A DNA stretch of 56,615 bases from a virus (IMGVR_UViG_3300036982_000611:1-56615); one strand, 5' to 3'. Positions 1 through 56,615 are shown, counted from the first letter of the stretch. Notes: generated from the letters alone by a model not told the origin. Numbers and translations: made by a program.

Positions 1-127
1 CGGAGGCCCGGAGGCCCGGAGGCCCGGAGGCCCGGAGGCCCGGAGGCCCGGAGGCCCGGAGGCCCGGAGGCCCGGAGGCCCGGAGGCCCGGAGGCCCGGA
101 GGCCCGGAGGCCCGGAGGCCCGGAGGC
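1..127. repeat. 8-bp tandem repeat (CGGAGGCC)n at left contig end, ~16 copies
   Basis: Perfect array seen directly; same unit at the right end. Confidence 0.98.
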
Positions 128-248
128 TATCGCCCCTGGGCTTTCCAGACCTCTTCTGCGAAGTCGAGCAAGTCTTGAATGATGTCTCTCTTCATTGTTA
201 CTTCCCGAAAACTGGAGAATAGACAATCTCGAATATCTTAGTCCTTGA

Positions 249-422
249 CTAGTCTCCGATTAGTTCGTCAATTTTCTCAAGCTGCTTTGTCAGTCGTTCG
301 TGTCGTTTCTTGGCAGCTTCAGAATTCCAGATCCCTCGATCGTTGTTGAATAGGTTTGCTTTGATGTCCCGTGCGATCTTTGCTGCTTGCTTGTCCAGGT
401 CGATTATCTTTGCTTCTGTCAT
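249..422 (-). CDS. small hypothetical protein (57 aa, MTEAKIIDLDKQAAK...)
   Basis: Translated by hand, below the ORF-track cutoff; AAGGGA RBS-like sequence and a promoter upstream. Confidence 0.6.
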   Translation of the reverse strand: MTEAKIIDLDKQAAKIARDIKANLFNNDRGIWNSEAAKKRHERLTKQLEKIDELIGD

Positions 423-469
423 CGTCGTGTTCCCTTGCGTCCGTCGTGATTCATTAATTCCCCTGCATC

Positions 470-498
470 AGTGTATCGGCGATGGTCCGGGATGTAAA
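470..498 (-). promoter_or_regulatory. sigma70-type promoter TTTACA-17bp-TACACT
   Basis: Near-consensus -35/-10 with 17-bp spacer and an A/T tract upstream. Confidence 0.65.
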
Positions 499-548
499 TA
501 GTAAAGGATAGAAAAATAAAAATAATATTCCAGATGCATCCGGCGCAC

Positions 549-582
549 AAAAAAACGCCGGCCTCATTGGGGCCGGCGTTTC
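549..582 (-). terminator. Rho-independent terminator
   Basis: AAACGCCGGCC/GGCCGGCGTTT hairpin followed by a T-run on the minus strand, just after the GP88 stop. Confidence 0.8.
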
Positions 583-606
583 CGTCGTTCCGTCGTTTTG
601 CTCGAA

Positions 607-1383
607 TCACTCAATCAATTGAGCAAACCCCGATTGTAGGGCAGCGTTTCTTCCGGCTGTCGTTCCTGCCTTCAATCTCAACGCCACGATATATCCGGGC
701 TGTCCGGGCTTTGCTCGCCTGTCTAGGTGTCTCAAATCGGAATCGTCACCATCCAGCGTTTTAAAACTATGCCCGCCGATTGTCCAGGTCTTCGGAATCC
801 TCTGGAATAAGGCGCGGTTGCCAGTGAATGACCCGGACTCCGCAAACGCTACGGCGCAATTCTCACCTCGCAACAACAATTCAAGGCAACGTCGCTGGTC
901 TTCTTTGCGCTCGCTCCATGATGCTGTGATGAAGTAGTTTTCAGGCTTTTCCGGGTCCAAAAGTCGATTGTAAACCTTGGAATAATCATAGGCTATCATA
1001 TTCGGAAACCTGCGAATAACGGAAAACCAGTTCAGGTCGGAAAAACAATTCAGGCGCGCAACCAGTGTAGTTCCTTCACGTTCTGCGAAACGCTGTTCTT
1101 CCTCCAATTCTGTGATTAGTTGCTTCATAAATGCGGGACGATCTGAATGGAGCCATTTCGTCTTATCGCGGCGCGCCTCACCTATTTTTTTGAACACCAA
1201 TGCCAAACCCGTTAAATCGTTTCCGACACACGCTGCCGCACAATCATGTGCGTTCGGACAATTGCTCTTTCCGCCGGCGCTGTCGTGGGGGCTTAACATC
1301 AAAGAAACGATCCGGAATTCTCGGGCTTTGTCCTGAGATTTTCTTGTTTTGGTGTTCGCGCTCGCTGGTGACAATAATTTCAT
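607..1383 (-). CDS. phage GP88-family protein
   Basis: C-x5-C-x3-C, RLNCFSDLNW, YDYSK and DGDDSDLRHLD...IVALRLK motifs typical of Gene product 88. Confidence 0.8.
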   Translation of the reverse strand: MKLLSPASANTKTRKSQDKAREFRIVSLMLSPHDSAGGKSNCPNAHDCAAACVGNDLTGLALVFKKIGEARRDKTKWLHSDRPAFMKQLITELEEEQRFAEREGTTLVARLNCFSDLNWFSVIRRFPNMIAYDYSKVYNRLLDPEKPENYFITASWSERKEDQRRCLELLLRGENCAVAFAESGSFTGNRALFQRIPKTWTIGGHSFKTLDGDDSDLRHLDRRAKPGQPGYIVALRLKAGTTAGRNAALQSGFAQLIE

Positions 1384-1416
1384 GGGTTTCAATCCTGTTC
1401 AAATGATCAAAATGGA

Positions 1417-1445
1417 AAACCCGCTCGCACGATGCGAGCGGGTTT
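1417..1445 (-). terminator. intergenic 13-bp perfect hairpin, terminator-like
   Basis: AAACCCGCTCGCA-CGA-TGCGAGCGGGTTT. Confidence 0.6.
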
Positions 1446-1458
1446 GGTTGTGGTCTTC

Positions 1459-1848
1459 TTAGTGAACGATGACGATATGTTCCACGTCTCGCTTTACGAG
1501 ATATTCCGGAACGGATCCATCGAGAACAAGTTTCCGGAATGTCGCGGGAGGAACGAATTCGGGGCTGCGCGTTGTTACTGGCAATCCCAGTTTTTTGAAT
1601 TCCTCGACTGTTACTTCGGTGTCACGCTGCCCGATGGACTCTTTCACCGATGGTTCGAGAATGCGGATTTGCTTCCTGATTTCTTTCTCCGCTCGGTCTC
1701 CGATTGCTTGGAGGACATCGGGGCGCATGCGTTCCTCAAGTTTGCTGAGTTCGCTGAGTTTCTTCGCCAGCGTTCGCATGGTGTCAACCGTGCGGACATA
1801 GTCGGAAATCAGTTTTGTACTTCTCAGGTTGATGGTTGTCGTCGTCAT
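1459..1848 (-). CDS. hypothetical protein
   Basis: 129-aa ORF with AAGGA RBS, co-oriented with neighbours. Confidence 0.75.
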   Translation of the reverse strand: MTTTTINLRSTKLISDYVRTVDTMRTLAKKLSELSKLEERMRPDVLQAIGDRAEKEIRKQIRILEPSVKESIGQRDTEVTVEEFKKLGLPVTTRSPEFVPPATFRKLVLDGSVPEYLVKRDVEHIVIVH

Positions 1849-1896
1849 GGTCGAAATCCTTGTAACGTGTTGAAATGAAAAACGGGAAACTGTGGT

Positions 1897-2232
1897 TTAC
1901 TTCGCGTCAATTACGATGAACTCTTTCCACGTTGCCACCCGAACGACGGGCGGTTCCTGTTTTGCTTCGATGTGCAATGCGGTCGCCTTCTTCGCGACGT
2001 TTTCAATGCCTGGAAGATTCTTCGCGAAACACTCCGGGCACAATGCCGCTACGGTTTGCTCCTTCCCGTCATTGTGGACAATTTCGACGACGTGGATCCG
2101 TCGTTGATCGTGTACGTTGCCGCATCCGCAAAACATTGCGCGGGATGCTGCCAGCTTGCAAGTGGTACGCCGCATTCCGGTTGCGTGGTCGCCGGTGAGA
2201 AGTGCGGTTCCGATGATTTGTTCGTATTCCAT
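1897..2232 (-). CDS. hypothetical protein with Cys pairs (CGCG, CPEC)
   Basis: ORF with RBS; probable Zn ligands. Confidence 0.7.
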   Translation of the reverse strand: MEYEQIIGTALLTGDHATGMRRTTCKLAASRAMFCGCGNVHDQRRIHVVEIVHNDGKEQTVAALCPECFAKNLPGIENVAKKATALHIEAKQEPPVVRVATWKEFIVIDAK

Positions 2233-2269
2233 GGTTCTTTGTCCCCTGGTCAAAAGTGTGGGCAATGAT

Positions 2270-2299
2270 GCATCCGTACACTAAACAGTGTACGGATGC
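2270..2299. repeat. perfect 13-bp inverted repeat
   Basis: GCATCCGTACACT-AAAC-AGTGTACGGATGC, intergenic. Confidence 0.85.
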
Positions 2300-2310
2300 T
2301 ATTTTCGTTC

Positions 2311-2709
2311 TCAGCCGAGAACGGTTTTTAATTCGGCGATTAGCTTCTTTGCTGTCTCAATTGCCTCCTTGATATTCGCGGTAAAGTCTGCGCGAGTCTC
2401 ACATGATTCTGCGTCTGCAATCATTTTTGTCAGATCATTGCAAAGCGACCACGTTTCCGTATTGTTCAAATCGTCCTGCAGTTCCTCTAGGCTTTTCAGA
2501 CTCTTCGTCCGCGTTACCCGCTCTTCTGCTTCTTCAATCGTCAACACTGAGCCATGCATGGAAATTGCTCGTGTCGGTCCCTGCCACGTCGCATTCAAGC
2601 CAAGCCAGGTATTTGCCGTTTTTGTCGCTGCTTCGAGCGACTCGGCGCGATTGCTTATTTTGTGCTTTCCGTCGGAAGATCTCACATAAACATTGTATTT
2701 CTCAGCCAT
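2311..2709 (-). CDS. hypothetical protein
   Basis: 132-aa ORF with GAGGA RBS. Confidence 0.75.
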   Translation of the reverse strand: MAEKYNVYVRSSDGKHKISNRAESLEAATKTANTWLGLNATWQGPTRAISMHGSVLTIEEAEERVTRTKSLKSLEELQDDLNNTETWSLCNDLTKMIADAESCETRADFTANIKEAIETAKKLIAELKTVLG

Positions 2710-2848
2710 CGTTCTTTTCCTCGTTTGAGCGTTTCAACAAAACAACAATCAACCAGATCGGCAGTTTGACAATGTGTCCGGATGTGTAAATCCCAAAGAA
2801 GAACAAAAGTAGTAGAATTCTCGGAATAGGGTTTTTTGGAAACACTCG

Positions 2849-2933
2849 GGACATCCGAAAATCGGATAAAAAGATATCTTTATCCTATTGTATTAATACA
2901 AAAAGATATGTTTGTATTAATATCCGGATGTCC
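2849..2933. other. AT-rich nested palindrome block
   Basis: Outer GGACATCCG/CGGATGTCC arms enclosing palindromes AAAGATATCTTT and TTGTATTAATACAA, each partly duplicated. Confidence 0.6.
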
Positions 2934-2990
2934 GGTATTGCGGGCTGGCTCGACGGCCTCGACGAGGGGCTTGCAGCAGGAGCTGGTGGG

Positions 2991-3091
2991 GCAGCAGGTG
3001 CAGATCGGCAGCAGGTGCAGATCGGCAGCAGGTGCAGATCGGCAGCAGATGCAGATCGGCAGCAGGTGCAGATCGGCAGCAGATGCAGATC
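2991..3091. repeat. 17-bp tandem repeat GCAGCAG(G/A)TGCAGATCG x6
   Basis: Six adjacent copies with one variable position. Confidence 0.95.
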
Positions 3092-3557
3092 ACTCAGCCC
3101 AGTATTTCAACTCCGCTTCTTTTCGAGCAGCAGCGGCGGCTTCAATGGTCTCGAACCGACCAATGAAAACCCTCTTTCCATTCCCGTCCCAGATTGATGC
3201 CTGCCACTTCTTTGTCGGCGTGTGAAACGACACTCCGCGAACCCCAGTCTTGTTCTTTACATGGAGTCGCTGGTTTCTCTGATTCTGGGCGTGAGTTGCA
3301 TCCCTCAAATTGTCGATCCGGTTATTCATTCCATCCCCGTCACGATGATCGATCTGACCCTTCGGCCACTCTCCATAATGCATAGCCCAGACTGCGCGAT
3401 GAGCATAAACTCTCGAGTCGCCAATCTCAAGATACTGATAGAACGTGTTGCAGTTCTTCCTTCGATTCCGGATCGCGAATCCCAACTTGCGGTTCCTGAT
3501 CTCGCCGGTCTCAGGGTTGTACGAATACTTCTCACGAAGTGTCTCAATCGAAATCAT
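3090..3557 (-). CDS. HNH endonuclease with C-terminal AP2 domain
   Basis: YNPETG, AHRAVWAMHYGEWP, IDHRDGDGMNNRIDNLR, NKTGVRGV...IGRFETIEAAAAARK. Confidence 0.92.
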   Translation of the reverse strand: MISIETLREKYSYNPETGEIRNRKLGFAIRNRRKNCNTFYQYLEIGDSRVYAHRAVWAMHYGEWPKGQIDHRDGDGMNNRIDNLRDATHAQNQRNQRLHVKNKTGVRGVSFHTPTKKWQASIWDGNGKRVFIGRFETIEAAAAARKEAELKYWAE

Positions 3558-3829
3558 AGTAGCCTCCTCGCTGGATGCTACCACCTGTTGCTCCGGGGTA
3601 CAAGGCAGCAGCAGATGAACCACGAGCAGAGGCACTTGCGTTAATCCGGCAAATAGACATAATACCCGAACGACAAAACGGCGTTGTTGCACTTCTATCG
3701 CCGGACCCACGGATTCCCATGGGATGCCCCTGTTCCCCGGAGGCAAGAGTCGCCAGGGATTGGAAAGATTTGCGTTGAGTTAGTCATCACACTGAATTCG
3801 CTGAACCCGAACTCATCACTCGGGTTTTT

Positions 3830-4165
3830 TCATGCGCCGAACTCACCCACAGTAGCAGAAGTCTCCGAATTATTCGGTGGTAAGATCAGAATAACCTTCG
3901 GCTGCTCCACTTCCTGCCCGCCGCCAGCCAGTTCCAGCGATACCTTGTCATCCAGCATATTCTGGGCTTCGCACTTCAGCAGCAGATCGACGGCCTTCAG
4001 GCGGTTTGCGACGTTTTCGCCGACATCTTCGACGACATCGGCAATCAGGTTAATTGCTCGGTTTCTGATCTCCGGCGTAGTTTCCCAGCGTTTTCCCTGT
4101 TTCATGAGCCGCCCCATTAAGCCGACGGTTCGATAGTTGGACAGGTCGTTCAGGGAATCCATCAA
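3830..4165 (-). CDS. hypothetical protein, possible terminase small subunit
   Basis: Helical RLKAVDLLLK segment and C-terminal VILILPPNN strand resemble some TerS proteins; not adjacent to TerL. Confidence 0.35.
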   Translation of the reverse strand: MMDSLNDLSNYRTVGLMGRLMKQGKRWETTPEIRNRAINLIADVVEDVGENVANRLKAVDLLLKCEAQNMLDDKVSLELAGGGQEVEQPKVILILPPNNSETSATVGEFGA

Positions 4166-4566
4166 TTTGCTCCGGTCTCGTCAGCAGGGAAGAACCCGTA
4201 TTTTAAGTTGGCAGCTTGCCTAGCAGCAACAGCATCAGCGAGTTCAGTGAAGTGTCCAAGACTGATCTGCTTCCCGTCAACCTCAACGGCAGCGACCCAC
4301 CTTTTCCTCTGCCCGTACCATCGCACCCCGGTGACTCCGCTTTTGCTGTTTTTGTCTGGCTTCCGCAAAAGCCTGCGTTCTCCTGTCATGCTCCTGTTCG
4401 ACACATAGTCGATAGTCGCTTGTTTTCTGGCAGCGTAAGCCTCTTCCAGCGTCTTGAAGTATCCAACGACTTTGTACCCGTTGAAAACCTGAACCCAGAC
4501 TTTGAACTTACTTCTTGAGCTAATCCACTTCACGCAATCAGCCGGAATCTTTGGTTTACTCGCCAT
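4162..4566 (-). CDS. tandem AP2-domain DNA-binding protein, no HNH core
   Basis: Two AP2-like units: VGYFKTLEEAYAARK and SGVTGV...LGHFTELADAVAARQ. Confidence 0.8.
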   Translation of the reverse strand: MASKPKIPADCVKWISSRSKFKVWVQVFNGYKVVGYFKTLEEAYAARKQATIDYVSNRSMTGERRLLRKPDKNSKSGVTGVRWYGQRKRWVAAVEVDGKQISLGHFTELADAVAARQAANLKYGFFPADETGAN

Positions 4567-4846
4567 TCCACACCTCCAGAATAATCTTCTTGGCCTCATC
4601 CACGCACTCAACAATCTCAGATCGAGATCCAGTCGAACGAATCTTCTCCTGCTCCAGCAGTTGTATCTGACTGGTTTTTCCTCCCGGCTTCTTCACTTCG
4701 ATCGCGAGGAATCGTCCCTTCACTGAAAGGATCAGATCCGGAACTCCCTTCCGACCGTAAGTTCCCCCCGGATACTTCACAATCCAGACTTCCGGGATCT
4801 TCTCCGCCCACCTCAAAATCTTCGTCTGTATCTCGCTCTCTGTCAC
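4556..4846 (-). CDS. VRR-NUC domain nuclease (PD-(D/E)XK), putative Holliday junction resolvase
   Basis: ESEIQ...GVPDLI...FLAIEVKKPGGK.S..Q; GTG start after GAAGGAG RBS. Confidence 0.9.
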   Translation of the reverse strand: MTESEIQTKILRWAEKIPEVWIVKYPGGTYGRKGVPDLILSVKGRFLAIEVKKPGGKTSQIQLLEQEKIRSTGSRSEIVECVDEAKKIILEVWNGE

Positions 4847-6833
4847 GGAACGCTCCTTCTGGCAGGCCGACGAACTCCCTGAATCCCTTGGGAGCCGCCC
4901 AAAACAGTGGTTTCCCTCGCGCCAAGTCCATCTGATCGACCACCAGTCGATAGTTCTCTCTGGTTCGAGTGATGGCAACATACTTCAGGAACAGGTCTTC
5001 GTAGAAGTCCACAGCAGCCCCGCTGGCTTTCTCGGTGCTGGCCGAAAGTACGAAAACATTGCGAGCGCCGAGTCCTTTCGCCGAGTGACACGATCCCAGT
5101 CGAATCCCCGGATCTCTGACGCAGTCGATTCCGAATCTTTCAATCGCCTGGTCGAGCAGCAGCACTTTGTCGACTCTCCATCGCTCCGATCGGATGAAGT
5201 CAGCGAACTCTGGAGTCGCGCCCCATTCCTCGAGTTCGTCGAGAGTCCTCTTCAACTCCTGACTGCACTCCATCTTCTTCCACTTCGCCTTCGCTCCTCG
5301 GACGAACAATTCTCTGCCATCCATCTTCTGAGGGAGTTCTTCGGTAACTCTTCTCCAGTCATGCTCACTAATTCGCAGCCCTTCCCTGAGATCTCGCAGC
5401 ACCAGGACGAAGGCAATCTGCACCGGCGATTCCCACCGGCTCTTCATCTTCTCCTGAATCGACTTCCACGGAATCCCCGCAGAGTCCAGAAACTGCATAA
5501 CCTTCCCAAGGTTAAACCACGTCCGACTCAGGACCATCGTGTCTGAATTCACCAGTAGCGGCAGTAATCTTACCAATTCCTTCCATTCCACCAAACCAGT
5601 GGTTCCTTCTCCAGTCTCGCTAACCGGCTCCCTCGACTCATATTGCGGATCTCTCCTCAGAATATCTTCGCCCCACTCAATCACCGGCTCAGGATTCCTC
5701 CAAGACCTGTTCAGAACTACACGTTTACCCTCTTCTTTGGCCTGAATCTCCCTCGCCCTCATTATCTGCCACTCAGAGCCACTGAATCCGTAGACGGACT
5801 GATATACGTCCCCTAGCAACCAAAGCTCCTGAGCGTCCTCTGCGAGCCTCTGGCAGCAGCGATCCAAGATACTCGAGCAATCTTGGAACTCGTCGACGAT
5901 AAACAACTCTATTTCAGCCGGAATACTGCCCTCAGGGTAGGTTTCCTGAAAATCCAGTTCCTCATCGACTCTAATACCTGCATACTTGAACAGTAGGTCA
6001 CAAAAGTCCAGCTTCCCCCAAACCCGTTTCTGAGTTTCGTATTTTGTCACTATCTCACGGAAAGCCCCCATCTTATCGCAATCTGGCCTGATTTCGCCGT
6101 TTTTGCGCTCACCTGCGTACCCCGCGCCACCCAACAGGCACCCAGTGCCTGAACTTAACTTTTCCTGTATATAGGGCCATTTTTTATCACATGCAAGGGA
6201 ATGATCACCCGGAATTTCAGTTCCGCGTATAGGAGCATGTAGTGATGATTCTGAATTAAAAATGCTCCCTATAGGTAGAATATTATTTGGAGCTTCAGAA
6301 AACCCTGTGTTTTCATTGGAAAAAGTGCGTGCGCCCACCCCAAAATGTGGGCGCACGGAGGCTGATCTTGGGTGATCAGGGTGATCGCTGGTTTTGTACA
6401 CCACTACGGTGTCGTTGATCTCTCTTAACCGAGTCAGTCGCGCTCTTTGGAGATCCCACCACGATAAAGCATCATCGATCTTAGCTGAAAGAGTCCCCGT
6501 CTCACCACCTCTCGGCGCGCCAAGAACTTCAGTCATGAATCTACGCCCTTCAGCGGATTCATGATCGAGTATAGTTTTTGGATCCAGTCCTAGCAAGCGT
6601 AACACCGAAGAATGTATTGTTCGAAAGAACCCCTGTTTCTGAAGCCGATCACAATCGACGCCAGTCAGCCGAGAGGCTCTCTCAGCAGCTTCGAGACACG
6701 CTGATCTTGAGAAGGAGCTATATCCAATTTGATCCCAGCGAAGTCCTCCCCGCAGGCGATCCTCAAGTAAATTCATAGCAAAATTTGTCTTACCGGATCC
6801 GGCGCAACCTACTACAACATGAGTCTTTACCAT
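4617..6833 (-). CDS. UvrD/Rep-like superfamily 1 helicase
   Basis: GCAGSGKT (Walker A), IVDEFQD (Walker B), GDVYQSVYGFSG, SWRNP, CHSAKGL, YVAITR. Confidence 0.9.
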   Translation of the reverse strand: MVKTHVVVGCAGSGKTNFAMNLLEDRLRGGLRWDQIGYSSFSRSACLEAAERASRLTGVDCDRLQKQGFFRTIHSSVLRLLGLDPKTILDHESAEGRRFMTEVLGAPRGGETGTLSAKIDDALSWWDLQRARLTRLREINDTVVVYKTSDHPDHPRSASVRPHFGVGARTFSNENTGFSEAPNNILPIGSIFNSESSLHAPIRGTEIPGDHSLACDKKWPYIQEKLSSGTGCLLGGAGYAGERKNGEIRPDCDKMGAFREIVTKYETQKRVWGKLDFCDLLFKYAGIRVDEELDFQETYPEGSIPAEIELFIVDEFQDCSSILDRCCQRLAEDAQELWLLGDVYQSVYGFSGSEWQIMRAREIQAKEEGKRVVLNRSWRNPEPVIEWGEDILRRDPQYESREPVSETGEGTTGLVEWKELVRLLPLLVNSDTMVLSRTWFNLGKVMQFLDSAGIPWKSIQEKMKSRWESPVQIAFVLVLRDLREGLRISEHDWRRVTEELPQKMDGRELFVRGAKAKWKKMECSQELKRTLDELEEWGATPEFADFIRSERWRVDKVLLLDQAIERFGIDCVRDPGIRLGSCHSAKGLGARNVFVLSASTEKASGAAVDFYEDLFLKYVAITRTRENYRLVVDQMDLARGKPLFWAAPKGFREFVGLPEGAFRDRERDTDEDFEVGGEDPGSLDCEVSGGNLRSEGSSGSDPFSEGTIPRDRSEEAGRKNQSDTTAGAGEDSFDWISI
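6328..6357. repeat. perfect 11-bp inverted repeat inside the helicase insertion
   Basis: CGTGCGCCCAC-CCCAAAAT-GTGGGCGCACG, followed by three TGATC units. Confidence 0.8.
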
Positions 6834-6845
6834 TAGTAATGCTCC

Positions 6846-7358
6846 TTACAGCGGTCTGTCGGTTCCGTGATTCGTGTGAAAACCAAGTTCTGCTTCAGCT
6901 TTCTTGCGAGCGGCGATTGCGTCTTCCTTGCTGTTGAAGACTCCGAGATATTTGTTTACGCGGTTCACCTTTATCGTCGCCAGCCACTTCGATCGGGATT
7001 TTATCCAAGAAACTCCTGTTGTTCCTGAAGTGTTGCAAGTGTTCAATCGCTGGTTTTTTCCATTTTCAGCATGGGTCACTGCCCGAAGATTATCCCATCG
7101 ATTATTCAGGCCGTTACCGTCGATATGATCGACTTCGTTTTCAGGGAATTCGCCTGTCATGTACAGAAATGCAAGCCTATGCGCAAATTGCATAAAACCA
7201 AGCACTTTTATTTTTCTGTAATTCTTGCCACTTCTTTTCATTATTTCGCACCCAGCTTCAAATCCCTTTCTTCTTCGCCTTCCTCCAACAACCCACGTCC
7301 AGACGCCGGTTTCCGGGCAGTAGTGAAGCAGTTCTTTGAGTTGTTCCTGCGTAATCAT
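6846..7358 (-). CDS. HNH-AP2 endonuclease
   Basis: ITQEQLKELLHYCPETG, AHRLAFLYMTGEFP, VDHIDGNGLNNRWDNLR, NTSGTTGV. Confidence 0.93.
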   Translation of the reverse strand: MITQEQLKELLHYCPETGVWTWVVGGRRRRKGFEAGCEIMKRSGKNYRKIKVLGFMQFAHRLAFLYMTGEFPENEVDHIDGNGLNNRWDNLRAVTHAENGKNQRLNTCNTSGTTGVSWIKSRSKWLATIKVNRVNKYLGVFNSKEDAIAARKKAEAELGFHTNHGTDRPL

Positions 7359-7672
7359 TCCCCTCTCCCCTGCCATTCAGCCTGAATCTGGAATTCGCAA
7401 CATCTCACAACTCGACCATTACAAAACACAATCGCCCACTGCTCCCACGTCCATGCTTCCATGCGGAACGTCGTCATCGCTTGTCCTCCGATACCACGGA
7501 ACGGGAACGGCCCGGAGGTATTAGCGAACGTCTCAGGCCACGAGCAGTACGTCAGTTCCTGCCACCGCAGCCCTTCGATCATACAATTCAGCCGCAGCCA
7601 CTCACTAAGCGTCACACCAGCGACCGCCGCTGATATCGAGGCAGCAGAGGAGTTCATTGAGCTATTTCTCAC
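7355..7672 (-). CDS. hypothetical protein
   Basis: Start/stop overlaps with neighbours. Confidence 0.45.
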   Translation of the reverse strand: MRNSSMNSSAASISAAVAGVTLSEWLRLNCMIEGLRWQELTYCSWPETFANTSGPFPFRGIGGQAMTTFRMEAWTWEQWAIVFCNGRVVRCCEFQIQAEWQGRGE

Positions 7673-7902
7673 GGTTCACCTCCCTGAATATCTCTAAGCA
7701 TTATCGAATCAATCATCGCAACGCAGATCTTCCGGAGTGTGATGGCGTCAGTGTCATCACTGAGATGAAGTCCATTGTCCCGGAGCGACTTCCGGAGCAT
7801 CGGCCATTCGCTGAGTGTGCCGGAAACGCAGCCTTTAGCGGCCATTTCGATATGAATATCGGATTTGAAGACATCACGACTCATTGTTTCCTCCATCATC
7901 AT
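7669..7902 (-). CDS. hypothetical protein
   Basis: GGAGGA RBS, coupled to next gene. Confidence 0.6.
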   Translation of the reverse strand: MMMEETMSRDVFKSDIHIEMAAKGCVSGTLSEWPMLRKSLRDNGLHLSDDTDAITLRKICVAMIDSIMLRDIQGGEP

Positions 7903-8016
7903 CGCCGCACAGCGACCAGATCGCCGAGAACGGCAGGCAAGCGACCATCACAATGAGCATCGGCACAAGAATAAAGACGCTGATCAGGAGGATCGCGAGT
8001 TCAGTGAGGAGCCACT

Positions 8017-8199
8017 TCATGTCGTCGGCTCCTTCGATTCCAGCGGTCGTTTGAAGATCATCAAAAACATTTTTTTATCTGATCGTTTAGTGCAAGAGAC
8101 GAGTTCCCATCGATGTTTTCCGCATTCGTCGAGGCGACCAGTCAGGAGGCCAGGTTCGCCTGTGTCAAAAAAATTCATAGTCCAGTATTCCCAATTCAT
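8017..8199 (-). CDS. small hypothetical protein (DUF4177-like WEY...GWELV...FKRP pattern)
   Basis: Motif pattern only. Confidence 0.55.
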   Translation of the reverse strand: MNWEYWTMNFFDTGEPGLLTGRLDECGKHRWELVSCTKRSDKKMFLMIFKRPLESKEPTT

Positions 8200-8774
8200 C
8201 AGATAATCCTCCGCAAGTTCGCCAACCTTAAATCCCCGTATTCACCATTCACCTGCCGAACCCCGCGTTCCGGCCAAACGCCGGTCCCGAGGAACCAGGC
8301 GACTTCTTCCGCAGCGAACCATTCGCCCGCCCACCACACAACAGGCCTGTCATCAGACATCTTCACCACATTCTCACGGCGATTCAGGATTCGACCGTTG
8401 GTGGGGTCATAGAAGAACTGGCAGGATCCGTCGGGTGACTGGAAGAGATTACCAGCAGAATGAGGACCATTCAGATCATCCTTCGCCTCCACTTCCAGCC
8501 CATCCTGATCTCTCAGGTTTTTCCAGCGATTATCGAACGGATCTCCATTGAGATGGACAATATCACCGACGGGATCCATCCCAGTCTGCAACTTCCAGAT
8601 CCACACTTCCTCCTTCACAACTTTGTGTGCCGGGAGCCCGTGATGCTTCGCTTCCATCGGGAGCCGAAGCACTCTGCCGGTTGGTCTGTTTTGTCCGACG
8701 CGAACCCCGTCGACTTTGACCCATCCGGAGAGTTTATTGTACGTCATTGCGGGCATGGTCTCATTCCTCCTCAT
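8199..8774 (-). CDS. degenerate tandem HNH-like protein
   Basis: IVHLNGDPFDNRWKNLR and VRQVNGEYGDLRLANLR; second copy lacks the catalytic His. Confidence 0.7.
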   Translation of the reverse strand: MRRNETMPAMTYNKLSGWVKVDGVRVGQNRPTGRVLRLPMEAKHHGLPAHKVVKEEVWIWKLQTGMDPVGDIVHLNGDPFDNRWKNLRDQDGLEVEAKDDLNGPHSAGNLFQSPDGSCQFFYDPTNGRILNRRENVVKMSDDRPVVWWAGEWFAAEEVAWFLGTGVWPERGVRQVNGEYGDLRLANLRRII

Positions 8775-8958
8775 TCATTAAATTCATCGCATCGAAGTCA
8801 TCCAATTTCTCTGTGAGCGTCGGTTCTTTATTCATTTCAGATTGTCGACGCCTGATTTTTTTTCGTTCTTTTCCCATCCATGTATCTCCGGCAACGTGGA
8901 ATTCTGGATGATCCTTTAGCCACTGCTTATCATCATCGCTCAGTTTTTTCCTGCTCAT
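8761..8958 (-). CDS. hypothetical protein
   Basis: Coupled small ORF. Confidence 0.55.
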   Translation of the reverse strand: MSRKKLSDDDKQWLKDHPEFHVAGDTWMGKERKKIRRRQSEMNKEPTLTEKLDDFDAMNLMNEEE

Positions 8959-9158
8959 CACTGCACCCACATCACAAGTCGTTCGCCTTTGATCACGACC
9001 CACTTCGGCGTTGCCATCCCCGGATCAATCATTTTGCGAACGTGTTTCTTCGCTTCGGCCATTACTTCCGCACTGACATCAGACTCATCGAATGTATTCC
9101 GGTAGATCTGCAGCAGGGCGAGCAGAGCATTGTTCTCAAGCAGTTCGTTATCAGTCAT
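8958..9158 (-). CDS. hypothetical protein
   Basis: AAGGA RBS, coupled ORF. Confidence 0.55.
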   Translation of the reverse strand: MTDNELLENNALLALLQIYRNTFDESDVSAEVMAEAKKHVRKMIDPGMATPKWVVIKGERLVMWVQ

Positions 9159-9360
9159 TATCCATTTCCTTTTGCGGTCGATGTTTGGGTTCACTGGTGA
9201 GATGCCATCCGTTGCAGAGTTTGCAGAAGAAGGCACGTTTTGGAGTTTTGCTTCTGCGGGATCGGTCTCTGATCCGTCGCATTTCTGCGACGGCTTCAGA
9301 TTGTTTGCCCCATCGCCGTTTGCCGGTGAAGAAGCATTTCGACGCATCACGGAGCGTCAT
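9151..9360 (-). CDS. small Zn-finger-like phage protein
   Basis: RAFFCKLCNGWHLTS motif common in phage hypothetical proteins. Confidence 0.65.
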   Translation of the reverse strand: MTLRDASKCFFTGKRRWGKQSEAVAEMRRIRDRSRRSKTPKRAFFCKLCNGWHLTSEPKHRPQKEMDND

Positions 9361-10049
9361 TAGTCCCACTCCGGCACTTCGAATTCCCGTTCAGTGACGA
9401 TGGTCCAGCCAGCGTCGAGTTTGTCCTGAATCATCGAAGGCTTGCTGTACCACCCTGCTCGGGGGGAATTCGGATGCTTCAGCAGCGTGTACTTGGCCTT
9501 CGGCACAACCGGATCGACGAAGTCAGAGGTTTGCCCGAGGTAGACGAACCAGATCGAACTTCCTTTGTATCCCGTATGACTAATCGTGTTGGCGAAAATC
9601 TCCTGCGGTTCAATCGCCGGATCCTTGTACGAGATCAGGAAGTGTCCGGTCTGCGCCGGAGTCCCGAATGTCCATGCACGAGTTTTCGGCGTTTCTTCCA
9701 GTTCGTCCTGGGAGACCATCCCACTGCAGACGCCCCTCACTCTTCCGCAGTATGGGCATTTCCCTTCGTGCCACCCTTTGAACGTCGTGAGCGTGCAGTA
9801 GGAGCATGGCAGAGGTTTCTTATCGGAACTTCCGACGCCCAGAGGAAGATCTTTGCGTTTGCAGCGGACTTCGAGTCGTGCGCCGTGACAGTCGATGTAC
9901 CCGTAAGAAATGTCGTCGCGCATCTTCGGCTCGACCAGCGTCATCCCCCACGACGAAACTGTTCCGTTTCTCATAATCCACCGATATTCATCAATGGCGA
10001 CACGTCGCGGCACAACATCCTGCGTGACCCAATCATTTTCGTTCATCAT
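9360..10049 (-). CDS. hypothetical protein with Zn ribbon (CSYC...CPYC)
   Basis: 229-aa coupled ORF. Confidence 0.65.
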   Translation of the reverse strand: MMNENDWVTQDVVPRRVAIDEYRWIMRNGTVSSWGMTLVEPKMRDDISYGYIDCHGARLEVRCKRKDLPLGVGSSDKKPLPCSYCTLTTFKGWHEGKCPYCGRVRGVCSGMVSQDELEETPKTRAWTFGTPAQTGHFLISYKDPAIEPQEIFANTISHTGYKGSSIWFVYLGQTSDFVDPVVPKAKYTLLKHPNSPRAGWYSKPSMIQDKLDAGWTIVTEREFEVPEWD

Positions 10050-10254
10050 TACGTCGTTTCCTTTCGTTCATCATTGCATCAGCCATATCAAAGCATCTCT
10101 GAGCGTCTCTTTCGAAAGTCGCCTCAGAGTCAATCCAGTTGAACGAGGCGAGCGCCTGCCCAGCGAACCAGTCGAGCAAACTCATACCGCGCAGGTCATC
10201 GATCGTATTGCCGACCTGCACGGGAAACGCCGATTCATCGTGTTCATTCAGCAT
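10033..10254 (-). CDS. conserved phage hypothetical protein (GMSLLDWFAGQAL family)
   Basis: AFP...GMSLxDWFAGQAL...ADAM motif. Confidence 0.75.
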   Translation of the reverse strand: MLNEHDESAFPVQVGNTIDDLRGMSLLDWFAGQALASFNWIDSEATFERDAQRCFDMADAMMNERKRRNDERK

Positions 10255-10459
10255 CTGTATTCTCCTCAATCCAGCAGTCAATTTCTTTCTTCAGGTTCTC
10301 CACCGTGGAGTCGTTGAGTACCGGCCCAGAACCGACCCATCCGTCCTCTGGTCCTTCGTAGGAGGCGTCGTAGCCTACCTGTGTTGCCTGAAAACGCTGG
10401 AAGTCGAAGTAGTACACGTCCGACTCCCGGATCTCCCAGCCCCTGTATTCCTCAAGCAT
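10244..10459 (-). CDS. hypothetical protein
   Basis: AAGGAGG RBS. Confidence 0.65.
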   Translation of the reverse strand: MLEEYRGWEIRESDVYYFDFQRFQATQVGYDASYEGPEDGWVGSGPVLNDSTVENLKKEIDCWIEENTDAE

Positions 10460-10682
10460 CGATAACCTCCTTTTGCAGCAGTCGAACCAAATCCATCACA
10501 TCGCCCCGTCTGTTCAGGTACAACCTTGTTTTCCGACCGATCAGGCAGACGACACGTCGTTCGGAGTCTTTGCCAACAATTTCGATCTTCACATCCGGCG
10601 AAGACGGCCAGTGAAACATCAGGTTACTGGGTTCAGCGGAGAAGCCCATTTCCGAGAGGAATTCCCATGTGATTGTGTTCAA
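10452..10682 (-). CDS. hypothetical protein
   Basis: GGAGG RBS, coupled ORF. Confidence 0.55.
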   Translation of the reverse strand: MNTITWEFLSEMGFSAEPSNLMFHWPSSPDVKIEIVGKDSERRVVCLIGRKTRLYLNRRGDVMDLVRLLQKEVIDA

Positions 10683-11098
10683 TTAACACCTCCATTGATG
10701 ATTGAGTTTTCGACTTCCGCCAGTTCAGCGTACTTCCGCCAGTATTCACTGAATGCGTTGCGGATCTTCTGTCGGTTGACGGAATCAGCATGTCGGTAGG
10801 CGATAGCCAAATGCTTAGTGAAACCGCCGCCAAACAGTTCCATCTTCGCCAGGACAAGGTACTCGTAATCATCCGGAACATCCGGCAGCGGAGCGACCTC
10901 GACGAATTCAGCGAGAAGATCGTCCGGATGTTCGCTGTTATGGAACACTCCGCCTTTAACCGACCATGACTCGTCACCGGCGTAGAACCGCATGCTGCTG
11001 AATGACTCAGCTTCGACATCCTCTTCAATCGGCGGCGTAATCCACCCAGCCCGAGTCACATAACGCTTGCCAGCTTCAAGTTTCAGTCCCATCATCAA
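10679..11098 (-). CDS. hypothetical protein
   Basis: LEAGKRYVTRAG N-terminus and GGGF...AYRHAD..N.QKI..AF C-terminus, both recurrent phage motifs. Confidence 0.7.
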   Translation of the reverse strand: MMMGLKLEAGKRYVTRAGWITPPIEEDVEAESFSSMRFYAGDESWSVKGGVFHNSEHPDDLLAEFVEVAPLPDVPDDYEYLVLAKMELFGGGFTKHLAIAYRHADSVNRQKIRNAFSEYWRKYAELAEVENSIINGGVN

Positions 11099-11203
11099 TC
11101 TCCTTCAAAGTTCAAAAACACATGACGCACGCACATCATCGTCATTCCCAACACTATGTCAAGAACAACAGTAGTAAAATTATTCTGGAAAAGTTGTTTT
11201 TGG

Positions 11204-11446
11204 TTAGTCGGCGGATCTGTCGCGGCTTTTTGCCCGTTTTTTCGATGCGTACAGCAGGTACATATTCCAGTCCATCGCGGCTCGGCTGGCATCGAGTTTG
11301 GTTGTGAACTCGTCCTTCAGGTCCGGGAACACTTTGCCTTCCTCGGGCGAGACAGAATAAAGCCTTGGTCCAAGGACGTATCCGCGTTCTGTGGTGAGCC
11401 GGAACAAACCGGCCTGTTCAGTGACAATTATTCTGGTGTTGGACAT
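11204..11446 (-). CDS. hypothetical protein
   Basis: GAGGAG RBS. Confidence 0.6.
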   Translation of the reverse strand: MSNTRIIVTEQAGLFRLTTERGYVLGPRLYSVSPEEGKVFPDLKDEFTTKLDASRAAMDWNMYLLYASKKRAKSRDRSAD

Positions 11447-11736
11447 GGCTCCTCTTTCTTCGCGTTCGCCGCACCTCGCATAATTGCCCAGTGCTTATTC
11501 AGTTTCATGCAACCACAACTTTTCGTCCGTCCGATACGGAGCATCTGGACAGTCACGGATTTCTCCGGAGATCCGCAACTGCACTGCACATCAATCACAT
11601 AATGCGATGCGTTGGGCGACTTGGACGGATACCGCACCCTGTACGGCGCGGAGACGGTCGTCAGCAGGCCGAACACCTGGCCGACAACAACATCACTCGA
11701 CCTGCTCAATGATGGATTCCCTGAGTCTCGTGGCAT
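11428..11736 (-). CDS. truncated homing-endonuclease N-terminal Cys module
   Basis: GQVFGLLT...QCSCG...LRIGRTKSCGC with no nuclease domain following. Confidence 0.6.
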   Translation of the reverse strand: MPRDSGNPSLSRSSDVVVGQVFGLLTTVSAPYRVRYPSKSPNASHYVIDVQCSCGSPEKSVTVQMLRIGRTKSCGCMKLNKHWAIMRGAANAKKEEPCPTPE

Positions 11737-11929
11737 TCTCTGCTCCTCCGTCCTGATCTCTGTAAAGGTAAAATGTCCCCGCCCAGCGAGCGATTTTTGC
11801 TCGGCGGATGTAGAAGTAGTCATCCTTCTCGCCATGAATACCGAGGTGGCTTTCGGAGTTCTCTCGGATCCACTGAGAATGCAGTTCTGTGGCGAATTCT
11901 TCGGCTGTTTGTACTGGCTGCGCATCCAT
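11693..11929 (-). CDS. hypothetical protein
   Basis: AAGGGAG RBS. Confidence 0.55.
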   Translation of the reverse strand: MDAQPVQTAEEFATELHSQWIRENSESHLGIHGEKDDYFYIRRAKIARWAGTFYLYRDQDGGAENATRLRESIIEQVE

Positions 11930-11943
11930 CGCGACGAACTCCC

Positions 11944-12156
11944 TTAATTGCTCTCAGGGTGCATTGCTCGCCGGATGATGGGATCGATTCGCTCCAGATG
12001 CTTCTTCATGTCCACGAAAGCCTCCGTCAGAATCTGAAAGACCTTGGCCTTTTCGTCCTCCAGCAGGAATTCCGCCGCCTCTGTTTCGACGATCGATACC
12101 GCCATGTGAATCAGTTCAAACGCCTCACCAAAATTGCACTTAATTTTCTCGGTCAT
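11944..12156 (-). CDS. hypothetical protein
   Basis: Coupled helical ORF. Confidence 0.55.
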   Translation of the reverse strand: MTEKIKCNFGEAFELIHMAVSIVETEAAEFLLEDEKAKVFQILTEAFVDMKKHLERIDPIIRRAMHPESN

Positions 12157-12593
12157 CCCCTGATCCCTCCCACAACAACATCTTTCACGATGCTGTAAAA
12201 ATCTTCCCGGCAATACGCGACCAGTCCGGTCACTCTCGCCATGTCCCTGCACGGAACGCCCGCACAGTATTTACTCCAGATCAAATGAATGTCTTCCGGA
12301 TCCGTGATCGTCGCGGAACTGACAGCAGCCAGCACGAACGTGTCGTCGGCCTTCCATGCGGCCACAGAACCACTGCGAGTCAGGATCAGCCGGTTCTCGT
12401 ACCAGATCTTCGATAACAGCTTCCAGATCATCCACGTCTGCCCTTCGACAGCGACTGCTGAGTACGGCAGCGAGTGCTTTTTCGAACAGAACGTCGTCGA
12501 GGGATAGCGTTTAGAGCCATCCCAGACGACGCCGTTCGTGTCGAGCGTGAGATCCAGTGAGTCGAAGATCTTGCGTTTGGCGAGCGATGTCAC
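12153..12593 (-). CDS. hypothetical protein
   Basis: 146-aa coupled ORF. Confidence 0.6.
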   Translation of the reverse strand: MTSLAKRKIFDSLDLTLDTNGVVWDGSKRYPSTTFCSKKHSLPYSAVAVEGQTWMIWKLLSKIWYENRLILTRSGSVAAWKADDTFVLAAVSSATITDPEDIHLIWSKYCAGVPCRDMARVTGLVAYCREDFYSIVKDVVVGGIRG

Positions 12594-12940
12594 AGCAGGC
12601 CCATCTCAAAGTCCTGAACCTCGCGTTCAATCTCACCGAATCGCCCCAGGACCATCTTGGAGCAGGCGAGAACGTCGTCCTCAGTCAGCGGCATTTCATC
12701 GCCGTCATCGTTGAACACCTTGACGCTGAAGATCTTCGCGTCCCAGATTTCCATTTCTCCAGTGTTCTGCCCAAAGCCAAGGATCGCATCGTCTCTCTTA
12801 TCCGGTCGATGCCACTTGCACTCGTAACTGACAACAGCCTCCCCGAGGATACTGTCGGTGAACATGAACTCCTCGAAGATCCACTGCCCAGACTTCACGC
12901 CACAGCCCACACACGCCACTTTGCGATTCACTGCGAACAT
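12590..12940 (-). CDS. hypothetical protein
   Basis: CAGGAG RBS; acidic ORF. Confidence 0.6.
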   Translation of the reverse strand: MFAVNRKVACVGCGVKSGQWIFEEFMFTDSILGEAVVSYECKWHRPDKRDDAILGFGQNTGEMEIWDAKIFSVKVFNDDGDEMPLTEDDVLACSKMVLGRFGEIEREVQDFEMGLL

Positions 12941-13013
12941 CGATTCGTCTCCTGAAAACACCAGAAACACTTTCCACAGACCGGACTCTAACGGCAGTCA
13001 ATTAGTTTGTCAA

Positions 13014-14759
13014 CTATTTATCTACCATTTTCCCATACCATCGTCCTTCCAGTGGGCCGGACCTGATATGTTTCTTCTGGTATCGCAGTTTTTCCATGCA
13101 TTCGGTCAGCATTCGGCTCGGTATCCCGGAACCAAAAGATCCCCGGTATCGCTTCATGAGTTCATCGAACTTGATGAGTTTCCAGACTCGCTCTTCATGA
13201 ACATACAGGCCACTCGACGGATCCTCGGGGGCTTTGAAGCTGGCGAGATCTCCCATCGGGGTGAGTTTCAGGCGGCTTGTCCAGGTATGCATCCCGTGAC
13301 CGCGTTCCACCGCTTCGTCCAGCTTGTCCATGACCGGACTCACTGCTCCGACCATGCTGGCAATCAGTGACTCGGTCTGTTCTGCCAGACTGTTCTCGAG
13401 TTTCTCTTCGACCTTGGCTGAGTTTGCAAGATATTCCCGGAGCCCTCGAGTGATCCCGTTCTCCCGCTTCTTGTCGTTTGCGCGTCCTTTCCAGATCGAC
13501 TCCCAGTCCCAGATCGGGAATGTCCGCGACAACTGCCACTGCCCGTTCGTTTCTGTCTGGATCTTGCGAGCCACTGCCATCGGCGACTCGAACTCCAACT
13601 GCTTCATCAGAATCTCTTTGTCGATGTCCGGGAGCTTCAGCGAGACCAGTTCTTCGTCGGCCTTCGTGACGAACTTCATCGACCAGTTACTCTGCCACTC
13701 GTCGATCCGGTCGATACTCTTGGCTCCAGACTCCGCACGGGGATCAGCGACCATCCGGATTCCGTGTCGATGCAGCCACCCGCCCAGCGAGAGATCAGAA
13801 CCCTCCGCAGGCTGAGGATCAGTCAGGTCCGTGTTCGCCTCGATCTCCTTCTGGAACTCGCCCAGCATGAATCGCTGAGAACTCTGGAAGATAGTGTGCA
13901 GTTCGGCCTCGGTCTTCGGCGGATCGCAGACCAACAGGTTCGCCCCGGCGAGCCACATCCAGACCTGATCAATCGCGTCCTGCTCTTCGAGACCGTTGAT
14001 CCCGTACTTCAATAATGCATCCCGCCAGCAACTGTTCGCATACTTCAGAAGGCTGTGGTGACGGGCGCCAGGGCCGATCTTTCCCATTGGCGACCGGAAC
14101 TTCGTCGCGTCGGTCGTGGACGCTCCACGAGGAGCCACGGAGCCCTGACGAGCGTACTCCTCGCACAGGTAATCGACGACATGCTGCGGCAACTTCCCGA
14201 TCGGGATCTCTGCAGGTGATTTACCCTCAATCCACTGGTAAGTTTTCCCGCTCGGGTGTATCGATGGTGGAGCGACCGACTGCGTCTCTTTGCCTTTGCC
14301 TCCGAAGCGAAACTCCAGACCGCTGATCGTCATGTTGGCGACCGGCGGCAGACCAGAACACCAGCGATAAATTCTGTGCAGGCTTTTCCCGGAGGTGTAA
14401 GTCGGCGCTGGGTAATCCACCAGAAGAGCATCTGCCATCGCTCGACCTTCGAGCGTGTCGTCTTCGATGTCGATAATGGCTTGTTCTTCCGGGATGCCAT
14501 GACACAGGCCCAGAATGATCCCGCAGTTCCACGGTTTCTCGCCCCACTGTTCGTTGATGACTTCCGGATCCTGCGTGGCTGATTTCCCCCATTGGTTGCC
14601 AACGGGATGCTTCCCCTGGGCTTTACAATCCTCGCGACCGCACGAACAAAGAACCCGATCCTGCTCGAAAACAGGGTAGTGCAAACGCACTGGATACAGC
14701 CCAAAATCAACCAATTGCAACACATCAGTGGACAAAACACTCACGGAGAATCTCCTCAT
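13014..14759 (-). CDS. bifunctional DNA primase/polymerase (Prim-Pol) with PriCT-like region
   Basis: CSCG..DC...GKHP, NCGIILG, IDIED, LHRIYRW, VAPPSIHPSGKTYQW, GARHHSL; likely start is GTG at 14744 after GAGGAG. Confidence 0.9.
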   Translation of the reverse strand: MRRFSVSVLSTDVLQLVDFGLYPVRLHYPVFEQDRVLCSCGREDCKAQGKHPVGNQWGKSATQDPEVINEQWGEKPWNCGIILGLCHGIPEEQAIIDIEDDTLEGRAMADALLVDYPAPTYTSGKSLHRIYRWCSGLPPVANMTISGLEFRFGGKGKETQSVAPPSIHPSGKTYQWIEGKSPAEIPIGKLPQHVVDYLCEEYARQGSVAPRGASTTDATKFRSPMGKIGPGARHHSLLKYANSCWRDALLKYGINGLEEQDAIDQVWMWLAGANLLVCDPPKTEAELHTIFQSSQRFMLGEFQKEIEANTDLTDPQPAEGSDLSLGGWLHRHGIRMVADPRAESGAKSIDRIDEWQSNWSMKFVTKADEELVSLKLPDIDKEILMKQLEFESPMAVARKIQTETNGQWQLSRTFPIWDWESIWKGRANDKKRENGITRGLREYLANSAKVEEKLENSLAEQTESLIASMVGAVSPVMDKLDEAVERGHGMHTWTSRLKLTPMGDLASFKAPEDPSSGLYVHEERVWKLIKFDELMKRYRGSFGSGIPSRMLTECMEKLRYQKKHIRSGPLEGRWYGKMVDK

Positions 14760-14778
14760 TCAAAGTTCTTGGCATGGT

Positions 14779-14807
14779 AGCCTATCCATCGGAATAAAAT
14801 CAGTAAA
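14779..14807 (-). promoter_or_regulatory. leftward sigma70-type promoter TTTACT-17bp-TAGGCT
   Basis: In the divergent intergenic region upstream of Prim-Pol. Confidence 0.55.
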
Positions 14808-14838
14808 GTCTTGTCCTAGAATTTTTCGATAATTATTC

Positions 14839-14866
14839 TTGACAGTTGACTTGACTTCATTAGGAT
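14839..14866 (+). promoter_or_regulatory. rightward sigma70-type promoter TTGACA-16bp-TAGGAT
   Basis: Consensus -35; upstream of the csrA operon. Confidence 0.6.
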
Positions 14867-14977
14867 GCCTCGCATGTGGATTATTGCTGTTGCGTTGTTG
14901 GTTGGATTCATTGAGTTTTTGAACGTACTTGCGTTCGGGGTGGATCCGGATTCATTTTTTGGTTGAAAGGGATTTCA

Positions 14978-15157
14978 ATGCTTTGCCTTGCTCGGAAGAA
15001 AAACCAGAAGATTCTGATTGGCGACAACATCGTCATTACGATTGTCGAAGTAAGTCCCGGAAAGGTCGTCATCGGGATTGATGCGCCAGCAGACATTGCT
15101 GTGCATCGGCAGGAAGTGTGGGACGCGATAGAAAAGGAGAGTTCGAATGGCAAGTGA
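14978..15157 (+). CDS. csrA: carbon storage regulator CsrA/RsmA homologue
   Basis: MLCLARKKNQKILIGDNIVITIVEV...VVIGIDAPADIAVHRQEV matches the CsrA signature. Confidence 0.95.
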   Translation: MLCLARKKNQKILIGDNIVITIVEVSPGKVVIGIDAPADIAVHRQEVWDAIEKESSNGK

Positions 15158-15413
15158 AGTCTTTGCTGTACCGGAAGAACATGTCGATGACATCATCCGT
15201 ATGATGATACTGGGACTGAATGCGTGCGGTGGCGGCGTTAGCAACGAAGTGACTCTGAACGTCCGCCTGTGGGCAACCCAGCACAATCGTGACCTTGTGA
15301 GCATACTTGATGCAATGGTCGTTCGGTCAAAAAAGAGGGCTGCGAAGAGCAAGAAGGACCGGATCATTGAGCAGTCGAGAAAGAGAGGTGGGTATGCCAC
15401 GAAAAGCACGTAA
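15147..15413 (+). CDS. hypothetical protein
   Basis: AAGGAG RBS, coupled to csrA. Confidence 0.65.
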   Translation: MASEVFAVPEEHVDDIIRMMILGLNACGGGVSNEVTLNVRLWATQHNRDLVSILDAMVVRSKKRAAKSKKDRIIEQSRKRGGYATKST

Positions 15414-15981
15414 ACCGCCCTCTGGCAGAGAGTCAGCCGAGGTAATTGAGGAGGCCCGTCGCCTTTTCTTTTATCATTCCGAGACTGGAGTGATTATTCG
15501 CAGATGTTACTGGCAGGGAATGAATGTCGGCGAGGATGCCTGTAGCTATAGGCGAGGGCGTACTGGAGTTAAATACAAATACGTATGCATGTTCGATGGA
15601 AAGTACGCGGCGCACAGAGTTGCATGGATGCTGCACTATGGGTCATGGCCTTCTACACTTTTAGATCATCGCGATGGAGACGGATGCAATAATAAAATTG
15701 AAAATTTACGTGAGGCAACGAAGGCACAGAATGGATCAAACGCATCAATCAATAAAAGGAACACATCGGGAGTGACGGGTGTGTTCTGGGAGAAGGCCAC
15801 TAAGAAGTGGCGAGCGGCCATAAAAGTGAACTACAAATGCATAAAGCTCGGACGATTCGTTTTATTTTCCGATGCTGTTAATGCCAGAAAAGAAGCAGAG
15901 ATAAAATATGGATTTAGCGAACGCCACGGAGCAAGCAAAACAGACTTGGAATCACCAACCACGGGCGATAGACTTCCTTGA
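15394..15981 (+). CDS. HNH-AP2 endonuclease
   Basis: YHSETG, AHRVAWMLHYGSWP, LDHRDGDGCNNKIENLR, NTSGVTGV. Confidence 0.92.
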   Translation: MPRKARKPPSGRESAEVIEEARRLFFYHSETGVIIRRCYWQGMNVGEDACSYRRGRTGVKYKYVCMFDGKYAAHRVAWMLHYGSWPSTLLDHRDGDGCNNKIENLREATKAQNGSNASINKRNTSGVTGVFWEKATKKWRAAIKVNYKCIKLGRFVLFSDAVNARKEAEIKYGFSERHGASKTDLESPTTGDRLP

Positions 15982-17341
15982 CCGTACTAGGTATAGCCTG
16001 CTTGATTGCATAATGGGTGGCGGGAAGAGTTACATGGCTGTTTCCCACATGCGCAAAGTCTCCACCACCGGCAGCAAGCGCACAATCATCCTCTGCCCGT
16101 CAGCGGTCCTCGGGGTTTGGAGACGTGAGTTCTTTAAGCATGCTCCCGAAGAGTTTGACGTGATCGTCCTGGATAAAGGTTCGTCGAAGGACAAGGCACT
16201 GCTTGTTGCTACGTCCATTAACTTGCAGAGATCGCACCAAAGGCCGATAGTGTTCGTCGTGACGTATGAATCCTTTTGGCGACCGGAACTCTTGAAAGTG
16301 TTCTCGTCGTTCACATGGGAGAAGATTGTTGCCGACGAGTCGCATCGACTGATGTCGGCTTCAGCGTCCTGCAGTAAGCATGCATGGAAGCTCGGTTCTC
16401 GCGCTGGGTCGAAGACGGGGCTCACCGGAACTCCGATGCCAAACAATCCCGGCAACATCTTCGGCCAGGCACGTTTTCTGAACGATCAGATCTTCGGTAA
16501 ATACTGGACTGCGTTCAAAAAAGAGTACGCCATCATGAACCAGTACATCCCGCAGAAGGTGGATCAATGGGTCAATTTGGAACGGATGAACGCGAAGATT
16601 TCCACGTTCCGGTATTATATTGGCCCAGAAGTTCTCGTCCTGCCCGACAAGCAGGACATCGTGATCGAAGTTGGTCTCAGCGCAAAGGGTCGTAAACTTT
16701 ATGACCAGATGCGGAGGGAATCGATGGTCGAGATCAAGCGGGCCATCGAGAACGCATCCGGCGAAACCACTGAGGAAGTCCGAACAGCCGTCGGATCGAA
16801 CGGCGCTGTGCAGTTCCTGCGACTGCTCCAGCTTTCACAGGGGTTCATCAAGGACACTGAAGGCGAAGAGCTCGACACTGACACAGAGAAACGCAAGGTG
16901 CTGCTGGATCTGCTCGAGGACATCGACGAGCCGGTCTGTGTTTACGGGTGGTTCAAGAATGATCTGGCGATCGTGAGGCGATGCTGCGAGATCCTCGGTC
17001 GACGATACGGCGAGATCTCAGGCGCACGGAAGGATTTGACGGATCACGCGACGTACCCTGACAACATCGACATTATGGGCGTGCAGTGCAAGTCCGGAAG
17101 TTCCGGAATCGACCTGACTCGGGCTCGCATTGGGATCACCCTGAACTCGGGCCTGATGTCTCCGGGAGATTACGATCAGATGATGGCTCGCCAGTATCGG
17201 CCTGGGCAAACGAGGGACGTGATTTATTACCACCTTGTGACGAAGAAGACCGTCGAAGAGAAGCTGATTAAGGCACGGCAGGAGAAGCGAGACATCGTGG
17301 ATGCCCTGCTGATGGATCTGTTTGATGAGGATGTGTTCTGA
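15908..17341 (+). CDS. SNF2-family (SF2) helicase
   Basis: MGGGKS, IILCP, VADESH, LTGTP, SGIDLT, QMMARQYRPGQ. Confidence 0.92.
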   Translation: MDLANATEQAKQTWNHQPRAIDFLDRTRYSLLDCIMGGGKSYMAVSHMRKVSTTGSKRTIILCPSAVLGVWRREFFKHAPEEFDVIVLDKGSSKDKALLVATSINLQRSHQRPIVFVVTYESFWRPELLKVFSSFTWEKIVADESHRLMSASASCSKHAWKLGSRAGSKTGLTGTPMPNNPGNIFGQARFLNDQIFGKYWTAFKKEYAIMNQYIPQKVDQWVNLERMNAKISTFRYYIGPEVLVLPDKQDIVIEVGLSAKGRKLYDQMRRESMVEIKRAIENASGETTEEVRTAVGSNGAVQFLRLLQLSQGFIKDTEGEELDTDTEKRKVLLDLLEDIDEPVCVYGWFKNDLAIVRRCCEILGRRYGEISGARKDLTDHATYPDNIDIMGVQCKSGSSGIDLTRARIGITLNSGLMSPGDYDQMMARQYRPGQTRDVIYYHLVTKKTVEEKLIKARQEKRDIVDALLMDLFDEDVF

Positions 17342-17419
17342 CTAGAGGAATTCCGTTCCGCTGCTCGTTGCAGAGGATCGGTTAAACAATCCGGTAGGCG
17401 CAAAAACAAAGGAGAAACG

Positions 17420-17641
17420 ATGCAATTGAAAGCTGATGATGTGCGGGCAATGCTCGCTACGAAAGAGCCAGTCGATGCTGTGTTTTTGGTTCCGCTGAGC
17501 GGTGATGATGTTGGTGCGATGATGATCAAGTCGCTGGATGCTGGAGAATCACCTATGGTCATCGCGAAAGAGTACAGCGGGAATGAGCGATGCCTGTCAT
17601 GGAAGACGGTTTGTGAGCAGTATGAAATTGTCAAGGGCTGA
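17420..17641 (+). CDS. hypothetical protein (cassette 1)
   Basis: AAGGAG RBS; flanked by palindromic sites. Confidence 0.7.
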   Translation: MQLKADDVRAMLATKEPVDAVFLVPLSGDDVGAMMIKSLDAGESPMVIAKEYSGNERCLSWKTVCEQYEIVKG

Positions 17642-17739
17642 GAGTAACCGCGGATGTGGGGTTCCGCTGCTCACGGGGAGTTTGCGGAAAACATCGGTGT
17701 TTGTTTGAAAAAGTGGTATCGCTGTTGTTTGAGGTTTTC

Positions 17740-17985
17740 ATGACAAAGCACACTCCGGGACCGTGGTTTCTTGGCGTAGACCTCAGTCTGAATTACTGGC
17801 CGACGCATGGCGGATGGGCTCCTTTACCGCCGACAATTGAAAACAAAAAGCTGCAAGCGTTGGCTCCTGACTTACTCAGGTTACTGAAGGAATCGGTCAG
17901 CACTTTGGCGGCATCTCGTCGGCCGATCGAAGACTGGCTTAACGAATCGCGGACGCTGATTCAGAAGATTGAATCTGAAAAGTAA
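17740..17985 (+). CDS. hypothetical protein, KHTPGPW family (cassette 2)
   Basis: MTKHTPGPW...N.KL.ALAPDLL..L recurrent phage motif. Confidence 0.75.
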   Translation: MTKHTPGPWFLGVDLSLNYWPTHGGWAPLPPTIENKKLQALAPDLLRLLKESVSTLAASRRPIEDWLNESRTLIQKIESEK

Positions 17986-18029
17986 ACGCGGTTAAACAAT
18001 CCGCTAGTCGCAAAAACAAAGGGATTCAA

Positions 18030-18221
18030 ATGGCTGAGAAGAAGTGTGAAAATCGCGCAACACTGCGACGAATCTGGCCTGACTCACCACCAGATTTCGT
18101 GTGTTCGGATCATGCCAGGGGGTGGCTGAACATTGCGAAAGCAATGGGGGTGAATATGTTTTTGGAACCGATCTTTGAAACCGATCGAAAGTGCTGCAAT
18201 ATGGTTCAATCGGCGGAATGA
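18030..18221 (+). CDS. small Cys-rich hypothetical protein (cassette 3)
   Basis: ORF ends inside a palindromic site. Confidence 0.6.
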   Translation: MAEKKCENRATLRRIWPDSPPDFVCSDHARGWLNIAKAMGVNMFLEPIFETDRKCCNMVQSAE

Positions 18222-18259
18222 CAGAGGTTGTGGGTTCCGCTAGTCGCTGGGGAGGAACG

Positions 18260-18478
18260 ATGGTCGAAGAGAAATTCGTAGTGATGCTTCGCATGGATGC
18301 GGAGCGTCAGGTTTGGCTGGGATACAACACATTCGGGAATCTCGGAACAACAGACTTCGGGTATGCGTTTCGGTACGACACAAAAACACAAGCGGTGAAC
18401 GCACTGAAGAAAGCCAGGCGGCTGAAATCATGGCCGGACGCTGTTGTCCGCAGCACGCTTGATCAAGTCGCAAAGTGA
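18260..18478 (+). CDS. hypothetical protein (cassette 4)
   Basis: GGAGGA RBS. Confidence 0.65.
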   Translation: MVEEKFVVMLRMDAERQVWLGYNTFGNLGTTDFGYAFRYDTKTQAVNALKKARRLKSWPDAVVRSTLDQVAK

Positions 18479-18505
18479 ACTAACAGCGGCATTTCATCCG
18501 CGTGC

Positions 18506-18890
18506 ATCGTGGCACTAACGAATTTGCCCCGAGGCTGAGCCGTAAAACGCTATGAAGCCGACACAGAATATCGGGTAGTTCGTGACAGCCGGAGAGACGG
18601 CATGAAAATACCCAAAGGCTCCGGGCAAGTCGAAAGATTGCCGCCCGGCGTGGATCTCGACCACGGAACGAAAGGCAGGCCGGTAGCCTTCGAGAACCGG
18701 CAAACGATCGGCAGGTTGGTGGTGAAACCCGATGGAGGCGAAAGCCTGTGAAGTTGGTCTGGAGTCTTGAAGGCCGGTTCGCACCCGGAGCACTCAGGCG
18801 TGTGATGACGACACGGACTGAGGAGGATATTACACGAAGCTACGTGCAGGACAGCCAGTTGCTGGGTTCAATTCCCGGCCCGATCTCTTG
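18506..18890 (+). ncRNA. putative structured non-coding RNA with tRNA-like 3' domain
   Basis: No credible ORF; consecutive hairpins with GAAA/GAGA loops; T-arm GCTGGG-TTCAATT-CCCGGC stacked on a GATCGG/CCGATC stem. Confidence 0.55.
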
Positions 18891-18969
18891 GTTAAAGTAA
18901 TTGCGGAGATGTGTTCCGCTGTTGAGGATCGGTTCTGCACTCCTCTGTCCCTGTGGAAATTATGGAAAC

Positions 18970-19239
18970 ATGACAAAGAAAACTATTCCGGAACCATCAG
19001 AAAAACACGATGTTCGCGTTATGGAACTGATAGTGATGCCGAAGGGACAGCCGACCTTCAGCGAAATGGCAACGCGAATTGCGATCGACGACGAGGCTGG
19101 CGGCGAGTACGTTAAACTGACGCAATACGGTGGTCACACTGATTTATCGAAGTTCATCGCCATTGATCCGGATGAGTGGCCCAAACTCCGAGAGTGCATT
19201 GATTACATGATCAGCGAGTGTAGGACCGAACAAGAGTAA
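18970..19239 (+). CDS. conserved phage hypothetical protein
   Basis: V.PKGQPTFSEMATRIAIDDEAGGEYV...IDPDEWP motif. Confidence 0.75.
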   Translation: MTKKTIPEPSEKHDVRVMELIVMPKGQPTFSEMATRIAIDDEAGGEYVKLTQYGGHTDLSKFIAIDPDEWPKLRECIDYMISECRTEQE

Positions 19240-19257
19240 CAGCGGGGCACACTACCG

Positions 19258-19539
19258 ATGGCTAAACACGAGTGGATGACGGACGGAATAAGTCTCGATG
19301 CGTCCGAAAAGATTCTTGCGGAATACGAGTCGAAAGGCTGGGAAGTCGTCAGCATCTCATGGGATTCCGATACCGGAGTATTTATGGGAGTTTGGAAGCG
19401 GCCAGTCGTTCACAGTGAGTCCGTGTATGATGTCGTGAGCCGGTTGCGGTCGTGGATCAGAGACTACGGAGACCAGAAGCAACCGTATTTTATCGCAGAT
19501 TTGAAAACCGTTTTGGATGCGATTTCAACAGCGGAGTGA
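19258..19539 (+). CDS. hypothetical protein
   Basis: GWEVVS...WKRP motif, flanked by palindromic sites. Confidence 0.65.
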   Translation: MAKHEWMTDGISLDASEKILAEYESKGWEVVSISWDSDTGVFMGVWKRPVVHSESVYDVVSRLRSWIRDYGDQKQPYFIADLKTVLDAISTAE

Positions 19540-19558
19540 CTGTCCACAGTTGAGGTGA

Positions 19559-19765
19559 ATGATGGCCAACGAGTTACAAGCATATCAGCCAGTGAGAGTG
19601 GATGCTGTGCAGTGTTATTCGTACCGATGGACCTGTCCGGCGTGCGGCGTGATCAATGCGATGCGGGATCACACTGATCCAGATTGTTATTGCCGCACCT
19701 GCAAGATGCAGGTGCGGGTAAAAAAAATCGAATACGAGAACGGCGCAGTCACTAATTTCGCGTGA
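19559..19765 (+). CDS. Zn-ribbon hypothetical protein
   Basis: WTCPACG...CRTC; GAGGTG RBS. Confidence 0.65.
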   Translation: MMANELQAYQPVRVDAVQCYSYRWTCPACGVINAMRDHTDPDCYCRTCKMQVRVKKIEYENGAVTNFA

Positions 19766-19834
19766 CAGTAGCAGAGATTTGAAATGGACGCGATTGAAAT
19801 ATAACCTACAGTTTTTCTTGACTTCGTTTTAGAA

Positions 19835-20281
19835 ATGGAATACCGTATGCCGAGTATTGGTGAGTTGGCCCGAAGGTTCGAAGTGCTGCTGGATCGAAAG
19901 AACAAGGCGGCTGCAGACACAAGAGAAGTTTCCGGAGAGATCGAAAGTCTCGAGCAGGAACTTCTGGATAAGATGGCAGACGAGGGATTCCCCAGCATGA
20001 GGCTGGAATCCGGGAAGACTCTCTACACGAGGGTCGACAAGTTTTATGCGATCAAGTATCCCGATGGAGCGACCGAAGAACAGAAGGCCGAGACGAAGCA
20101 GGAATTCATTCGGGCACTGGCTGATTGTCCTGATACGTCTGACATCGTGAAACGCGACTACAATGCGGCAACGCTGCGGTCGCGGATCAAAGAAATCGAA
20201 GAGAACGGCGAACAGCTTGACCCTTCAGTTCTGAACCTGATCTCGGTGATTGAGAAGCCGAGAATCTCTTATAGATCGTGA
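19835..20281 (+). CDS. conserved phage replication-region hypothetical protein (coiled-coil N-terminus)
   Basis: 148-aa ORF; TTGACT-17bp-TACCGT promoter-like element at 19818-19846. Confidence 0.75.
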   Translation: MEYRMPSIGELARRFEVLLDRKNKAAADTREVSGEIESLEQELLDKMADEGFPSMRLESGKTLYTRVDKFYAIKYPDGATEEQKAETKQEFIRALADCPDTSDIVKRDYNAATLRSRIKEIEENGEQLDPSVLNLISVIEKPRISYRS

Positions 20282-20523
20282 GTTTGAAAATGAAGATTAC
20301 CAAAGGACTGACTCCTCCGGATCCCGCGAAAGTTGGTCGTCCGCGCGAGTACAACTTCCAGCAGATGGAAGTTGACGACGCCGCAGATATCAATGCGTCG
20401 TACCAGACTGTCTATGCCTGCATTCGCCAGTTCAAGAAGAACGACGAGTACAAAGACTGGTCGTTCCGCATTGAGAAGATTGGTAAGTCCGAAAAGAAAG
20501 TCAGGGTCTGGAGAACAGCCTGA
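20278..20523 (+). CDS. small putative DNA-binding protein
   Basis: GRPREYNFQQMEVDD...FRIEK...VRVWRT recurrent phage motif. Confidence 0.7.
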   Translation: MSLKMKITKGLTPPDPAKVGRPREYNFQQMEVDDAADINASYQTVYACIRQFKKNDEYKDWSFRIEKIGKSEKKVRVWRTA

Positions 20524-20815
20524 CGTGCCTTCCAAAGAAACACGTCGTTAAAACTACAGGACGCTGAAGGCAATTTCAGAATGCAGGAGAGTACCCTGCC
20601 GTGTTTCTGCGGGATTTTAATCTTCTTCCTCTGGGTCAATTGGCAAGCATGGAGCACAGCAAAAGAAGGAATAACTCAGTTCTACCCAGCATGCTGAGTT
20701 CTGAGGCGATCATCGGTTGAGTGGCTGAGAACACCAGGCCAAACAGATCGCGTTTCGGATGTGCGGTTTCGTCCCGTCAAGCGGCGTTACTCCTATTCTC
20801 GAAGGTGTTAAATAT

Positions 20816-20918
20816 CGCGAGGTACGCCAGTTGGAAGAGCGGCCTGCATCTCAAATATCCGGTGCGTCCGGATCTTCGAGAGGCAGGTGTGTCTCAGGTT
20901 CGATTCCTGGCCTCGCCA
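20816..20918 (+). tRNA. tRNA-like gene with extended/interrupted anticodon arm (CTC, Glu-like)
   Basis: Acceptor GCGAGG/CCTCGC, U8A9, D-arm with GG, anticodon stem CCTGC/GCAGG enclosing 35 nt, T-arm TCAGG-TTCGATT-CCTGG. Confidence 0.55.
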
Positions 20919-20968
20919 ATCGTCGTCATTCGACGACGTACTCAATGTTTCCTTTTGAAAGGTGTTCA

Positions 20969-21799
20969 ATGTCCACAGCACTCGTGCAGTATCAGAAGTC
21001 CGATTTCTCAGTTCTTGCCGATGGCAGCGAATTGGCAGCAGCAATGCTGGAAAACGGCGATGGAGGGGGATTTCTTGAGTCCGACTTCCCCCGAGTCAAA
21101 ACTCCGTCCGGTGGTGGAATGTTCTGGACCATCAACGGCGCGAACGGAATGGAATCCACAGCAGCGATCGAAGGCGTGATTGTGTTCCGATGCCAGAAAG
21201 GAATCCTCTGGAAGGCCGATGAAACGTCCGACGACAAGCCTGTGCTTGTCTCTGACGACATGAAGTACGCTCGGCTGAACATTCCATGGGCAGAAGTTCC
21301 TGCGGATATGCAGCAGGTTCTCCCGCATCACGAAGTACCGACAGAAGTTCTCCGGGAAGCCGGAGCCCTGCGTGAAGATGCTGACGGGAATCCCGTCCGC
21401 TACTTCTACTGGGATGGCCCGAACAAACTGCCTTACTGCGAGTTCGGAAGCTCGACAAAGGCTGGATCGAAGGGCAAGAAGGCGAAGGACTATCAGATCC
21501 TGTATGTTCTGCGAAAGGCCGAGGCTCTCCCACTGCGGATCCAGCTTGGCCCAACGTCGATTATGCCGATCCGGAAGTTCTTCCGACAACTCAACGTCCC
21601 TCACACAATGGCGTATGTGTCGCTGGGACTGAAGGTTGAGAAGTCATCATCAGGTAAGGATTACTCAGTCGTTGTTCCGCAACGAACGGGTACTCTGGAT
21701 CCTGCGACAGCCTTGGTGATCAAGGAGAGGTACAAGGAAGAACTCGAGCGGATGCATGATGCAGGACGACTCAACATCGTCGATTCTGCTGCAGAGTAA
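20969..21799 (+). CDS. putative ssDNA-binding/annealing protein
   Basis: FPRVKTPSGGG, IEGVIV, PLRIQLGPTS motifs; replication-module context; GAAAGG RBS before ATG 20969. Confidence 0.55.
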   Translation: MSTALVQYQKSDFSVLADGSELAAAMLENGDGGGFLESDFPRVKTPSGGGMFWTINGANGMESTAAIEGVIVFRCQKGILWKADETSDDKPVLVSDDMKYARLNIPWAEVPADMQQVLPHHEVPTEVLREAGALREDADGNPVRYFYWDGPNKLPYCEFGSSTKAGSKGKKAKDYQILYVLRKAEALPLRIQLGPTSIMPIRKFFRQLNVPHTMAYVSLGLKVEKSSSGKDYSVVVPQRTGTLDPATALVIKERYKEELERMHDAGRLNIVDSAAE

Positions 21800-21811
21800 T
21801 ACTGAACGGAG

Positions 21812-21843
21812 TCCGGCGGAGCCAAGGATGGCTCCGTTTTTTT
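21812..21843 (+). terminator. Rho-independent terminator at the convergence of the two arms
   Basis: GCGGAGCCA-AGGA-TGGCTCCGT followed by a T-run. Confidence 0.85.
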
Positions 21844-22213
21844 ATGCGCTGACACCACCGACCAGAATCCGGCAGTCCAGGTAATCCTCATCGCCGTTGC
21901 TGATGTCGTACCCGACCGTCACAATTGACTCGTCGTCCGATGAGGCTCCGCCCGAGATCGTCATCTGAATCGCTCTGCCAGCGATCAGTGTGAGCCCGCT
22001 GCATCCTGAATCTGATTCGACAACTGTGTCAACATCGATGGTCGCTACGTCAGTAATGGTCAGTGTCGCATCTACAGGATCTGCCGTTGGATTCGAGACA
22101 GTCACCAGAGGAGGCAGTCGCTTATCTAGGTCGACGTAAACTGTGATCGTCGCGCGACTGTGTTTGCACAGGACATTGCTGGACTCGTAGCAATCCGGAT
22201 AATCAGACATCAC
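21842..22213 (-). CDS. hypothetical virion-associated protein
   Basis: Beta-rich acidic ORF at the end of the late operon. Confidence 0.65.
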   Translation of the reverse strand: MMSDYPDCYESSNVLCKHSRATITVYVDLDKRLPPLVTVSNPTADPVDATLTITDVATIDVDTVVESDSGCSGLTLIAGRAIQMTISGGASSDDESIVTVGYDISNGDEDYLDCRILVGGVSA

Positions 22214-22476
22214 GTTCTCTCCCTGAATCGCCAGACACGAGGATTACGGGACGCCGCGAACACTCGAGACACAGATTCTGCACTAAAGACTCGCTCTCGT
22301 CCAGACACCGTCCAGCCTACCGTCGGGACTGGAAGATCTCCCTGCTCGACGAAATAACTGAACGCGCCGTGCCACCGGGATAATTCATCGTCGGTGTTGT
22401 TCGGAAATGGGATCGTAACGAATCCCGGCATCGCAACCCCAGCGGCAGCGCTGCGTTTTGCTGCCGTCGTCGTCAT
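22210..22476 (-). CDS. hypothetical protein
   Basis: Coupled ORF. Confidence 0.6.
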   Translation of the reverse strand: MTTTAAKRSAAAGVAMPGFVTIPFPNNTDDELSRWHGAFSYFVEQGDLPVPTVGWTVSGRERVFSAESVSRVFAASRNPRVWRFRERT

Positions 22477-23864
22477 GCGTCCTCACCCTTCGTGAACGTC
22501 GTGCCGTTATCGGAAGTCCCGGAAGTCCCGGCCACTGTCGTTGTGTCGTCGCGATATAGAGTTCTTGTCGTCGCTGTCTGAGTGACCTTGTTGCGAGCGT
22601 ACATGAACAGCCAAGTGAGTTTGTCCTTGAGGCTGGATGTTGCTGCTGGAGGAGCAGAGAGTTCAGCGAATGTGTCGACTGACAACACATCCAGAACCTG
22701 AGCGTTCACCTGAGCCGGAGTTGCCAGAGGTGAAGTTGCTGCAGTGATCGCAGCTTCGACGAGTGACTGGTCAGCGGGATCTGTCGGGAGGTTATCAGTC
22801 TTCGCTTTGATTGCAGCAATTTCTGTGTCGAGGAAGTCGTCGATCGTGTCCAGTTTTGTGTTGACCGTAGAGAACGAAGACGCGATGTCAGACGCATCTG
22901 CTGGGTCTGCAGGAAGATTGTCCGTCTTCGCCTTGATCGCAGAGGTCTTGACTGCTTCCGCCGCAACAGCCGCAGTTAGTGCTGGCATTTCCGTATCCAG
23001 CAAATCATCAATCGTGTCCACGCTTGTTTGAGTTGATCGACTACTCACAGTGGCATTAAGATTGGTCGCAACAGTCGTGTTGGTTGTTCCCAGATCCGTC
23101 GCGAGCGTATTGGTCCACTGTGTTGTGCTAAGTGCAGTAGCACTCGTCGCCAACCCTGCTTGTATCTGACTCACAGGATGAATGTGCAACGAAACAATCG
23201 CAAACGCCACGCCGTTCACTGGTGCCGATGTCAAAGCCTCCTCCAAAACAATCGTCTTGGTGGCACCAATGTAATCGTAAATCGCCCGAACCTGTCCGGC
23301 CAATGCCCCATCCGTGAACACGAGCATCGAATCGTTGTAGAAATTATCGACTGACGATGTGAGTCCAGTGACGAACGTGGTTGTGGTCGCAGACGCATCA
23401 ATGACAGTTGAGTCGATCTGCTGGAATGCCGTCGTCTGTCGCAGTCGCTTACCGGAGGACGTTGCGACGTTGTGCGTGGCTCCTGTCAATGGCTCGTCCC
23501 AGATCAGGTCAACCAGTGTGGCTTTGTCAGCGGAGTCCAGTACCACTGCTCCCGTTCGAATGGCTCGCACATTCCACGACATCGCATAAGTCGCGGAACT
23601 GGTCGTGGTCCCAGTGACAGTAGCAGACTCTTCGAGCGTGAAAGAATCGCCCTCGACCTCAGACGCTGGATTGTAGCTGCAATCGTAGATTCCAGTTGTT
23701 GCCGAACGCTTCGTGATCGTGACTGAGTCGGCTACTGACGCCCCGTTTTTGCGTACTGCAACAGTTGGATCGCTGTCCGCATCCTTGAGCACCATCGTGT
23801 CTGGATTGCGAGTCTGGATGACCCAGTACAACGTGCCACCGACCTGAAAAACTGCTGGTCTCAT
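22473..23864 (-). CDS. putative fibre/structural protein with internal repeats
   Basis: Ala/Thr-rich; repeated IKAKTDNLP.DPAD and TIDD.LDTE units. Confidence 0.65.
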   Translation of the reverse strand: MRPAVFQVGGTLYWVIQTRNPDTMVLKDADSDPTVAVRKNGASVADSVTITKRSATTGIYDCSYNPASEVEGDSFTLEESATVTGTTTSSATYAMSWNVRAIRTGAVVLDSADKATLVDLIWDEPLTGATHNVATSSGKRLRQTTAFQQIDSTVIDASATTTTFVTGLTSSVDNFYNDSMLVFTDGALAGQVRAIYDYIGATKTIVLEEALTSAPVNGVAFAIVSLHIHPVSQIQAGLATSATALSTTQWTNTLATDLGTTNTTVATNLNATVSSRSTQTSVDTIDDLLDTEMPALTAAVAAEAVKTSAIKAKTDNLPADPADASDIASSFSTVNTKLDTIDDFLDTEIAAIKAKTDNLPTDPADQSLVEAAITAATSPLATPAQVNAQVLDVLSVDTFAELSAPPAATSSLKDKLTWLFMYARNKVTQTATTRTLYRDDTTTVAGTSGTSDNGTTFTKGEDA

Positions 23865-25012
23865 CCGATTACCTGCTGATACATTGGGTGTGATGGTCGC
23901 CCTGACGACAGCGTGCCAGTGCTGTTACCGAGGTTGTACGTCGTTCCGTTTCGCACGTCGCCAACTGCTGGCAAAAGTCCGCTGTAATCAGTCGGGTAAA
24001 ACGTCTTGACCGTCAGTGCGGAGTTAGCACCCTGTAAAGTGCCGGTCGTGAGATTCGACAGAAATACTTTTCCAGCGATACCTGAGACGCCTGTTGTGGA
24101 CGTTCTCACCGATCCGACTCTGGTCGTGCCGCCAATCGAGCCAAACACACCAGCAGCAACGCCCCCAGATGGTGCCCCGATTGCATAGCCGTTCACGGTC
24201 AGAGTTCCTGCCCCTGAGTTATATGCACCAAAACATGTCGCAGTAATCGTTGCGCTAGTCCCGCCGATTGCGTTGCCGCCGACAGTAACCGTGCCAGCAA
24301 CACTCAGGATAACACCAGGTGCAGACACACCAGCGCCGCCAGTCACGTCACCGCTAATGGTTACGATTGACCCTGCCCCGGCGACTTGCAGCCCAAAACA
24401 CGTCGAACCGGTGCAATTACCAGTAATCGCTAACGTAATGTTCGCGGCTCCAACGAGCACTCCAGCCGCCGACGTGCTGGAACCGCCAATCACATCTCCG
24501 ACAATCGTGTTAGTGGTGTTCGCTGCAACTAACTGCAGCCCCCATGAGTTAAGTGATGACCCTGACGTGTAGGTTCCAGTGCCAGAAAAAATACCTGCAG
24601 AAACCTGAATTGCGATCGAGTTTGTCCCGCCACTTCCGCCTGTCGAATTTCCGACATGGGCGAGCGAGCCAGCGCCTGATTTAGTTACCGTTGCAACGGC
24701 GTTTGTGGTGGATGCTGTGACATTGCCCGTCAATGTGATCGTTCCGGTGGTGTTACTCAATGCGAGCGGAATTGTTGTTCCAGCGATGACATTTCCACCG
24801 ATCGCAGTCCCCGCCACGTTGCAGGTGAATCCACCGCCAGCGACTGCAGTCGTCCCTGCCGTAGTTCGCCACGATGCTGCGGTACGAGACGCTGAAATCG
24901 TACCCGTGAATCCGTTCGCATACAGGTCGTCACCAACTGCCGGGAGCGTGCTGCCGTCCCATCGTGCTGCGACTTCGATATCTCCAGATGAGACTAGATA
25001 TCGTTCGGCCAT
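23861..25012 (-). CDS. Gly/Thr-rich beta-helix-like structural or adhesion protein
   Basis: Repeated (I/V)xGNVxGG units. Confidence 0.65.
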   Translation of the reverse strand: MAERYLVSSGDIEVAARWDGSTLPAVGDDLYANGFTGTISASRTAASWRTTAGTTAVAGGGFTCNVAGTAIGGNVIAGTTIPLALSNTTGTITLTGNVTASTTNAVATVTKSGAGSLAHVGNSTGGSGGTNSIAIQVSAGIFSGTGTYTSGSSLNSWGLQLVAANTTNTIVGDVIGGSSTSAAGVLVGAANITLAITGNCTGSTCFGLQVAGAGSIVTISGDVTGGAGVSAPGVILSVAGTVTVGGNAIGGTSATITATCFGAYNSGAGTLTVNGYAIGAPSGGVAAGVFGSIGGTTRVGSVRTSTTGVSGIAGKVFLSNLTTGTLQGANSALTVKTFYPTDYSGLLPAVGDVRNGTTYNLGNSTGTLSSGRPSHPMYQQVIG

Positions 25013-25014
25013 TA

Positions 25015-25329
25015 TCAGATCCCCTTAGCAGCGATGAACGCACCCAGAGCCGCAAAGATTGTTCCTGCACACAATGCCAAATCAGGATCAGTCTGAGCAG
25101 CCTCAAACGCACGCGAGACGTTGATTGATTCCTCGCCCTTGTCGCGAGGAGCAAACTCGATTGATCCGTCCTGAAGCTTGCGGTATCGCTTTAGAGACAG
25201 CGATACCGACGAATCAACCTCGCTGCCATCGACGACGACGCCTCCGATTGCGAGCGAGAGAAAAAGACGATCATATTGCACGTCTGGCTCTTGGATCACC
25301 ACAGGGTTTTCTGTCAGGATCGGCATCAA
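25015..25329 (-). CDS. hypothetical protein
   Basis: Coupled ORF. Confidence 0.65.
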   Translation of the reverse strand: MMPILTENPVVIQEPDVQYDRLFLSLAIGGVVVDGSEVDSSVSLSLKRYRKLQDGSIEFAPRDKGEESINVSRAFEAAQTDPDLALCAGTIFAALGAFIAAKGI

Positions 25330-25526
25330 TTAGACTCCGGAAACATCATCCAACCAAAGAAGTGGCAGGTTAACACGCCAGCGATAAAAGCCAGAAAAGG
25401 TCGCTTCGAACAGTTCGTAATAAACTGACTGACCGACTTTTTCTCACCACCGCTCACAACGCACCAAACGTCAAACAACGCTATCGCACAGAGAAAACCA
25501 AAGGTGACTATTCCTGTGATGCTCAT
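25326..25526 (-). CDS. small two-TM membrane protein (holin-like)
   Basis: Two hydrophobic helices. Confidence 0.55.
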   Translation of the reverse strand: MSITGIVTFGFLCAIALFDVWCVVSGGEKKSVSQFITNCSKRPFLAFIAGVLTCHFFGWMMFPESN

Positions 25527-25549
25527 GACCTACCCCCACGAGGAGCGGA

Positions 25550-25867
25550 CTACTTAACCACTGTTGTCAACAACTTATCCACCGACATAATCACGCCCCG
25601 GCACAACTCAGATTCTGCAGGAGACTTCTCCTGCGCCATCGCCTTAATCTTGCTGTCCTTCTGCTGGATCTCTCGCATGCATTGCTCGTGAATAGTGAAT
25701 CCAATCGACCCTGAGTAGACAGTCATCGCAATAATCAGGATAGCCAGCATACGACAGTGAGACGCCATTCGCTCGAACTGACACGACACTCCATCGTGGT
25801 AGATCAGTTTGGTGCTTGCAACGGCAATGCTAACCATGAACCACAGAAAGCTCAGTTGTATTGCCAT
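25550..25867 (-). CDS. membrane protein
   Basis: Two hydrophobic segments plus a coiled tail. Confidence 0.55.
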   Translation of the reverse strand: MAIQLSFLWFMVSIAVASTKLIYHDGVSCQFERMASHCRMLAILIIAMTVYSGSIGFTIHEQCMREIQQKDSKIKAMAQEKSPAESELCRGVIMSVDKLLTTVVK

Positions 25868-26048
25868 TGAACGCTCCAATCACATTCGCAACAGCCCAGC
25901 CGAGGGCAATGATAATCGCCGTGACGCCCACTGCCCAAAATAGCTTCGAAGCATTCCGTCCTGAAACAGAAAAGCCCATTCCTAAAGGAAGCCGGAAGTC
26001 AATTCTGTCAATATTATCAGGTTTTTGGTCATCGCTCACCTGAAGCAT
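25830..26048 (-). CDS. small membrane protein
   Basis: One hydrophobic helix. Confidence 0.5.
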   Translation of the reverse strand: MLQVSDDQKPDNIDRIDFRLPLGMGFSVSGRNASKLFWAVGVTAIIIALGWAVANVIGAFNGNTTELSVVHG

Positions 26049-26118
26049 CCCTTCTCACCTGCAGCATCCCTTCTCACAGGAATTTTCTTTGCCAGCAAAT
26101 CCCTTAATGGGACGCAAA

Positions 26119-26715
26119 TCAGTCTACAAATGGAGTCAGTCTTTCGGAATGGACAGCGTCGTGAAGTGCCAAAGCAACCCACAATTCGATCCCGATAACC
26201 TGCTCGTTTGTGAAAGTGTGCGTCCCGGAAGTGCCGTCTGTGAGATGGTTCCAGACATCTGAGTCCTTTTGCATTACAGTTTTCAATGGTGTTTTCTCTG
26301 TATAATTGCTGCGGACCCATTTGTCCAGGTCATCTTTCGACCTGCGAACTCTGAGATTTGCCCGCACCTCCGTGTGCGAAACTGTCCCAACCCATACCTT
26401 AACCGGCTTCTGATTCGGTGGAACCATTAGCCAGAACGTAGGATACCGCTCCACTTTGGGAAGCGGTCCTCCGGCGATCCGGTACTGCGGATTCTTGTCG
26501 ATATCGACGAACGTCACCGAAACGCCAGCATCCTCAATCTGCTTCTTCTTGCCGGACTTCTTCCACGCCTGACATGGTCCGCACCAGTCTGCGGTGAACA
26601 TTAACAGGTACGGAGGGGCTATCTGTTGCGGTTTTTCAGCGTAAACGCCGGTCGCCGAGAAGATCTCCGGAGGACCAGCAAAACAACACAGAAGCAGGAA
26701 TACGACGTTTTGCAT
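26119..26715 (-). CDS. exported thioredoxin-family protein
   Basis: Hydrophobic N-terminus, FTADWCGPCQ active site, YPTF cis-Pro motif. Confidence 0.85.
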   Translation of the reverse strand: MQNVVFLLLCCFAGPPEIFSATGVYAEKPQQIAPPYLLMFTADWCGPCQAWKKSGKKKQIEDAGVSVTFVDIDKNPQYRIAGGPLPKVERYPTFWLMVPPNQKPVKVWVGTVSHTEVRANLRVRRSKDDLDKWVRSNYTEKTPLKTVMQKDSDVWNHLTDGTSGTHTFTNEQVIGIELWVALALHDAVHSERLTPFVD

Positions 26716-26717
26716 GA

Positions 26718-27524
26718 TTACTCCGCTTCGAAAGTGCTGGAAACGGCATAAAACCGATGCCGACCAAACGTCTGCTCAAAAGAATCCCACGTCAGCAGGA
26801 CGCGACCCTGATCCCCGTAACTCACGCTCCACGAGTTGCAGGCATCGTAAACCTCCTGCCCACCGACAATCCGGATGTCGTCGCAGTGGATCGCATGGTT
26901 GCCTCCGCCCGAATCCGCTGAGGCAATCCCCTGGGCGTTCAGCCGCTGGAACTTCGATCCGGCCTGCACAGCAACGATCACCGGAAACCCAGCAGCCAAA
27001 GCCGTCCGGAATCCCTGCTTCGTCTGCACAGCGTAGCATTTCAACCCACGATGCTTCAGGGCTTCCGCCTTGGCGTTCGAAGGCTGCTGCTTGGGGTAAA
27101 TCATGTTCCACGGAACCAAAGACTCTGGTGGGGCTCCATGCGTTCCGATGACCTTCAATCCACTCTCCAAAGCAGAGCCATTGTCCTGCCCGCCGTTGAT
27201 CAGCGAATAGATGAACGCCCCGGAGAGCTTCAGTTTGTCCTGAATGCCTCGCAGATATCTGGCCTTCGACAAAGAACCAGCGCCTGCATATCCGTTACAG
27301 CTTCCGTGACTTTGCTGGTTCTGGATCCATTCCTTGCCGAACACAATTCGGCGCGGAGTTCTGTCGGCATTCGTAACGACTCGTTTGATGTCAGCGTCAT
27401 CCCAGACCGGATGCTCCTGCTCAAACGTGTTGAACGCCGAGACGAATCCCTCCGGAGGAGCCAGAGATCCGAGTCGGCGTACTTCGCCAGTCTCATCAAT
27501 GATCTGTTCGATTTCTTCAGACAC
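26718..27524 (-). CDS. papain-like C1 cysteine peptidase
   Basis: QNQQSHGSC (oxyanion Gln, catalytic Cys), NHAI (His), NSW..SYGDQG (Asn). Confidence 0.9.
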   Translation of the reverse strand: MSEEIEQIIDETGEVRRLGSLAPPEGFVSAFNTFEQEHPVWDDADIKRVVTNADRTPRRIVFGKEWIQNQQSHGSCNGYAGAGSLSKARYLRGIQDKLKLSGAFIYSLINGGQDNGSALESGLKVIGTHGAPPESLVPWNMIYPKQQPSNAKAEALKHRGLKCYAVQTKQGFRTALAAGFPVIVAVQAGSKFQRLNAQGIASADSGGGNHAIHCDDIRIVGGQEVYDACNSWSVSYGDQGRVLLTWDSFEQTFGRHRFYAVSSTFEAE

Positions 27525-28374
27525 CTTTCACCCCCAGTTCAGAAAGAATTCTTTTCAGTGAATCAAAATCTTTCGGCAGAGGAATGACTCGGAGAATCTT
27601 GTCCGTTTCCTTGTCGCGAATGATCATCGCTGGCAACTCAGAAGACTTCGCGTCTTCAATTGCCTGCTTACCCTTTGGCTCGGTGGTCGCAATGTCATAA
27701 AGACGCCAGTCGTTACCAGCGTCTTTCAGAGAGTTCCAACTGGTCATCGCATTCAGAAGAATCGCCGTGTCAGGCTTCCTGTTCTGAACGTCCTCGACAA
27801 TCGAGATAACCACATTCCCCGTTGGGACTGGTGTTGGTCCGGGGATCGGTCCAGGTCCCGGTGGTGGATTCGGAGCCTGACCCATGACAGTGATCTTGTG
27901 ACGTTGAGATTGTGTCTTACTGATCGCCCCTTCAGGGACAATCAGCATTTCCATCTCGCCGGACTTCAACGCATTCACGAAGTACAAGTGTTTGCTGGTG
28001 AACGTGCGTGTCTCGACCTTTCCAGTCCCGTCAGCAAACTTTCCTTTGACCTTCATTGGCCTTGCACCGTCGTCTGAATCGACCTCAACTAACCCTTCCG
28101 GAAAGTCAAAGATCATCAGCGGCCCCGGCGATTCGATGATCAACCAAGTCTCTTCACTCAGGTGCGAAACAAACTCAGGCCCACGTTTCGGATGCGGAGC
28201 AGGAACCGGATGATCTTCCTCCGGGACATCTTTCTCGTCGGCAACCGGGATCGTCGGGAAGATGATCGCCGACCCAGCACCGATCTCGTCGGGAGCAGGC
28301 AGCAGGACTGTGGGATCCTGTAGCACTGCGAACAAGGCTGCAAAGCAGATATTCAACAACGCAAACTCTTTCAT
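27517..28374 (-). CDS. exported Pro-rich protein with possible thioredoxin-like C-terminal fold
   Basis: Signal-like N-terminus, PNPPPGPGPIPGPTPVP linker, ELPAMII motif. Confidence 0.6.
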   Translation of the reverse strand: MKEFALLNICFAALFAVLQDPTVLLPAPDEIGAGSAIIFPTIPVADEKDVPEEDHPVPAPHPKRGPEFVSHLSEETWLIIESPGPLMIFDFPEGLVEVDSDDGARPMKVKGKFADGTGKVETRTFTSKHLYFVNALKSGEMEMLIVPEGAISKTQSQRHKITVMGQAPNPPPGPGPIPGPTPVPTGNVVISIVEDVQNRKPDTAILLNAMTSWNSLKDAGNDWRLYDIATTEPKGKQAIEDAKSSELPAMIIRDKETDKILRVIPLPKDFDSLKRILSELGVKGV

Positions 28375-28727
28375 AGCCCCTCCGGTGCTTCCGCGCAACA
28401 CGCTGCGACCGTCTCTTCATCTGCAGATAATGCCTGCTCAATAATCGCTCGAGCGATATCGAAGGATTCCAACTTCGTCATCTTCTCGTCCGACTCAGAA
28501 CGAACACGTCGCGCCGTTCGTTTCAGTAGTGCCTGCGGGCTTTTCTCCGCATACTCCTGCAGCTTCTTCTTCGATTCCGCAGGATCCGGGGAGTCGTTGC
28601 GGTTCCAGCACGAAGTCAGGAACGGAAGAACCTGAGTAATGATCGTGAGGATGGTAATCGGATCGAACCCAACCGAGGGATCGACGCGATCCGCAGCCAG
28701 TCGAGCTTGCTTGTTCAAATTGTTCAT
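28371..28727 (-). CDS. hypothetical protein (FDPITILTIITQVLP hydrophobic segment)
   Basis: Coupled ORF. Confidence 0.65.
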   Translation of the reverse strand: MNNLNKQARLAADRVDPSVGFDPITILTIITQVLPFLTSCWNRNDSPDPAESKKKLQEYAEKSPQALLKRTARRVRSESDEKMTKLESFDIARAIIEQALSADEETVAACCAEAPEGL

Positions 28728-28759
28728 GAGACGCCTTTCTGAACTGTTCGTAAACGGAA

Positions 28760-28960
28760 CTACTTTGCCTTCGCCTGCTCGCTCGTGACGTTGTTGTCTC
28801 GAGCAGAAATTCCCATCCACAGCATTCCGAATGCAGCAATGACCTGAGTCAGGTCGAAGACTGTCTTCGGGTCTGTGTCCAAATAGCAATTCGCCTGATG
28901 CAGGAGAATGCTTAGCGCCGCGACGATACCGGCGGCGGTTGTTTTCCAGCTTGCGTTCAT
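28760..28960 (-). CDS. putative holin
   Basis: 66 aa, SWKTTAAGIVAAL, two TM segments, charged tail ARDNNVTSEQA. Confidence 0.65.
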   Translation of the reverse strand: MNASWKTTAAGIVAALSILLHQANCYLDTDPKTVFDLTQVIAAFGMLWMGISARDNNVTSEQAKAK

Positions 28961-29048
28961 ATCGATCTCCTCAAAGGTAAGGTTGCCACTGCCCGAGGGC
29001 GTCTCCATCGAAGTGCGAAGGAATCACACGATGGCTCGGGCAGTGGAC

Positions 29049-29327
29049 TTAATCGGGACTGATGCTTGTCACAGCGCAGGTAAAACCTATCGCTGACGCC
29101 CACATCAGGATGCCTCCGCTATCCGAGGCTATAGTGAACGGAATTGCAATCCAGCATGATAAACATACCGGACAGCCAATTCCGATTGTCACCCAGTGCT
29201 TTTCGCCGAAGCGAGCCTTCACTTTCTCACGGATCGCCTTAAACAGACCCAGCGGGCCATGCGTCAACGCGATGGTGAAAGCGAAACCAAATGTTGCCAG
29301 CCAGCAAACTAAACAGTCCATGATCAT
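29049..29327 (-). CDS. DUF1360-like membrane protein
   Basis: GP.GLF..IR...CPVCLSCW between TM helices. Confidence 0.6.
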   Translation of the reverse strand: MIMDCLVCWLATFGFAFTIALTHGPLGLFKAIREKVKARFGEKHWVTIGIGCPVCLSCWIAIPFTIASDSGGILMWASAIGFTCAVTSISPD

Positions 29328-30040
29328 TTCCTTCGACTACGGGCAGAACCTTTAGCGAACATAACTGCCTTAGATCGCGTGGGCTCCAAGGTACACCCAT
29401 TCGCAGTCGCCGTGAGGACTTGGGTTTGGCAATAGCGAGCCACTATATTTTGCTGCCAACCCTTCCACGCAGCCAGTTTTATCTCAGGAGCATCCACTTC
29501 TGAAGCCGAAATGGGGTTAAAATTCATCTGATGCCTGCAGTAAATCCACTGCGGAGTGTCGGCAATCCTGAATCCTTCGTGCCGGATGATCGGAGAATCC
29601 GGGTTTCCATACTGAGTGATCTCGAACAAATCCTCTTTGTTGCGCCAGGGATGCAGGGCTCCCTCGAAGAAAATGTACCCGTGAGGCATGTGCATCTGCA
29701 CGTTCCCTCGCTCCGGCACAAAGCCCATCCGCATTCGCTGGACAAACTCCGGCCCGAGGAAGTCGTCGTCGCCAATCGTCGCTTCGACGCGAGCCGGAAG
29801 ATCCATGCCTTCCTTCTCGTGCATCGGGATCAGCCGGTCAGTCACCGACCGGAAGGCTTTCTCCCGCCGCTTGAAGTACGGATCCATCGGAGACTGCTGC
29901 AGGAAGATGACCGCTCCTCGAGCAACCTGATTCTTCAGGCTCGGGATCAGAATATTCTCAGTCAACGAGAACCGATACCGTGAACTGTCCGCCTCAGAAT
30001 ACTCAGACCGAATGTTGAGATACACCGGAACCTGTGCCAT
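29324..30040 (-). CDS. putative glycosyltransferase (rhamnosyltransferase-like)
   Basis: RF...ILIPSLKNQ...IGDDDFL motif. Confidence 0.55.
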   Translation of the reverse strand: MAQVPVYLNIRSEYSEADSSRYRFSLTENILIPSLKNQVARGAVIFLQQSPMDPYFKRREKAFRSVTDRLIPMHEKEGMDLPARVEATIGDDDFLGPEFVQRMRMGFVPERGNVQMHMPHGYIFFEGALHPWRNKEDLFEITQYGNPDSPIIRHEGFRIADTPQWIYCRHQMNFNPISASEVDAPEIKLAAWKGWQQNIVARYCQTQVLTATANGCTLEPTRSKAVMFAKGSARSRRK

Positions 30041-30812
30041 CAAACTTTTCCTTGTTGGCCGGAATCATCTCCAGCACACTCCGTTTTGAATTTCCAGCCC
30101 ATGATCGCGACTGGCGATTTCCTATGGCCATTCCATGTCCAAGCGACGAATTGGCAATCTTCGGGTTCGGGACGTAATGCTGGATGAGGCTCGGCGAATA
30201 ATGCCAGATCGACCGACCCATTGAAATCAGCGTTCTTCCAATCCATGTGTCGACCGCTTTCCGCTGGTATAGCTTTGTACTCGGATTGCCAGCTTGCATG
30301 TGCGAGCCACCCCATTGACTGATTGATTCGTTGTGAACCAGTTCTCGCAGCACATCAGCCGGGAAAACGAGAGCGAGCGCACCGACCAGATTGCTCCGAC
30401 TGGACAACGGAACGCTTTCAACGATCCTCGTTTTGAACAGTCCGGGAGAACCCTGAAAGTAATGCTTCATCGCCGGACAGTACAGCGACACACAGCCACA
30501 GTCTTTCGACGGCCACAGATCACGCTGAAGCAGCGCATGCACGTCCCGACAGAACAGCCCGTCATCCTCAGCGATCAGGATTGCGTCGTGATCCATGGTG
30601 AGCAGATCTCTGGCAGTCTGCAGCCAGTTCTGGAAGTTGCCGAGAGAACCGTTCGGCGACCGCTCAAACTCACAGGGCGACAGGAACGACCGGCTGTCTG
30701 ATTCAGTCGCATGGTGGATCAGGCTGAACCCGGATTCAGCGATTGCCTGCGAACACTTGTTAAGCGTTGGCTCCGGTCTCGGCGCAGACAGTATCCCGAC
30801 TGATATTCTCAC
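30003..30812 (-). CDS. GT-A fold glycosyltransferase
   Basis: ILIAEDDGLF DxD-like motif, GALALVF, SPSLIQH. Confidence 0.7.
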   Translation of the reverse strand: MRISVGILSAPRPEPTLNKCSQAIAESGFSLIHHATESDSRSFLSPCEFERSPNGSLGNFQNWLQTARDLLTMDHDAILIAEDDGLFCRDVHALLQRDLWPSKDCGCVSLYCPAMKHYFQGSPGLFKTRIVESVPLSSRSNLVGALALVFPADVLRELVHNESISQWGGSHMQAGNPSTKLYQRKAVDTWIGRTLISMGRSIWHYSPSLIQHYVPNPKIANSSLGHGMAIGNRQSRSWAGNSKRSVLEMIPANKEKFDGTGSGVSQHSV

Positions 30813-31552
30813 TTCAGTTTCTCCGCCTTGTATTTATCCTGCTTGTTCTCACGACGATTCTTCAGCAGCATCATCCGATGCTCATTGCGAATCATCGCCT
30901 TCTCGGGAGTCGTGCCATCAGCGAACGGAGTGACTCGTCCGCACCAGTTAATGAACGGAGGGCCGAGATGCAGAACTTCGAACGGTGGTCGAACCTTGTT
31001 CGACTCTGACCACTTCTGATGAAAGAACGAGTCAGCGCCGCCTGCCCACGTCCAGTCCGTCTCATGCCACGGAGTCTTCTGAAGAAAGGACTCGCTGGCA
31101 TGGAACAACTGGAAGTAGCCTGCGAACTCCTCGTTGTTCATCGCTCTCTTCGACTGTCGCCATAGGCGATGTTCCGGGATCTGCGTTGGGATCTGGTGCA
31201 GAATTCGGCGATGCGGCGTGTAGATTTTTCCGATCTTTGGAACCCATGCGAGCTTGTTCTTCGGGATGACGATGTCAGCATCAATGATGCACATCCAGTC
31301 GTGCCGACCGAAAACATCAAGACCTTCTTCCATCGCTGCAAACTTATTGAACACAGCGCCGCCACGGTAGAAAGCATCGCTGATGTGGACATGACAGTCG
31401 TTCTCCTGCGCGAGGCTGATTGTCTGATGGTCCTTGACCGTCGTGACGACCATGAACTCGCTGAAGAACTCCCGGTTGTACGGAAGCGTCAGAGCGAGGA
31501 TGTCAGCGTAGTCGACGCAGACGGTGATGCCTCGGGGCTTGATTGCTGTCAT
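30809..31552 (-). CDS. GT-A fold glycosyltransferase
   Basis: ITVCVDYADIL, FNKFAAM, IIDADIV, GYFQLFH, AGGADS. Confidence 0.75.
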   Translation of the reverse strand: MTAIKPRGITVCVDYADILALTLPYNREFFSEFMVVTTVKDHQTISLAQENDCHVHISDAFYRGGAVFNKFAAMEEGLDVFGRHDWMCIIDADIVIPKNKLAWVPKIGKIYTPHRRILHQIPTQIPEHRLWRQSKRAMNNEEFAGYFQLFHASESFLQKTPWHETDWTWAGGADSFFHQKWSESNKVRPPFEVLHLGPPFINWCGRVTPFADGTTPEKAMIRNEHRMMLLKNRRENKQDKYKAEKLK

Positions 31553-31555
31553 TCA

Positions 31556-32551
31556 TTACTCCAGATTGAGATCTTGAAAGAAGTTCTTCCACGGATACAA
31601 GCAAATGCCCGTCACTTCGCGACCATAAAGCATTCTGCAGTGCGGGATCTCAACCTTGTCCCATCGTCCAGCGTAAACATCTTCAAGGCAATTCCATCTT
31701 TTGATCGCGCCCATGTTCCCGGTGACTTGGTCGTCTCCTGCCGATCTCGGCTTATTGCCGAGCGATTTGTCTTTTCCGCAGAGACGTTTGAGCCTTGCTT
31801 TTGAATCCTCGTATCGCCGGAATGGAGCGTGTAGGATTGGGAGAGAAAAGCAGGATTCAACTGGAGCAGGGCTACTGCCGGGAACAGAAGTTACATGGTT
31901 TCCTCGTGTCTGAGCGATGTTGAATTCGCCATTCGAATATCGGATGGCAACATGCTTCCAGTGCGTTTGTGGGCAGAAGATACCTTTACGAAAGCATCCG
32001 CTCGGCATGCATGTTCCGGGGTGTTCTCCGATCCGATACGCATCAGGAGATTCTGGGTAAAGATCAACAGCATACGATCCGACCGTTCGAACCTGTGAAG
32101 GCAAAGAGCATAGAGACTCTTTCACCGTCATTCCGTTGAATCCATGAAGGAATTCATCAGCATCCAGCGAGATCACCCACACGTCGCCAGAAGATCCTTC
32201 GATTGACTTTCTTGCCAGATCGTTTTCTTTTGCAATTCGAAGATCATCGTCATAGAAAGCTGTTTGGTAAATCTCTCCAACCTCAGCGCCGCAGGCAACT
32301 GCACGAGAGACTGACTCGTCTCCAGAAGCATTGTCAAGGATCAAGACTCTGTCGAATCCCTGCTTAAAGCAATTCCTCACGTTTGCTTCGATGATATCGC
32401 CGTCGAACCACGTTGAAATGATTGCGACAACAGACGCCGGAGATGCCGTCAACTCATGCACGAAAGTCTTTGGAGTCTTAATCACCCATCCTACAGGAGC
32501 GCCGCCATTGAGCTTCTTGTTGCGATCTTTTCCGGGAACAGGAACAGCCAT
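31556..32551 (-). CDS. glycosyltransferase family 2-like protein
   Basis: LILDNASGDES, WVISLDADEFL, GNH, ILH. Confidence 0.8.
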   Translation of the reverse strand: MAVPVPGKDRNKKLNGGAPVGWVIKTPKTFVHELTASPASVVAIISTWFDGDIIEANVRNCFKQGFDRVLILDNASGDESVSRAVACGAEVGEIYQTAFYDDDLRIAKENDLARKSIEGSSGDVWVISLDADEFLHGFNGMTVKESLCSLPSQVRTVGSYAVDLYPESPDAYRIGEHPGTCMPSGCFRKGIFCPQTHWKHVAIRYSNGEFNIAQTRGNHVTSVPGSSPAPVESCFSLPILHAPFRRYEDSKARLKRLCGKDKSLGNKPRSAGDDQVTGNMGAIKRWNCLEDVYAGRWDKVEIPHCRMLYGREVTGICLYPWKNFFQDLNLE

Positions 32552-32553
32552 AA

Positions 32554-33531
32554 TTAACCTCCGGGGCTCGTGCATCTCTTGCAGATAAAGTTCTCCTCTG
32601 ATTCGATGTCTCCACGAACCTTCATGACAAGTTCGCGGTACTCAGAGGAATGAAAGTAATCCAGCAGGCCGATGTCGTTGATGTTCGGCAGCTTAACTTC
32701 GTGGTGGTAATCCATGCAGCACAATCGCATAGATCCGTCATGCATGAAGTGAACCCATTCGTCGATCCTCGAGCAGTGAAACTTATCGTGCCCCGGTCCA
32801 ATATCGCGGACCTTCCCTTTGTTCAGATCGCAGGCTCCACGGTCTTCTCTAAAAAGTGTTCCGGCGCGGTCGTGAAACTCGAATGAATCGATGGACACGT
32901 TCTTCCTGTTGATGGAGTGCTTCTTAAACATTCCCTCCCAGTAGTCAACGTATTGCTGATGGGTGAAGTAGACCTTATCAACTGCCTTTGACCTTCCAGC
33001 GCCCCTGATGCGAATCTTGAATCTCCCGTCCGACATCTTCAGCAGACGAATCAGATTCTCCGTCGACTTCTGATAGTCGATCTGCATAATGTGGTGGAGG
33101 GTCTCTTCGTTGATTCCGTGATGGCTCACCCAGATTTCATGTTTCCTGCCCTTAAAGTTTGCGAACAACTTCTCTGCAGTCGCCTCAGTCAATGCAGCGC
33201 CGTTCGTTGAAACCTCAACGGCGATATTCGGGAAGCATCTGTAGATGTCCTCGATCTTCGCAAAGATCGACTTGTCTATCAGAGGCTCCTGCATCAGGTA
33301 CGGGCAGAATTTCGTCAGCGAGTCTGTCCATGGCCGGAGATTCGCTAGGATTCGGTGCCACGTCTCATCCTTCATCATCCCCGGATGCTTAAAATGCTCC
33401 GACTCAGAGTAGGGACAGAACACACAGTCAGCGTTACATCGGCTGTGTGTTGCAACCTGAACGTACCGGATCTTCGGAAGCCAACCAAACTTCGGGACAG
33501 TCAACTGCGGCAGAAGACTATTTGGTTTCAT
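32554..33531 (-). CDS. radical SAM protein with SPASM/twitch domain
   Basis: CNADCVFC; C-terminal C...DG.MRLCCMD...ICKRC. Confidence 0.9.
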   Translation of the reverse strand: MKPNSLLPQLTVPKFGWLPKIRYVQVATHSRCNADCVFCPYSESEHFKHPGMMKDETWHRILANLRPWTDSLTKFCPYLMQEPLIDKSIFAKIEDIYRCFPNIAVEVSTNGAALTEATAEKLFANFKGRKHEIWVSHHGINEETLHHIMQIDYQKSTENLIRLLKMSDGRFKIRIRGAGRSKAVDKVYFTHQQYVDYWEGMFKKHSINRKNVSIDSFEFHDRAGTLFREDRGACDLNKGKVRDIGPGHDKFHCSRIDEWVHFMHDGSMRLCCMDYHHEVKLPNINDIGLLDYFHSSEYRELVMKVRGDIESEENFICKRCTSPGG

Positions 33532-34328
33532 GATTTTCTTGTCCTGCAAACGACGGCATCGTGAAACTCTCCGAAACCGCCAGGGATAATGTCAATCACG
33601 TCAACAACACCTGACCATCGATCCCTGATATAGGATGGAGTGTGCGCTACATCTCGGTAATAACCTTCTGGAACCTGACCTGAGATATCCATGTTTTCGA
33701 CGCCAGAGTCTCTGAATCCTTTGGACACCCACTCTGAGAAATGAGGTTCATCAACGAGCCACGTCGCCAGTTTTGCAGCATGCGAAAAACCATGGACAGA
33801 GATCACAAGAAGACCGTCTGTTACGCGATTCAATTCTCGCAACCAATGATCCTGTTCTTCTTCTGAAAGGTGAGTCATCACAGACCACCCATACGACAAA
33901 GAGAAATGCCCGTCCTTTGCTTTTATTTCTCCAGCCGGAGATATCGATTCGAACTTTCCCCAAGGCATTTTCTCAGAACACCAGTCAATGTTGACTGAAT
34001 CAACGTCGACACCGCGAAAGTTTTTTCTGAGTTTGTAAGGTGCGTGGCGTGCGATCCTTGCGCATCCAACTCCCCACTCCAGAACCCTGTCTCCGACTTC
34101 TCCATAGACCTCAGCAATATTCATCAACGCGACCATAAGCGATCGGCCACTACTGAGGAACTCGTCCATAAATTCCGATGCATCCGTTATGTCTCCACAG
34201 AGAATGCGTCTCATGTTTTGTGCGGATGGGTATGGAGGCGAGTTCTCTTCGGGAACTTCTATGGAAGGCTTTCGAATCTTTGTCCATGACTGTGCCAATG
34301 ACGAAAGATTCCTCGACAAGTCAGACAT
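33528..34328 (-). CDS. class I SAM-dependent methyltransferase
   Basis: VLEWGVGCARI, GVDVD, SVMTHL. Confidence 0.88.
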   Translation of the reverse strand: MSDLSRNLSSLAQSWTKIRKPSIEVPEENSPPYPSAQNMRRILCGDITDASEFMDEFLSSGRSLMVALMNIAEVYGEVGDRVLEWGVGCARIARHAPYKLRKNFRGVDVDSVNIDWCSEKMPWGKFESISPAGEIKAKDGHFSLSYGWSVMTHLSEEEQDHWLRELNRVTDGLLVISVHGFSHAAKLATWLVDEPHFSEWVSKGFRDSGVENMDISGQVPEGYYRDVAHTPSYIRDRWSGVVDVIDIIPGGFGEFHDAVVCRTRKS

Positions 34329-34367
34329 CTCATTCCTCCGTAAACTGACCTCGCAGCCAATATCGCT

Positions 34368-35039
34368 TCATCTCGAGCCCATTCTGCAGGACTGCGTTTT
34401 CAGCACATCATTAAAATCAACCTTAAATCTCTCTGATACCTCGCGTCCATCCGCAAAAACACTTTTGCGATAAATCTTCCGGGTAGAAGAAACAGAGTCT
34501 TTGTGTCTTATCCATGACCATCCAATGTCGTTTGACACAACGACATTCTCCCATGAATCAATCTTACAAAAATCGTGATGTCGTTCTCTGTATGAATGCC
34601 AGTCTCGGTCGGTAACGCACACACAAAACTGATTCTTCATGTGGTAAATCAGGTGATGCTTCCGTGTGTAAAATACTGTCCCTCTCGGCCAAAGAAGGAC
34701 AGAGTCACCAAACTCTGTTGCGTATGCCGAAGTTCGCTCGCAGAAGTCAAACGAAATCACATCGTCATCGTCGAGCCTTTGCATTGCTTTTCGTCCACCT
34801 GGAAGACTCCAGTTTTCTCCTATACCTCCGAAGAAAGGCACAACTGGACATCCGGTTGACTCAAAAGCATTTATCCGAGACTCGAGAAGAGGATCAGACT
34901 TACTTACAAGAATATGAATCACAGGCTTAAACGACTGAGATGCCAATGAAGGAATTACTGTTTTAACAGACAACTCAAGTCGACGAGAAGAAATACTTTT
35001 CTCAGCATAGGAGGATCGAACCATGATCGCGTAATACAT
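34368..35039 (-). CDS. putative glycosyltransferase (rhamnosyltransferase-like), paralogue of 29324-30040
   Basis: RLEL...VIPSLASQ...RLDDDDVI. Confidence 0.6.
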   Translation of the reverse strand: MYYAIMVRSSYAEKSISSRRLELSVKTVIPSLASQSFKPVIHILVSKSDPLLESRINAFESTGCPVVPFFGGIGENWSLPGGRKAMQRLDDDDVISFDFCERTSAYATEFGDSVLLWPRGTVFYTRKHHLIYHMKNQFCVCVTDRDWHSYRERHHDFCKIDSWENVVVSNDIGWSWIRHKDSVSSTRKIYRKSVFADGREVSERFKVDFNDVLKTQSCRMGSR

Positions 35040-35774
35040 TCATTCCTCCGTAAACCGACCTCTCAGCCAATCTCGCATGGTCGGCCTCCACACGTTGCTC
35101 TGGTAGTTCAGAACATTGGCATCGATCTCATTCAACTGGCGAATCATCAGCGGCCTCAGTAACCTCCTCAGAAACTGCGGGTACTGAACACCCTGCCAAT
35201 TGCCTCCGTAAGGTATCGGCGTGCGATCCAATTGCCAATGATTTTCGTACAGTATTTCGAACAGGTACAAGTTATTCGGGAACCCGTACTCGGCGAACAT
35301 CTGCTGCAGTTTCGCCTTCTCGAACACATGCGGAAGATGAGTCCCCGCCTGGAAGTTGCCTCGACCATTCGCAGCCAGCGCGCCGAACGTGAGCTTGATC
35401 AGCCGATGCCACTCTCGCTTCGAGTTCACCCGATACCACGGGTCGTACCGCAAGACCCTGAGATCCTCGATCGACGTTGGCTTCAGGAAGAACTGGTCGT
35501 CCATCATCCAGACGAACTCTTCGTCGATCTCTGGATGAGACGCAGCCAGCATGATCTTCGCCTGCGTGTCTCGGAACGCGATGCGTCCCGGAAGCTCTCG
35601 CATCTTTGTCAGGCGATTGACTGGTATGTGATGTCCCTCATACCAGTTCGGCTTTTCGCCGATGACTGTGAAGGATGTCGTTCCGGTAAAGTTCTTCCGG
35701 ACGGATGCCATCGACAGCCGGAGTTCTTCTCCGTTGTCGGGACCGATGACGTTCAAATACACGAACTGGGTCAC
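35040..35774 (-). CDS. Stealth-like sugar-phosphate transferase
   Basis: EELRLSMASVRKNF, GEKPNW, EEFVWMMDDQFFLKP, THLPH. Confidence 0.6.
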   Translation of the reverse strand: MTQFVYLNVIGPDNGEELRLSMASVRKNFTGTTSFTVIGEKPNWYEGHHIPVNRLTKMRELPGRIAFRDTQAKIMLAASHPEIDEEFVWMMDDQFFLKPTSIEDLRVLRYDPWYRVNSKREWHRLIKLTFGALAANGRGNFQAGTHLPHVFEKAKLQQMFAEYGFPNNLYLFEILYENHWQLDRTPIPYGGNWQGVQYPQFLRRLLRPLMIRQLNEIDANVLNYQSNVWRPTMRDWLRGRFTEE

Positions 35775-36088
35775 TTCTTTTTCTTTCCACATCCGCATCC
35801 GCCAGATATTCCAGCCTTCGCTGAATTTCGCTTCTTCTCTGGAACAGAAGAACTGACAGGGGCAGCATTCCGTTTTATGCCACCGCAGAAAGCTGGAGGA
35901 TTGATGACAGGATTATCCGGAGCCGTCGCTCCAAGTCTTCCCTTTTCCATTGCAATGAAAATATCTCGACCGCATGTTGACGAGAGATCATTTGTGCCAC
36001 TGCAAAGCGAATGCAGTACAGTAGACTTCTGCATTTTATGTCGTGCGCACCACCCGGCAGCAGGGCACTCACAATGAGGATTGCTCAT
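35771..36088 (-). CDS. small Cys-rich protein
   Basis: CECPAAGWCARH...GGCGCGKKKK. Confidence 0.65.
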   Translation of the reverse strand: MSNPHCECPAAGWCARHKMQKSTVLHSLCSGTNDLSSTCGRDIFIAMEKGRLGATAPDNPVINPPAFCGGIKRNAAPVSSSVPEKKRNSAKAGISGGCGCGKKKK

Positions 36089-38226
36089 TCGTATACCGTG
36101 ATTGTTATTGTGGGGTTAATCATACTGCTTCCACCGCAACACCCGATACCACCAGTCGACCCAGAGAAACTTGCATATATTGGAACGCATGCAGCAGATG
36201 GATCTGTGTCAAAAAATCCGATGCATGGCATCCCGATAAATTGGATCTGATTGAATGGGCATCCCATCCGAACCTCGAACGAATGGCCACACATCATACC
36301 AACCCCGACCCACTGATTCAGGCTCCACCTAAACACCATGGGCACAGAGATGTCAGGGCAGTCAGGGCATGATGTTTGTATCGAAGCGTAGATTACAGTA
36401 GGAAATGATGTTCTTTCCTCTGTGCAACATTGAGGAGCTTCAACAGAGCAGTCATTAGTACACGATGAACATTTTGCGTCAATGAATGCTGTGAATCCCG
36501 GATTGTCAGCCGTTGCCGGAACCTGAACCTCCCACCTCGCTTCAGGTCTCGGGCATGGGTTAATGAGGTCGTCAATCAAAACAGGCGGAGTGGAAGTGTC
36601 CGTTATGATTGATCCAGTGCTGCTTAGGAACAGGTAGCACCGCATGTCACCGCACGTCGCCCCATTGCCTGAATTGAAGAACGGATTGAATTCGGCGTCT
36701 TGGTAATTCTCAAATACCTTGCGATAAAAAACGCACTGGTCTATGACCCCATTCAGATAATTCTGGGCATTTGATTGACCGCCAAAATAAAGATTCGAAG
36801 CTGTTATTGGAACAGATCCATAAAGCACATCGACGCTCGGCTGATAGTTCCCAATCTGAACGCCGATCATCTGAAAATCGTTATCTATCGATGCTGTTAA
36901 AAAAATCCACTGGTTTACACCATAGGTGGTGCTTAATTGAGGCGAGTCTACGGCACTGACAACTCCATACTGATCTTCTGTTTCAAACCGAAAAACGTCA
37001 GAAGCAGTCACGTAATGAAGTTTGTAGGCGTCGAGCTTTTCTACAATTGTTTGGTCTTGCGACTTTGTAGACAGTTTCACCCAAAGAGAGATTGTTGCGT
37101 TGCAGTTACTAAGCCAGATGTCAGGACTGTTTTGGACCGTTAACTTATTGGTCCCATCAAACAAAGCGGCATTTGCAATCTTCCCGGTTGTCGATGTAAC
37201 CGTGTTGTCTGAGCTTGTGTGGTTGTCTCCGTAAGAGTCCAGTCGAGATCCTGAAGTCTCATCCATCTTCCAGCATGAAATCATGAGATCCAGAGGAGCG
37301 CTAAGATGCCCAAGCGACACTCTTATCCCAGAAGCTGTTGTCCAGCTTGGATTGGTAATCACTGAATCGCTGGCCGAAAGACTCCCGGATCCACTTGCTG
37401 ATCCGCTGGAAGATCCACTCGCTGAGACACTTGCAGAAGGCGTCTCGTAAAGGCAGGCGATTTCAGAACTGCTTATCCTGATTCCAGCAACAGTGATGCA
37501 CATGCATTTGCAGATACACGTACAGTTGCAGCAAAAGTTCTTTATCGGATGCCGGTCAAGTATGAGTCCGCCCGCTCCGTCAGAGCATGCCTGTCTTCCG
37601 GTAATAGCAATATGATTTGCGCGGGATAGGACGATCGTGTATCCGCCGACAACAAATTCAGTTCCAACACCGAATCCAGCGTCTCCCAGATCCCTGTCTG
37701 TCGCACCATCAAGAGGGTCGTCTGTATGGGAGAGCCTTCGACAAAAGAAATTCGGACTGTTCCTTGATTCCTGATTGATTAATACACAGGCTCCCGGTGT
37801 ATTTTCGTCGATACCGAGTACCGCACTCCGGATACACAATCGGCATTCATCTGCAGATACGATGAAATGGAAAAACAGGTCAAAGACAACTCCGTTTATT
37901 GCAAGTTCAGAGCCTGAAGTGATCGGCCCGTAGAGTGGCTGCTCAAGGCCAACTGGCGCAGGAGGGCAGTAAAGCCTGTAAATCGCAGTAGTCTGAGACA
38001 TCGCATCACTTGCGGATGCCGAGGCACTGGCTGATGCTGAGGCACTGGCTGAGTCGGAGCCCGGAGTCTCGTAAACAGTAACGCATGCGTAATGAGGGAT
38101 GCATGAACAGCAGAACCTCTGCCAAGCCTGTGATATCTCGAAGTCTGTGCCGTCGTTAGCCCAAACCCGAGGAGGCCGCTCGCACCCGTTACAGCAGCAG
38201 TCTTTTGATGTTCCCTTCGCCGTCAT
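36085..38226 (-). CDS. Cys-rich tail protein with LamG/concanavalin A-like domain (candidate receptor-binding protein)
   Basis: WKMDETSG...GKIANAALFDG...TISLWVK...LNGVIDQ; Ser/Ala linkers. Confidence 0.75.
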   Translation of the reverse strand: MTAKGTSKDCCCNGCERPPRVWANDGTDFEISQAWQRFCCSCIPHYACVTVYETPGSDSASASASASASASASDAMSQTTAIYRLYCPPAPVGLEQPLYGPITSGSELAINGVVFDLFFHFIVSADECRLCIRSAVLGIDENTPGACVLINQESRNSPNFFCRRLSHTDDPLDGATDRDLGDAGFGVGTEFVVGGYTIVLSRANHIAITGRQACSDGAGGLILDRHPIKNFCCNCTCICKCMCITVAGIRISSSEIACLYETPSASVSASGSSSGSASGSGSLSASDSVITNPSWTTASGIRVSLGHLSAPLDLMISCWKMDETSGSRLDSYGDNHTSSDNTVTSTTGKIANAALFDGTNKLTVQNSPDIWLSNCNATISLWVKLSTKSQDQTIVEKLDAYKLHYVTASDVFRFETEDQYGVVSAVDSPQLSTTYGVNQWIFLTASIDNDFQMIGVQIGNYQPSVDVLYGSVPITASNLYFGGQSNAQNYLNGVIDQCVFYRKVFENYQDAEFNPFFNSGNGATCGDMRCYLFLSSTGSIITDTSTPPVLIDDLINPCPRPEARWEVQVPATADNPGFTAFIDAKCSSCTNDCSVEAPQCCTEERTSFPTVIYASIQTSCPDCPDISVPMVFRWSLNQWVGVGMMCGHSFEVRMGCPFNQIQFIGMPCIGFFDTDPSAACVPIYASFSGSTGGIGCCGGSSMINPTITITVYE

Positions 38227-39099
38227 TTAGAAAATCACATCGCAAGAAGGATTTTGGCAACACAAAGCATAAATTTCCCACACAGGGTCAAACGGAGCCG
38301 ACCCCTGACGACAGACGCCCTCTGCCGTTCCTTGTGTATATCTTGCCCGCCCTTGCCTTGCGAACAGTTCTTCTGCGGGCTCATTCAAATAGCATCCCGA
38401 CGGATCACACACTTCGACCACGTTAAGTTCAAGTCCGGGAACTCCGAATTGTCCCGGAACGTCACGGATAGTGAACCCAGAATCCCAGGACAGAATAGTC
38501 ACAAGGGCAGTCAGATTATCCGGATTCGCATCTGCAATCTCAAAACGAATATCGCGAACGCTACCCTCGGCACCCGAAGAAACGACTTCCCACCTCTTCG
38601 AGTCCTGATTGAAGAACACGTAGAAGACATCGCATTCGCTTTTGCTGGAAGATGTGACTACCGATGCACTCAATGATCCGGAGTTCGACGTGGAATTCGA
38701 AGCAGATGCAGACGCAGACGCACTCCCCAAATCACAAAACGCATTTACCAAACCACCAACAGGGTCATAAGCCAAGAACGATTTCTCAGCGTCGTCCTTG
38801 CCGTGGGTGCCTGACCTGCGGTTCAGCCGAACTTCTTTTACCAATCCAGACGGGATGTCATCAGCCCAAGCGGCGATGTCGGTCGGTGTTTCTGAAACCA
38901 CGAAGTCGGTAACTGCAACAACTAACTTCATCGGCTGAAAACGATTTGTCGCTGACTGATTCCCCAGCGTCTCATTAACCAGCGACGATCCATTGCCAAG
39001 CGAGATGTCTCGGCGCGGACGAACAGATTCGCTGATGCCTTCGTTAAGGCGTTCAGCGGTTAAAGGATCTCCGGGAGTCCATCGCTTTGGTGTTGTCAT
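38227..39099 (-). CDS. minor tail protein
   Basis: WTPGDPLTAERLN N-terminus; position after the distal tail gene. Confidence 0.6.
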   Translation of the reverse strand: MTTPKRWTPGDPLTAERLNEGISESVRPRRDISLGNGSSLVNETLGNQSATNRFQPMKLVVAVTDFVVSETPTDIAAWADDIPSGLVKEVRLNRRSGTHGKDDAEKSFLAYDPVGGLVNAFCDLGSASASASASNSTSNSGSLSASVVTSSSKSECDVFYVFFNQDSKRWEVVSSGAEGSVRDIRFEIADANPDNLTALVTILSWDSGFTIRDVPGQFGVPGLELNVVEVCDPSGCYLNEPAEELFARQGRARYTQGTAEGVCRQGSAPFDPVWEIYALCCQNPSCDVIF

Positions 39100-40316
39100 A
39101 GGACTGGGTAGAATATGTCAACAAAGTTTTTTAGGGGGAACAGTGGATCTTCCATTGCGTTGTCAACGGCGACACGCATCCACTCGCCAGGAGAATCGTC
39201 TTCAGTGTTTCTGTCGAAGAACAGATGGTTCCATCCGTAGGCTTCGTCATCATCATCAGGGCACGGGTTTGTATCACTGTAACTCGCCGTTGGCGTAGGT
39301 CTCTCAATTCGCTTCTGCTTGAAGACCAGCTTGAGAGTCGTTGTATTCATGTTCGGCGGGGTGACGAGAGGAGGAGTGAGGGGCACTCCGAAGCCTCCAA
39401 ACGCATCAGTTCTTTGCGACCTGTCTTCCTGATAGTCGATGAACATGATTGTCTCTGGCTCGTACTGCCCGCACCCACATGCTGCCGATAGGTCCATAAC
39501 CGGCGCATCACACTGCAACACATCACCCCAGGACTGATCGTTCACGCTCCCACGAAAGTTTCTCAGGTGATTTTCGATCGCGCACAAATACCTGATTGGT
39601 ACGTTATGCCAGCTTACGATAATGTCGGCTTTTGGAATAATCTTGTACGCATAAGAGTCTGCTTTTAACTGACGGGCTCTCTGCTCATCAGTAGTTGTGC
39701 TTGGCAGATCTCTCCAAACGAGATTTCCGTTTGGAAGCGTCAGCATCTCATAGGCCGGATTTCTTTCCACGGAAAGGCATGTCCCCGGAAGAATGTACTC
39801 ATTAGGTTGCCACACATTGTCGACAGTGCTGTACTGAAGACAGTCGCATGGGTTCTCTGAATAGCCGATCGTGACCTTGCATAAATAACCGTTATTATCG
39901 TCATCCACAGGAAGAACAAGGTCAGGGAGCCAGTGATTCGCTTGCTGCTCAATTGACGTGGGATTAGTGATGAGCGTGTGTTCCGTAACCTCATCCGGAG
40001 AAATGAGATGATCGTTTCGGAACACGCATTCACTCAGCGACTCGATACTGAACGCTGAGGCAATTAAATTTATCTGCCCGTACCGCAGAGATCCACCGTA
40101 GTCAAATGGATATGGCGCAGGAAGTTGAGGGATGTACGGATCATCAACGAGATCAAGGTCGTAGAACTTCCCGATCATCCGCAGGCAGAACTCTTCCGCA
40201 TGGATGCACGGAACACTGAACGTGCGAGTCGCCGTAACCTTCCCCGAGGAGAAACTCGGCATGATCGATGGAAGCATTTCCTCGACGGGAAAAGTGTATC
40301 CGTTGTACATGCTCAT
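39096..40316 (-). CDS. tail protein (distal tail/hub position)
   Basis: Immediately downstream of the tape measure gene. Confidence 0.55.
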   Translation of the reverse strand: MSMYNGYTFPVEEMLPSIMPSFSSGKVTATRTFSVPCIHAEEFCLRMIGKFYDLDLVDDPYIPQLPAPYPFDYGGSLRYGQINLIASAFSIESLSECVFRNDHLISPDEVTEHTLITNPTSIEQQANHWLPDLVLPVDDDNNGYLCKVTIGYSENPCDCLQYSTVDNVWQPNEYILPGTCLSVERNPAYEMLTLPNGNLVWRDLPSTTTDEQRARQLKADSYAYKIIPKADIIVSWHNVPIRYLCAIENHLRNFRGSVNDQSWGDVLQCDAPVMDLSAACGCGQYEPETIMFIDYQEDRSQRTDAFGGFGVPLTPPLVTPPNMNTTTLKLVFKQKRIERPTPTASYSDTNPCPDDDDEAYGWNHLFFDRNTEDDSPGEWMRVAVDNAMEDPLFPLKNFVDIFYPVL

Positions 40317-43156
40317 TGTGCTCGTGCCCCTACATTCAATTTTCTGACAGCGTCGGTTGTCTGCTTTTGCTCGCCGACAACCGGGGCGACGAATCCCTGC
40401 ATTGCTTCACGGACACCCTTGTTGACTGCTTCAGCGATGTCGTTGCCCTGCTGTGTCGTTTTTACCTGAGATCCGGCCCTTAGCATGAATTCAATGGCTC
40501 CAGCGCCGACTCCTCCTCCAATTGGGAGAGTCCTCACGGCAGCGTCAATATCATTTGCTACTGGACGTTCTGAGCGAACTGCGTTTATGCCAGACTCCAT
40601 GTCGTTAAGCTGGTTTGTAAGTCTTTCAAGAGCCAGCGTATTTTTATCGAGAGGATCTGAGAGTACGTTTTTTTGCAGCGACTGAACATACGCCTCAAAG
40701 TTAGTATTTGAAGATCCACCTCTCTTTGCGTCCTTTCCTCTTATGCGGTCAATTTCTTCGAGTATGTCTTTTCTTTTTAGAAGAAGTTCATTTTCTGTCT
40801 GGAAACTCAAAGCCTCCTTTAGTGAGGTTGCTCTTTTGTCGATTTCTTCTGTTCCAAGTCCAAGTTGCTTGGCTCTTAAAGAGTCGAACTCGCGAACATT
40901 TTCAATCAATGCTGCATAGGCTTGAGACGTTTTCAATACTTCAAAAACATAAAGAGCCTGATCGCTTGCCGTTCCATTTATTTGCCTCCTGATAATCTCT
41001 TGTGCCGATGAAAGATCCTTTACCTTACCTTCTGCGGCAGCAAGCCCATCAGCGACAGACTTTGAAAAGCTATCCATTTCCGCAGCAATTTTTTCAATAG
41101 AAGCAATCTCACTTTTCATTTCAGAAAGAACAGCAACAAGATTCTTTCCAGCTTCTGAATCGCTGAGGTCAAATGATTCTGATGTTTTTTCAACAACCTT
41201 CAGTAGCTCATTAAAGCCATCTACGGTCTGTCTCAGTTGAACCTGATCTGCCGATCCATTGATGCCATTCTCTCTTGCTTTTCTCAGACCATCGTAAACA
41301 TCCGAAGTTTTCTGGATGACGGGCTGAAGTATTTCCAATTCATCTTTTGCTACGTTTGCAAGAAAATCACTCGTTGAAGCACCAAGACCAAACGCACCGA
41401 ATCCCTTAAACACAGAGGACGAAGACCCGGAAGCCGAAGCATTGTCAATGCGGATCTCAAGCGTCCTTTTTCTGTATTCTAAAAGAGAATTAAACTCTCT
41501 GATCTGACTCAGGACTTTCGATAAATTACCTGTTTCATCTATTCCTTCAAAAATGCCCTTCAGCGTAGATCCTTTATCTTGCGCGTTCTGAACCTGATCG
41601 GCCAACTGTTTTACAATGTCCTTCAATTCTTTAGCATCGTTAATCGACCTCAGGAAATTTTCTCTATCCAGTCCGAGTCCAACATCAAACTCAACTCTTG
41701 CAAAATCTTCTCGAAGTACGGCGCTGATATCTTCGAATTTCGACTCGATGTCATTTAGGCTTTCGAGCCACTCAACAAGTTTTGGAAGAACTGTTATTGC
41801 CAATGCCGATCCGACGCCAGCAATCAGCGGAAGCCATCCGGCAAACTTTGCTCCAATCGTAGCCGCAATTGCCGGTGCTCTTGATAGGTCATTCAGAATG
41901 AATGCGATGTTATTCGACGCACCACGAAGTCCTCCAGCAACGCCGTTCAGACTAAACCCAACAGCAAAGTCTTCAAATGCCTGACCAAGCTGATAAGCGT
42001 TGTTGCTCAGCGTGTTCATTGAATTAGAGACTTTCTGCGCCTCTTGATACGTCAGTTTTAACTCGAGGTTTTTCGACGCAAGGTACTGTGTTGCGTCAGA
42101 AAGTTCTTTCACGCTTATCTGTGTTCCATCGAAAGCAAGCGAAAGCCGACGCACTGCTTCTTCGGCACTCTTGACTTCAAATTTCATCAAAGCGATTGCG
42201 CGTCTTGTGTCTGCATTTGCAAGATTCCCACGAGTTAATGAAGCCTCATACTCGTTTGAAATTCGCCCTGTGCTTATTTCTTCTCTGCCTCTTTTCACTT
42301 CTAAGTCAAAATCTTCCTTCACAGTGGCGCGGGTAGTCTTTACCTGCAGATCAATGACGATCTTATCCTGCGCTCTTGTTCGAAGGTCATTGAGTTGTGC
42401 TGCGATTCTTTCAATATCCGTTCTGGCAGCAGTAACGTCTACCAGACTTTGCGCGCCAAACGCTTGCTTCAAATTGAATTTTGCCTGATTCAATGCAGTG
42501 GTCAGAGTTTCGAATTCTTGAGTCAGTCCAGTGTCTTTCGCAGCAGTGACTGTCTTGCCGACTGTTTTGACTCCCAGAAGTGACTGACCAGCAGCAACAC
42601 CCTCTTGACGGAATCTGAGGTTTCGGTCCAGTTCAGCAGCATCCAATCCTGCAATTGATCTTTGCACATTAGCAGTTTGGCGAAGAGCATCGAGGTTCTG
42701 CAGCCTAAGATCAATGATCCGTCGGATCGCCTCGGCCTGCTGCGTTTCATCGCTTTCTGGCGCGCGTGCGATTGCCTCATTCGCCTTGACTCGATTGGTT
42801 ATGTCCTGCAGGCGACCTTGAATGTCTTTGTCATTCGCAATGCGAACGTCGACTTCAAGGAATGCCTTGTCTCGCTGGAACTCGAGGATTGCCTGGCGAA
42901 GCTGATTCCGAAGATCGTTGGCTGCTTGGTTGGCCGGATTGCCGCCACCTCCAGAAGACCCCCCACCTCCGCCTCCCGAGCCTCCGCCACTAACATTCGG
43001 AGGACCGATCCTCGGAGATGGGATGGACGCTGATGAAAAGACGCGGGTGTACTCGTTGATTGCTGCGTCAGCAGACGCAGTGATTGCCGCCATGAAGCCG
43101 GGATCAGGCTTGATGTTGACGAATACGTCAAGCAATGATTCATCGCCGTCAGCCAC
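40313..43156 (-). CDS. tape measure protein
   Basis: 947 aa, helical, NAYQLGQAFEDF..G...GLRGASNNI motif, hydrophobic segment; follows the tail chaperone. Confidence 0.85.
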   Translation of the reverse strand: MADGDESLLDVFVNIKPDPGFMAAITASADAAINEYTRVFSSASIPSPRIGPPNVSGGGSGGGGGGSSGGGGNPANQAANDLRNQLRQAILEFQRDKAFLEVDVRIANDKDIQGRLQDITNRVKANEAIARAPESDETQQAEAIRRIIDLRLQNLDALRQTANVQRSIAGLDAAELDRNLRFRQEGVAAGQSLLGVKTVGKTVTAAKDTGLTQEFETLTTALNQAKFNLKQAFGAQSLVDVTAARTDIERIAAQLNDLRTRAQDKIVIDLQVKTTRATVKEDFDLEVKRGREEISTGRISNEYEASLTRGNLANADTRRAIALMKFEVKSAEEAVRRLSLAFDGTQISVKELSDATQYLASKNLELKLTYQEAQKVSNSMNTLSNNAYQLGQAFEDFAVGFSLNGVAGGLRGASNNIAFILNDLSRAPAIAATIGAKFAGWLPLIAGVGSALAITVLPKLVEWLESLNDIESKFEDISAVLREDFARVEFDVGLGLDRENFLRSINDAKELKDIVKQLADQVQNAQDKGSTLKGIFEGIDETGNLSKVLSQIREFNSLLEYRKRTLEIRIDNASASGSSSSVFKGFGAFGLGASTSDFLANVAKDELEILQPVIQKTSDVYDGLRKARENGINGSADQVQLRQTVDGFNELLKVVEKTSESFDLSDSEAGKNLVAVLSEMKSEIASIEKIAAEMDSFSKSVADGLAAAEGKVKDLSSAQEIIRRQINGTASDQALYVFEVLKTSQAYAALIENVREFDSLRAKQLGLGTEEIDKRATSLKEALSFQTENELLLKRKDILEEIDRIRGKDAKRGGSSNTNFEAYVQSLQKNVLSDPLDKNTLALERLTNQLNDMESGINAVRSERPVANDIDAAVRTLPIGGGVGAGAIEFMLRAGSQVKTTQQGNDIAEAVNKGVREAMQGFVAPVVGEQKQTTDAVRKLNVGARAQ

Positions 43157-43370
43157 TGATCGTCGCTCCTAACGCAAGGTATGCCTCAACCAATGACAGA
43201 CTCATCGCCTCCCGGAGTCCGATTCCGGCGTTCTTTGTCACTGCGAGTGCCAGCATCTTATAGCGATTTCCATCAACGACATCCACCGGAGCTTTCTTCT
43301 CTACGGTGATGGTTGTGGTTTTTGTGGCCCCAGCGTCTGGCTTTGTTCGCTCGGGCCATTTGAGTTTCCC
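43149..43370 (-). CDS. tail assembly chaperone G-T extension via -1 frameshift
   Basis: Slippery G GGA AAC at 43364-43370; -1 frame open for 73 codons to TGA at 43149. Confidence 0.75.
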   Translation of the reverse strand, partial: GKLKWPERTKPDAGATKTTTITVEKKAPVDVVDGNRYKMLALAVTKNAGIGLREAMSLSLVEAYLALGATISG

Positions 43371-43795
43371 AGCGTGTTTCCTTCATCCGTAGCAAACAGT
43401 GCCATCTTTAAGCGGGACTGTTCCTCCGGAGTCGCTCGGTCCCAGAGATCCTTGACTCGCTGGATCCCTTCCTCCCAAGTCTCTTCACGCGGACCCTTGT
43501 TCGTCTTCTTCTTGAGCTTGCCGCAGCGCCAAACGTCAAAGAAAAAGCCTTCAAGCGATCGGTCGTACTGCAACTCTTCCTCGATCGAAACCGCCGAAGA
43601 GTTGCAGTAAACCTGCTTCATCGCTAACCCGACGAGAACTTTGTAGTTCTCCTCGGTCATTTCCTTGGGGAAACCAGAGATCAAATCCCACGGTCGAGTC
43701 CTTCGAGCCTTGATATGCTCGAGCTTCTCAACGTAGTTCAGCAACCTCTTCGGCTTCACCTCAATCGTTGTTCCGCCAAGAACGACTGGGATCAT
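43301..43795 (-). CDS. tail assembly chaperone (G-like)
   Basis: Between tail tube and tape measure genes; contains the slippery site. Confidence 0.75.
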   Translation of the reverse strand: MIPVVLGGTTIEVKPKRLLNYVEKLEHIKARRTRPWDLISGFPKEMTEENYKVLVGLAMKQVYCNSSAVSIEEELQYDRSLEGFFFDVWRCGKLKKKTNKGPREETWEEGIQRVKDLWDRATPEEQSRLKMALFATDEGNTLGNSNGPSEQSQTLGPQKPQPSP

Positions 43796-43812
43796 CCGTC
43801 ACTCCTCAAATA

Positions 43813-44274
43813 CTAAAGTTCTTCAGTCTGTGTCGTTGGCTCATGCAGCCACTCGTCCACTTCAAACCCGTAGTTGTAGACCACTGGAGAATTACCAGCG
43901 ATGTCGAAGTCCACCGGAACCGACACAATGCGAATGTTCGCTTCGTAGTACGGATCAGTCGGCGATTCAGTGATATTGTCGCAGTTAACCGACCACATGA
44001 TGTGGTAGATGCCGTTGATGGCAAACGGATTCGGAGCAGTTCCGTTGTGACACGCAATCGCAAGATTGCCTGCGCTGGTCACAGTTCCGCAGGCCGTCTT
44101 CTCGTTGCCTGCCGTTGACGAGGTGACGAGCTTTTTAACAGCCGATGTCTTCGTGAACGAAACTCGCGTGACGTGCGGGATCGTGTCCCATGACGCTGAA
44201 CTTGCAGAGGCAGTCGTGTCCAACATCACGCAGGCTTCCGAAGGACAGCACAGTTCACCAGCAGAAAAAGGCAT
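43813..44274 (-). CDS. major tail (tube) protein
   Basis: 153-aa beta-rich ORF in the canonical position. Confidence 0.7.
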   Translation of the reverse strand: MPFSAGELCCPSEACVMLDTTASASSASWDTIPHVTRVSFTKTSAVKKLVTSSTAGNEKTACGTVTSAGNLAIACHNGTAPNPFAINGIYHIMWSVNCDNITESPTDPYYEANIRIVSVPVDFDIAGNSPVVYNYGFEVDEWLHEPTTQTEEL

Positions 44275-44286
44275 TTCAAATCTCCA

Positions 44287-44718
44287 TTAAACAGACGCGG
44301 AAACGGAATCTGAAGTCGACTCCGACTGCTTGTACGTCCCACGGAAAACAAGACTATAAACGATCACACCACCCGTGCCACTGCGAATCGACGAAGTTGC
44401 GTTTCCTCGCTGGCAAAAACATCCACAAGCCCCAACACTCACGCAACCGGCTGCGAACAGCCAGTCCTCAATGAGCGTCCGGTACTCCTGAGCTTTTTTC
44501 TGCATCGTGTCAGAAAAATAAGCCTTGATGTCCACCGTGTGACTCTTCTGAACTGAGGACGATGTCCGCAGCCCAGACTGAGTGTCAATCTTCACCACGA
44601 CATACGGAAGACAATCCGAACATCGCTTCTCATTCAGAAAGTGGTTCTCGCTCTTGATGGTCGTGCAGTTCAATCCCCGAAGGGTTTCAAGAACTGCGTC
44701 TTCGATGCAACATGACAT
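44287..44718 (-). CDS. tail terminator/completion protein
   Basis: LPYVVV motif and position. Confidence 0.6.
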   Translation of the reverse strand: MSCCIEDAVLETLRGLNCTTIKSENHFLNEKRCSDCLPYVVVKIDTQSGLRTSSSVQKSHTVDIKAYFSDTMQKKAQEYRTLIEDWLFAAGCVSVGACGCFCQRGNATSSIRSGTGGVIVYSLVFRGTYKQSESTSDSVSASV

Positions 44719-44848
44719 CTGACTTCCTTACGACAACCAAATTCTCAAGTGCCACTCCATAATCCCGGATCACGACGGCTTCGGCAATCTCCGAACTCAA
44801 GGCATCCACCTCAATTGGAGTTCCCGCGCCGTAGACAATGTACTTCAT
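44687..44848 (-). CDS. small hypothetical protein (53 aa)
   Basis: Translated by hand (MKYIVYGAGTPIEV...); coupled to the upstream stop. Confidence 0.45.
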   Translation of the reverse strand: MKYIVYGAGTPIEVDALSSEIAEAVVIRDYGVALENLVVVRKSDVMLHRRRSS

Positions 44849-45351
44849 CAATTCGTTCCTTCGAAGGCTGCTTTTGCATCAGCCTTTATGTAAACCTTGT
44901 TGCGATCATAAATCTCATCGACCCATGGTCGTCTTACGCCCAGCTTTCGCGGGATTGTACCTTGGTCCCATTGCAAAAGGTAGTTCTGATCTCTTCTGGT
45001 TACGTGACTTGGAAGGAACCCCACATAACCATTAACCACACCAAAAACATCATTTGCTCCGCCGTCGATGTAAGTCGCAAGAAAGTCTGTCTGAGTCCCG
45101 CTGAATCCTTGAAGTGAAGTATTATTCGGTTCATTTACTTCATTTACAGGACCATATCCGTCTCTTGCATGTCCGAGATACCTATGAGGTATTTGGCCGG
45201 GAGGAGAATGCTCCGGAGACTCATCCAACTGTAGTCCGTATTTGTAAGCATCCGCCAAGTGTTCCGCTGCAGCCTTGACCGCCGCCGTCAACTTCCGGTT
45301 CAGCATCTCGATCACCCGATCGCTATGATCCTCGTACCGAGCAGTCAGCAC
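44848..45351 (-). CDS. HK97 gp10-like neck/tail completion protein
   Basis: SPPGQIP...YLLQWDQGT...RPW. Confidence 0.6.
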   Translation of the reverse strand: MLTARYEDHSDRVIEMLNRKLTAAVKAAAEHLADAYKYGLQLDESPEHSPPGQIPHRYLGHARDGYGPVNEVNEPNNTSLQGFSGTQTDFLATYIDGGANDVFGVVNGYVGFLPSHVTRRDQNYLLQWDQGTIPRKLGVRRPWVDEIYDRNKVYIKADAKAAFEGTN

Positions 45352-46006
45352 TTTCCTTCTCCAGTCCAACTTTGAACGGAACAAATTTCCCCTGATCCGA
45401 CACCCTAGTGATCTTGTAAGAACCAGTCTTCGTCTTCAGTCGATGTCTTGAGGAGGGTTTGTCACTAAGAGGCCATTTGACCAGATCTCCGGAATACTGG
45501 TAGACCAGATCCCGTCCGTCATTCCTCGACTGAATCTGCCCTGTCTCTGCGTAGATGCTTCCTTTGACTCTCGCAACTCGCCTGTAAACCGTTTCCTGAC
45601 TGCAGTCGCAGTCCTCACAGTCTTCGACGAGTACATCGATCGTCTCCGTCAGCAGGAAACACGCCGCAACCGACCGAGCCCACAACTTCCACACGCAGAA
45701 CGATGCCAAATACTCGGTCGCATAAACAACCCACTCACCACCGTCCGCATCCGTGATCACCGCTCCCGCGCCAACATCGACCGCGTTCTCCTGAGTCGAG
45801 ACCCGGAAGATGCGATCGCTCATATGCACGTTCGTGTGATTGTTCGTTGCCTCGAACTTCACGCCCTTGGATCTGGCTGACAGGAACTCTGTCGATGCTC
45901 CGCAATACTCGAGAGTAATCACGACGTAGTCGCAGAACGCCGTCAGCCAACTCGTGCAGCCGCACGGGATTTCCAGACAACACGATTCCGAAGCTGACTC
46001 GCTCAT
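45323..46006 (-). CDS. head closure/head-tail joining protein
   Basis: Position and two beta-rich halves. Confidence 0.5.
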   Translation of the reverse strand: MSESASESCCLEIPCGCTSWLTAFCDYVVITLEYCGASTEFLSARSKGVKFEATNNHTNVHMSDRIFRVSTQENAVDVGAGAVITDADGGEWVVYATEYLASFCVWKLWARSVAACFLLTETIDVLVEDCEDCDCSQETVYRRVARVKGSIYAETGQIQSRNDGRDLVYQYSGDLVKWPLSDKPSSRHRLKTKTGSYKITRVSDQGKFVPFKVGLEKESADCSVRGS

Positions 46007-46311
46007 CGCCGATACCTGCGATTCCTCCGAATCATCGGAGTCGTAATGCAAACATCACCAATGCAACTCACCGGAGTCACACACGGAACATGCACAAACT
46101 CAAACAAGTCAGTGGACGAACCACACTTCTTCGCTTTGTACAAATCCGTGTATGTCTTCAGTACGTCAATTTTTGCCTTCAGGCCTGGAGTCCTGTCCTC
46201 GGAAGTGTCGCCCTCTTTCGTGATCGAAGCCGTACACGAAGCTGCTGTGATCTCTTCCGAAAGATCACAAATCTTCTGTTCCAACTCTTCACACGAAAGA
46301 CAGCTTGCCAC
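46003..46311 (-). CDS. head-tail adaptor (gpW-like)
   Basis: Helix-hairpin-helix pattern; 8 Cys. Confidence 0.45.
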   Translation of the reverse strand: MASCLSCEELEQKICDLSEEITAASCTASITKEGDTSEDRTPGLKAKIDVLKTYTDLYKAKKCGSSTDLFEFVHVPCVTPVSCIGDVCITTPMIRRNRRYRR

Positions 46312-46322
46312 CGCGCATCTCC

Positions 46323-46586
46323 TTAGACCTCAACAATTCGCCATTCACGTCCACTGTTCGGAGACGGCGCACAGATCTGTGCGAATTCCTTCTGGAATTC
46401 CGTCTCGTCAATCGGCTTCAGGACTGGCCACTTCAATTCTTTGTCACGCTCGACTTCCGTCCGGATCTTCGAGAACGATTCAAGGTATGCTTCCTTGACC
46501 GCGATCTCGCTGATCGGCTTCTTCGACTTCACTACCTTCGTTGGTCCGCCAGGACAACGAACAGCCCACATCGTGCTACTTGCCAT
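46323..46586 (-). CDS. hypothetical protein
   Basis: GGAAGG RBS. Confidence 0.6.
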   Translation of the reverse strand: MASSTMWAVRCPGGPTKVVKSKKPISEIAVKEAYLESFSKIRTEVERDKELKWPVLKPIDETEFQKEFAQICAPSPNSGREWRIVEV

Positions 46587-46614
46587 TCTACACCTTCCTT
46601 CATGAACTGGAAAC

Positions 46615-46650
46615 AAAAAGAGCGACGACGATCACTCGCCGTCGCTCTTC
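46615..46650 (-). terminator. terminator after the major capsid gene
   Basis: AAGAGCGACG...CGTCGCTCTT hairpin followed by a T-run on the minus strand. Confidence 0.7.
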
Positions 46651-46674
46651 GATTCGTCATCTGCTTACCGCAGA

Positions 46675-47895
46675 CTATGTTGAAGCACTGGAATCGCCGG
46701 TCAGCCAAACAGCCTTCTGTGGCTCTTTAACGTAGGCGTATCCCTTGCTGATACTGTCGTACTGAGCCACGATCCGACGACGTTGAGCTTCTTCGCTCAA
46801 GTTCAGTCGAGTCACTGCTGGGCGAATCTGATAGACCCACGCCATGAACTCAGGAATCTTACCGAAGAAGATCCACTCGTTCGCCTGAGCCTGTGTCAGA
46901 CTGTATCGTGAGACGATCGCTGAGATCAGTCGCTGATACTCGATCGGGCTGAATGTCATCCCGTTCGCAACTTCAGGGCTCATGAAGTAATGAACCGTGT
47001 CGCCAGATCCCGGACAGGTCGCATCCTTCTCAACGCTGGTTGCGTTAAGGAGAGGAAGAATCCGGTCTCGAGTTCGCTGACTCGTATACACGTTCAGATT
47101 CGTCACGTCGACCGACATCGGGCGACCGTGAACCAAGTCTGTCATGTCGTAAAACAGGTTCTTCACTGTCTGCAGGTCTTCGCCGCAGGTCAGCGTCAAA
47201 GAGGCCGCGTTGATCCAAGGTCCGCCTGAACCATCGTCGAACGGAGTGCCCGTCGCGCCATCTTCGTAGAAGATGTCGTACAGAGTTCCGCTGCGATCGT
47301 AAGTCGCGTTGTAGCCGATCAAAGTGTCGACCAGCTTTTCTTCGCGGTACAGGTTGTGAGCGTCAGCAATCTTCGGAACCTGCTGAAGAGCAAATCCGTT
47401 TGGATCCTTGCAGAGTGCTTCGCGAGTAAACGCGATGCCTGCTCCGACAGTCTTGCCGTTCGGATGCTCCAGATAATCTGAAGCAATGCCGTACAGTGGG
47501 CTTGGATCAAGTTCGCACAACTCATGAACCTTGATGTCACTGAAGACACCCCAGTCCTTGAACGACTCTTCGCACTCGCCACGGCTCTCAACCGGAGTGA
47601 TCGCAGAGAGCTTGTACTCTTCGCGAGGATTCTCCTGCAACGAGTAGCGGATGGTTCGCTGAACCATCTGATTGAACGTGCCGCTGGTCACGATGGCTTC
47701 CATCGCGTCCGAGCCCATGTTCATGATCTTCTCTTTGAAGTTCGGCCCGAAGTCCTGCTCAACGCAGAAATTCAAGTCGATATCGAAAGGCTTGATCTGC
47801 TTCGATTCAAGAGCCTCATCGAATTCTTCCAAGACCTGCTCGCCGTGCTTCTTGTAAGCGTCAACGACTTTTTTCGTGAGTTGGCGATTCGCCAT
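46675..47895 (-). CDS. major capsid protein (HK97 fold, Mu gpT-like)
   Basis: TVGAGIAFTREALCKDPNG...KIADAH...EEKLV; size and position. Confidence 0.85.
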   Translation of the reverse strand: MANRQLTKKVVDAYKKHGEQVLEEFDEALESKQIKPFDIDLNFCVEQDFGPNFKEKIMNMGSDAMEAIVTSGTFNQMVQRTIRYSLQENPREEYKLSAITPVESRGECEESFKDWGVFSDIKVHELCELDPSPLYGIASDYLEHPNGKTVGAGIAFTREALCKDPNGFALQQVPKIADAHNLYREEKLVDTLIGYNATYDRSGTLYDIFYEDGATGTPFDDGSGGPWINAASLTLTCGEDLQTVKNLFYDMTDLVHGRPMSVDVTNLNVYTSQRTRDRILPLLNATSVEKDATCPGSGDTVHYFMSPEVANGMTFSPIEYQRLISAIVSRYSLTQAQANEWIFFGKIPEFMAWVYQIRPAVTRLNLSEEAQRRRIVAQYDSISKGYAYVKEPQKAVWLTGDSSAST

Positions 47896-47933
47896 TTTTC
47901 TGTCCTAGTCTGAACCTTGGAATCACCACCAAA

Positions 47934-48467
47934 TTATGACTTGAATTCAACGAGAGCGTAAGCCTGGCTTTCAGTTCCGCTATCGTTCACAGCCTGGAAG
48001 ATTTTCACTCCAGCAGTGTCGCTCTTCTGAATCGTGTCGTTGCTCAACAGATTCGATCCGGCAACCTTGCCGAAAGTGAATCCCTGTCCGCGAGTCCAAG
48101 TCGTCGGAGCCGCAGCACCGTTAACATCCACAATCTTGTAGGCTCGCTGGAACGTCGATCCTTCGCGATACAGAGCGAACGGGATGCAGTCCGGAGAGTC
48201 GTTGCAGACACCGTCGTCGGAGTCGATTGACTGCAGGTTCACACCCTGGAATTTTGCTTTCGCGGCAGTCTGCGTGGTCGCGAGATTCGTGTCCCATGCC
48301 TGATCCGTCTGGATCAGTGCAGCTTTCAGGATTCCGGTCGCACTGTCGCTTCCGAGGAAGTCGCCAGGGCACATATCAACCAGAGTGTCAGGAGGAGTCA
48401 TGTGACGGATGTCAGTGACCGCAGGAACCTGACCGTACTGGTGCATTACTTCTAAACAGCGTGGCAT
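47934..48467 (-). CDS. head decoration/cement protein
   Basis: Between scaffold and capsid genes. Confidence 0.6.
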   Translation of the reverse strand: MPRCLEVMHQYGQVPAVTDIRHMTPPDTLVDMCPGDFLGSDSATGILKAALIQTDQAWDTNLATTQTAAKAKFQGVNLQSIDSDDGVCNDSPDCIPFALYREGSTFQRAYKIVDVNGAAAPTTWTRGQGFTFGKVAGSNLLSNDTIQKSDTAGVKIFQAVNDSGTESQAYALVEFKS

Positions 48468-48508
48468 GTTTCGCCCTTTTCAAACAAACGAACCGAAACG
48501 GTCAGTGA

Positions 48509-49489
48509 TTACTTGCCAATCCCAAGGTCCGCCAGAAGCGTACCCTTCTTGTAACCGGCCTTTGTTCCCTGCGTCGGACGGTAAGCTGGCTTCTTCGCCT
48601 GCTCTTCCTCTTCCTTGACTGGGGTTTCTTCTGTGTCGTCCGAGTTGTCGTCAACCAGCATCGGGCTGATCTTCTCCAACAGCGAACTGAATTTCTTGCG
48701 AGTGCCTTCCTGCATTTCGCAGGCACACTCAACGATTTCTTTCATCAAAGCATCTTCGACGGTAACTTCCTCGAAGATCTTTGCGAACTCAGCAGACACT
48801 TCGCTCTGCAACTTCTCAGTCGCTCGCTCGGCTTCCATCGCGTCCAGACGAGCCTGAAGGCTGTCCTTCTCTTTCTTCGCCAGTGCGAGCGCGGACTCAG
48901 TCGCGTCAGTCGCCTGTGATTCTTCGAGAATTGATTTCACGAGTTCTGGATGCTTGTCGCGGAGTGTCTTCAGGTCCATGATCTCTTCTTCCTCTGATTC
49001 GAAAATGCCAGCAGTTGTCGCTGGCTTCGTGACAATGTCGACAGACCGGAGAACTTCGATGGATTCGACAATCATGTCCCCGTCGGCACCGACTTTTCCG
49101 GACTTGATCGAGGAGTTAATCGACATTCCCAACGACTTCGGAGCGTTCACCACGTCCCACAGGAACTGTTCTGCAACAGCATGTTTCGGATTGAAATGCA
49201 CGTCCCCGAAGTAGCCTTCGCCAGGACGATACTCAACCTTCTGACCGACAACAGCGAATTTGTCCCGATAGGAGCGACTGGTCGTTGCTGTCGCTGGATG
49301 ATCGATGTAAATCGATGTCCCCGGCAGTAACTTCATCGCTGACTTCTGAACTCCGGGTGTGTCGTAGTTGCGTTTGTTGAGACTTCTCAACCCCAGCAAC
49401 TTGACTCCCCGGATAATTCCCCGCTCTCGATCAATTCGATCTTCAGCAATGGCTTCGAACGCATCTTCTGTTACGAGGATGTCACTCAT
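48509..49489 (-). CDS. prohead protease/scaffold fusion
   Basis: SLNKRNY, YIDHP, GMSINS, SVDIVTKPA, then an acidic coiled-coil. Confidence 0.82.
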   Translation of the reverse strand: MSDILVTEDAFEAIAEDRIDRERGIIRGVKLLGLRSLNKRNYDTPGVQKSAMKLLPGTSIYIDHPATATTSRSYRDKFAVVGQKVEYRPGEGYFGDVHFNPKHAVAEQFLWDVVNAPKSLGMSINSSIKSGKVGADGDMIVESIEVLRSVDIVTKPATTAGIFESEEEEIMDLKTLRDKHPELVKSILEESQATDATESALALAKKEKDSLQARLDAMEAERATEKLQSEVSAEFAKIFEEVTVEDALMKEIVECACEMQEGTRKKFSSLLEKISPMLVDDNSDDTEETPVKEEEEQAKKPAYRPTQGTKAGYKKGTLLADLGIGK

Positions 49490-49545
49490 TTGGTTCCGCC
49501 TTTGCCGCCCTTCGGTTTCTTCTTAGATCCGCAGCCACATCCCAT
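49486..49545 (-). CDS. 19-aa micro-ORF MGCGCGSKKKPKGGKGGTK
   Basis: Strong AAGGAG RBS; ATGA overlap with the protease start. Confidence 0.55.
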   Translation of the reverse strand: MGCGCGSKKKPKGGKGGTK

Positions 49546-49623
49546 GGCACTCTCCTTTTGTCAAATCGCCAAAATGACAATAAGTCATTTTGTACGAACT
49601 TGACAAGTTCGGTGCAACCGAAT

Positions 49624-51210
49624 TTACACGTTTCGCGTCGGATCTTTCTTCGAAACGCCCTTTTCTTTCATCGGATCAGCTTTATTGCCCGCCGTTGGGC
49701 CGGGAGTGCCCATGTTTTGCGGTGCTTGGGGCGATCCCGCTGGCAACGGAAGCTCTGCCGCCATCTCCAACTTCCTCTGCGCGTTCTCGGCGACCGACTC
49801 CAGCCCTTCCGGAGCCAGAACCGTCTTGTTCGCGACGATCCCTCGATCCCACCAGTCTTTCATCACCTCGTGATCTTCCTGGCGGTTTCTCGTCTGAACT
49901 CGCGGAGGCTTGATCTCCAGCACAATCTGCATCACGTCGGCAGTCGTCAGATCGTGTTCTCCTGACTCCGCAGCGTACCACAGAGCCTGCTTCAGAATCC
50001 GCAGGTCTTCCTGAACCATCAAGCTCTGCTCATACCGCATCGCCTTGTGGAACGGCCCCTCCGAGACCAGCGTCGACGCGAAATTCCCCTCGCTGACGTT
50101 TGCCGTCAGCATGAATTCCGGCAGTTTCATGCCAGCAGCACACGAGCGGAGCAACGAAACCAGCGTTTCAATGTGGTTGCTGTTCCCGGCGCCCGTCTCT
50201 GGAAACTCGTACTTAATCTGCGATGGGATTGTGACGACTGCTGCTGACGGAAAGTCGAATGTCTCTGACTGTCCGCTGCTTCCGCCGCCATTTTGCTGCG
50301 TGTTCAGGTAACTCTTGACCGAATCGCTGGAGGGATTGCCCATAATCGTGCGGATCGCACCGAATGCCGCCTGAAACGAACTCGTCCGCATCAGATTGGC
50401 CAGCAATTTCTTCGCGAAGATCAATTCTTCGCGTACCGGCCAGTAAAGCGTCAATCCTCGAGGATCTGCTGACAGCACGTTTCTCTTGCGATGCTGAACC
50501 AGAATCTGATCCTGCGACTCTTCCATCTGCGGAATCGTGTCGCCCCGGTAATCGGCCAACACGTTTTTCCGGGTGACAAACCGCAGATCCGGATACCACA
50601 CGTCCTTCAGGAAGTACGCGACCGGCTTTGCTCGCAAATCATTCGTCTTCCGGACGCCCAGCGAATCGAAGTATTCCTTCGAAGCATCATCCGGGTCGAC
50701 GAAATTGCTCCTCGGATCGTCGTCGAGATCCTGCGGCTCTCCGAAATACACCCGCACCATCCCGTCGTCGTCGTAACTCAGCAGGTCGAACACCTCGCCG
50801 TGCCGGTCGCATCGCTGACTGACTTCCGACTGCCGTGTCTGCCACTGATTCTCCGCTGTCCATAGCTCGAGGAACGCCTCAACCTTGCGCACTGACTCGG
50901 AGTTCGGCTGATTCTCGTCCTTCGGCTTGACGGTGATCGCATGCCCCGTGTCGGCGATGTAGTAGGACCGATTGTCCTTCGCATTTGTGCCCCAGGGCAT
51001 CCTGCCAAGCTGATCGCCGAGAACAATTGCCTCCCGGACATCCTGAATTGTCTCGGCAGGCTCGTCGCCACCGAACGGAAGCTGATCCCCGTTCGCGTTC
51101 ACTCCGCCGCAACTGACTCCCAGTTCCTCAAAGATCCGCGCAGCGGCCTTCGTGGCGGCAATTGACAGTTTTTCGTTCTCAATGGTCCATGTCGTCGGCA
51201 AACCGTTCAT
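49624..51210 (-). CDS. portal protein
   Basis: HGEVF, DPRGL, AAGMKLPEFMLTANVSEGNFAS; follows TerL. Confidence 0.85.
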   Translation of the reverse strand: MNGLPTTWTIENEKLSIAATKAAARIFEELGVSCGGVNANGDQLPFGGDEPAETIQDVREAIVLGDQLGRMPWGTNAKDNRSYYIADTGHAITVKPKDENQPNSESVRKVEAFLELWTAENQWQTRQSEVSQRCDRHGEVFDLLSYDDDGMVRVYFGEPQDLDDDPRSNFVDPDDASKEYFDSLGVRKTNDLRAKPVAYFLKDVWYPDLRFVTRKNVLADYRGDTIPQMEESQDQILVQHRKRNVLSADPRGLTLYWPVREELIFAKKLLANLMRTSSFQAAFGAIRTIMGNPSSDSVKSYLNTQQNGGGSSGQSETFDFPSAAVVTIPSQIKYEFPETGAGNSNHIETLVSLLRSCAAGMKLPEFMLTANVSEGNFASTLVSEGPFHKAMRYEQSLMVQEDLRILKQALWYAAESGEHDLTTADVMQIVLEIKPPRVQTRNRQEDHEVMKDWWDRGIVANKTVLAPEGLESVAENAQRKLEMAAELPLPAGSPQAPQNMGTPGPTAGNKADPMKEKGVSKKDPTRNV

Positions 51211-51260
51211 CTGATGTCTCCTCGACATCAGATTACACAGGAAAACACGTCAAAACAATC

Positions 51261-51599
51261 TTAGTAAGACTTGTATGCCGCCATTCCGGCCTGAACGAGC
51301 AGGTCGTTCACGCAAATGTCTTCCTTGAACACCTCCGCCAGATACCTGCCGTACTTCTCCTGACTGTCCCTGATCGTCCGGATGTCGATCTGAGAGCCGG
51401 CCGGCACCAGGGTAATCAGATAGTCCCGAGACGCGATCCCCTGCTCCCGTTGCGACCCCTTGACTTCCGGTGTGTTGATCCTCGCCAGCCTGAGCTTCTG
51501 CTTTACCTGCACGCCGAAACCAAGGTCAACCATGGCTGTGATCGTGTCGCCGTCGTAAATCGAAACCACGGTCGCTGAATACTGGTACTTCTCGATCAT
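51261..51599 (-). CDS. thermonuclease (SNase-like)
   Basis: VVSIYDGDT, RLARINTPE, KYGRYLA, VNDLLVQAGMA. Confidence 0.92.
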   Translation of the reverse strand: MIEKYQYSATVVSIYDGDTITAMVDLGFGVQVKQKLRLARINTPEVKGSQREQGIASRDYLITLVPAGSQIDIRTIRDSQEKYGRYLAEVFKEDICVNDLLVQAGMAAYKSY

Positions 51600-51764
51600 T
51601 GCAGGAACCTCCACCACCAATGCGACGATCTCACCGCGCGACGGTAAATCCCGACGTTCGCGTTCTGATGAAACGATTGGCAGACGATCGCCGATACCGT
51701 CTGTATCGCAAACTCTACCGGATCCGATTTCTCGCGGCAGTGACCGCACCCTCGTTTACTCATC

Positions 51765-53198
51765 TCACTTCTCCTTCCTCAGATTTTCCCAATACTCCTG
51801 CTCATATCGCGGCAACTGCGTACACATCGCCAATGCATCCGGACCATCGTCGTGCTTCCCGACGCCGGGGATGCCATCGAACTGCTTAATCTGCTGCAGC
51901 AACAGAGTCGTCCCCGGATTCTCCAAGAATCGGAACTCGCGCTGCGTCAGTCGCTTGTCCAGACCTCGGCGGATCCTCATTTCCTTCTTCAGCATGTCCT
52001 CGACCGGGATAATGAGCCCGCCTGACATCAAATACTTCGACAATGCATAGTCCAGGTGATTCGCCGCGTAGTTCATGATCAAGTCGCGGAAAATACTCTG
52101 AAACTGCGTCGATTCAATCCCAATCAGGTCGCCGCTTCTGATCCGGTGGTGGTCCTGTTCGCAGAACAGGAACAAGTCCTCAATAATCTCCGACGGCGAT
52201 CGTCGTTTTAAGTCAGCGTCGACATATGCCAGTTCTGACGTTTGTGCCATGCAAACAATTGCGCTGTAATCTCCCTTCTTCACTGAGCGACCTTTGGAAG
52301 GGTCGACGCAGAACATCCGCACAATGTCGTTGGCGTGTTTCGGTACGGGGAACTTTTCGAGCGGGATGTAGACGTTGGTGAAGAGTTCTCTGTCCCATTC
52401 TGCGCCGGTCTTTGAGGAGGCGAGCCAGCAGCCGTTCAGGAAGCGATCTCGCTCATCTTCTGACATCTGTTCTAATCGCTGCCGATAAGCTGGGTCAGAT
52501 TTTTGCAACGCCTTGTTATCACGAAGTGTCGCGCCAATAAAAGTGGCCGACGTTGTGACGCACTCTGGCTCTCCGGTCTCAGCACTGACTTCATACTGAG
52601 GTTCGTCGTACCAAACAAAGTTCGGGTCAACAAATCTGAAGTGCCTTATGACTCCCGACCTCTCAGGAAGAGCAAGTCCCGTTTCCGGACTCAACCACCA
52701 GTACAAAAATTTGTATAACCATGATGAATTATCAGGATTGCACGACATCTTCAGACGAGGCTGAACTCCCGACTTACTTCTTGCTCGGCCCCAAAGATAT
52801 TGCACAAAATTCAGAGGAAACTGGGTCGTCTCATCAATAGCCAGTGCATCAAGCTGCGCGCCTTGGTAGTCGTCGAGATTCTTTTCAAACTGACATGCTC
52901 CAAGAGCAATCTTCGCTCCACATGGAAACTCGAACTCATTGCGAGTGTGATTGTAGACTGCACCATAAGGTGAGTACATCGCCCTGCAGTGATCCAGAAG
53001 AGCCCCAGACTTCGTCAACTGCGGGTAGGTTCGCCGCATGATCAACCCTCTGAAGTCTGGATTCGCGTGCGGGCCTTGGCAGTGCCTTAGCATGTCAAGA
53101 GTTACGACGAAACTTTTTCCAGAACCTGCGGCTCCGCCATACACCAGCCACTCGGCAGTTGAACACAGAACTCTGTACTGCGGATCACTAAGTTCCAT
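51765..53198 (-). CDS. terL: terminase large subunit
   Basis: YGGAAGSGKS, AIDETTQF, SCNP, VDPS...DYSA, HDDGPDA. Confidence 0.95.
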   Translation of the reverse strand: MELSDPQYRVLCSTAEWLVYGGAAGSGKSFVVTLDMLRHCQGPHANPDFRGLIMRRTYPQLTKSGALLDHCRAMYSPYGAVYNHTRNEFEFPCGAKIALGACQFEKNLDDYQGAQLDALAIDETTQFPLNFVQYLWGRARSKSGVQPRLKMSCNPDNSSWLYKFLYWWLSPETGLALPERSGVIRHFRFVDPNFVWYDEPQYEVSAETGEPECVTTSATFIGATLRDNKALQKSDPAYRQRLEQMSEDERDRFLNGCWLASSKTGAEWDRELFTNVYIPLEKFPVPKHANDIVRMFCVDPSKGRSVKKGDYSAIVCMAQTSELAYVDADLKRRSPSEIIEDLFLFCEQDHHRIRSGDLIGIESTQFQSIFRDLIMNYAANHLDYALSKYLMSGGLIIPVEDMLKKEMRIRRGLDKRLTQREFRFLENPGTTLLLQQIKQFDGIPGVGKHDDGPDALAMCTQLPRYEQEYWENLRKEK

Positions 53199-54009
53199 CG
53201 GCTACCTTCCTTCCGTGATTCTCGTGAAATCCGTACTCCTTTTCTGCGGCTTTTCTTGCCAGTGCTGCCTCTTCAATTGTTTTGAAATGACCGAGATTTT
53301 TACTCTCTCCGTTTACTGAAATGTAGGCACAGAACCTGCCACTCTTGCTGCTTACAGAGACTCCGTTCACTCCAGTCTTATTGCTCTTTTTTGTTTTGAT
53401 GTTTTTCATGTTCACGGCATGCTTCACATCTCGCAAATTGTCGATTCTGTGATCTTGACTGTCTCCGTTTATATGGTCGATCTCGAAATCAGGCCAAACA
53501 CCGTGATGGAGCAGCCAAGCGAGATGAGTGCAGATGTATCGACACCCAAAGATATCAATTGACCCAGCGCCTTTGCCAAAGTCCGCAGGAATGAACCATC
53601 CCTCCCTGCATGACGGGCCGAGTTGCGTCTTCCAGATGAACATTCCAGTCTCAGGATCATACCCGAGATGTTCGCTAACCGCGTCTCGACCGAAACTTCT
53701 CCTCGGTAGACAAATCTTCTTCATCACGAACATGTCAGATATTTTTGTGCTTCCGTAAACATGCGACTTCAGTTCCCCGTCCGGCCACTCGCCATTCACA
53801 ATCAACCACGCAAGGCGATGAACAAGAAATCGTCTCTTGTTAATCTGTATCCACGCCCTACCGTCTCCCTTCGCTTCAGGCTTAAACCAAACCTTGGGAC
53901 GCGAACCTCCACTGCCACTTCGTTCCTTCCAACGGAACAGTCCAGTCCCTGCGTCGTATTCAATTGCAGACATCACCATTCGACGAGTATTTTTCCAGTC
54001 TTCCGCCAT
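53188..54009 (-). CDS. HNH-AP2 endonuclease with duplicated N-terminal module
   Basis: Two YD..TG/H.LAWL...G.WP units; only the second has DHINGD..D.RIDNLR. Confidence 0.88.
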   Translation of the reverse strand: MAEDWKNTRRMVMSAIEYDAGTGLFRWKERSGSGGSRPKVWFKPEAKGDGRAWIQINKRRFLVHRLAWLIVNGEWPDGELKSHVYGSTKISDMFVMKKICLPRRSFGRDAVSEHLGYDPETGMFIWKTQLGPSCREGWFIPADFGKGAGSIDIFGCRYICTHLAWLLHHGVWPDFEIDHINGDSQDHRIDNLRDVKHAVNMKNIKTKKSNKTGVNGVSVSSKSGRFCAYISVNGESKNLGHFKTIEEAALARKAAEKEYGFHENHGRKVADGT

Positions 54010-54022
54010 CCCAAATCTCCAC

Positions 54023-54152
54023 AAAAAAAACCGCCGACAAACTGGTACGAGCAGCCCGCCGACGGTTTTAGTCCAGGTGTTACCCCGGATGTTTCGTTGT
54101 CACCTCGTACGCGACCATCCCCGCATAATAACAAAACTGAATGAGAACTCAA
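54023..54152 (-). promoter_or_regulatory. promoter plus structured leader/attenuator upstream of the HNH-terL operon
   Basis: TTGAGT-16bp-TATTAT; three hairpins, the last a long stem followed by T8. Confidence 0.65.
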
Positions 54153-54207
54153 GAGTAAAACAAGCAGCCAGCGACTCGGGGGAATCGCTGACTGCTTTCG
54201 GGGAGAA

Positions 54208-54477
54208 TTACTGGTCGCGTTCGGTCACGTCGATTGTCTCTGACTCATCCAGCGACCGAGGGTTCATCGAACGCACTGTCTGCTCCACCCGGAACCTCGG
54301 CTGATCGATACTTACCCCCGTGATCGTCGCCTTCACGTCCGAGGACGGACGACCTCGCTTTGTGACGCTCTGCATCTGAGTCAACAGCGCAAATGCTGCT
54401 GTCCTCGCAATCGACTCCGAATCCGCGTTCTGAACGTCACACTCCACGTTGATCTTGAAACGAAACTGCTTTGACAT
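54208..54477 (-). CDS. hypothetical protein
   Basis: GAAGGGA RBS; hairpin downstream at 54162-54197. Confidence 0.6.
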   Translation of the reverse strand: MSKQFRFKINVECDVQNADSESIARTAAFALLTQMQSVTKRGRPSSDVKATITGVSIDQPRFRVEQTVRSMNPRSLDESETIDVTERDQ

Positions 54478-54552
54478 GGTCTTCCCTTCGACTACTGATG
54501 ACTGTGTTCTCACGACGCTGTGAAAACTGTTATCCAAGTGAAATTCTACCAA

Positions 54553-54897
54553 CTATCGGCCAATCCTGCACGCCTTACATCGCGTTTTCATCGCTACCGC
54601 TTCGCCCTGCTCGTTCCAATAGTAAACACCGTCGAATGTCAGTTTCGGCGGCGGGGAATACTGCGCGCGGTGACGTGCCTGATCCGCGAGATGGAGTTCC
54701 CTCGGGGTCGGCTTCTTACCGATCTTCTTGATGGGTGGCTTCACCGAAACTGCTGGCTCCTTCTTCGCCGGGGCCGCAACCGCTGGCCGAGATTCCATCG
54801 CAGCGAAGTACCTGTCGGCAAAGCTGGGGTCAGCCGAGAATGTGATTCGACTAGTGGCGATGGTGAGTAAAGCGAGGATGAGAGAGGTGCGGATCAT
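54553..54897 (-). CDS. hypothetical protein with signal peptide
   Basis: MIRTSLILALLTIA N-terminus. Confidence 0.6.
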   Translation of the reverse strand: MIRTSLILALLTIATSRITFSADPSFADRYFAAMESRPAVAAPAKKEPAVSVKPPIKKIGKKPTPRELHLADQARHRAQYSPPPKLTFDGVYYWNEQGEAVAMKTRCKACRIGR

Positions 54898-55100
54898 CGC
54901 TGGACTCCTGAACTGTCAATGGTGGTGGTGGAATGTGGCTGACTCTTAAATCCGTGCATCGGACAACTCCCCGAATGCATAAACAGATACGTCCCGTCAC
55001 CCGCAGGAATCCCGTTCCCGTGATTGTTGTCCATGATGGGACAAAGACATCCCTGAGAAATGGCTGCGGGGGAACCGGGGTTTGCTTGGGCTTTATCCAT
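54894..55100 (-). CDS. conserved phage hypothetical protein
   Basis: NPGS..A..QGCLCPIMDN.HG.G...CP.HG. Confidence 0.7.
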   Translation of the reverse strand: MDKAQANPGSPAAISQGCLCPIMDNNHGNGIPAGDGTYLFMHSGSCPMHGFKSQPHSTTTIDSSGVQR

Positions 55101-55473
55101 TGCAACCTCGGCATTCGTCGTCGTAATCAGTGGAATTCTTGTCTTCGTCTTCCGGAAGAACGTCGTGACTCCAGGCGTGACGCAAGTCTGTGACTGTGTT
55201 CGGCTTCATGATCATCCAGAACACGTCGTCCTTCGTGAGGGTTGTGCCCGGATCAATGAACGGAGACACAACCCCGTGGTAACGATCACACGTCTCCGTT
55301 GAAAACGCAGCGCCAAGATCCTCGCCGTTCTTGTAATACGAAGTGCCGACAATCCCGATCCGCTGACCGGCTTTCAGTGGCTCCTTCGCAACCACCAGAA
55401 CCACCGCAACGTGGATCGCGTCGCGCGGACGAAGGAATGGGTTTACTGCGCAGAGTTCGATTTCTTTGGACAT
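55093..55473 (-). CDS. conserved phage hypothetical protein
   Basis: RDAIHVAV...GVVSPF...P.TVTDLRHAWSH. Confidence 0.75.
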   Translation of the reverse strand: MSKEIELCAVNPFLRPRDAIHVAVVLVVAKEPLKAGQRIGIVGTSYYKNGEDLGAAFSTETCDRYHGVVSPFIDPGTTLTKDDVFWMIMKPNTVTDLRHAWSHDVLPEDEDKNSTDYDDECRGCNG

Positions 55474-55542
55474 GCTTTGTGAGGCTCCTTGTAAATAATG
55501 AAGTGTAATAGAATTGTAGGCAAAAGGAAGTGGGGAAGTTTG

Positions 55543-56349
55543 TTATCTCCCATGGTTCTCGTGGAATCCAAGTTCGATCTCAGCGTCTTTTCTGGCCTTC
55601 GCTGCGTCTTCGAGATTGTCGAACAGGCCGAGGTATTTGACTGTCCCGTTGTCGCCTATTGAGGCGTGCCACTTCTTTGCAAATTTATTCCAGTAAACCC
55701 CAGTTACTCCGGACTTGTTTGCCTTGCTTTTCCGTGCGTTCTTCAGGTTCTCTCCGTGAGTCACGTCTCTGAGATTTGCTATTCGGTTGTTCGTTCCGTC
55801 ATGGTCTATGTGGTCGACATGACCAACAGGCCAGTCACCGTAATAAAGAAGCCAAGCTAAACGATGAGACGGAATTCTGCCACCGGGGACATTTATCGAC
55901 CTGTACTTTATCCCATTGCACTTAATCTCAGAGTCAGACCTGTGAGTGTCTCCGCAAACCAGAACTGACAGCGACCCCGTGATCGGGTCGTAATTACAGT
56001 TTTCCTTCAGCCACTCAGTGTTCTTTTTTACAGACTCCTTGGCAGGATTTCTTATCAAATGGTGTGTTTTGTTTTTTTCGTAAATGCCAAGGTTACACGC
56101 CCTAAGATCCGACTTGTCGCCGTTAAGGAAAACTACCCAGTGAGAAGGTGCTTCATTGTAATGAAGAGCCCAGGCGACCCTCGCAATTGCGTACTGCTGC
56201 CCATCAACGTCTATTTTTGAAGACAGATTTCGATTTGACTTTGTCCCGGCTATTGCCCCGAGCTTCCTGCCTTTACCGCTTCTTATCCACCTGATCTCGC
56301 CTGTCGCAGGATCATATGACAGGTTTTTTCTCAGAGACTCAATGTTCAT
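55543..56349 (-). CDS. HNH-AP2 endonuclease with duplicated N-terminal module
   Basis: First HNH copy degenerate (VVFLNGDKSDLRACNL); second intact (VDHIDHDGTNNRIANLR); AP2 C-terminus. Confidence 0.9.
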   Translation of the reverse strand: MNIESLRKNLSYDPATGEIRWIRSGKGRKLGAIAGTKSNRNLSSKIDVDGQQYAIARVAWALHYNEAPSHWVVFLNGDKSDLRACNLGIYEKNKTHHLIRNPAKESVKKNTEWLKENCNYDPITGSLSVLVCGDTHRSDSEIKCNGIKYRSINVPGGRIPSHRLAWLLYYGDWPVGHVDHIDHDGTNNRIANLRDVTHGENLKNARKSKANKSGVTGVYWNKFAKKWHASIGDNGTVKYLGLFDNLEDAAKARKDAEIELGFHENHGR

Positions 56350-56488
56350 TAAGGCACCTCCTTTTGCATTGTATCGCAAACGAAGGTGTGTTAAAAGTTT
56401 TTATTTTTCGATTTTTAGACGAGAGGGGTGCCTAATGCCCCCATCGTCGCCCCTACGATTTCGTCGCGAGTTCGAGGCCGATGCGCTG

Positions 56489-56615
56489 CCGGAGGCCCGG
56501 AGGCCCGGAGGCCCGGAGGCCCGGAGGCCCGGAGGCCCGGAGGCCCGGAGGCCCGGAGGCCCGGAGGCCCGGAGGCCCGGAGGCCCGGAGGCCCGGAGGC
56601 CCGGAGGCCCGGAGG
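56489..56615. repeat. 8-bp tandem repeat (CCGGAGGC)n at right contig end
   Basis: Same unit and orientation as positions 1-127. Confidence 0.98.

Follow-up and report, generated by a model that had tools for sequence, protein, structure and literature searches.

Palindromic DNA linkers of recurring spacer type and constant order delimit variable small genes in unrelated phages

Introduction

The complete 56.6-kb genome of a phage (IMGVR_UViG_3300036982_000611; 56,615 nucleotides, analysed in full and referred to here as the window) contains a series of small early genes, with a palindromic DNA linker of 29 bp behind each one. This locus raises the question of what the palindromes are, and how the genes between them come to differ from one phage to another. 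An original prediction, made from the sequence, held that the sites resemble the core sites of a recombinase and bound gene cassettes that are shuffled, with repeated operators or RNA-processing hairpins as alternatives. Our analysis confirms the observation and partly supports its interpretation.

Results

Palindromic linkers follow the stop codons of small genes

All ten of the predicted sites are present (S1–S10; Table 1, where coordinates are laid out as a 10-nt arm, a gap and a 10-nt arm). The linkers are 28–30 bp long and have the consensus TGAnCAGCGG-N9-CCGCTGnTCA, with the stop codon of the upstream gene at a constant spot in the left arm; the 10-nt inverted arms follow a degenerate dyad half-site, T-G/A-A-n-C/T-A-G/T-C-G-G, derived from 23 and then from 67 sites. 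CGG-N9-CCG is found in eight of the ten (S3 has N10 and S6 has N8), and since N9 corresponds to the 7-nt spacer of the prediction plus one base on either side, the claim of a 7-bp spacer in eight of ten sites is borne out.

Location at gene boundaries was likewise as predicted. An ORF ends immediately before eight of the ten sites, the exceptions (S2 and S8) being the second members of the two back-to-back pairs that had been described, S1/S2 and S7/S8, the latter overlapping by 3 nt to leave an empty slot. In S1, S4, S5, S7 and S9 the stop codon ends 6 or 7 nt ahead of the CGG end, as it does across arrays in 105 of the 138 sites that have an upstream ORF, and the downstream start lies 0–90 nt from the linker; it is the upstream stop codon, rather than that start, that fixes where a linker lies. 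All sites lie between genes in the sense orientation, with no regular alternation of orientation seen, and they adjoin ribosome-binding leaders. The reassortment of arms, spacers and flanks that had been noted is also evident: S2 and S8 have the left arm GAGGATCGG in common, the S2 and S4 regions are 94% alike across 34 nt (17379–17412 versus 17989–18022), and S4 and S5 have their right flank in common. A convincing eleventh site (25539–25567) sits at the boundary of two small minus-strand genes.

Table 1 Features of the variable region, its flanks and the isolated linker.
Feature	Position	Strand	Evidence or remark
SNF2-family helicase gene; conserved left flank	15908..17341	+	Pfam SNF2-rel_dom 3.6e-25; TGA stop = first three bases of S1
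Linker S1, spacer type AATTCCGTT	17339..17367	+	20.1 bits, independent PWM
Linker S2, adjoining S1 (empty slot); spacer and leader common with S4	17372..17400	+	12.7 bits
Cassette gene, 73 aa, without family match	17420..17641	+	Occurs alone in contigs of other samples
Linker S3, gap 10	17644..17673	+	20.2 bits
Cassette gene, 81 aa; stop codon inside S4 left arm	17740..17985	+	Weak phrog_1273 match
Linker S4	17982..18010	+	15.8 bits
Cassette gene, 63 aa; stop codon inside S5 left arm	18030..18221	+	
Linker S5	18218..18246	+	16.4 bits
Cassette gene, 72 aa (family F5)	18260..18478	+	
Linker S6, gap 8	18480..18507	+	13.1 bits
Two overlapping small ORFs, 18602-18751 and 18748-18900	18602..18900	+	Stop of second at canonical position, S7 left arm
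Linker S7	18897..18925	+	15.9 bits
Linker S8, type [A/T]TCTGCACT	18923..18951	+	15.0 bits; type in 7 arrays
Cassette gene, 89 aa; stop codon inside S9 left arm	18970..19239	+	
Linker S9, type GGCACACTA	19236..19264	+	18.6 bits; type in 3 arrays
Cassette gene, 93 aa; stop codon inside S10 spacer	19258..19539	+	
Linker S10, weak: CCA replaces CCG in right arm	19525..19553	+	15.3 bits, PWM including S10; <12 bits independently
Cassette gene, 68 aa, zinc-ribbon-like	19559..19765	+	Followed by possible decayed linker, then conserved right boundary 19798
DUF7307 (Pam3 gp33-like) gene; conserved right flank	19835..20281	+	Pfam 8.8e-15
Isolated eleventh linker, type [A/T]TAAGTAGT	25539..25567	-	16.9 bits; type also in L026

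The sites are nearly confined to the array. A position weight matrix (PWM) was derived from 64 sites, all belonging to other phage lineages, with the window and its close relatives left out. It scored 14 matches in the 56.6-kb window at 12 bits or more, against an average of 3.9 and a maximum of 9 in fifty Markov-1 simulations; nine of the 14 fall within 17341–19238. At 14 bits or more there were nine matches in the window, seven of them inside the array, against 1.2 expected. Nine of the ten array sites, all except S10, reach 12 bits in this independent model. The match at 23526 is a false positive that lies in coding sequence (peptide ..VLDSA..).

The linkers are double-stranded-DNA elements

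Across 67 unique sites, an excess of base pairs over column shuffles was found at none of the 14 mirrored positions, and pairing fell below the shuffles at 5/25 (22 versus 27.3), 7/23 (29 versus 35.6) and 8/22 (40 versus 44.3). A weak arm tends to accompany a strong one, and hybrid arms (CAGCGG with CCGATAG) are common. The window sites have minimum free energies of -4.6 to -13 kcal/mol and fold z-scores of -2.63 to +0.31, with only one of the ten below -2. No T-run was found after the sites, and Rfam gave no match at the gathering score in the window and none of relevance at E values up to 5 in 17200–20000. The absence of compensatory pairing, together with folding like that of shuffled sequences, shows that the linkers are DNA elements and not RNA hairpins. 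That every site is transcribed in the sense orientation between genes, and that a stem of 3–5 bp (CGGA/TCCG) could form, would suit mRNA hairpins that process, stabilise or attenuate a polycistronic transcript; given the evidence above, we consider this predicted alternative very improbable.

The overlapping ORFs at 18602..18900 contain no recognisable RNA gene (Rfam search; fold z-score -0.71). Sigma-70-like promoters were found at none of the linkers, the four matches in 14700–22500 comparing with 5.5 from shuffles, although the promoter type of the host may differ; the match closest to a linker, at 18582–18609, lies in a leader.

Genes between the linkers differ in every relative

Homology with eight relatives (L001–L004 and L125–L128) stops exactly at 17341 and resumes at 19798, and the flanks of this variable stretch are 82–92% identical among relatives. 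From the SNF2 stop to 19798, the window has 2.46 kb with 10 sites, L001 3.3 kb with 6 sites, L003 2.45 kb with 6 sites, L134 more than 5 kb with at least 11 sites, and L125 and L126 1.0–1.24 kb with 1 site. In L002, L004 and L127 the stretch comprises 62 bp and no gene, and retains two (L002 and L004) or one (L127) sites of at least 13 bits. Gene content from SNF2 to the next conserved gene is different in every relative, in support of the prediction.

Breakpoints cluster at the linkers. When segments of at least 80 bp shared between 23 arrays were counted, 91 of the 202 distinct segment ends were no more than 20 nt away from the centre of a linker (random places: 8%), and about half (105 of 202) lay more than 30 nt from any recognised linker. 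In contigs from four further samples, the listed ends fall in a site or no more than 5 nt away from one in 17 of 24 cases for loose ends and in 16 of 24 for joint ends, in a stretch of which sites make up about one-tenth; the sides of these joints are only 20–30 nt, so that the joints, which fall between the arms, may be mere alignments of repeated linkers. Cassettes of the window turn up singly in the same four samples. The claim that the sites delimit single-gene modules is supported. The proposal that breakpoints lie at the motif therefore holds for the clustering and fails for some ends, including those in L001, where three genes adjoin without an intervening site.

Spacer types recur in one order across unrelated phages

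The 156 sites of the 23 non-redundant arrays fall into 46 spacer types, of which 24 occur in at least two arrays. Two spacer types were the bait in the search that yielded most of the arrays. The shared types hold 134 of the 156 sites, or 107 of 129 when the two bait types are removed; AATTCCGTT, the type of S1, is present in 18 of the 23 arrays but served as bait. Each linker type has its own spacer: all members of a type carry an identical core (GG, spacer and CCG; about 14 nt, with a range of about 14–20 nt), while their arms vary with the neighbouring gene. Spacers remain identical at 9 of 9 nucleotides even beside cassettes that have diverged to 44–71% protein identity (families F27, F4 and F10).

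The order of the types is constant. Among the 23 arrays, which come from several unrelated phage lineages, the comparison of type pairs gave 377 concordant and no discordant ones; one array that has a duplicated type was left out, and since some blocks are common to several arrays, the array pairs are not independent of one another. In 1000 trials with shuffled order the concordant fraction had a mean of 0.50 and a maximum of 0.60. A single order in 23 arrays indicates that exchange preserves position. The term shuffling, in the sense of re-ordering, thus does not apply: linkers keep a fixed order, and change affects one slot at a time, through replacement, loss or gain of genes.

The slots themselves are variable. 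Behind type AATTCCGTT there are 16 distinct contents in 19 arrays, behind type TAATTGCAT 11 in 12 arrays, and 7 of 137 neighbouring pairs enclose an empty slot. DNA methyltransferases are among the contents (a C5 enzyme as well as N6/N4 enzymes), as is a Tad4-like (Thoeris inhibitor) domain. Diverged homologues often occupy different slots (F8 at 74%, F6 at 46%), which points to some movement between slots; the product of 18260..18478 is 97% identical to a cassette of an unrelated 38-kb phage (G001/L149), where it lies behind a different linker type, and the spacer behind a methyltransferase that L072 and L145 share at 100% identity is AATTCCGTT in one of them but AACTTGTAT in the other. The window and G001 have no replication or DNA-binding gene in common, and they share a tail-fibre-like C-terminus (92% identity across 132 aa); at least one unrelated lineage probably has the same host as the window phage.

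Searches for a recombinase and for bacterial counterparts

Neither tyrosine (PF00589) nor serine (PF00239) recombinases were found in the window, the control genomes being positive, so that the earlier statement that no recombinase is encoded there holds for these two families, which are the ones covered. PF00589 is absent from 15 of 16 array-bearing records, including four that are at least 97% complete (G000, G001, G002 and G015); the exception, G007, has no linker in the 3.5-kb locus fetched around the gene. Serine recombinases were also not found in G001–G005, nor RecT and ERF in the five records searched (three at least 97% complete), nor a candidate phage gene common to the unrelated lineages. 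One type-specific pattern, searched against genomes of 185,579 species, gave 15 matches, none with an array.

Discussion

Linker arrays resemble integron cassette arrays in that they consist of single, mostly promoterless genes that all point the same way, with an imperfect palindrome behind each gene that can hold the stop codon, and empty positions occur in both. The attC site, however, is an imperfect palindrome of 57–141 bp that is recognised as a folded single strand and has conserved R''/R' cores (GTTRRRY), whereas linkers are 29 bp, have no GTTRRRY core and show no conserved arm pairing; linker arrays have no adjacent IntI or other tyrosine recombinase, and their order is constant, whereas integron cassettes insert at attI. 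With pdif modules the linkers have in common two arms around a central region and short sites flanking gene modules, and by a pdif-like logic the recombinase would be encoded by the host and absent from the element. The dif site has 28 bp, with an 11-bp XerC arm, a 6-bp centre and an 11-bp XerD arm; the linker centre is 7 nt, not 6, in eight of ten window sites (N9 between CGG and CCG), and the half-site A-n-C/T-A-G/T-C-G-G appears unlike the dif consensus. The arrays also differ from pdif modules in showing no regular alternation of orientation, in lying in lytic-type phage genomes and in having no chromosomal counterpart in the one-pattern search. By these definitions the original view that the sites are neither attC nor dif stands.

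The closest likeness is to the PeSLs of T4-type phages (Arbiol et al. 2010, PMC2839356; Comeau et al. 2014, PMC4122927). These are conserved intergenic repeats of about 100 bp that occur mainly where small ORFan genes form hyperplastic regions; they include the upstream stop codon and a downstream Shine-Dalgarno sequence and carry a sigma-70 promoter and a stable terminator hairpin, both functions having been experimentally tested. Indels and replacements in relatives map to these motifs, which were proposed as preferred crossover points. Linkers, in contrast, are 29 bp, have no promoter match at any site and form a hairpin that is neither stable nor conserved, and their discrete spacer types are ordered across unrelated phages, whereas the PeSL descriptions consulted show no typing or ordering.

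The account that we favour, and to which we give about an even chance, is homology-dependent exchange between linkers of the same type, together with deletions between neighbours, on an ordered scaffold of accessory genes; by analogy, the process most likely resembles PeSL-mediated exchange. Together, the linkers make up the scaffold of an island of early accessory (counter-defence) genes that lies downstream of a replication gene, and several otherwise unrelated phage lineages carry this scaffold with its linker types in unchanged order. Co-infecting phages would exchange by homology at same-type linkers, a segment between two linkers being replaced, lost or gained with the joint inside the type-identical core of about 14 nt, the left arm presumably remaining with the upstream gene and the right arm with the downstream leader; recombination between neighbouring linkers would produce deletions. 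Several observations count against homology-dependent exchange: an identical core of about 14–20 nt is short for RecA-type recombination, RecT and ERF were not found in the five records searched, L001 has linker-free joins, and about half of the segment ends lie more than 30 nt from a recognised linker. Pure homology does not explain the palindromic arms or the spacers that stay identical at all nine nucleotides beside diverged cassettes, and same-type exchange does not explain the movement of homologues between slots. The dyad symmetry suggests that the arms are recognised by a predicted protein, acting as a dimer or as two monomers.

A protein of this kind might be a recombinase. The core-type site of a tyrosine recombinase consists of inverted arms around an overlap region of 6–8 bp, and the linkers, with 10-nt inverted arms and a non-palindromic 7-nt spacer (7–9 nt overall) flanked by A/T, have this geometry, as had been claimed. 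A tyrosine-type recombinase, host-encoded or unrecognised, could bind both arms and exchange strands across the spacer; if a spacer match were required, about 24 or more types would act as addresses, with exchange at the cognate slot. Heterospecific lox/FRT recombinase-mediated cassette exchange (RMCE) is an engineered, artificial system for which we know of no natural phage counterpart, and its logic would account for ordered, spacer-typed sites with position-preserving exchange. Spacers that are exact within a type beside arms that match only a degenerate consensus (the opposite of what an ordinary operator shows), the pairing of weak with strong arms, joints between the arms, a type order that is never broken, a core too short for efficient general recombination and the failure to find a RecT- or ERF-family phage single-strand annealing protein in the records searched all argue for such an enzyme. 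Set against it are the lack of PF00589 in 15 of 16 records and of any linker at the G007 integrase locus, the negative serine-recombinase search in the window and G001–G005, the lack of a candidate gene common to the unrelated lineages, a bacterial-genome search whose 15 matches include no array, and deletions that have joined unlike spacer types (the L072/L145 methyltransferase), which a spacer-matching enzyme should not do. We regard recombinase action as possible and rather doubtful. Short-homology exchange within the core accounts for the same patterns as a recombinase would, and either process may be at work.

Alternatively, the linkers could be regulatory punctuation only, that is, operators or roadblocks through which a dimeric DNA-binding protein would govern the early accessory operon, with breakpoints gathering at them merely because they are the sole conserved part of the region. 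Dyad symmetry without covariation suits a protein dimer, ribosome-binding leaders adjoin the sites, and Cluster O mycobacteriophages have repeated dyad sites of unknown function (PMC4351075). In that account, the Cluster O repeats, like Cluster A stoperators, are many short dyad-symmetric copies that are largely intergenic; the Cluster O repeats are 17 bp long, with invariant arms and a 3-bp centre, occur genome-wide with about one-third inside genes and, according to its authors, with few if any in indels, and are predicted to bind a dimeric protein (PMC4351075). Linkers, by contrast, are degenerate-armed and spacer-typed, lie in one island and coincide with indels. An operator should moreover keep its arms and let its spacer drift, whereas here the spacer is exact per type and the arms vary; at least 20 exact spacers in constant order have no evident regulatory meaning, the upstream stop codon sets the position of the site, and none of the four sigma-70-like matches lies at a linker. 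A purely regulatory role is therefore, in our judgement, unlikely.

What is new here is the recurrence of spacer types in a constant order across unrelated phages, with differing genes between them. We put forward only tentatively, as a candidate, that the linkers are natural heterospecific recombination sites in which the 7-nt spacer is the address of a slot and the recombinase is host-encoded or unrecognised. If this were true, several lytic phages that are unrelated but infect one host would have in common a rack of some two dozen slots, ordered and addressable, and counter-defence genes would be traded by double site-specific crossover, in a natural counterpart of recombinase-mediated cassette exchange.

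Ten palindromic sites share a 29-bp dyad

The ten palindromic sites placed between 17341 and 19552 by the original prediction were all found in the sequence as described. Alignment on the invariant CGG...CCG revealed one half-site, T-G/A-A-n-C/T-A-G/T-C-G-G, in both arms, so that the element is a 29-bp dyad, TGAnCAGCGG-N9-CCGCTGnTCA; we refer to this element as a linker, to the ten window linkers (17339-19553) as S1 to S10 from left to right, and to the interval between two linkers as a slot. Two arm flavours, CAGCGG and CTATCGG, occur in free combination. A position weight matrix (PWM) that included the window's own sites gave 16 window matches at 12 bits or more, ten of them within 17341-19527, compared with 1-10 (mean 4.65) over 20 shuffles. 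Because this comparison is partly circular, the matrix was rebuilt from 64 sites, all from other phage lineages. With this independent PWM there were 14 window matches at 12 bits or more, 9 of them in the array (simulated mean 3.9), and 9 at 14 bits or more, 7 of them in the array (simulated 1.2). S10 is the weak member of the ten, and a convincing isolated linker lies at a further gene boundary (25539-25567, minus strand).

Two other places resemble the motif. A "second conserved site" (window 23526, 10448 in L002 and 12463 in L003, both loci of relatives; spacer ..ACTGGACT..) was excluded, being coding sequence of a tail-fibre-like protein; in the window, the gene for this protein (22473-23864, minus strand) mimics the linker around 23526-23554 (peptide ..VLDSA..). 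Window 19766-19797, which separates the last cassette from the conserved boundary, reads GTAGCAGAGA-TTTGAAATG-GACGCGATTG exactly where relatives carry an intact linker, and may be a decayed last linker.

Linkers hold a fixed position relative to the upstream gene. In a survey of 217 sites in 29 loci, 138 had an upstream open reading frame (ORF) that was 35 aa or longer and ended close by, and the distance from the end of its stop codon to the end of CGG was exactly 7 nt at 53 of these and 6 nt at 52. The TGA or TAA thus belongs to the left arm, and TCA is its mirror on the right. Downstream starts lie 0-90 nt from the linker with no favoured distance, and many come after a member of a small set of repeatedly used leaders, GCGCAAAAACAAAGG among them. 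Many linkers are also followed by a leader for ribosome binding, (G)CGCAAAAACA(A/T)(A/T)GG(A/G)G, which recurs as a second element (for example at window 17400-17419 and 18009-18029, and at 7940-7962 in L003) and joins various linker types and various genes; the combinations suggest either that reassortment has one more layer or that selection was convergent. A 25-nt stretch directly before the ATG at 18602 (18578-18602), with a small GCCG...CGGC hairpin inside, recurs in distant relatives (exact in L130, which has two copies, one at 93%; 21 nt in L131), is overlapped by a sigma-70-like match (18582-18609), and may be a conserved leader element.

The locus differs completely among close relatives

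The window, 56,615 bp long, is a virus record that is complete and bounded by direct terminal repeats. Its plus-strand genes run from ~15.3 to 21.8 kb, and nearly all others, including those for a Prim-Pol primase, a UvrD-like helicase and at least four further HNH_3 endonucleases, lie on the minus strand. A blastn search of window 15900-21800 against 50,697 phage records gave no match. Nine close relatives keep both flanks of the array (82-88% nucleotide identity on the SNF2 side, ~90% on the DUF7307 side) and differ from one another completely between window positions 17341 and 19798, from more than 5 kb down to two linkers back to back. Gene content between SNF2 and 19835, whose invariance would have spoken against cassette exchange, is therefore clearly not invariant. 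More distant relatives (L130-L132, SNF2 52-67% identical) have other genes at the locus, without the motif, and in L129 the array is placed after another gene.

At least five HNH_3 (phrog_99) genes are present in the 56.6-kb window genome. The one at 15307-15981 overlaps the start of the SNF2 gene, and its stretch is absent or replaced in relatives (window 15375-15925 corresponds to ~20 bp in L001); it resembles an inserted, free-standing homing endonuclease. The variable region of two relatives contains tRNA-Tyr genes (L003 8348-8417, called with the odd anticodon ATA, and L130 3136-3221), and another tRNA-like T-arm lies at ~8500-8530 in L003.

Features of the window genome, the locus in relatives, cassettes and arrays in other lineages
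Feature	Record or locus	Position	Strand	Remarks
HNH endonuclease	window	15307-15981	+	HNH_3 (phrog_99)
SNF2-family helicase	window	15908-17341	+	
Nine small ORFs	window	between SNF2 and DUF7307 genes	+	
DUF7307 gene	window	19835-20281	+	
346-aa gene	window	among plus-strand genes, ~15.3-21.8 kb	+	
Further HNH_3 genes	window	3090-3746, 4162-4614, 6846-7376, 8199-8774	- (all)	
Same locus in relative	L001			3.3 kb between flanks; 6 sites
Same locus in relative	L003 (= L128)			2.45 kb between flanks; 6 sites
Same locus in relative	L134			>5 kb between flanks; at least 11 sites
Same locus in relative	L125			1.24 kb between flanks; 1 site
Same locus in relative	L126			1.0 kb between flanks; 1 site
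Same locus in relatives	L002, L004			62 bp between flanks, no gene; 2 back-to-back sites
Same locus in relative	L127			62 bp between flanks, no gene; 1 site scored at 13 bits or more
Tad4-like domain (type I Thoeris inhibitor)	L164	11940-12677		2.5e-29
C5 DNA (cytosine) methyltransferase	L072	2528-3376		
N6/N4 DNA methyltransferase	L001	8928-10274		
N6/N4 DNA methyltransferase	L149	4020-5363		
Array	G001	7474-11948		38.3 kb, nearly complete
Array	G002	32439-36129		38.4 kb, nearly complete

Spacers are typed and occur in a fixed order

The main new result is that linker spacers fall into recurring types that keep a fixed order. Spacers of 23 non-redundant arrays were clustered at an edit distance of at most 1, after loci on the same contigs as loci already used (L006, L014, L128, L138, L139, L141), near-duplicates (L148, L166, L171, L144, L004) and loci with two sites each (L002, L126) had been dropped. 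This gave 46 types, 24 of them present in at least two arrays, and shared types accounted for 134 of 156 sites (107 of 129 without the two bait types). The common order is AGTGGAACAT > TAATTGCAT > AACTTGTAT > AATTCCGTT > ATGTCGATGT > TGTGTGGTGT > TATGTTGGT > TCTTGTAGT > ATCTGCACT > GGCACACTA > TTGAGCGTT > TATCGTGTT > TTCGTGGTT > TCTGGTACT > AGTGACGCTA > AATAACTGT > ATAACCATA > .... Among types present once per array, 377 between-array pairs were concordant and 0 discordant, compared with a concordant fraction of mean 0.50 and maximum 0.60 in shuffled order; the arrays are related, so these pairs are not independent. (Note that the once-per-array rule excludes AATTCCGTT in L167, where it occurs twice with one copy out of order, and AACTTGTAT in L003, where it also occurs twice.) Three window types (S1, S8 and S9) are shared with other arrays and stand in the common order, and six are so far unique to the window.

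What is invariant within a type is GG + spacer + CCG, ~14 nt, and the outer arm bases vary together with the adjoining gene or leader. The genes between linkers are far from constant: the 12 arrays with TAATTGCAT had 11 different contents after it, the 19 with AATTCCGTT had 16, and the 9 with AACTTGTAT had 8. Slots can be empty, since 7 of the 137 pairs of neighbouring linkers stand immediately next to each other, all of them in canonical order. When cassettes reach 90% protein identity or more, the linker types on both sides are nearly always retained. The exceptions can be read as the loss of one neighbouring unit; for example, L072 and L145 have an identical methyltransferase, with AATTCCGTT after it in one locus and AACTTGTAT in the other. 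Homologues that have diverged further (below 80%) frequently occupy a different slot. Most cassettes belong to no family; those that do are the methyltransferases and Tad4-like protein of the table and another SAM-methyltransferase-like protein. A tRNA occupies one slot in L003. Given the methyltransferase and Tad4 cassettes, the island is probably an early counter-defence region.

Arrays recur in otherwise dissimilar phage lineages

Exact-pattern scans detected arrays in many viral contigs without nucleotide similarity to the window. A loose 14-base pattern returned at least 118 loci, mostly by chance; only a few are arrays (L014, on the contig of L001, and L023, L026, L072 and L118), and PWM matches in the remainder were at chance level. 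Outside the window lineage the array follows a DUF3987 primase-helicase or DnaB helicase gene rather than SNF2. What the window and G001, an array-bearing genome, have in common is limited to the C-terminus of a tail-fibre-like protein (92% over 132 aa), a peptidase and three other ORFs, these three being of no known function and placed among the minus-strand genes. The tail-fibre match suggests a shared receptor-binding module, and the two phages may share a host. One type-specific pattern run against bacterial genomes gave 15 matches and no array, which, with a single pattern, does not prove that arrays are absent from them. The array-bearing genome G002 also encodes a 658-aa phage protein (L137 891-2867) with a C-terminal CsrA domain (3e-08).

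The linker is a DNA element with two possible modes of exchange

The linker is a DNA element and not an RNA. If the palindrome were a hairpin, its arms should co-vary, and at no mirrored position did 67 unique sites show more pairing than column shuffles; at the three most variable mirrored positions pairing was below expectation. A CAGCGG left arm with a CCGATAG right arm is a common combination, and the CTATCGG flavour was never in both arms at once among 23 tabulated sites. Weak arms tend to be found opposite strong ones, as would be expected of independent protein contacts with the two half-sites. Near the arrays we detected no candidate binding protein common to the lineages, whose flanking genes differ (SNF2, DUF3987 primase-helicase, DnaB). 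Folding energies of the ten sites resembled those of their own shuffles (z below -2 in one of ten). Rfam gave no match in the window at the gathering score; relaxing the limit to an E of 5 for 17200-20000 added nothing but two C/D-box matches, both within a gene and attributable to chance. ARAGORN found nothing in the window. We regard an RNA element as very improbable and a purely regulatory site as unlikely. A tRNA-like or tmRNA-like gene first suspected in 18480-18970 is better explained as two small ORFs, the second with the canonical stop position, and folding of 18508-18897 (z -0.71) lends no support for structure.

That arms stay with their genes while the spacer is shared and the order is fixed is compatible with two readings. 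The array is real, and more structured than first seen; the original prediction of shuffling by a recombinase holds only in part. No tyrosine recombinase was found in 15 of 16 array-bearing records, among them all four with a completeness of at least 97% (G000, G001, G002 and G015), and the sole integrase has no linker within the 3.5-kb locus around its gene. Searches for serine recombinases in six records, and for RecT and ERF in five, were likewise negative. A host site-specific recombinase requiring identical spacers would account for the palindromic arms, for the shortness of the identical core, and for spacers that stay exact beside cassettes diverged to 44-71% identity. We regard it as possible but doubtful. 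Deletions that joined unlike types, and breakpoints outside linkers, favour homology-dependent exchange, which would take place inside the short identical core of the linkers and to which we give about an even chance. Segments shared between arrays have 202 distinct ends; 91 of these are no more than 20 nt away from a linker centre, versus 8% of random places, and 105 are more than 30 nt from a linker. No rule for a fixed crossover point emerged, the spacer going with the upstream gene in some cases and the downstream gene in others.

Three further DNA samples and an RNA library supplied contigs for comparison with window 16800-20300, which showed that window cassettes occur separately elsewhere, at 85-99% identity. 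Of the loose ends listed, 17 of 24 were inside a site or no more than 5 nt from one, as were 16 of 24 joint ends; two further joint ends were at the right boundary (19794, 19797). The sides of these joints are short (20-30 nt), so many joints are the repeated linker aligning; they mark where homology stops, not which gene comes next. A joint in sample X3 at which 17766 goes back to 17379 was rejected as a circle junction, one side not being at a linker. Contigs of the RNA run X21 hold parts of the region, which is no proof of transcription.

Exchange of the homology-dependent kind has been proposed for the promoter-early stem-loops (PeSLs) of T4-type phages (PMC2839356). The array works like a PeSL-type hyperplastic region, but linkers are neither promoters nor stable stem-loops and so fall outside the definition of a PeSL. 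On the features tested, the array matches neither integrons nor dif/pdif modules. Linkers also differ from the Cluster O dyad repeats, which are genome-wide and without a link to indels (PMC4351075). A limited full-text search returned only the PeSL and Cluster O papers and nothing on the motif, typed spacers or ordered linkers, which does not prove the motif unpublished.

Implications for phage accessory regions

Counter-defence genes collect in the accessory regions of phages, and it is clear only in part how one gene can pass between unrelated phages and leave the genome intact. The joints described here are plainly visible: they are 29-bp elements that include a stop codon, come in limited types and keep a fixed order, and they form a linker system common to phage lineages whose gene content otherwise hardly overlaps. 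If confirmed, the linkers would provide a sequence signature with which counter-defence islands and their single genes could be found in metagenomes, the slots being already known to hold two methyltransferase classes and a Tad4-like inhibitor. Were a recombinase involved, the array would represent a natural cassette-exchange system of a new kind, with potential as a tool. If confirmed, it would also allow one to ask whether short DNA addresses can be kept constant by selection for the mobility of single genes.
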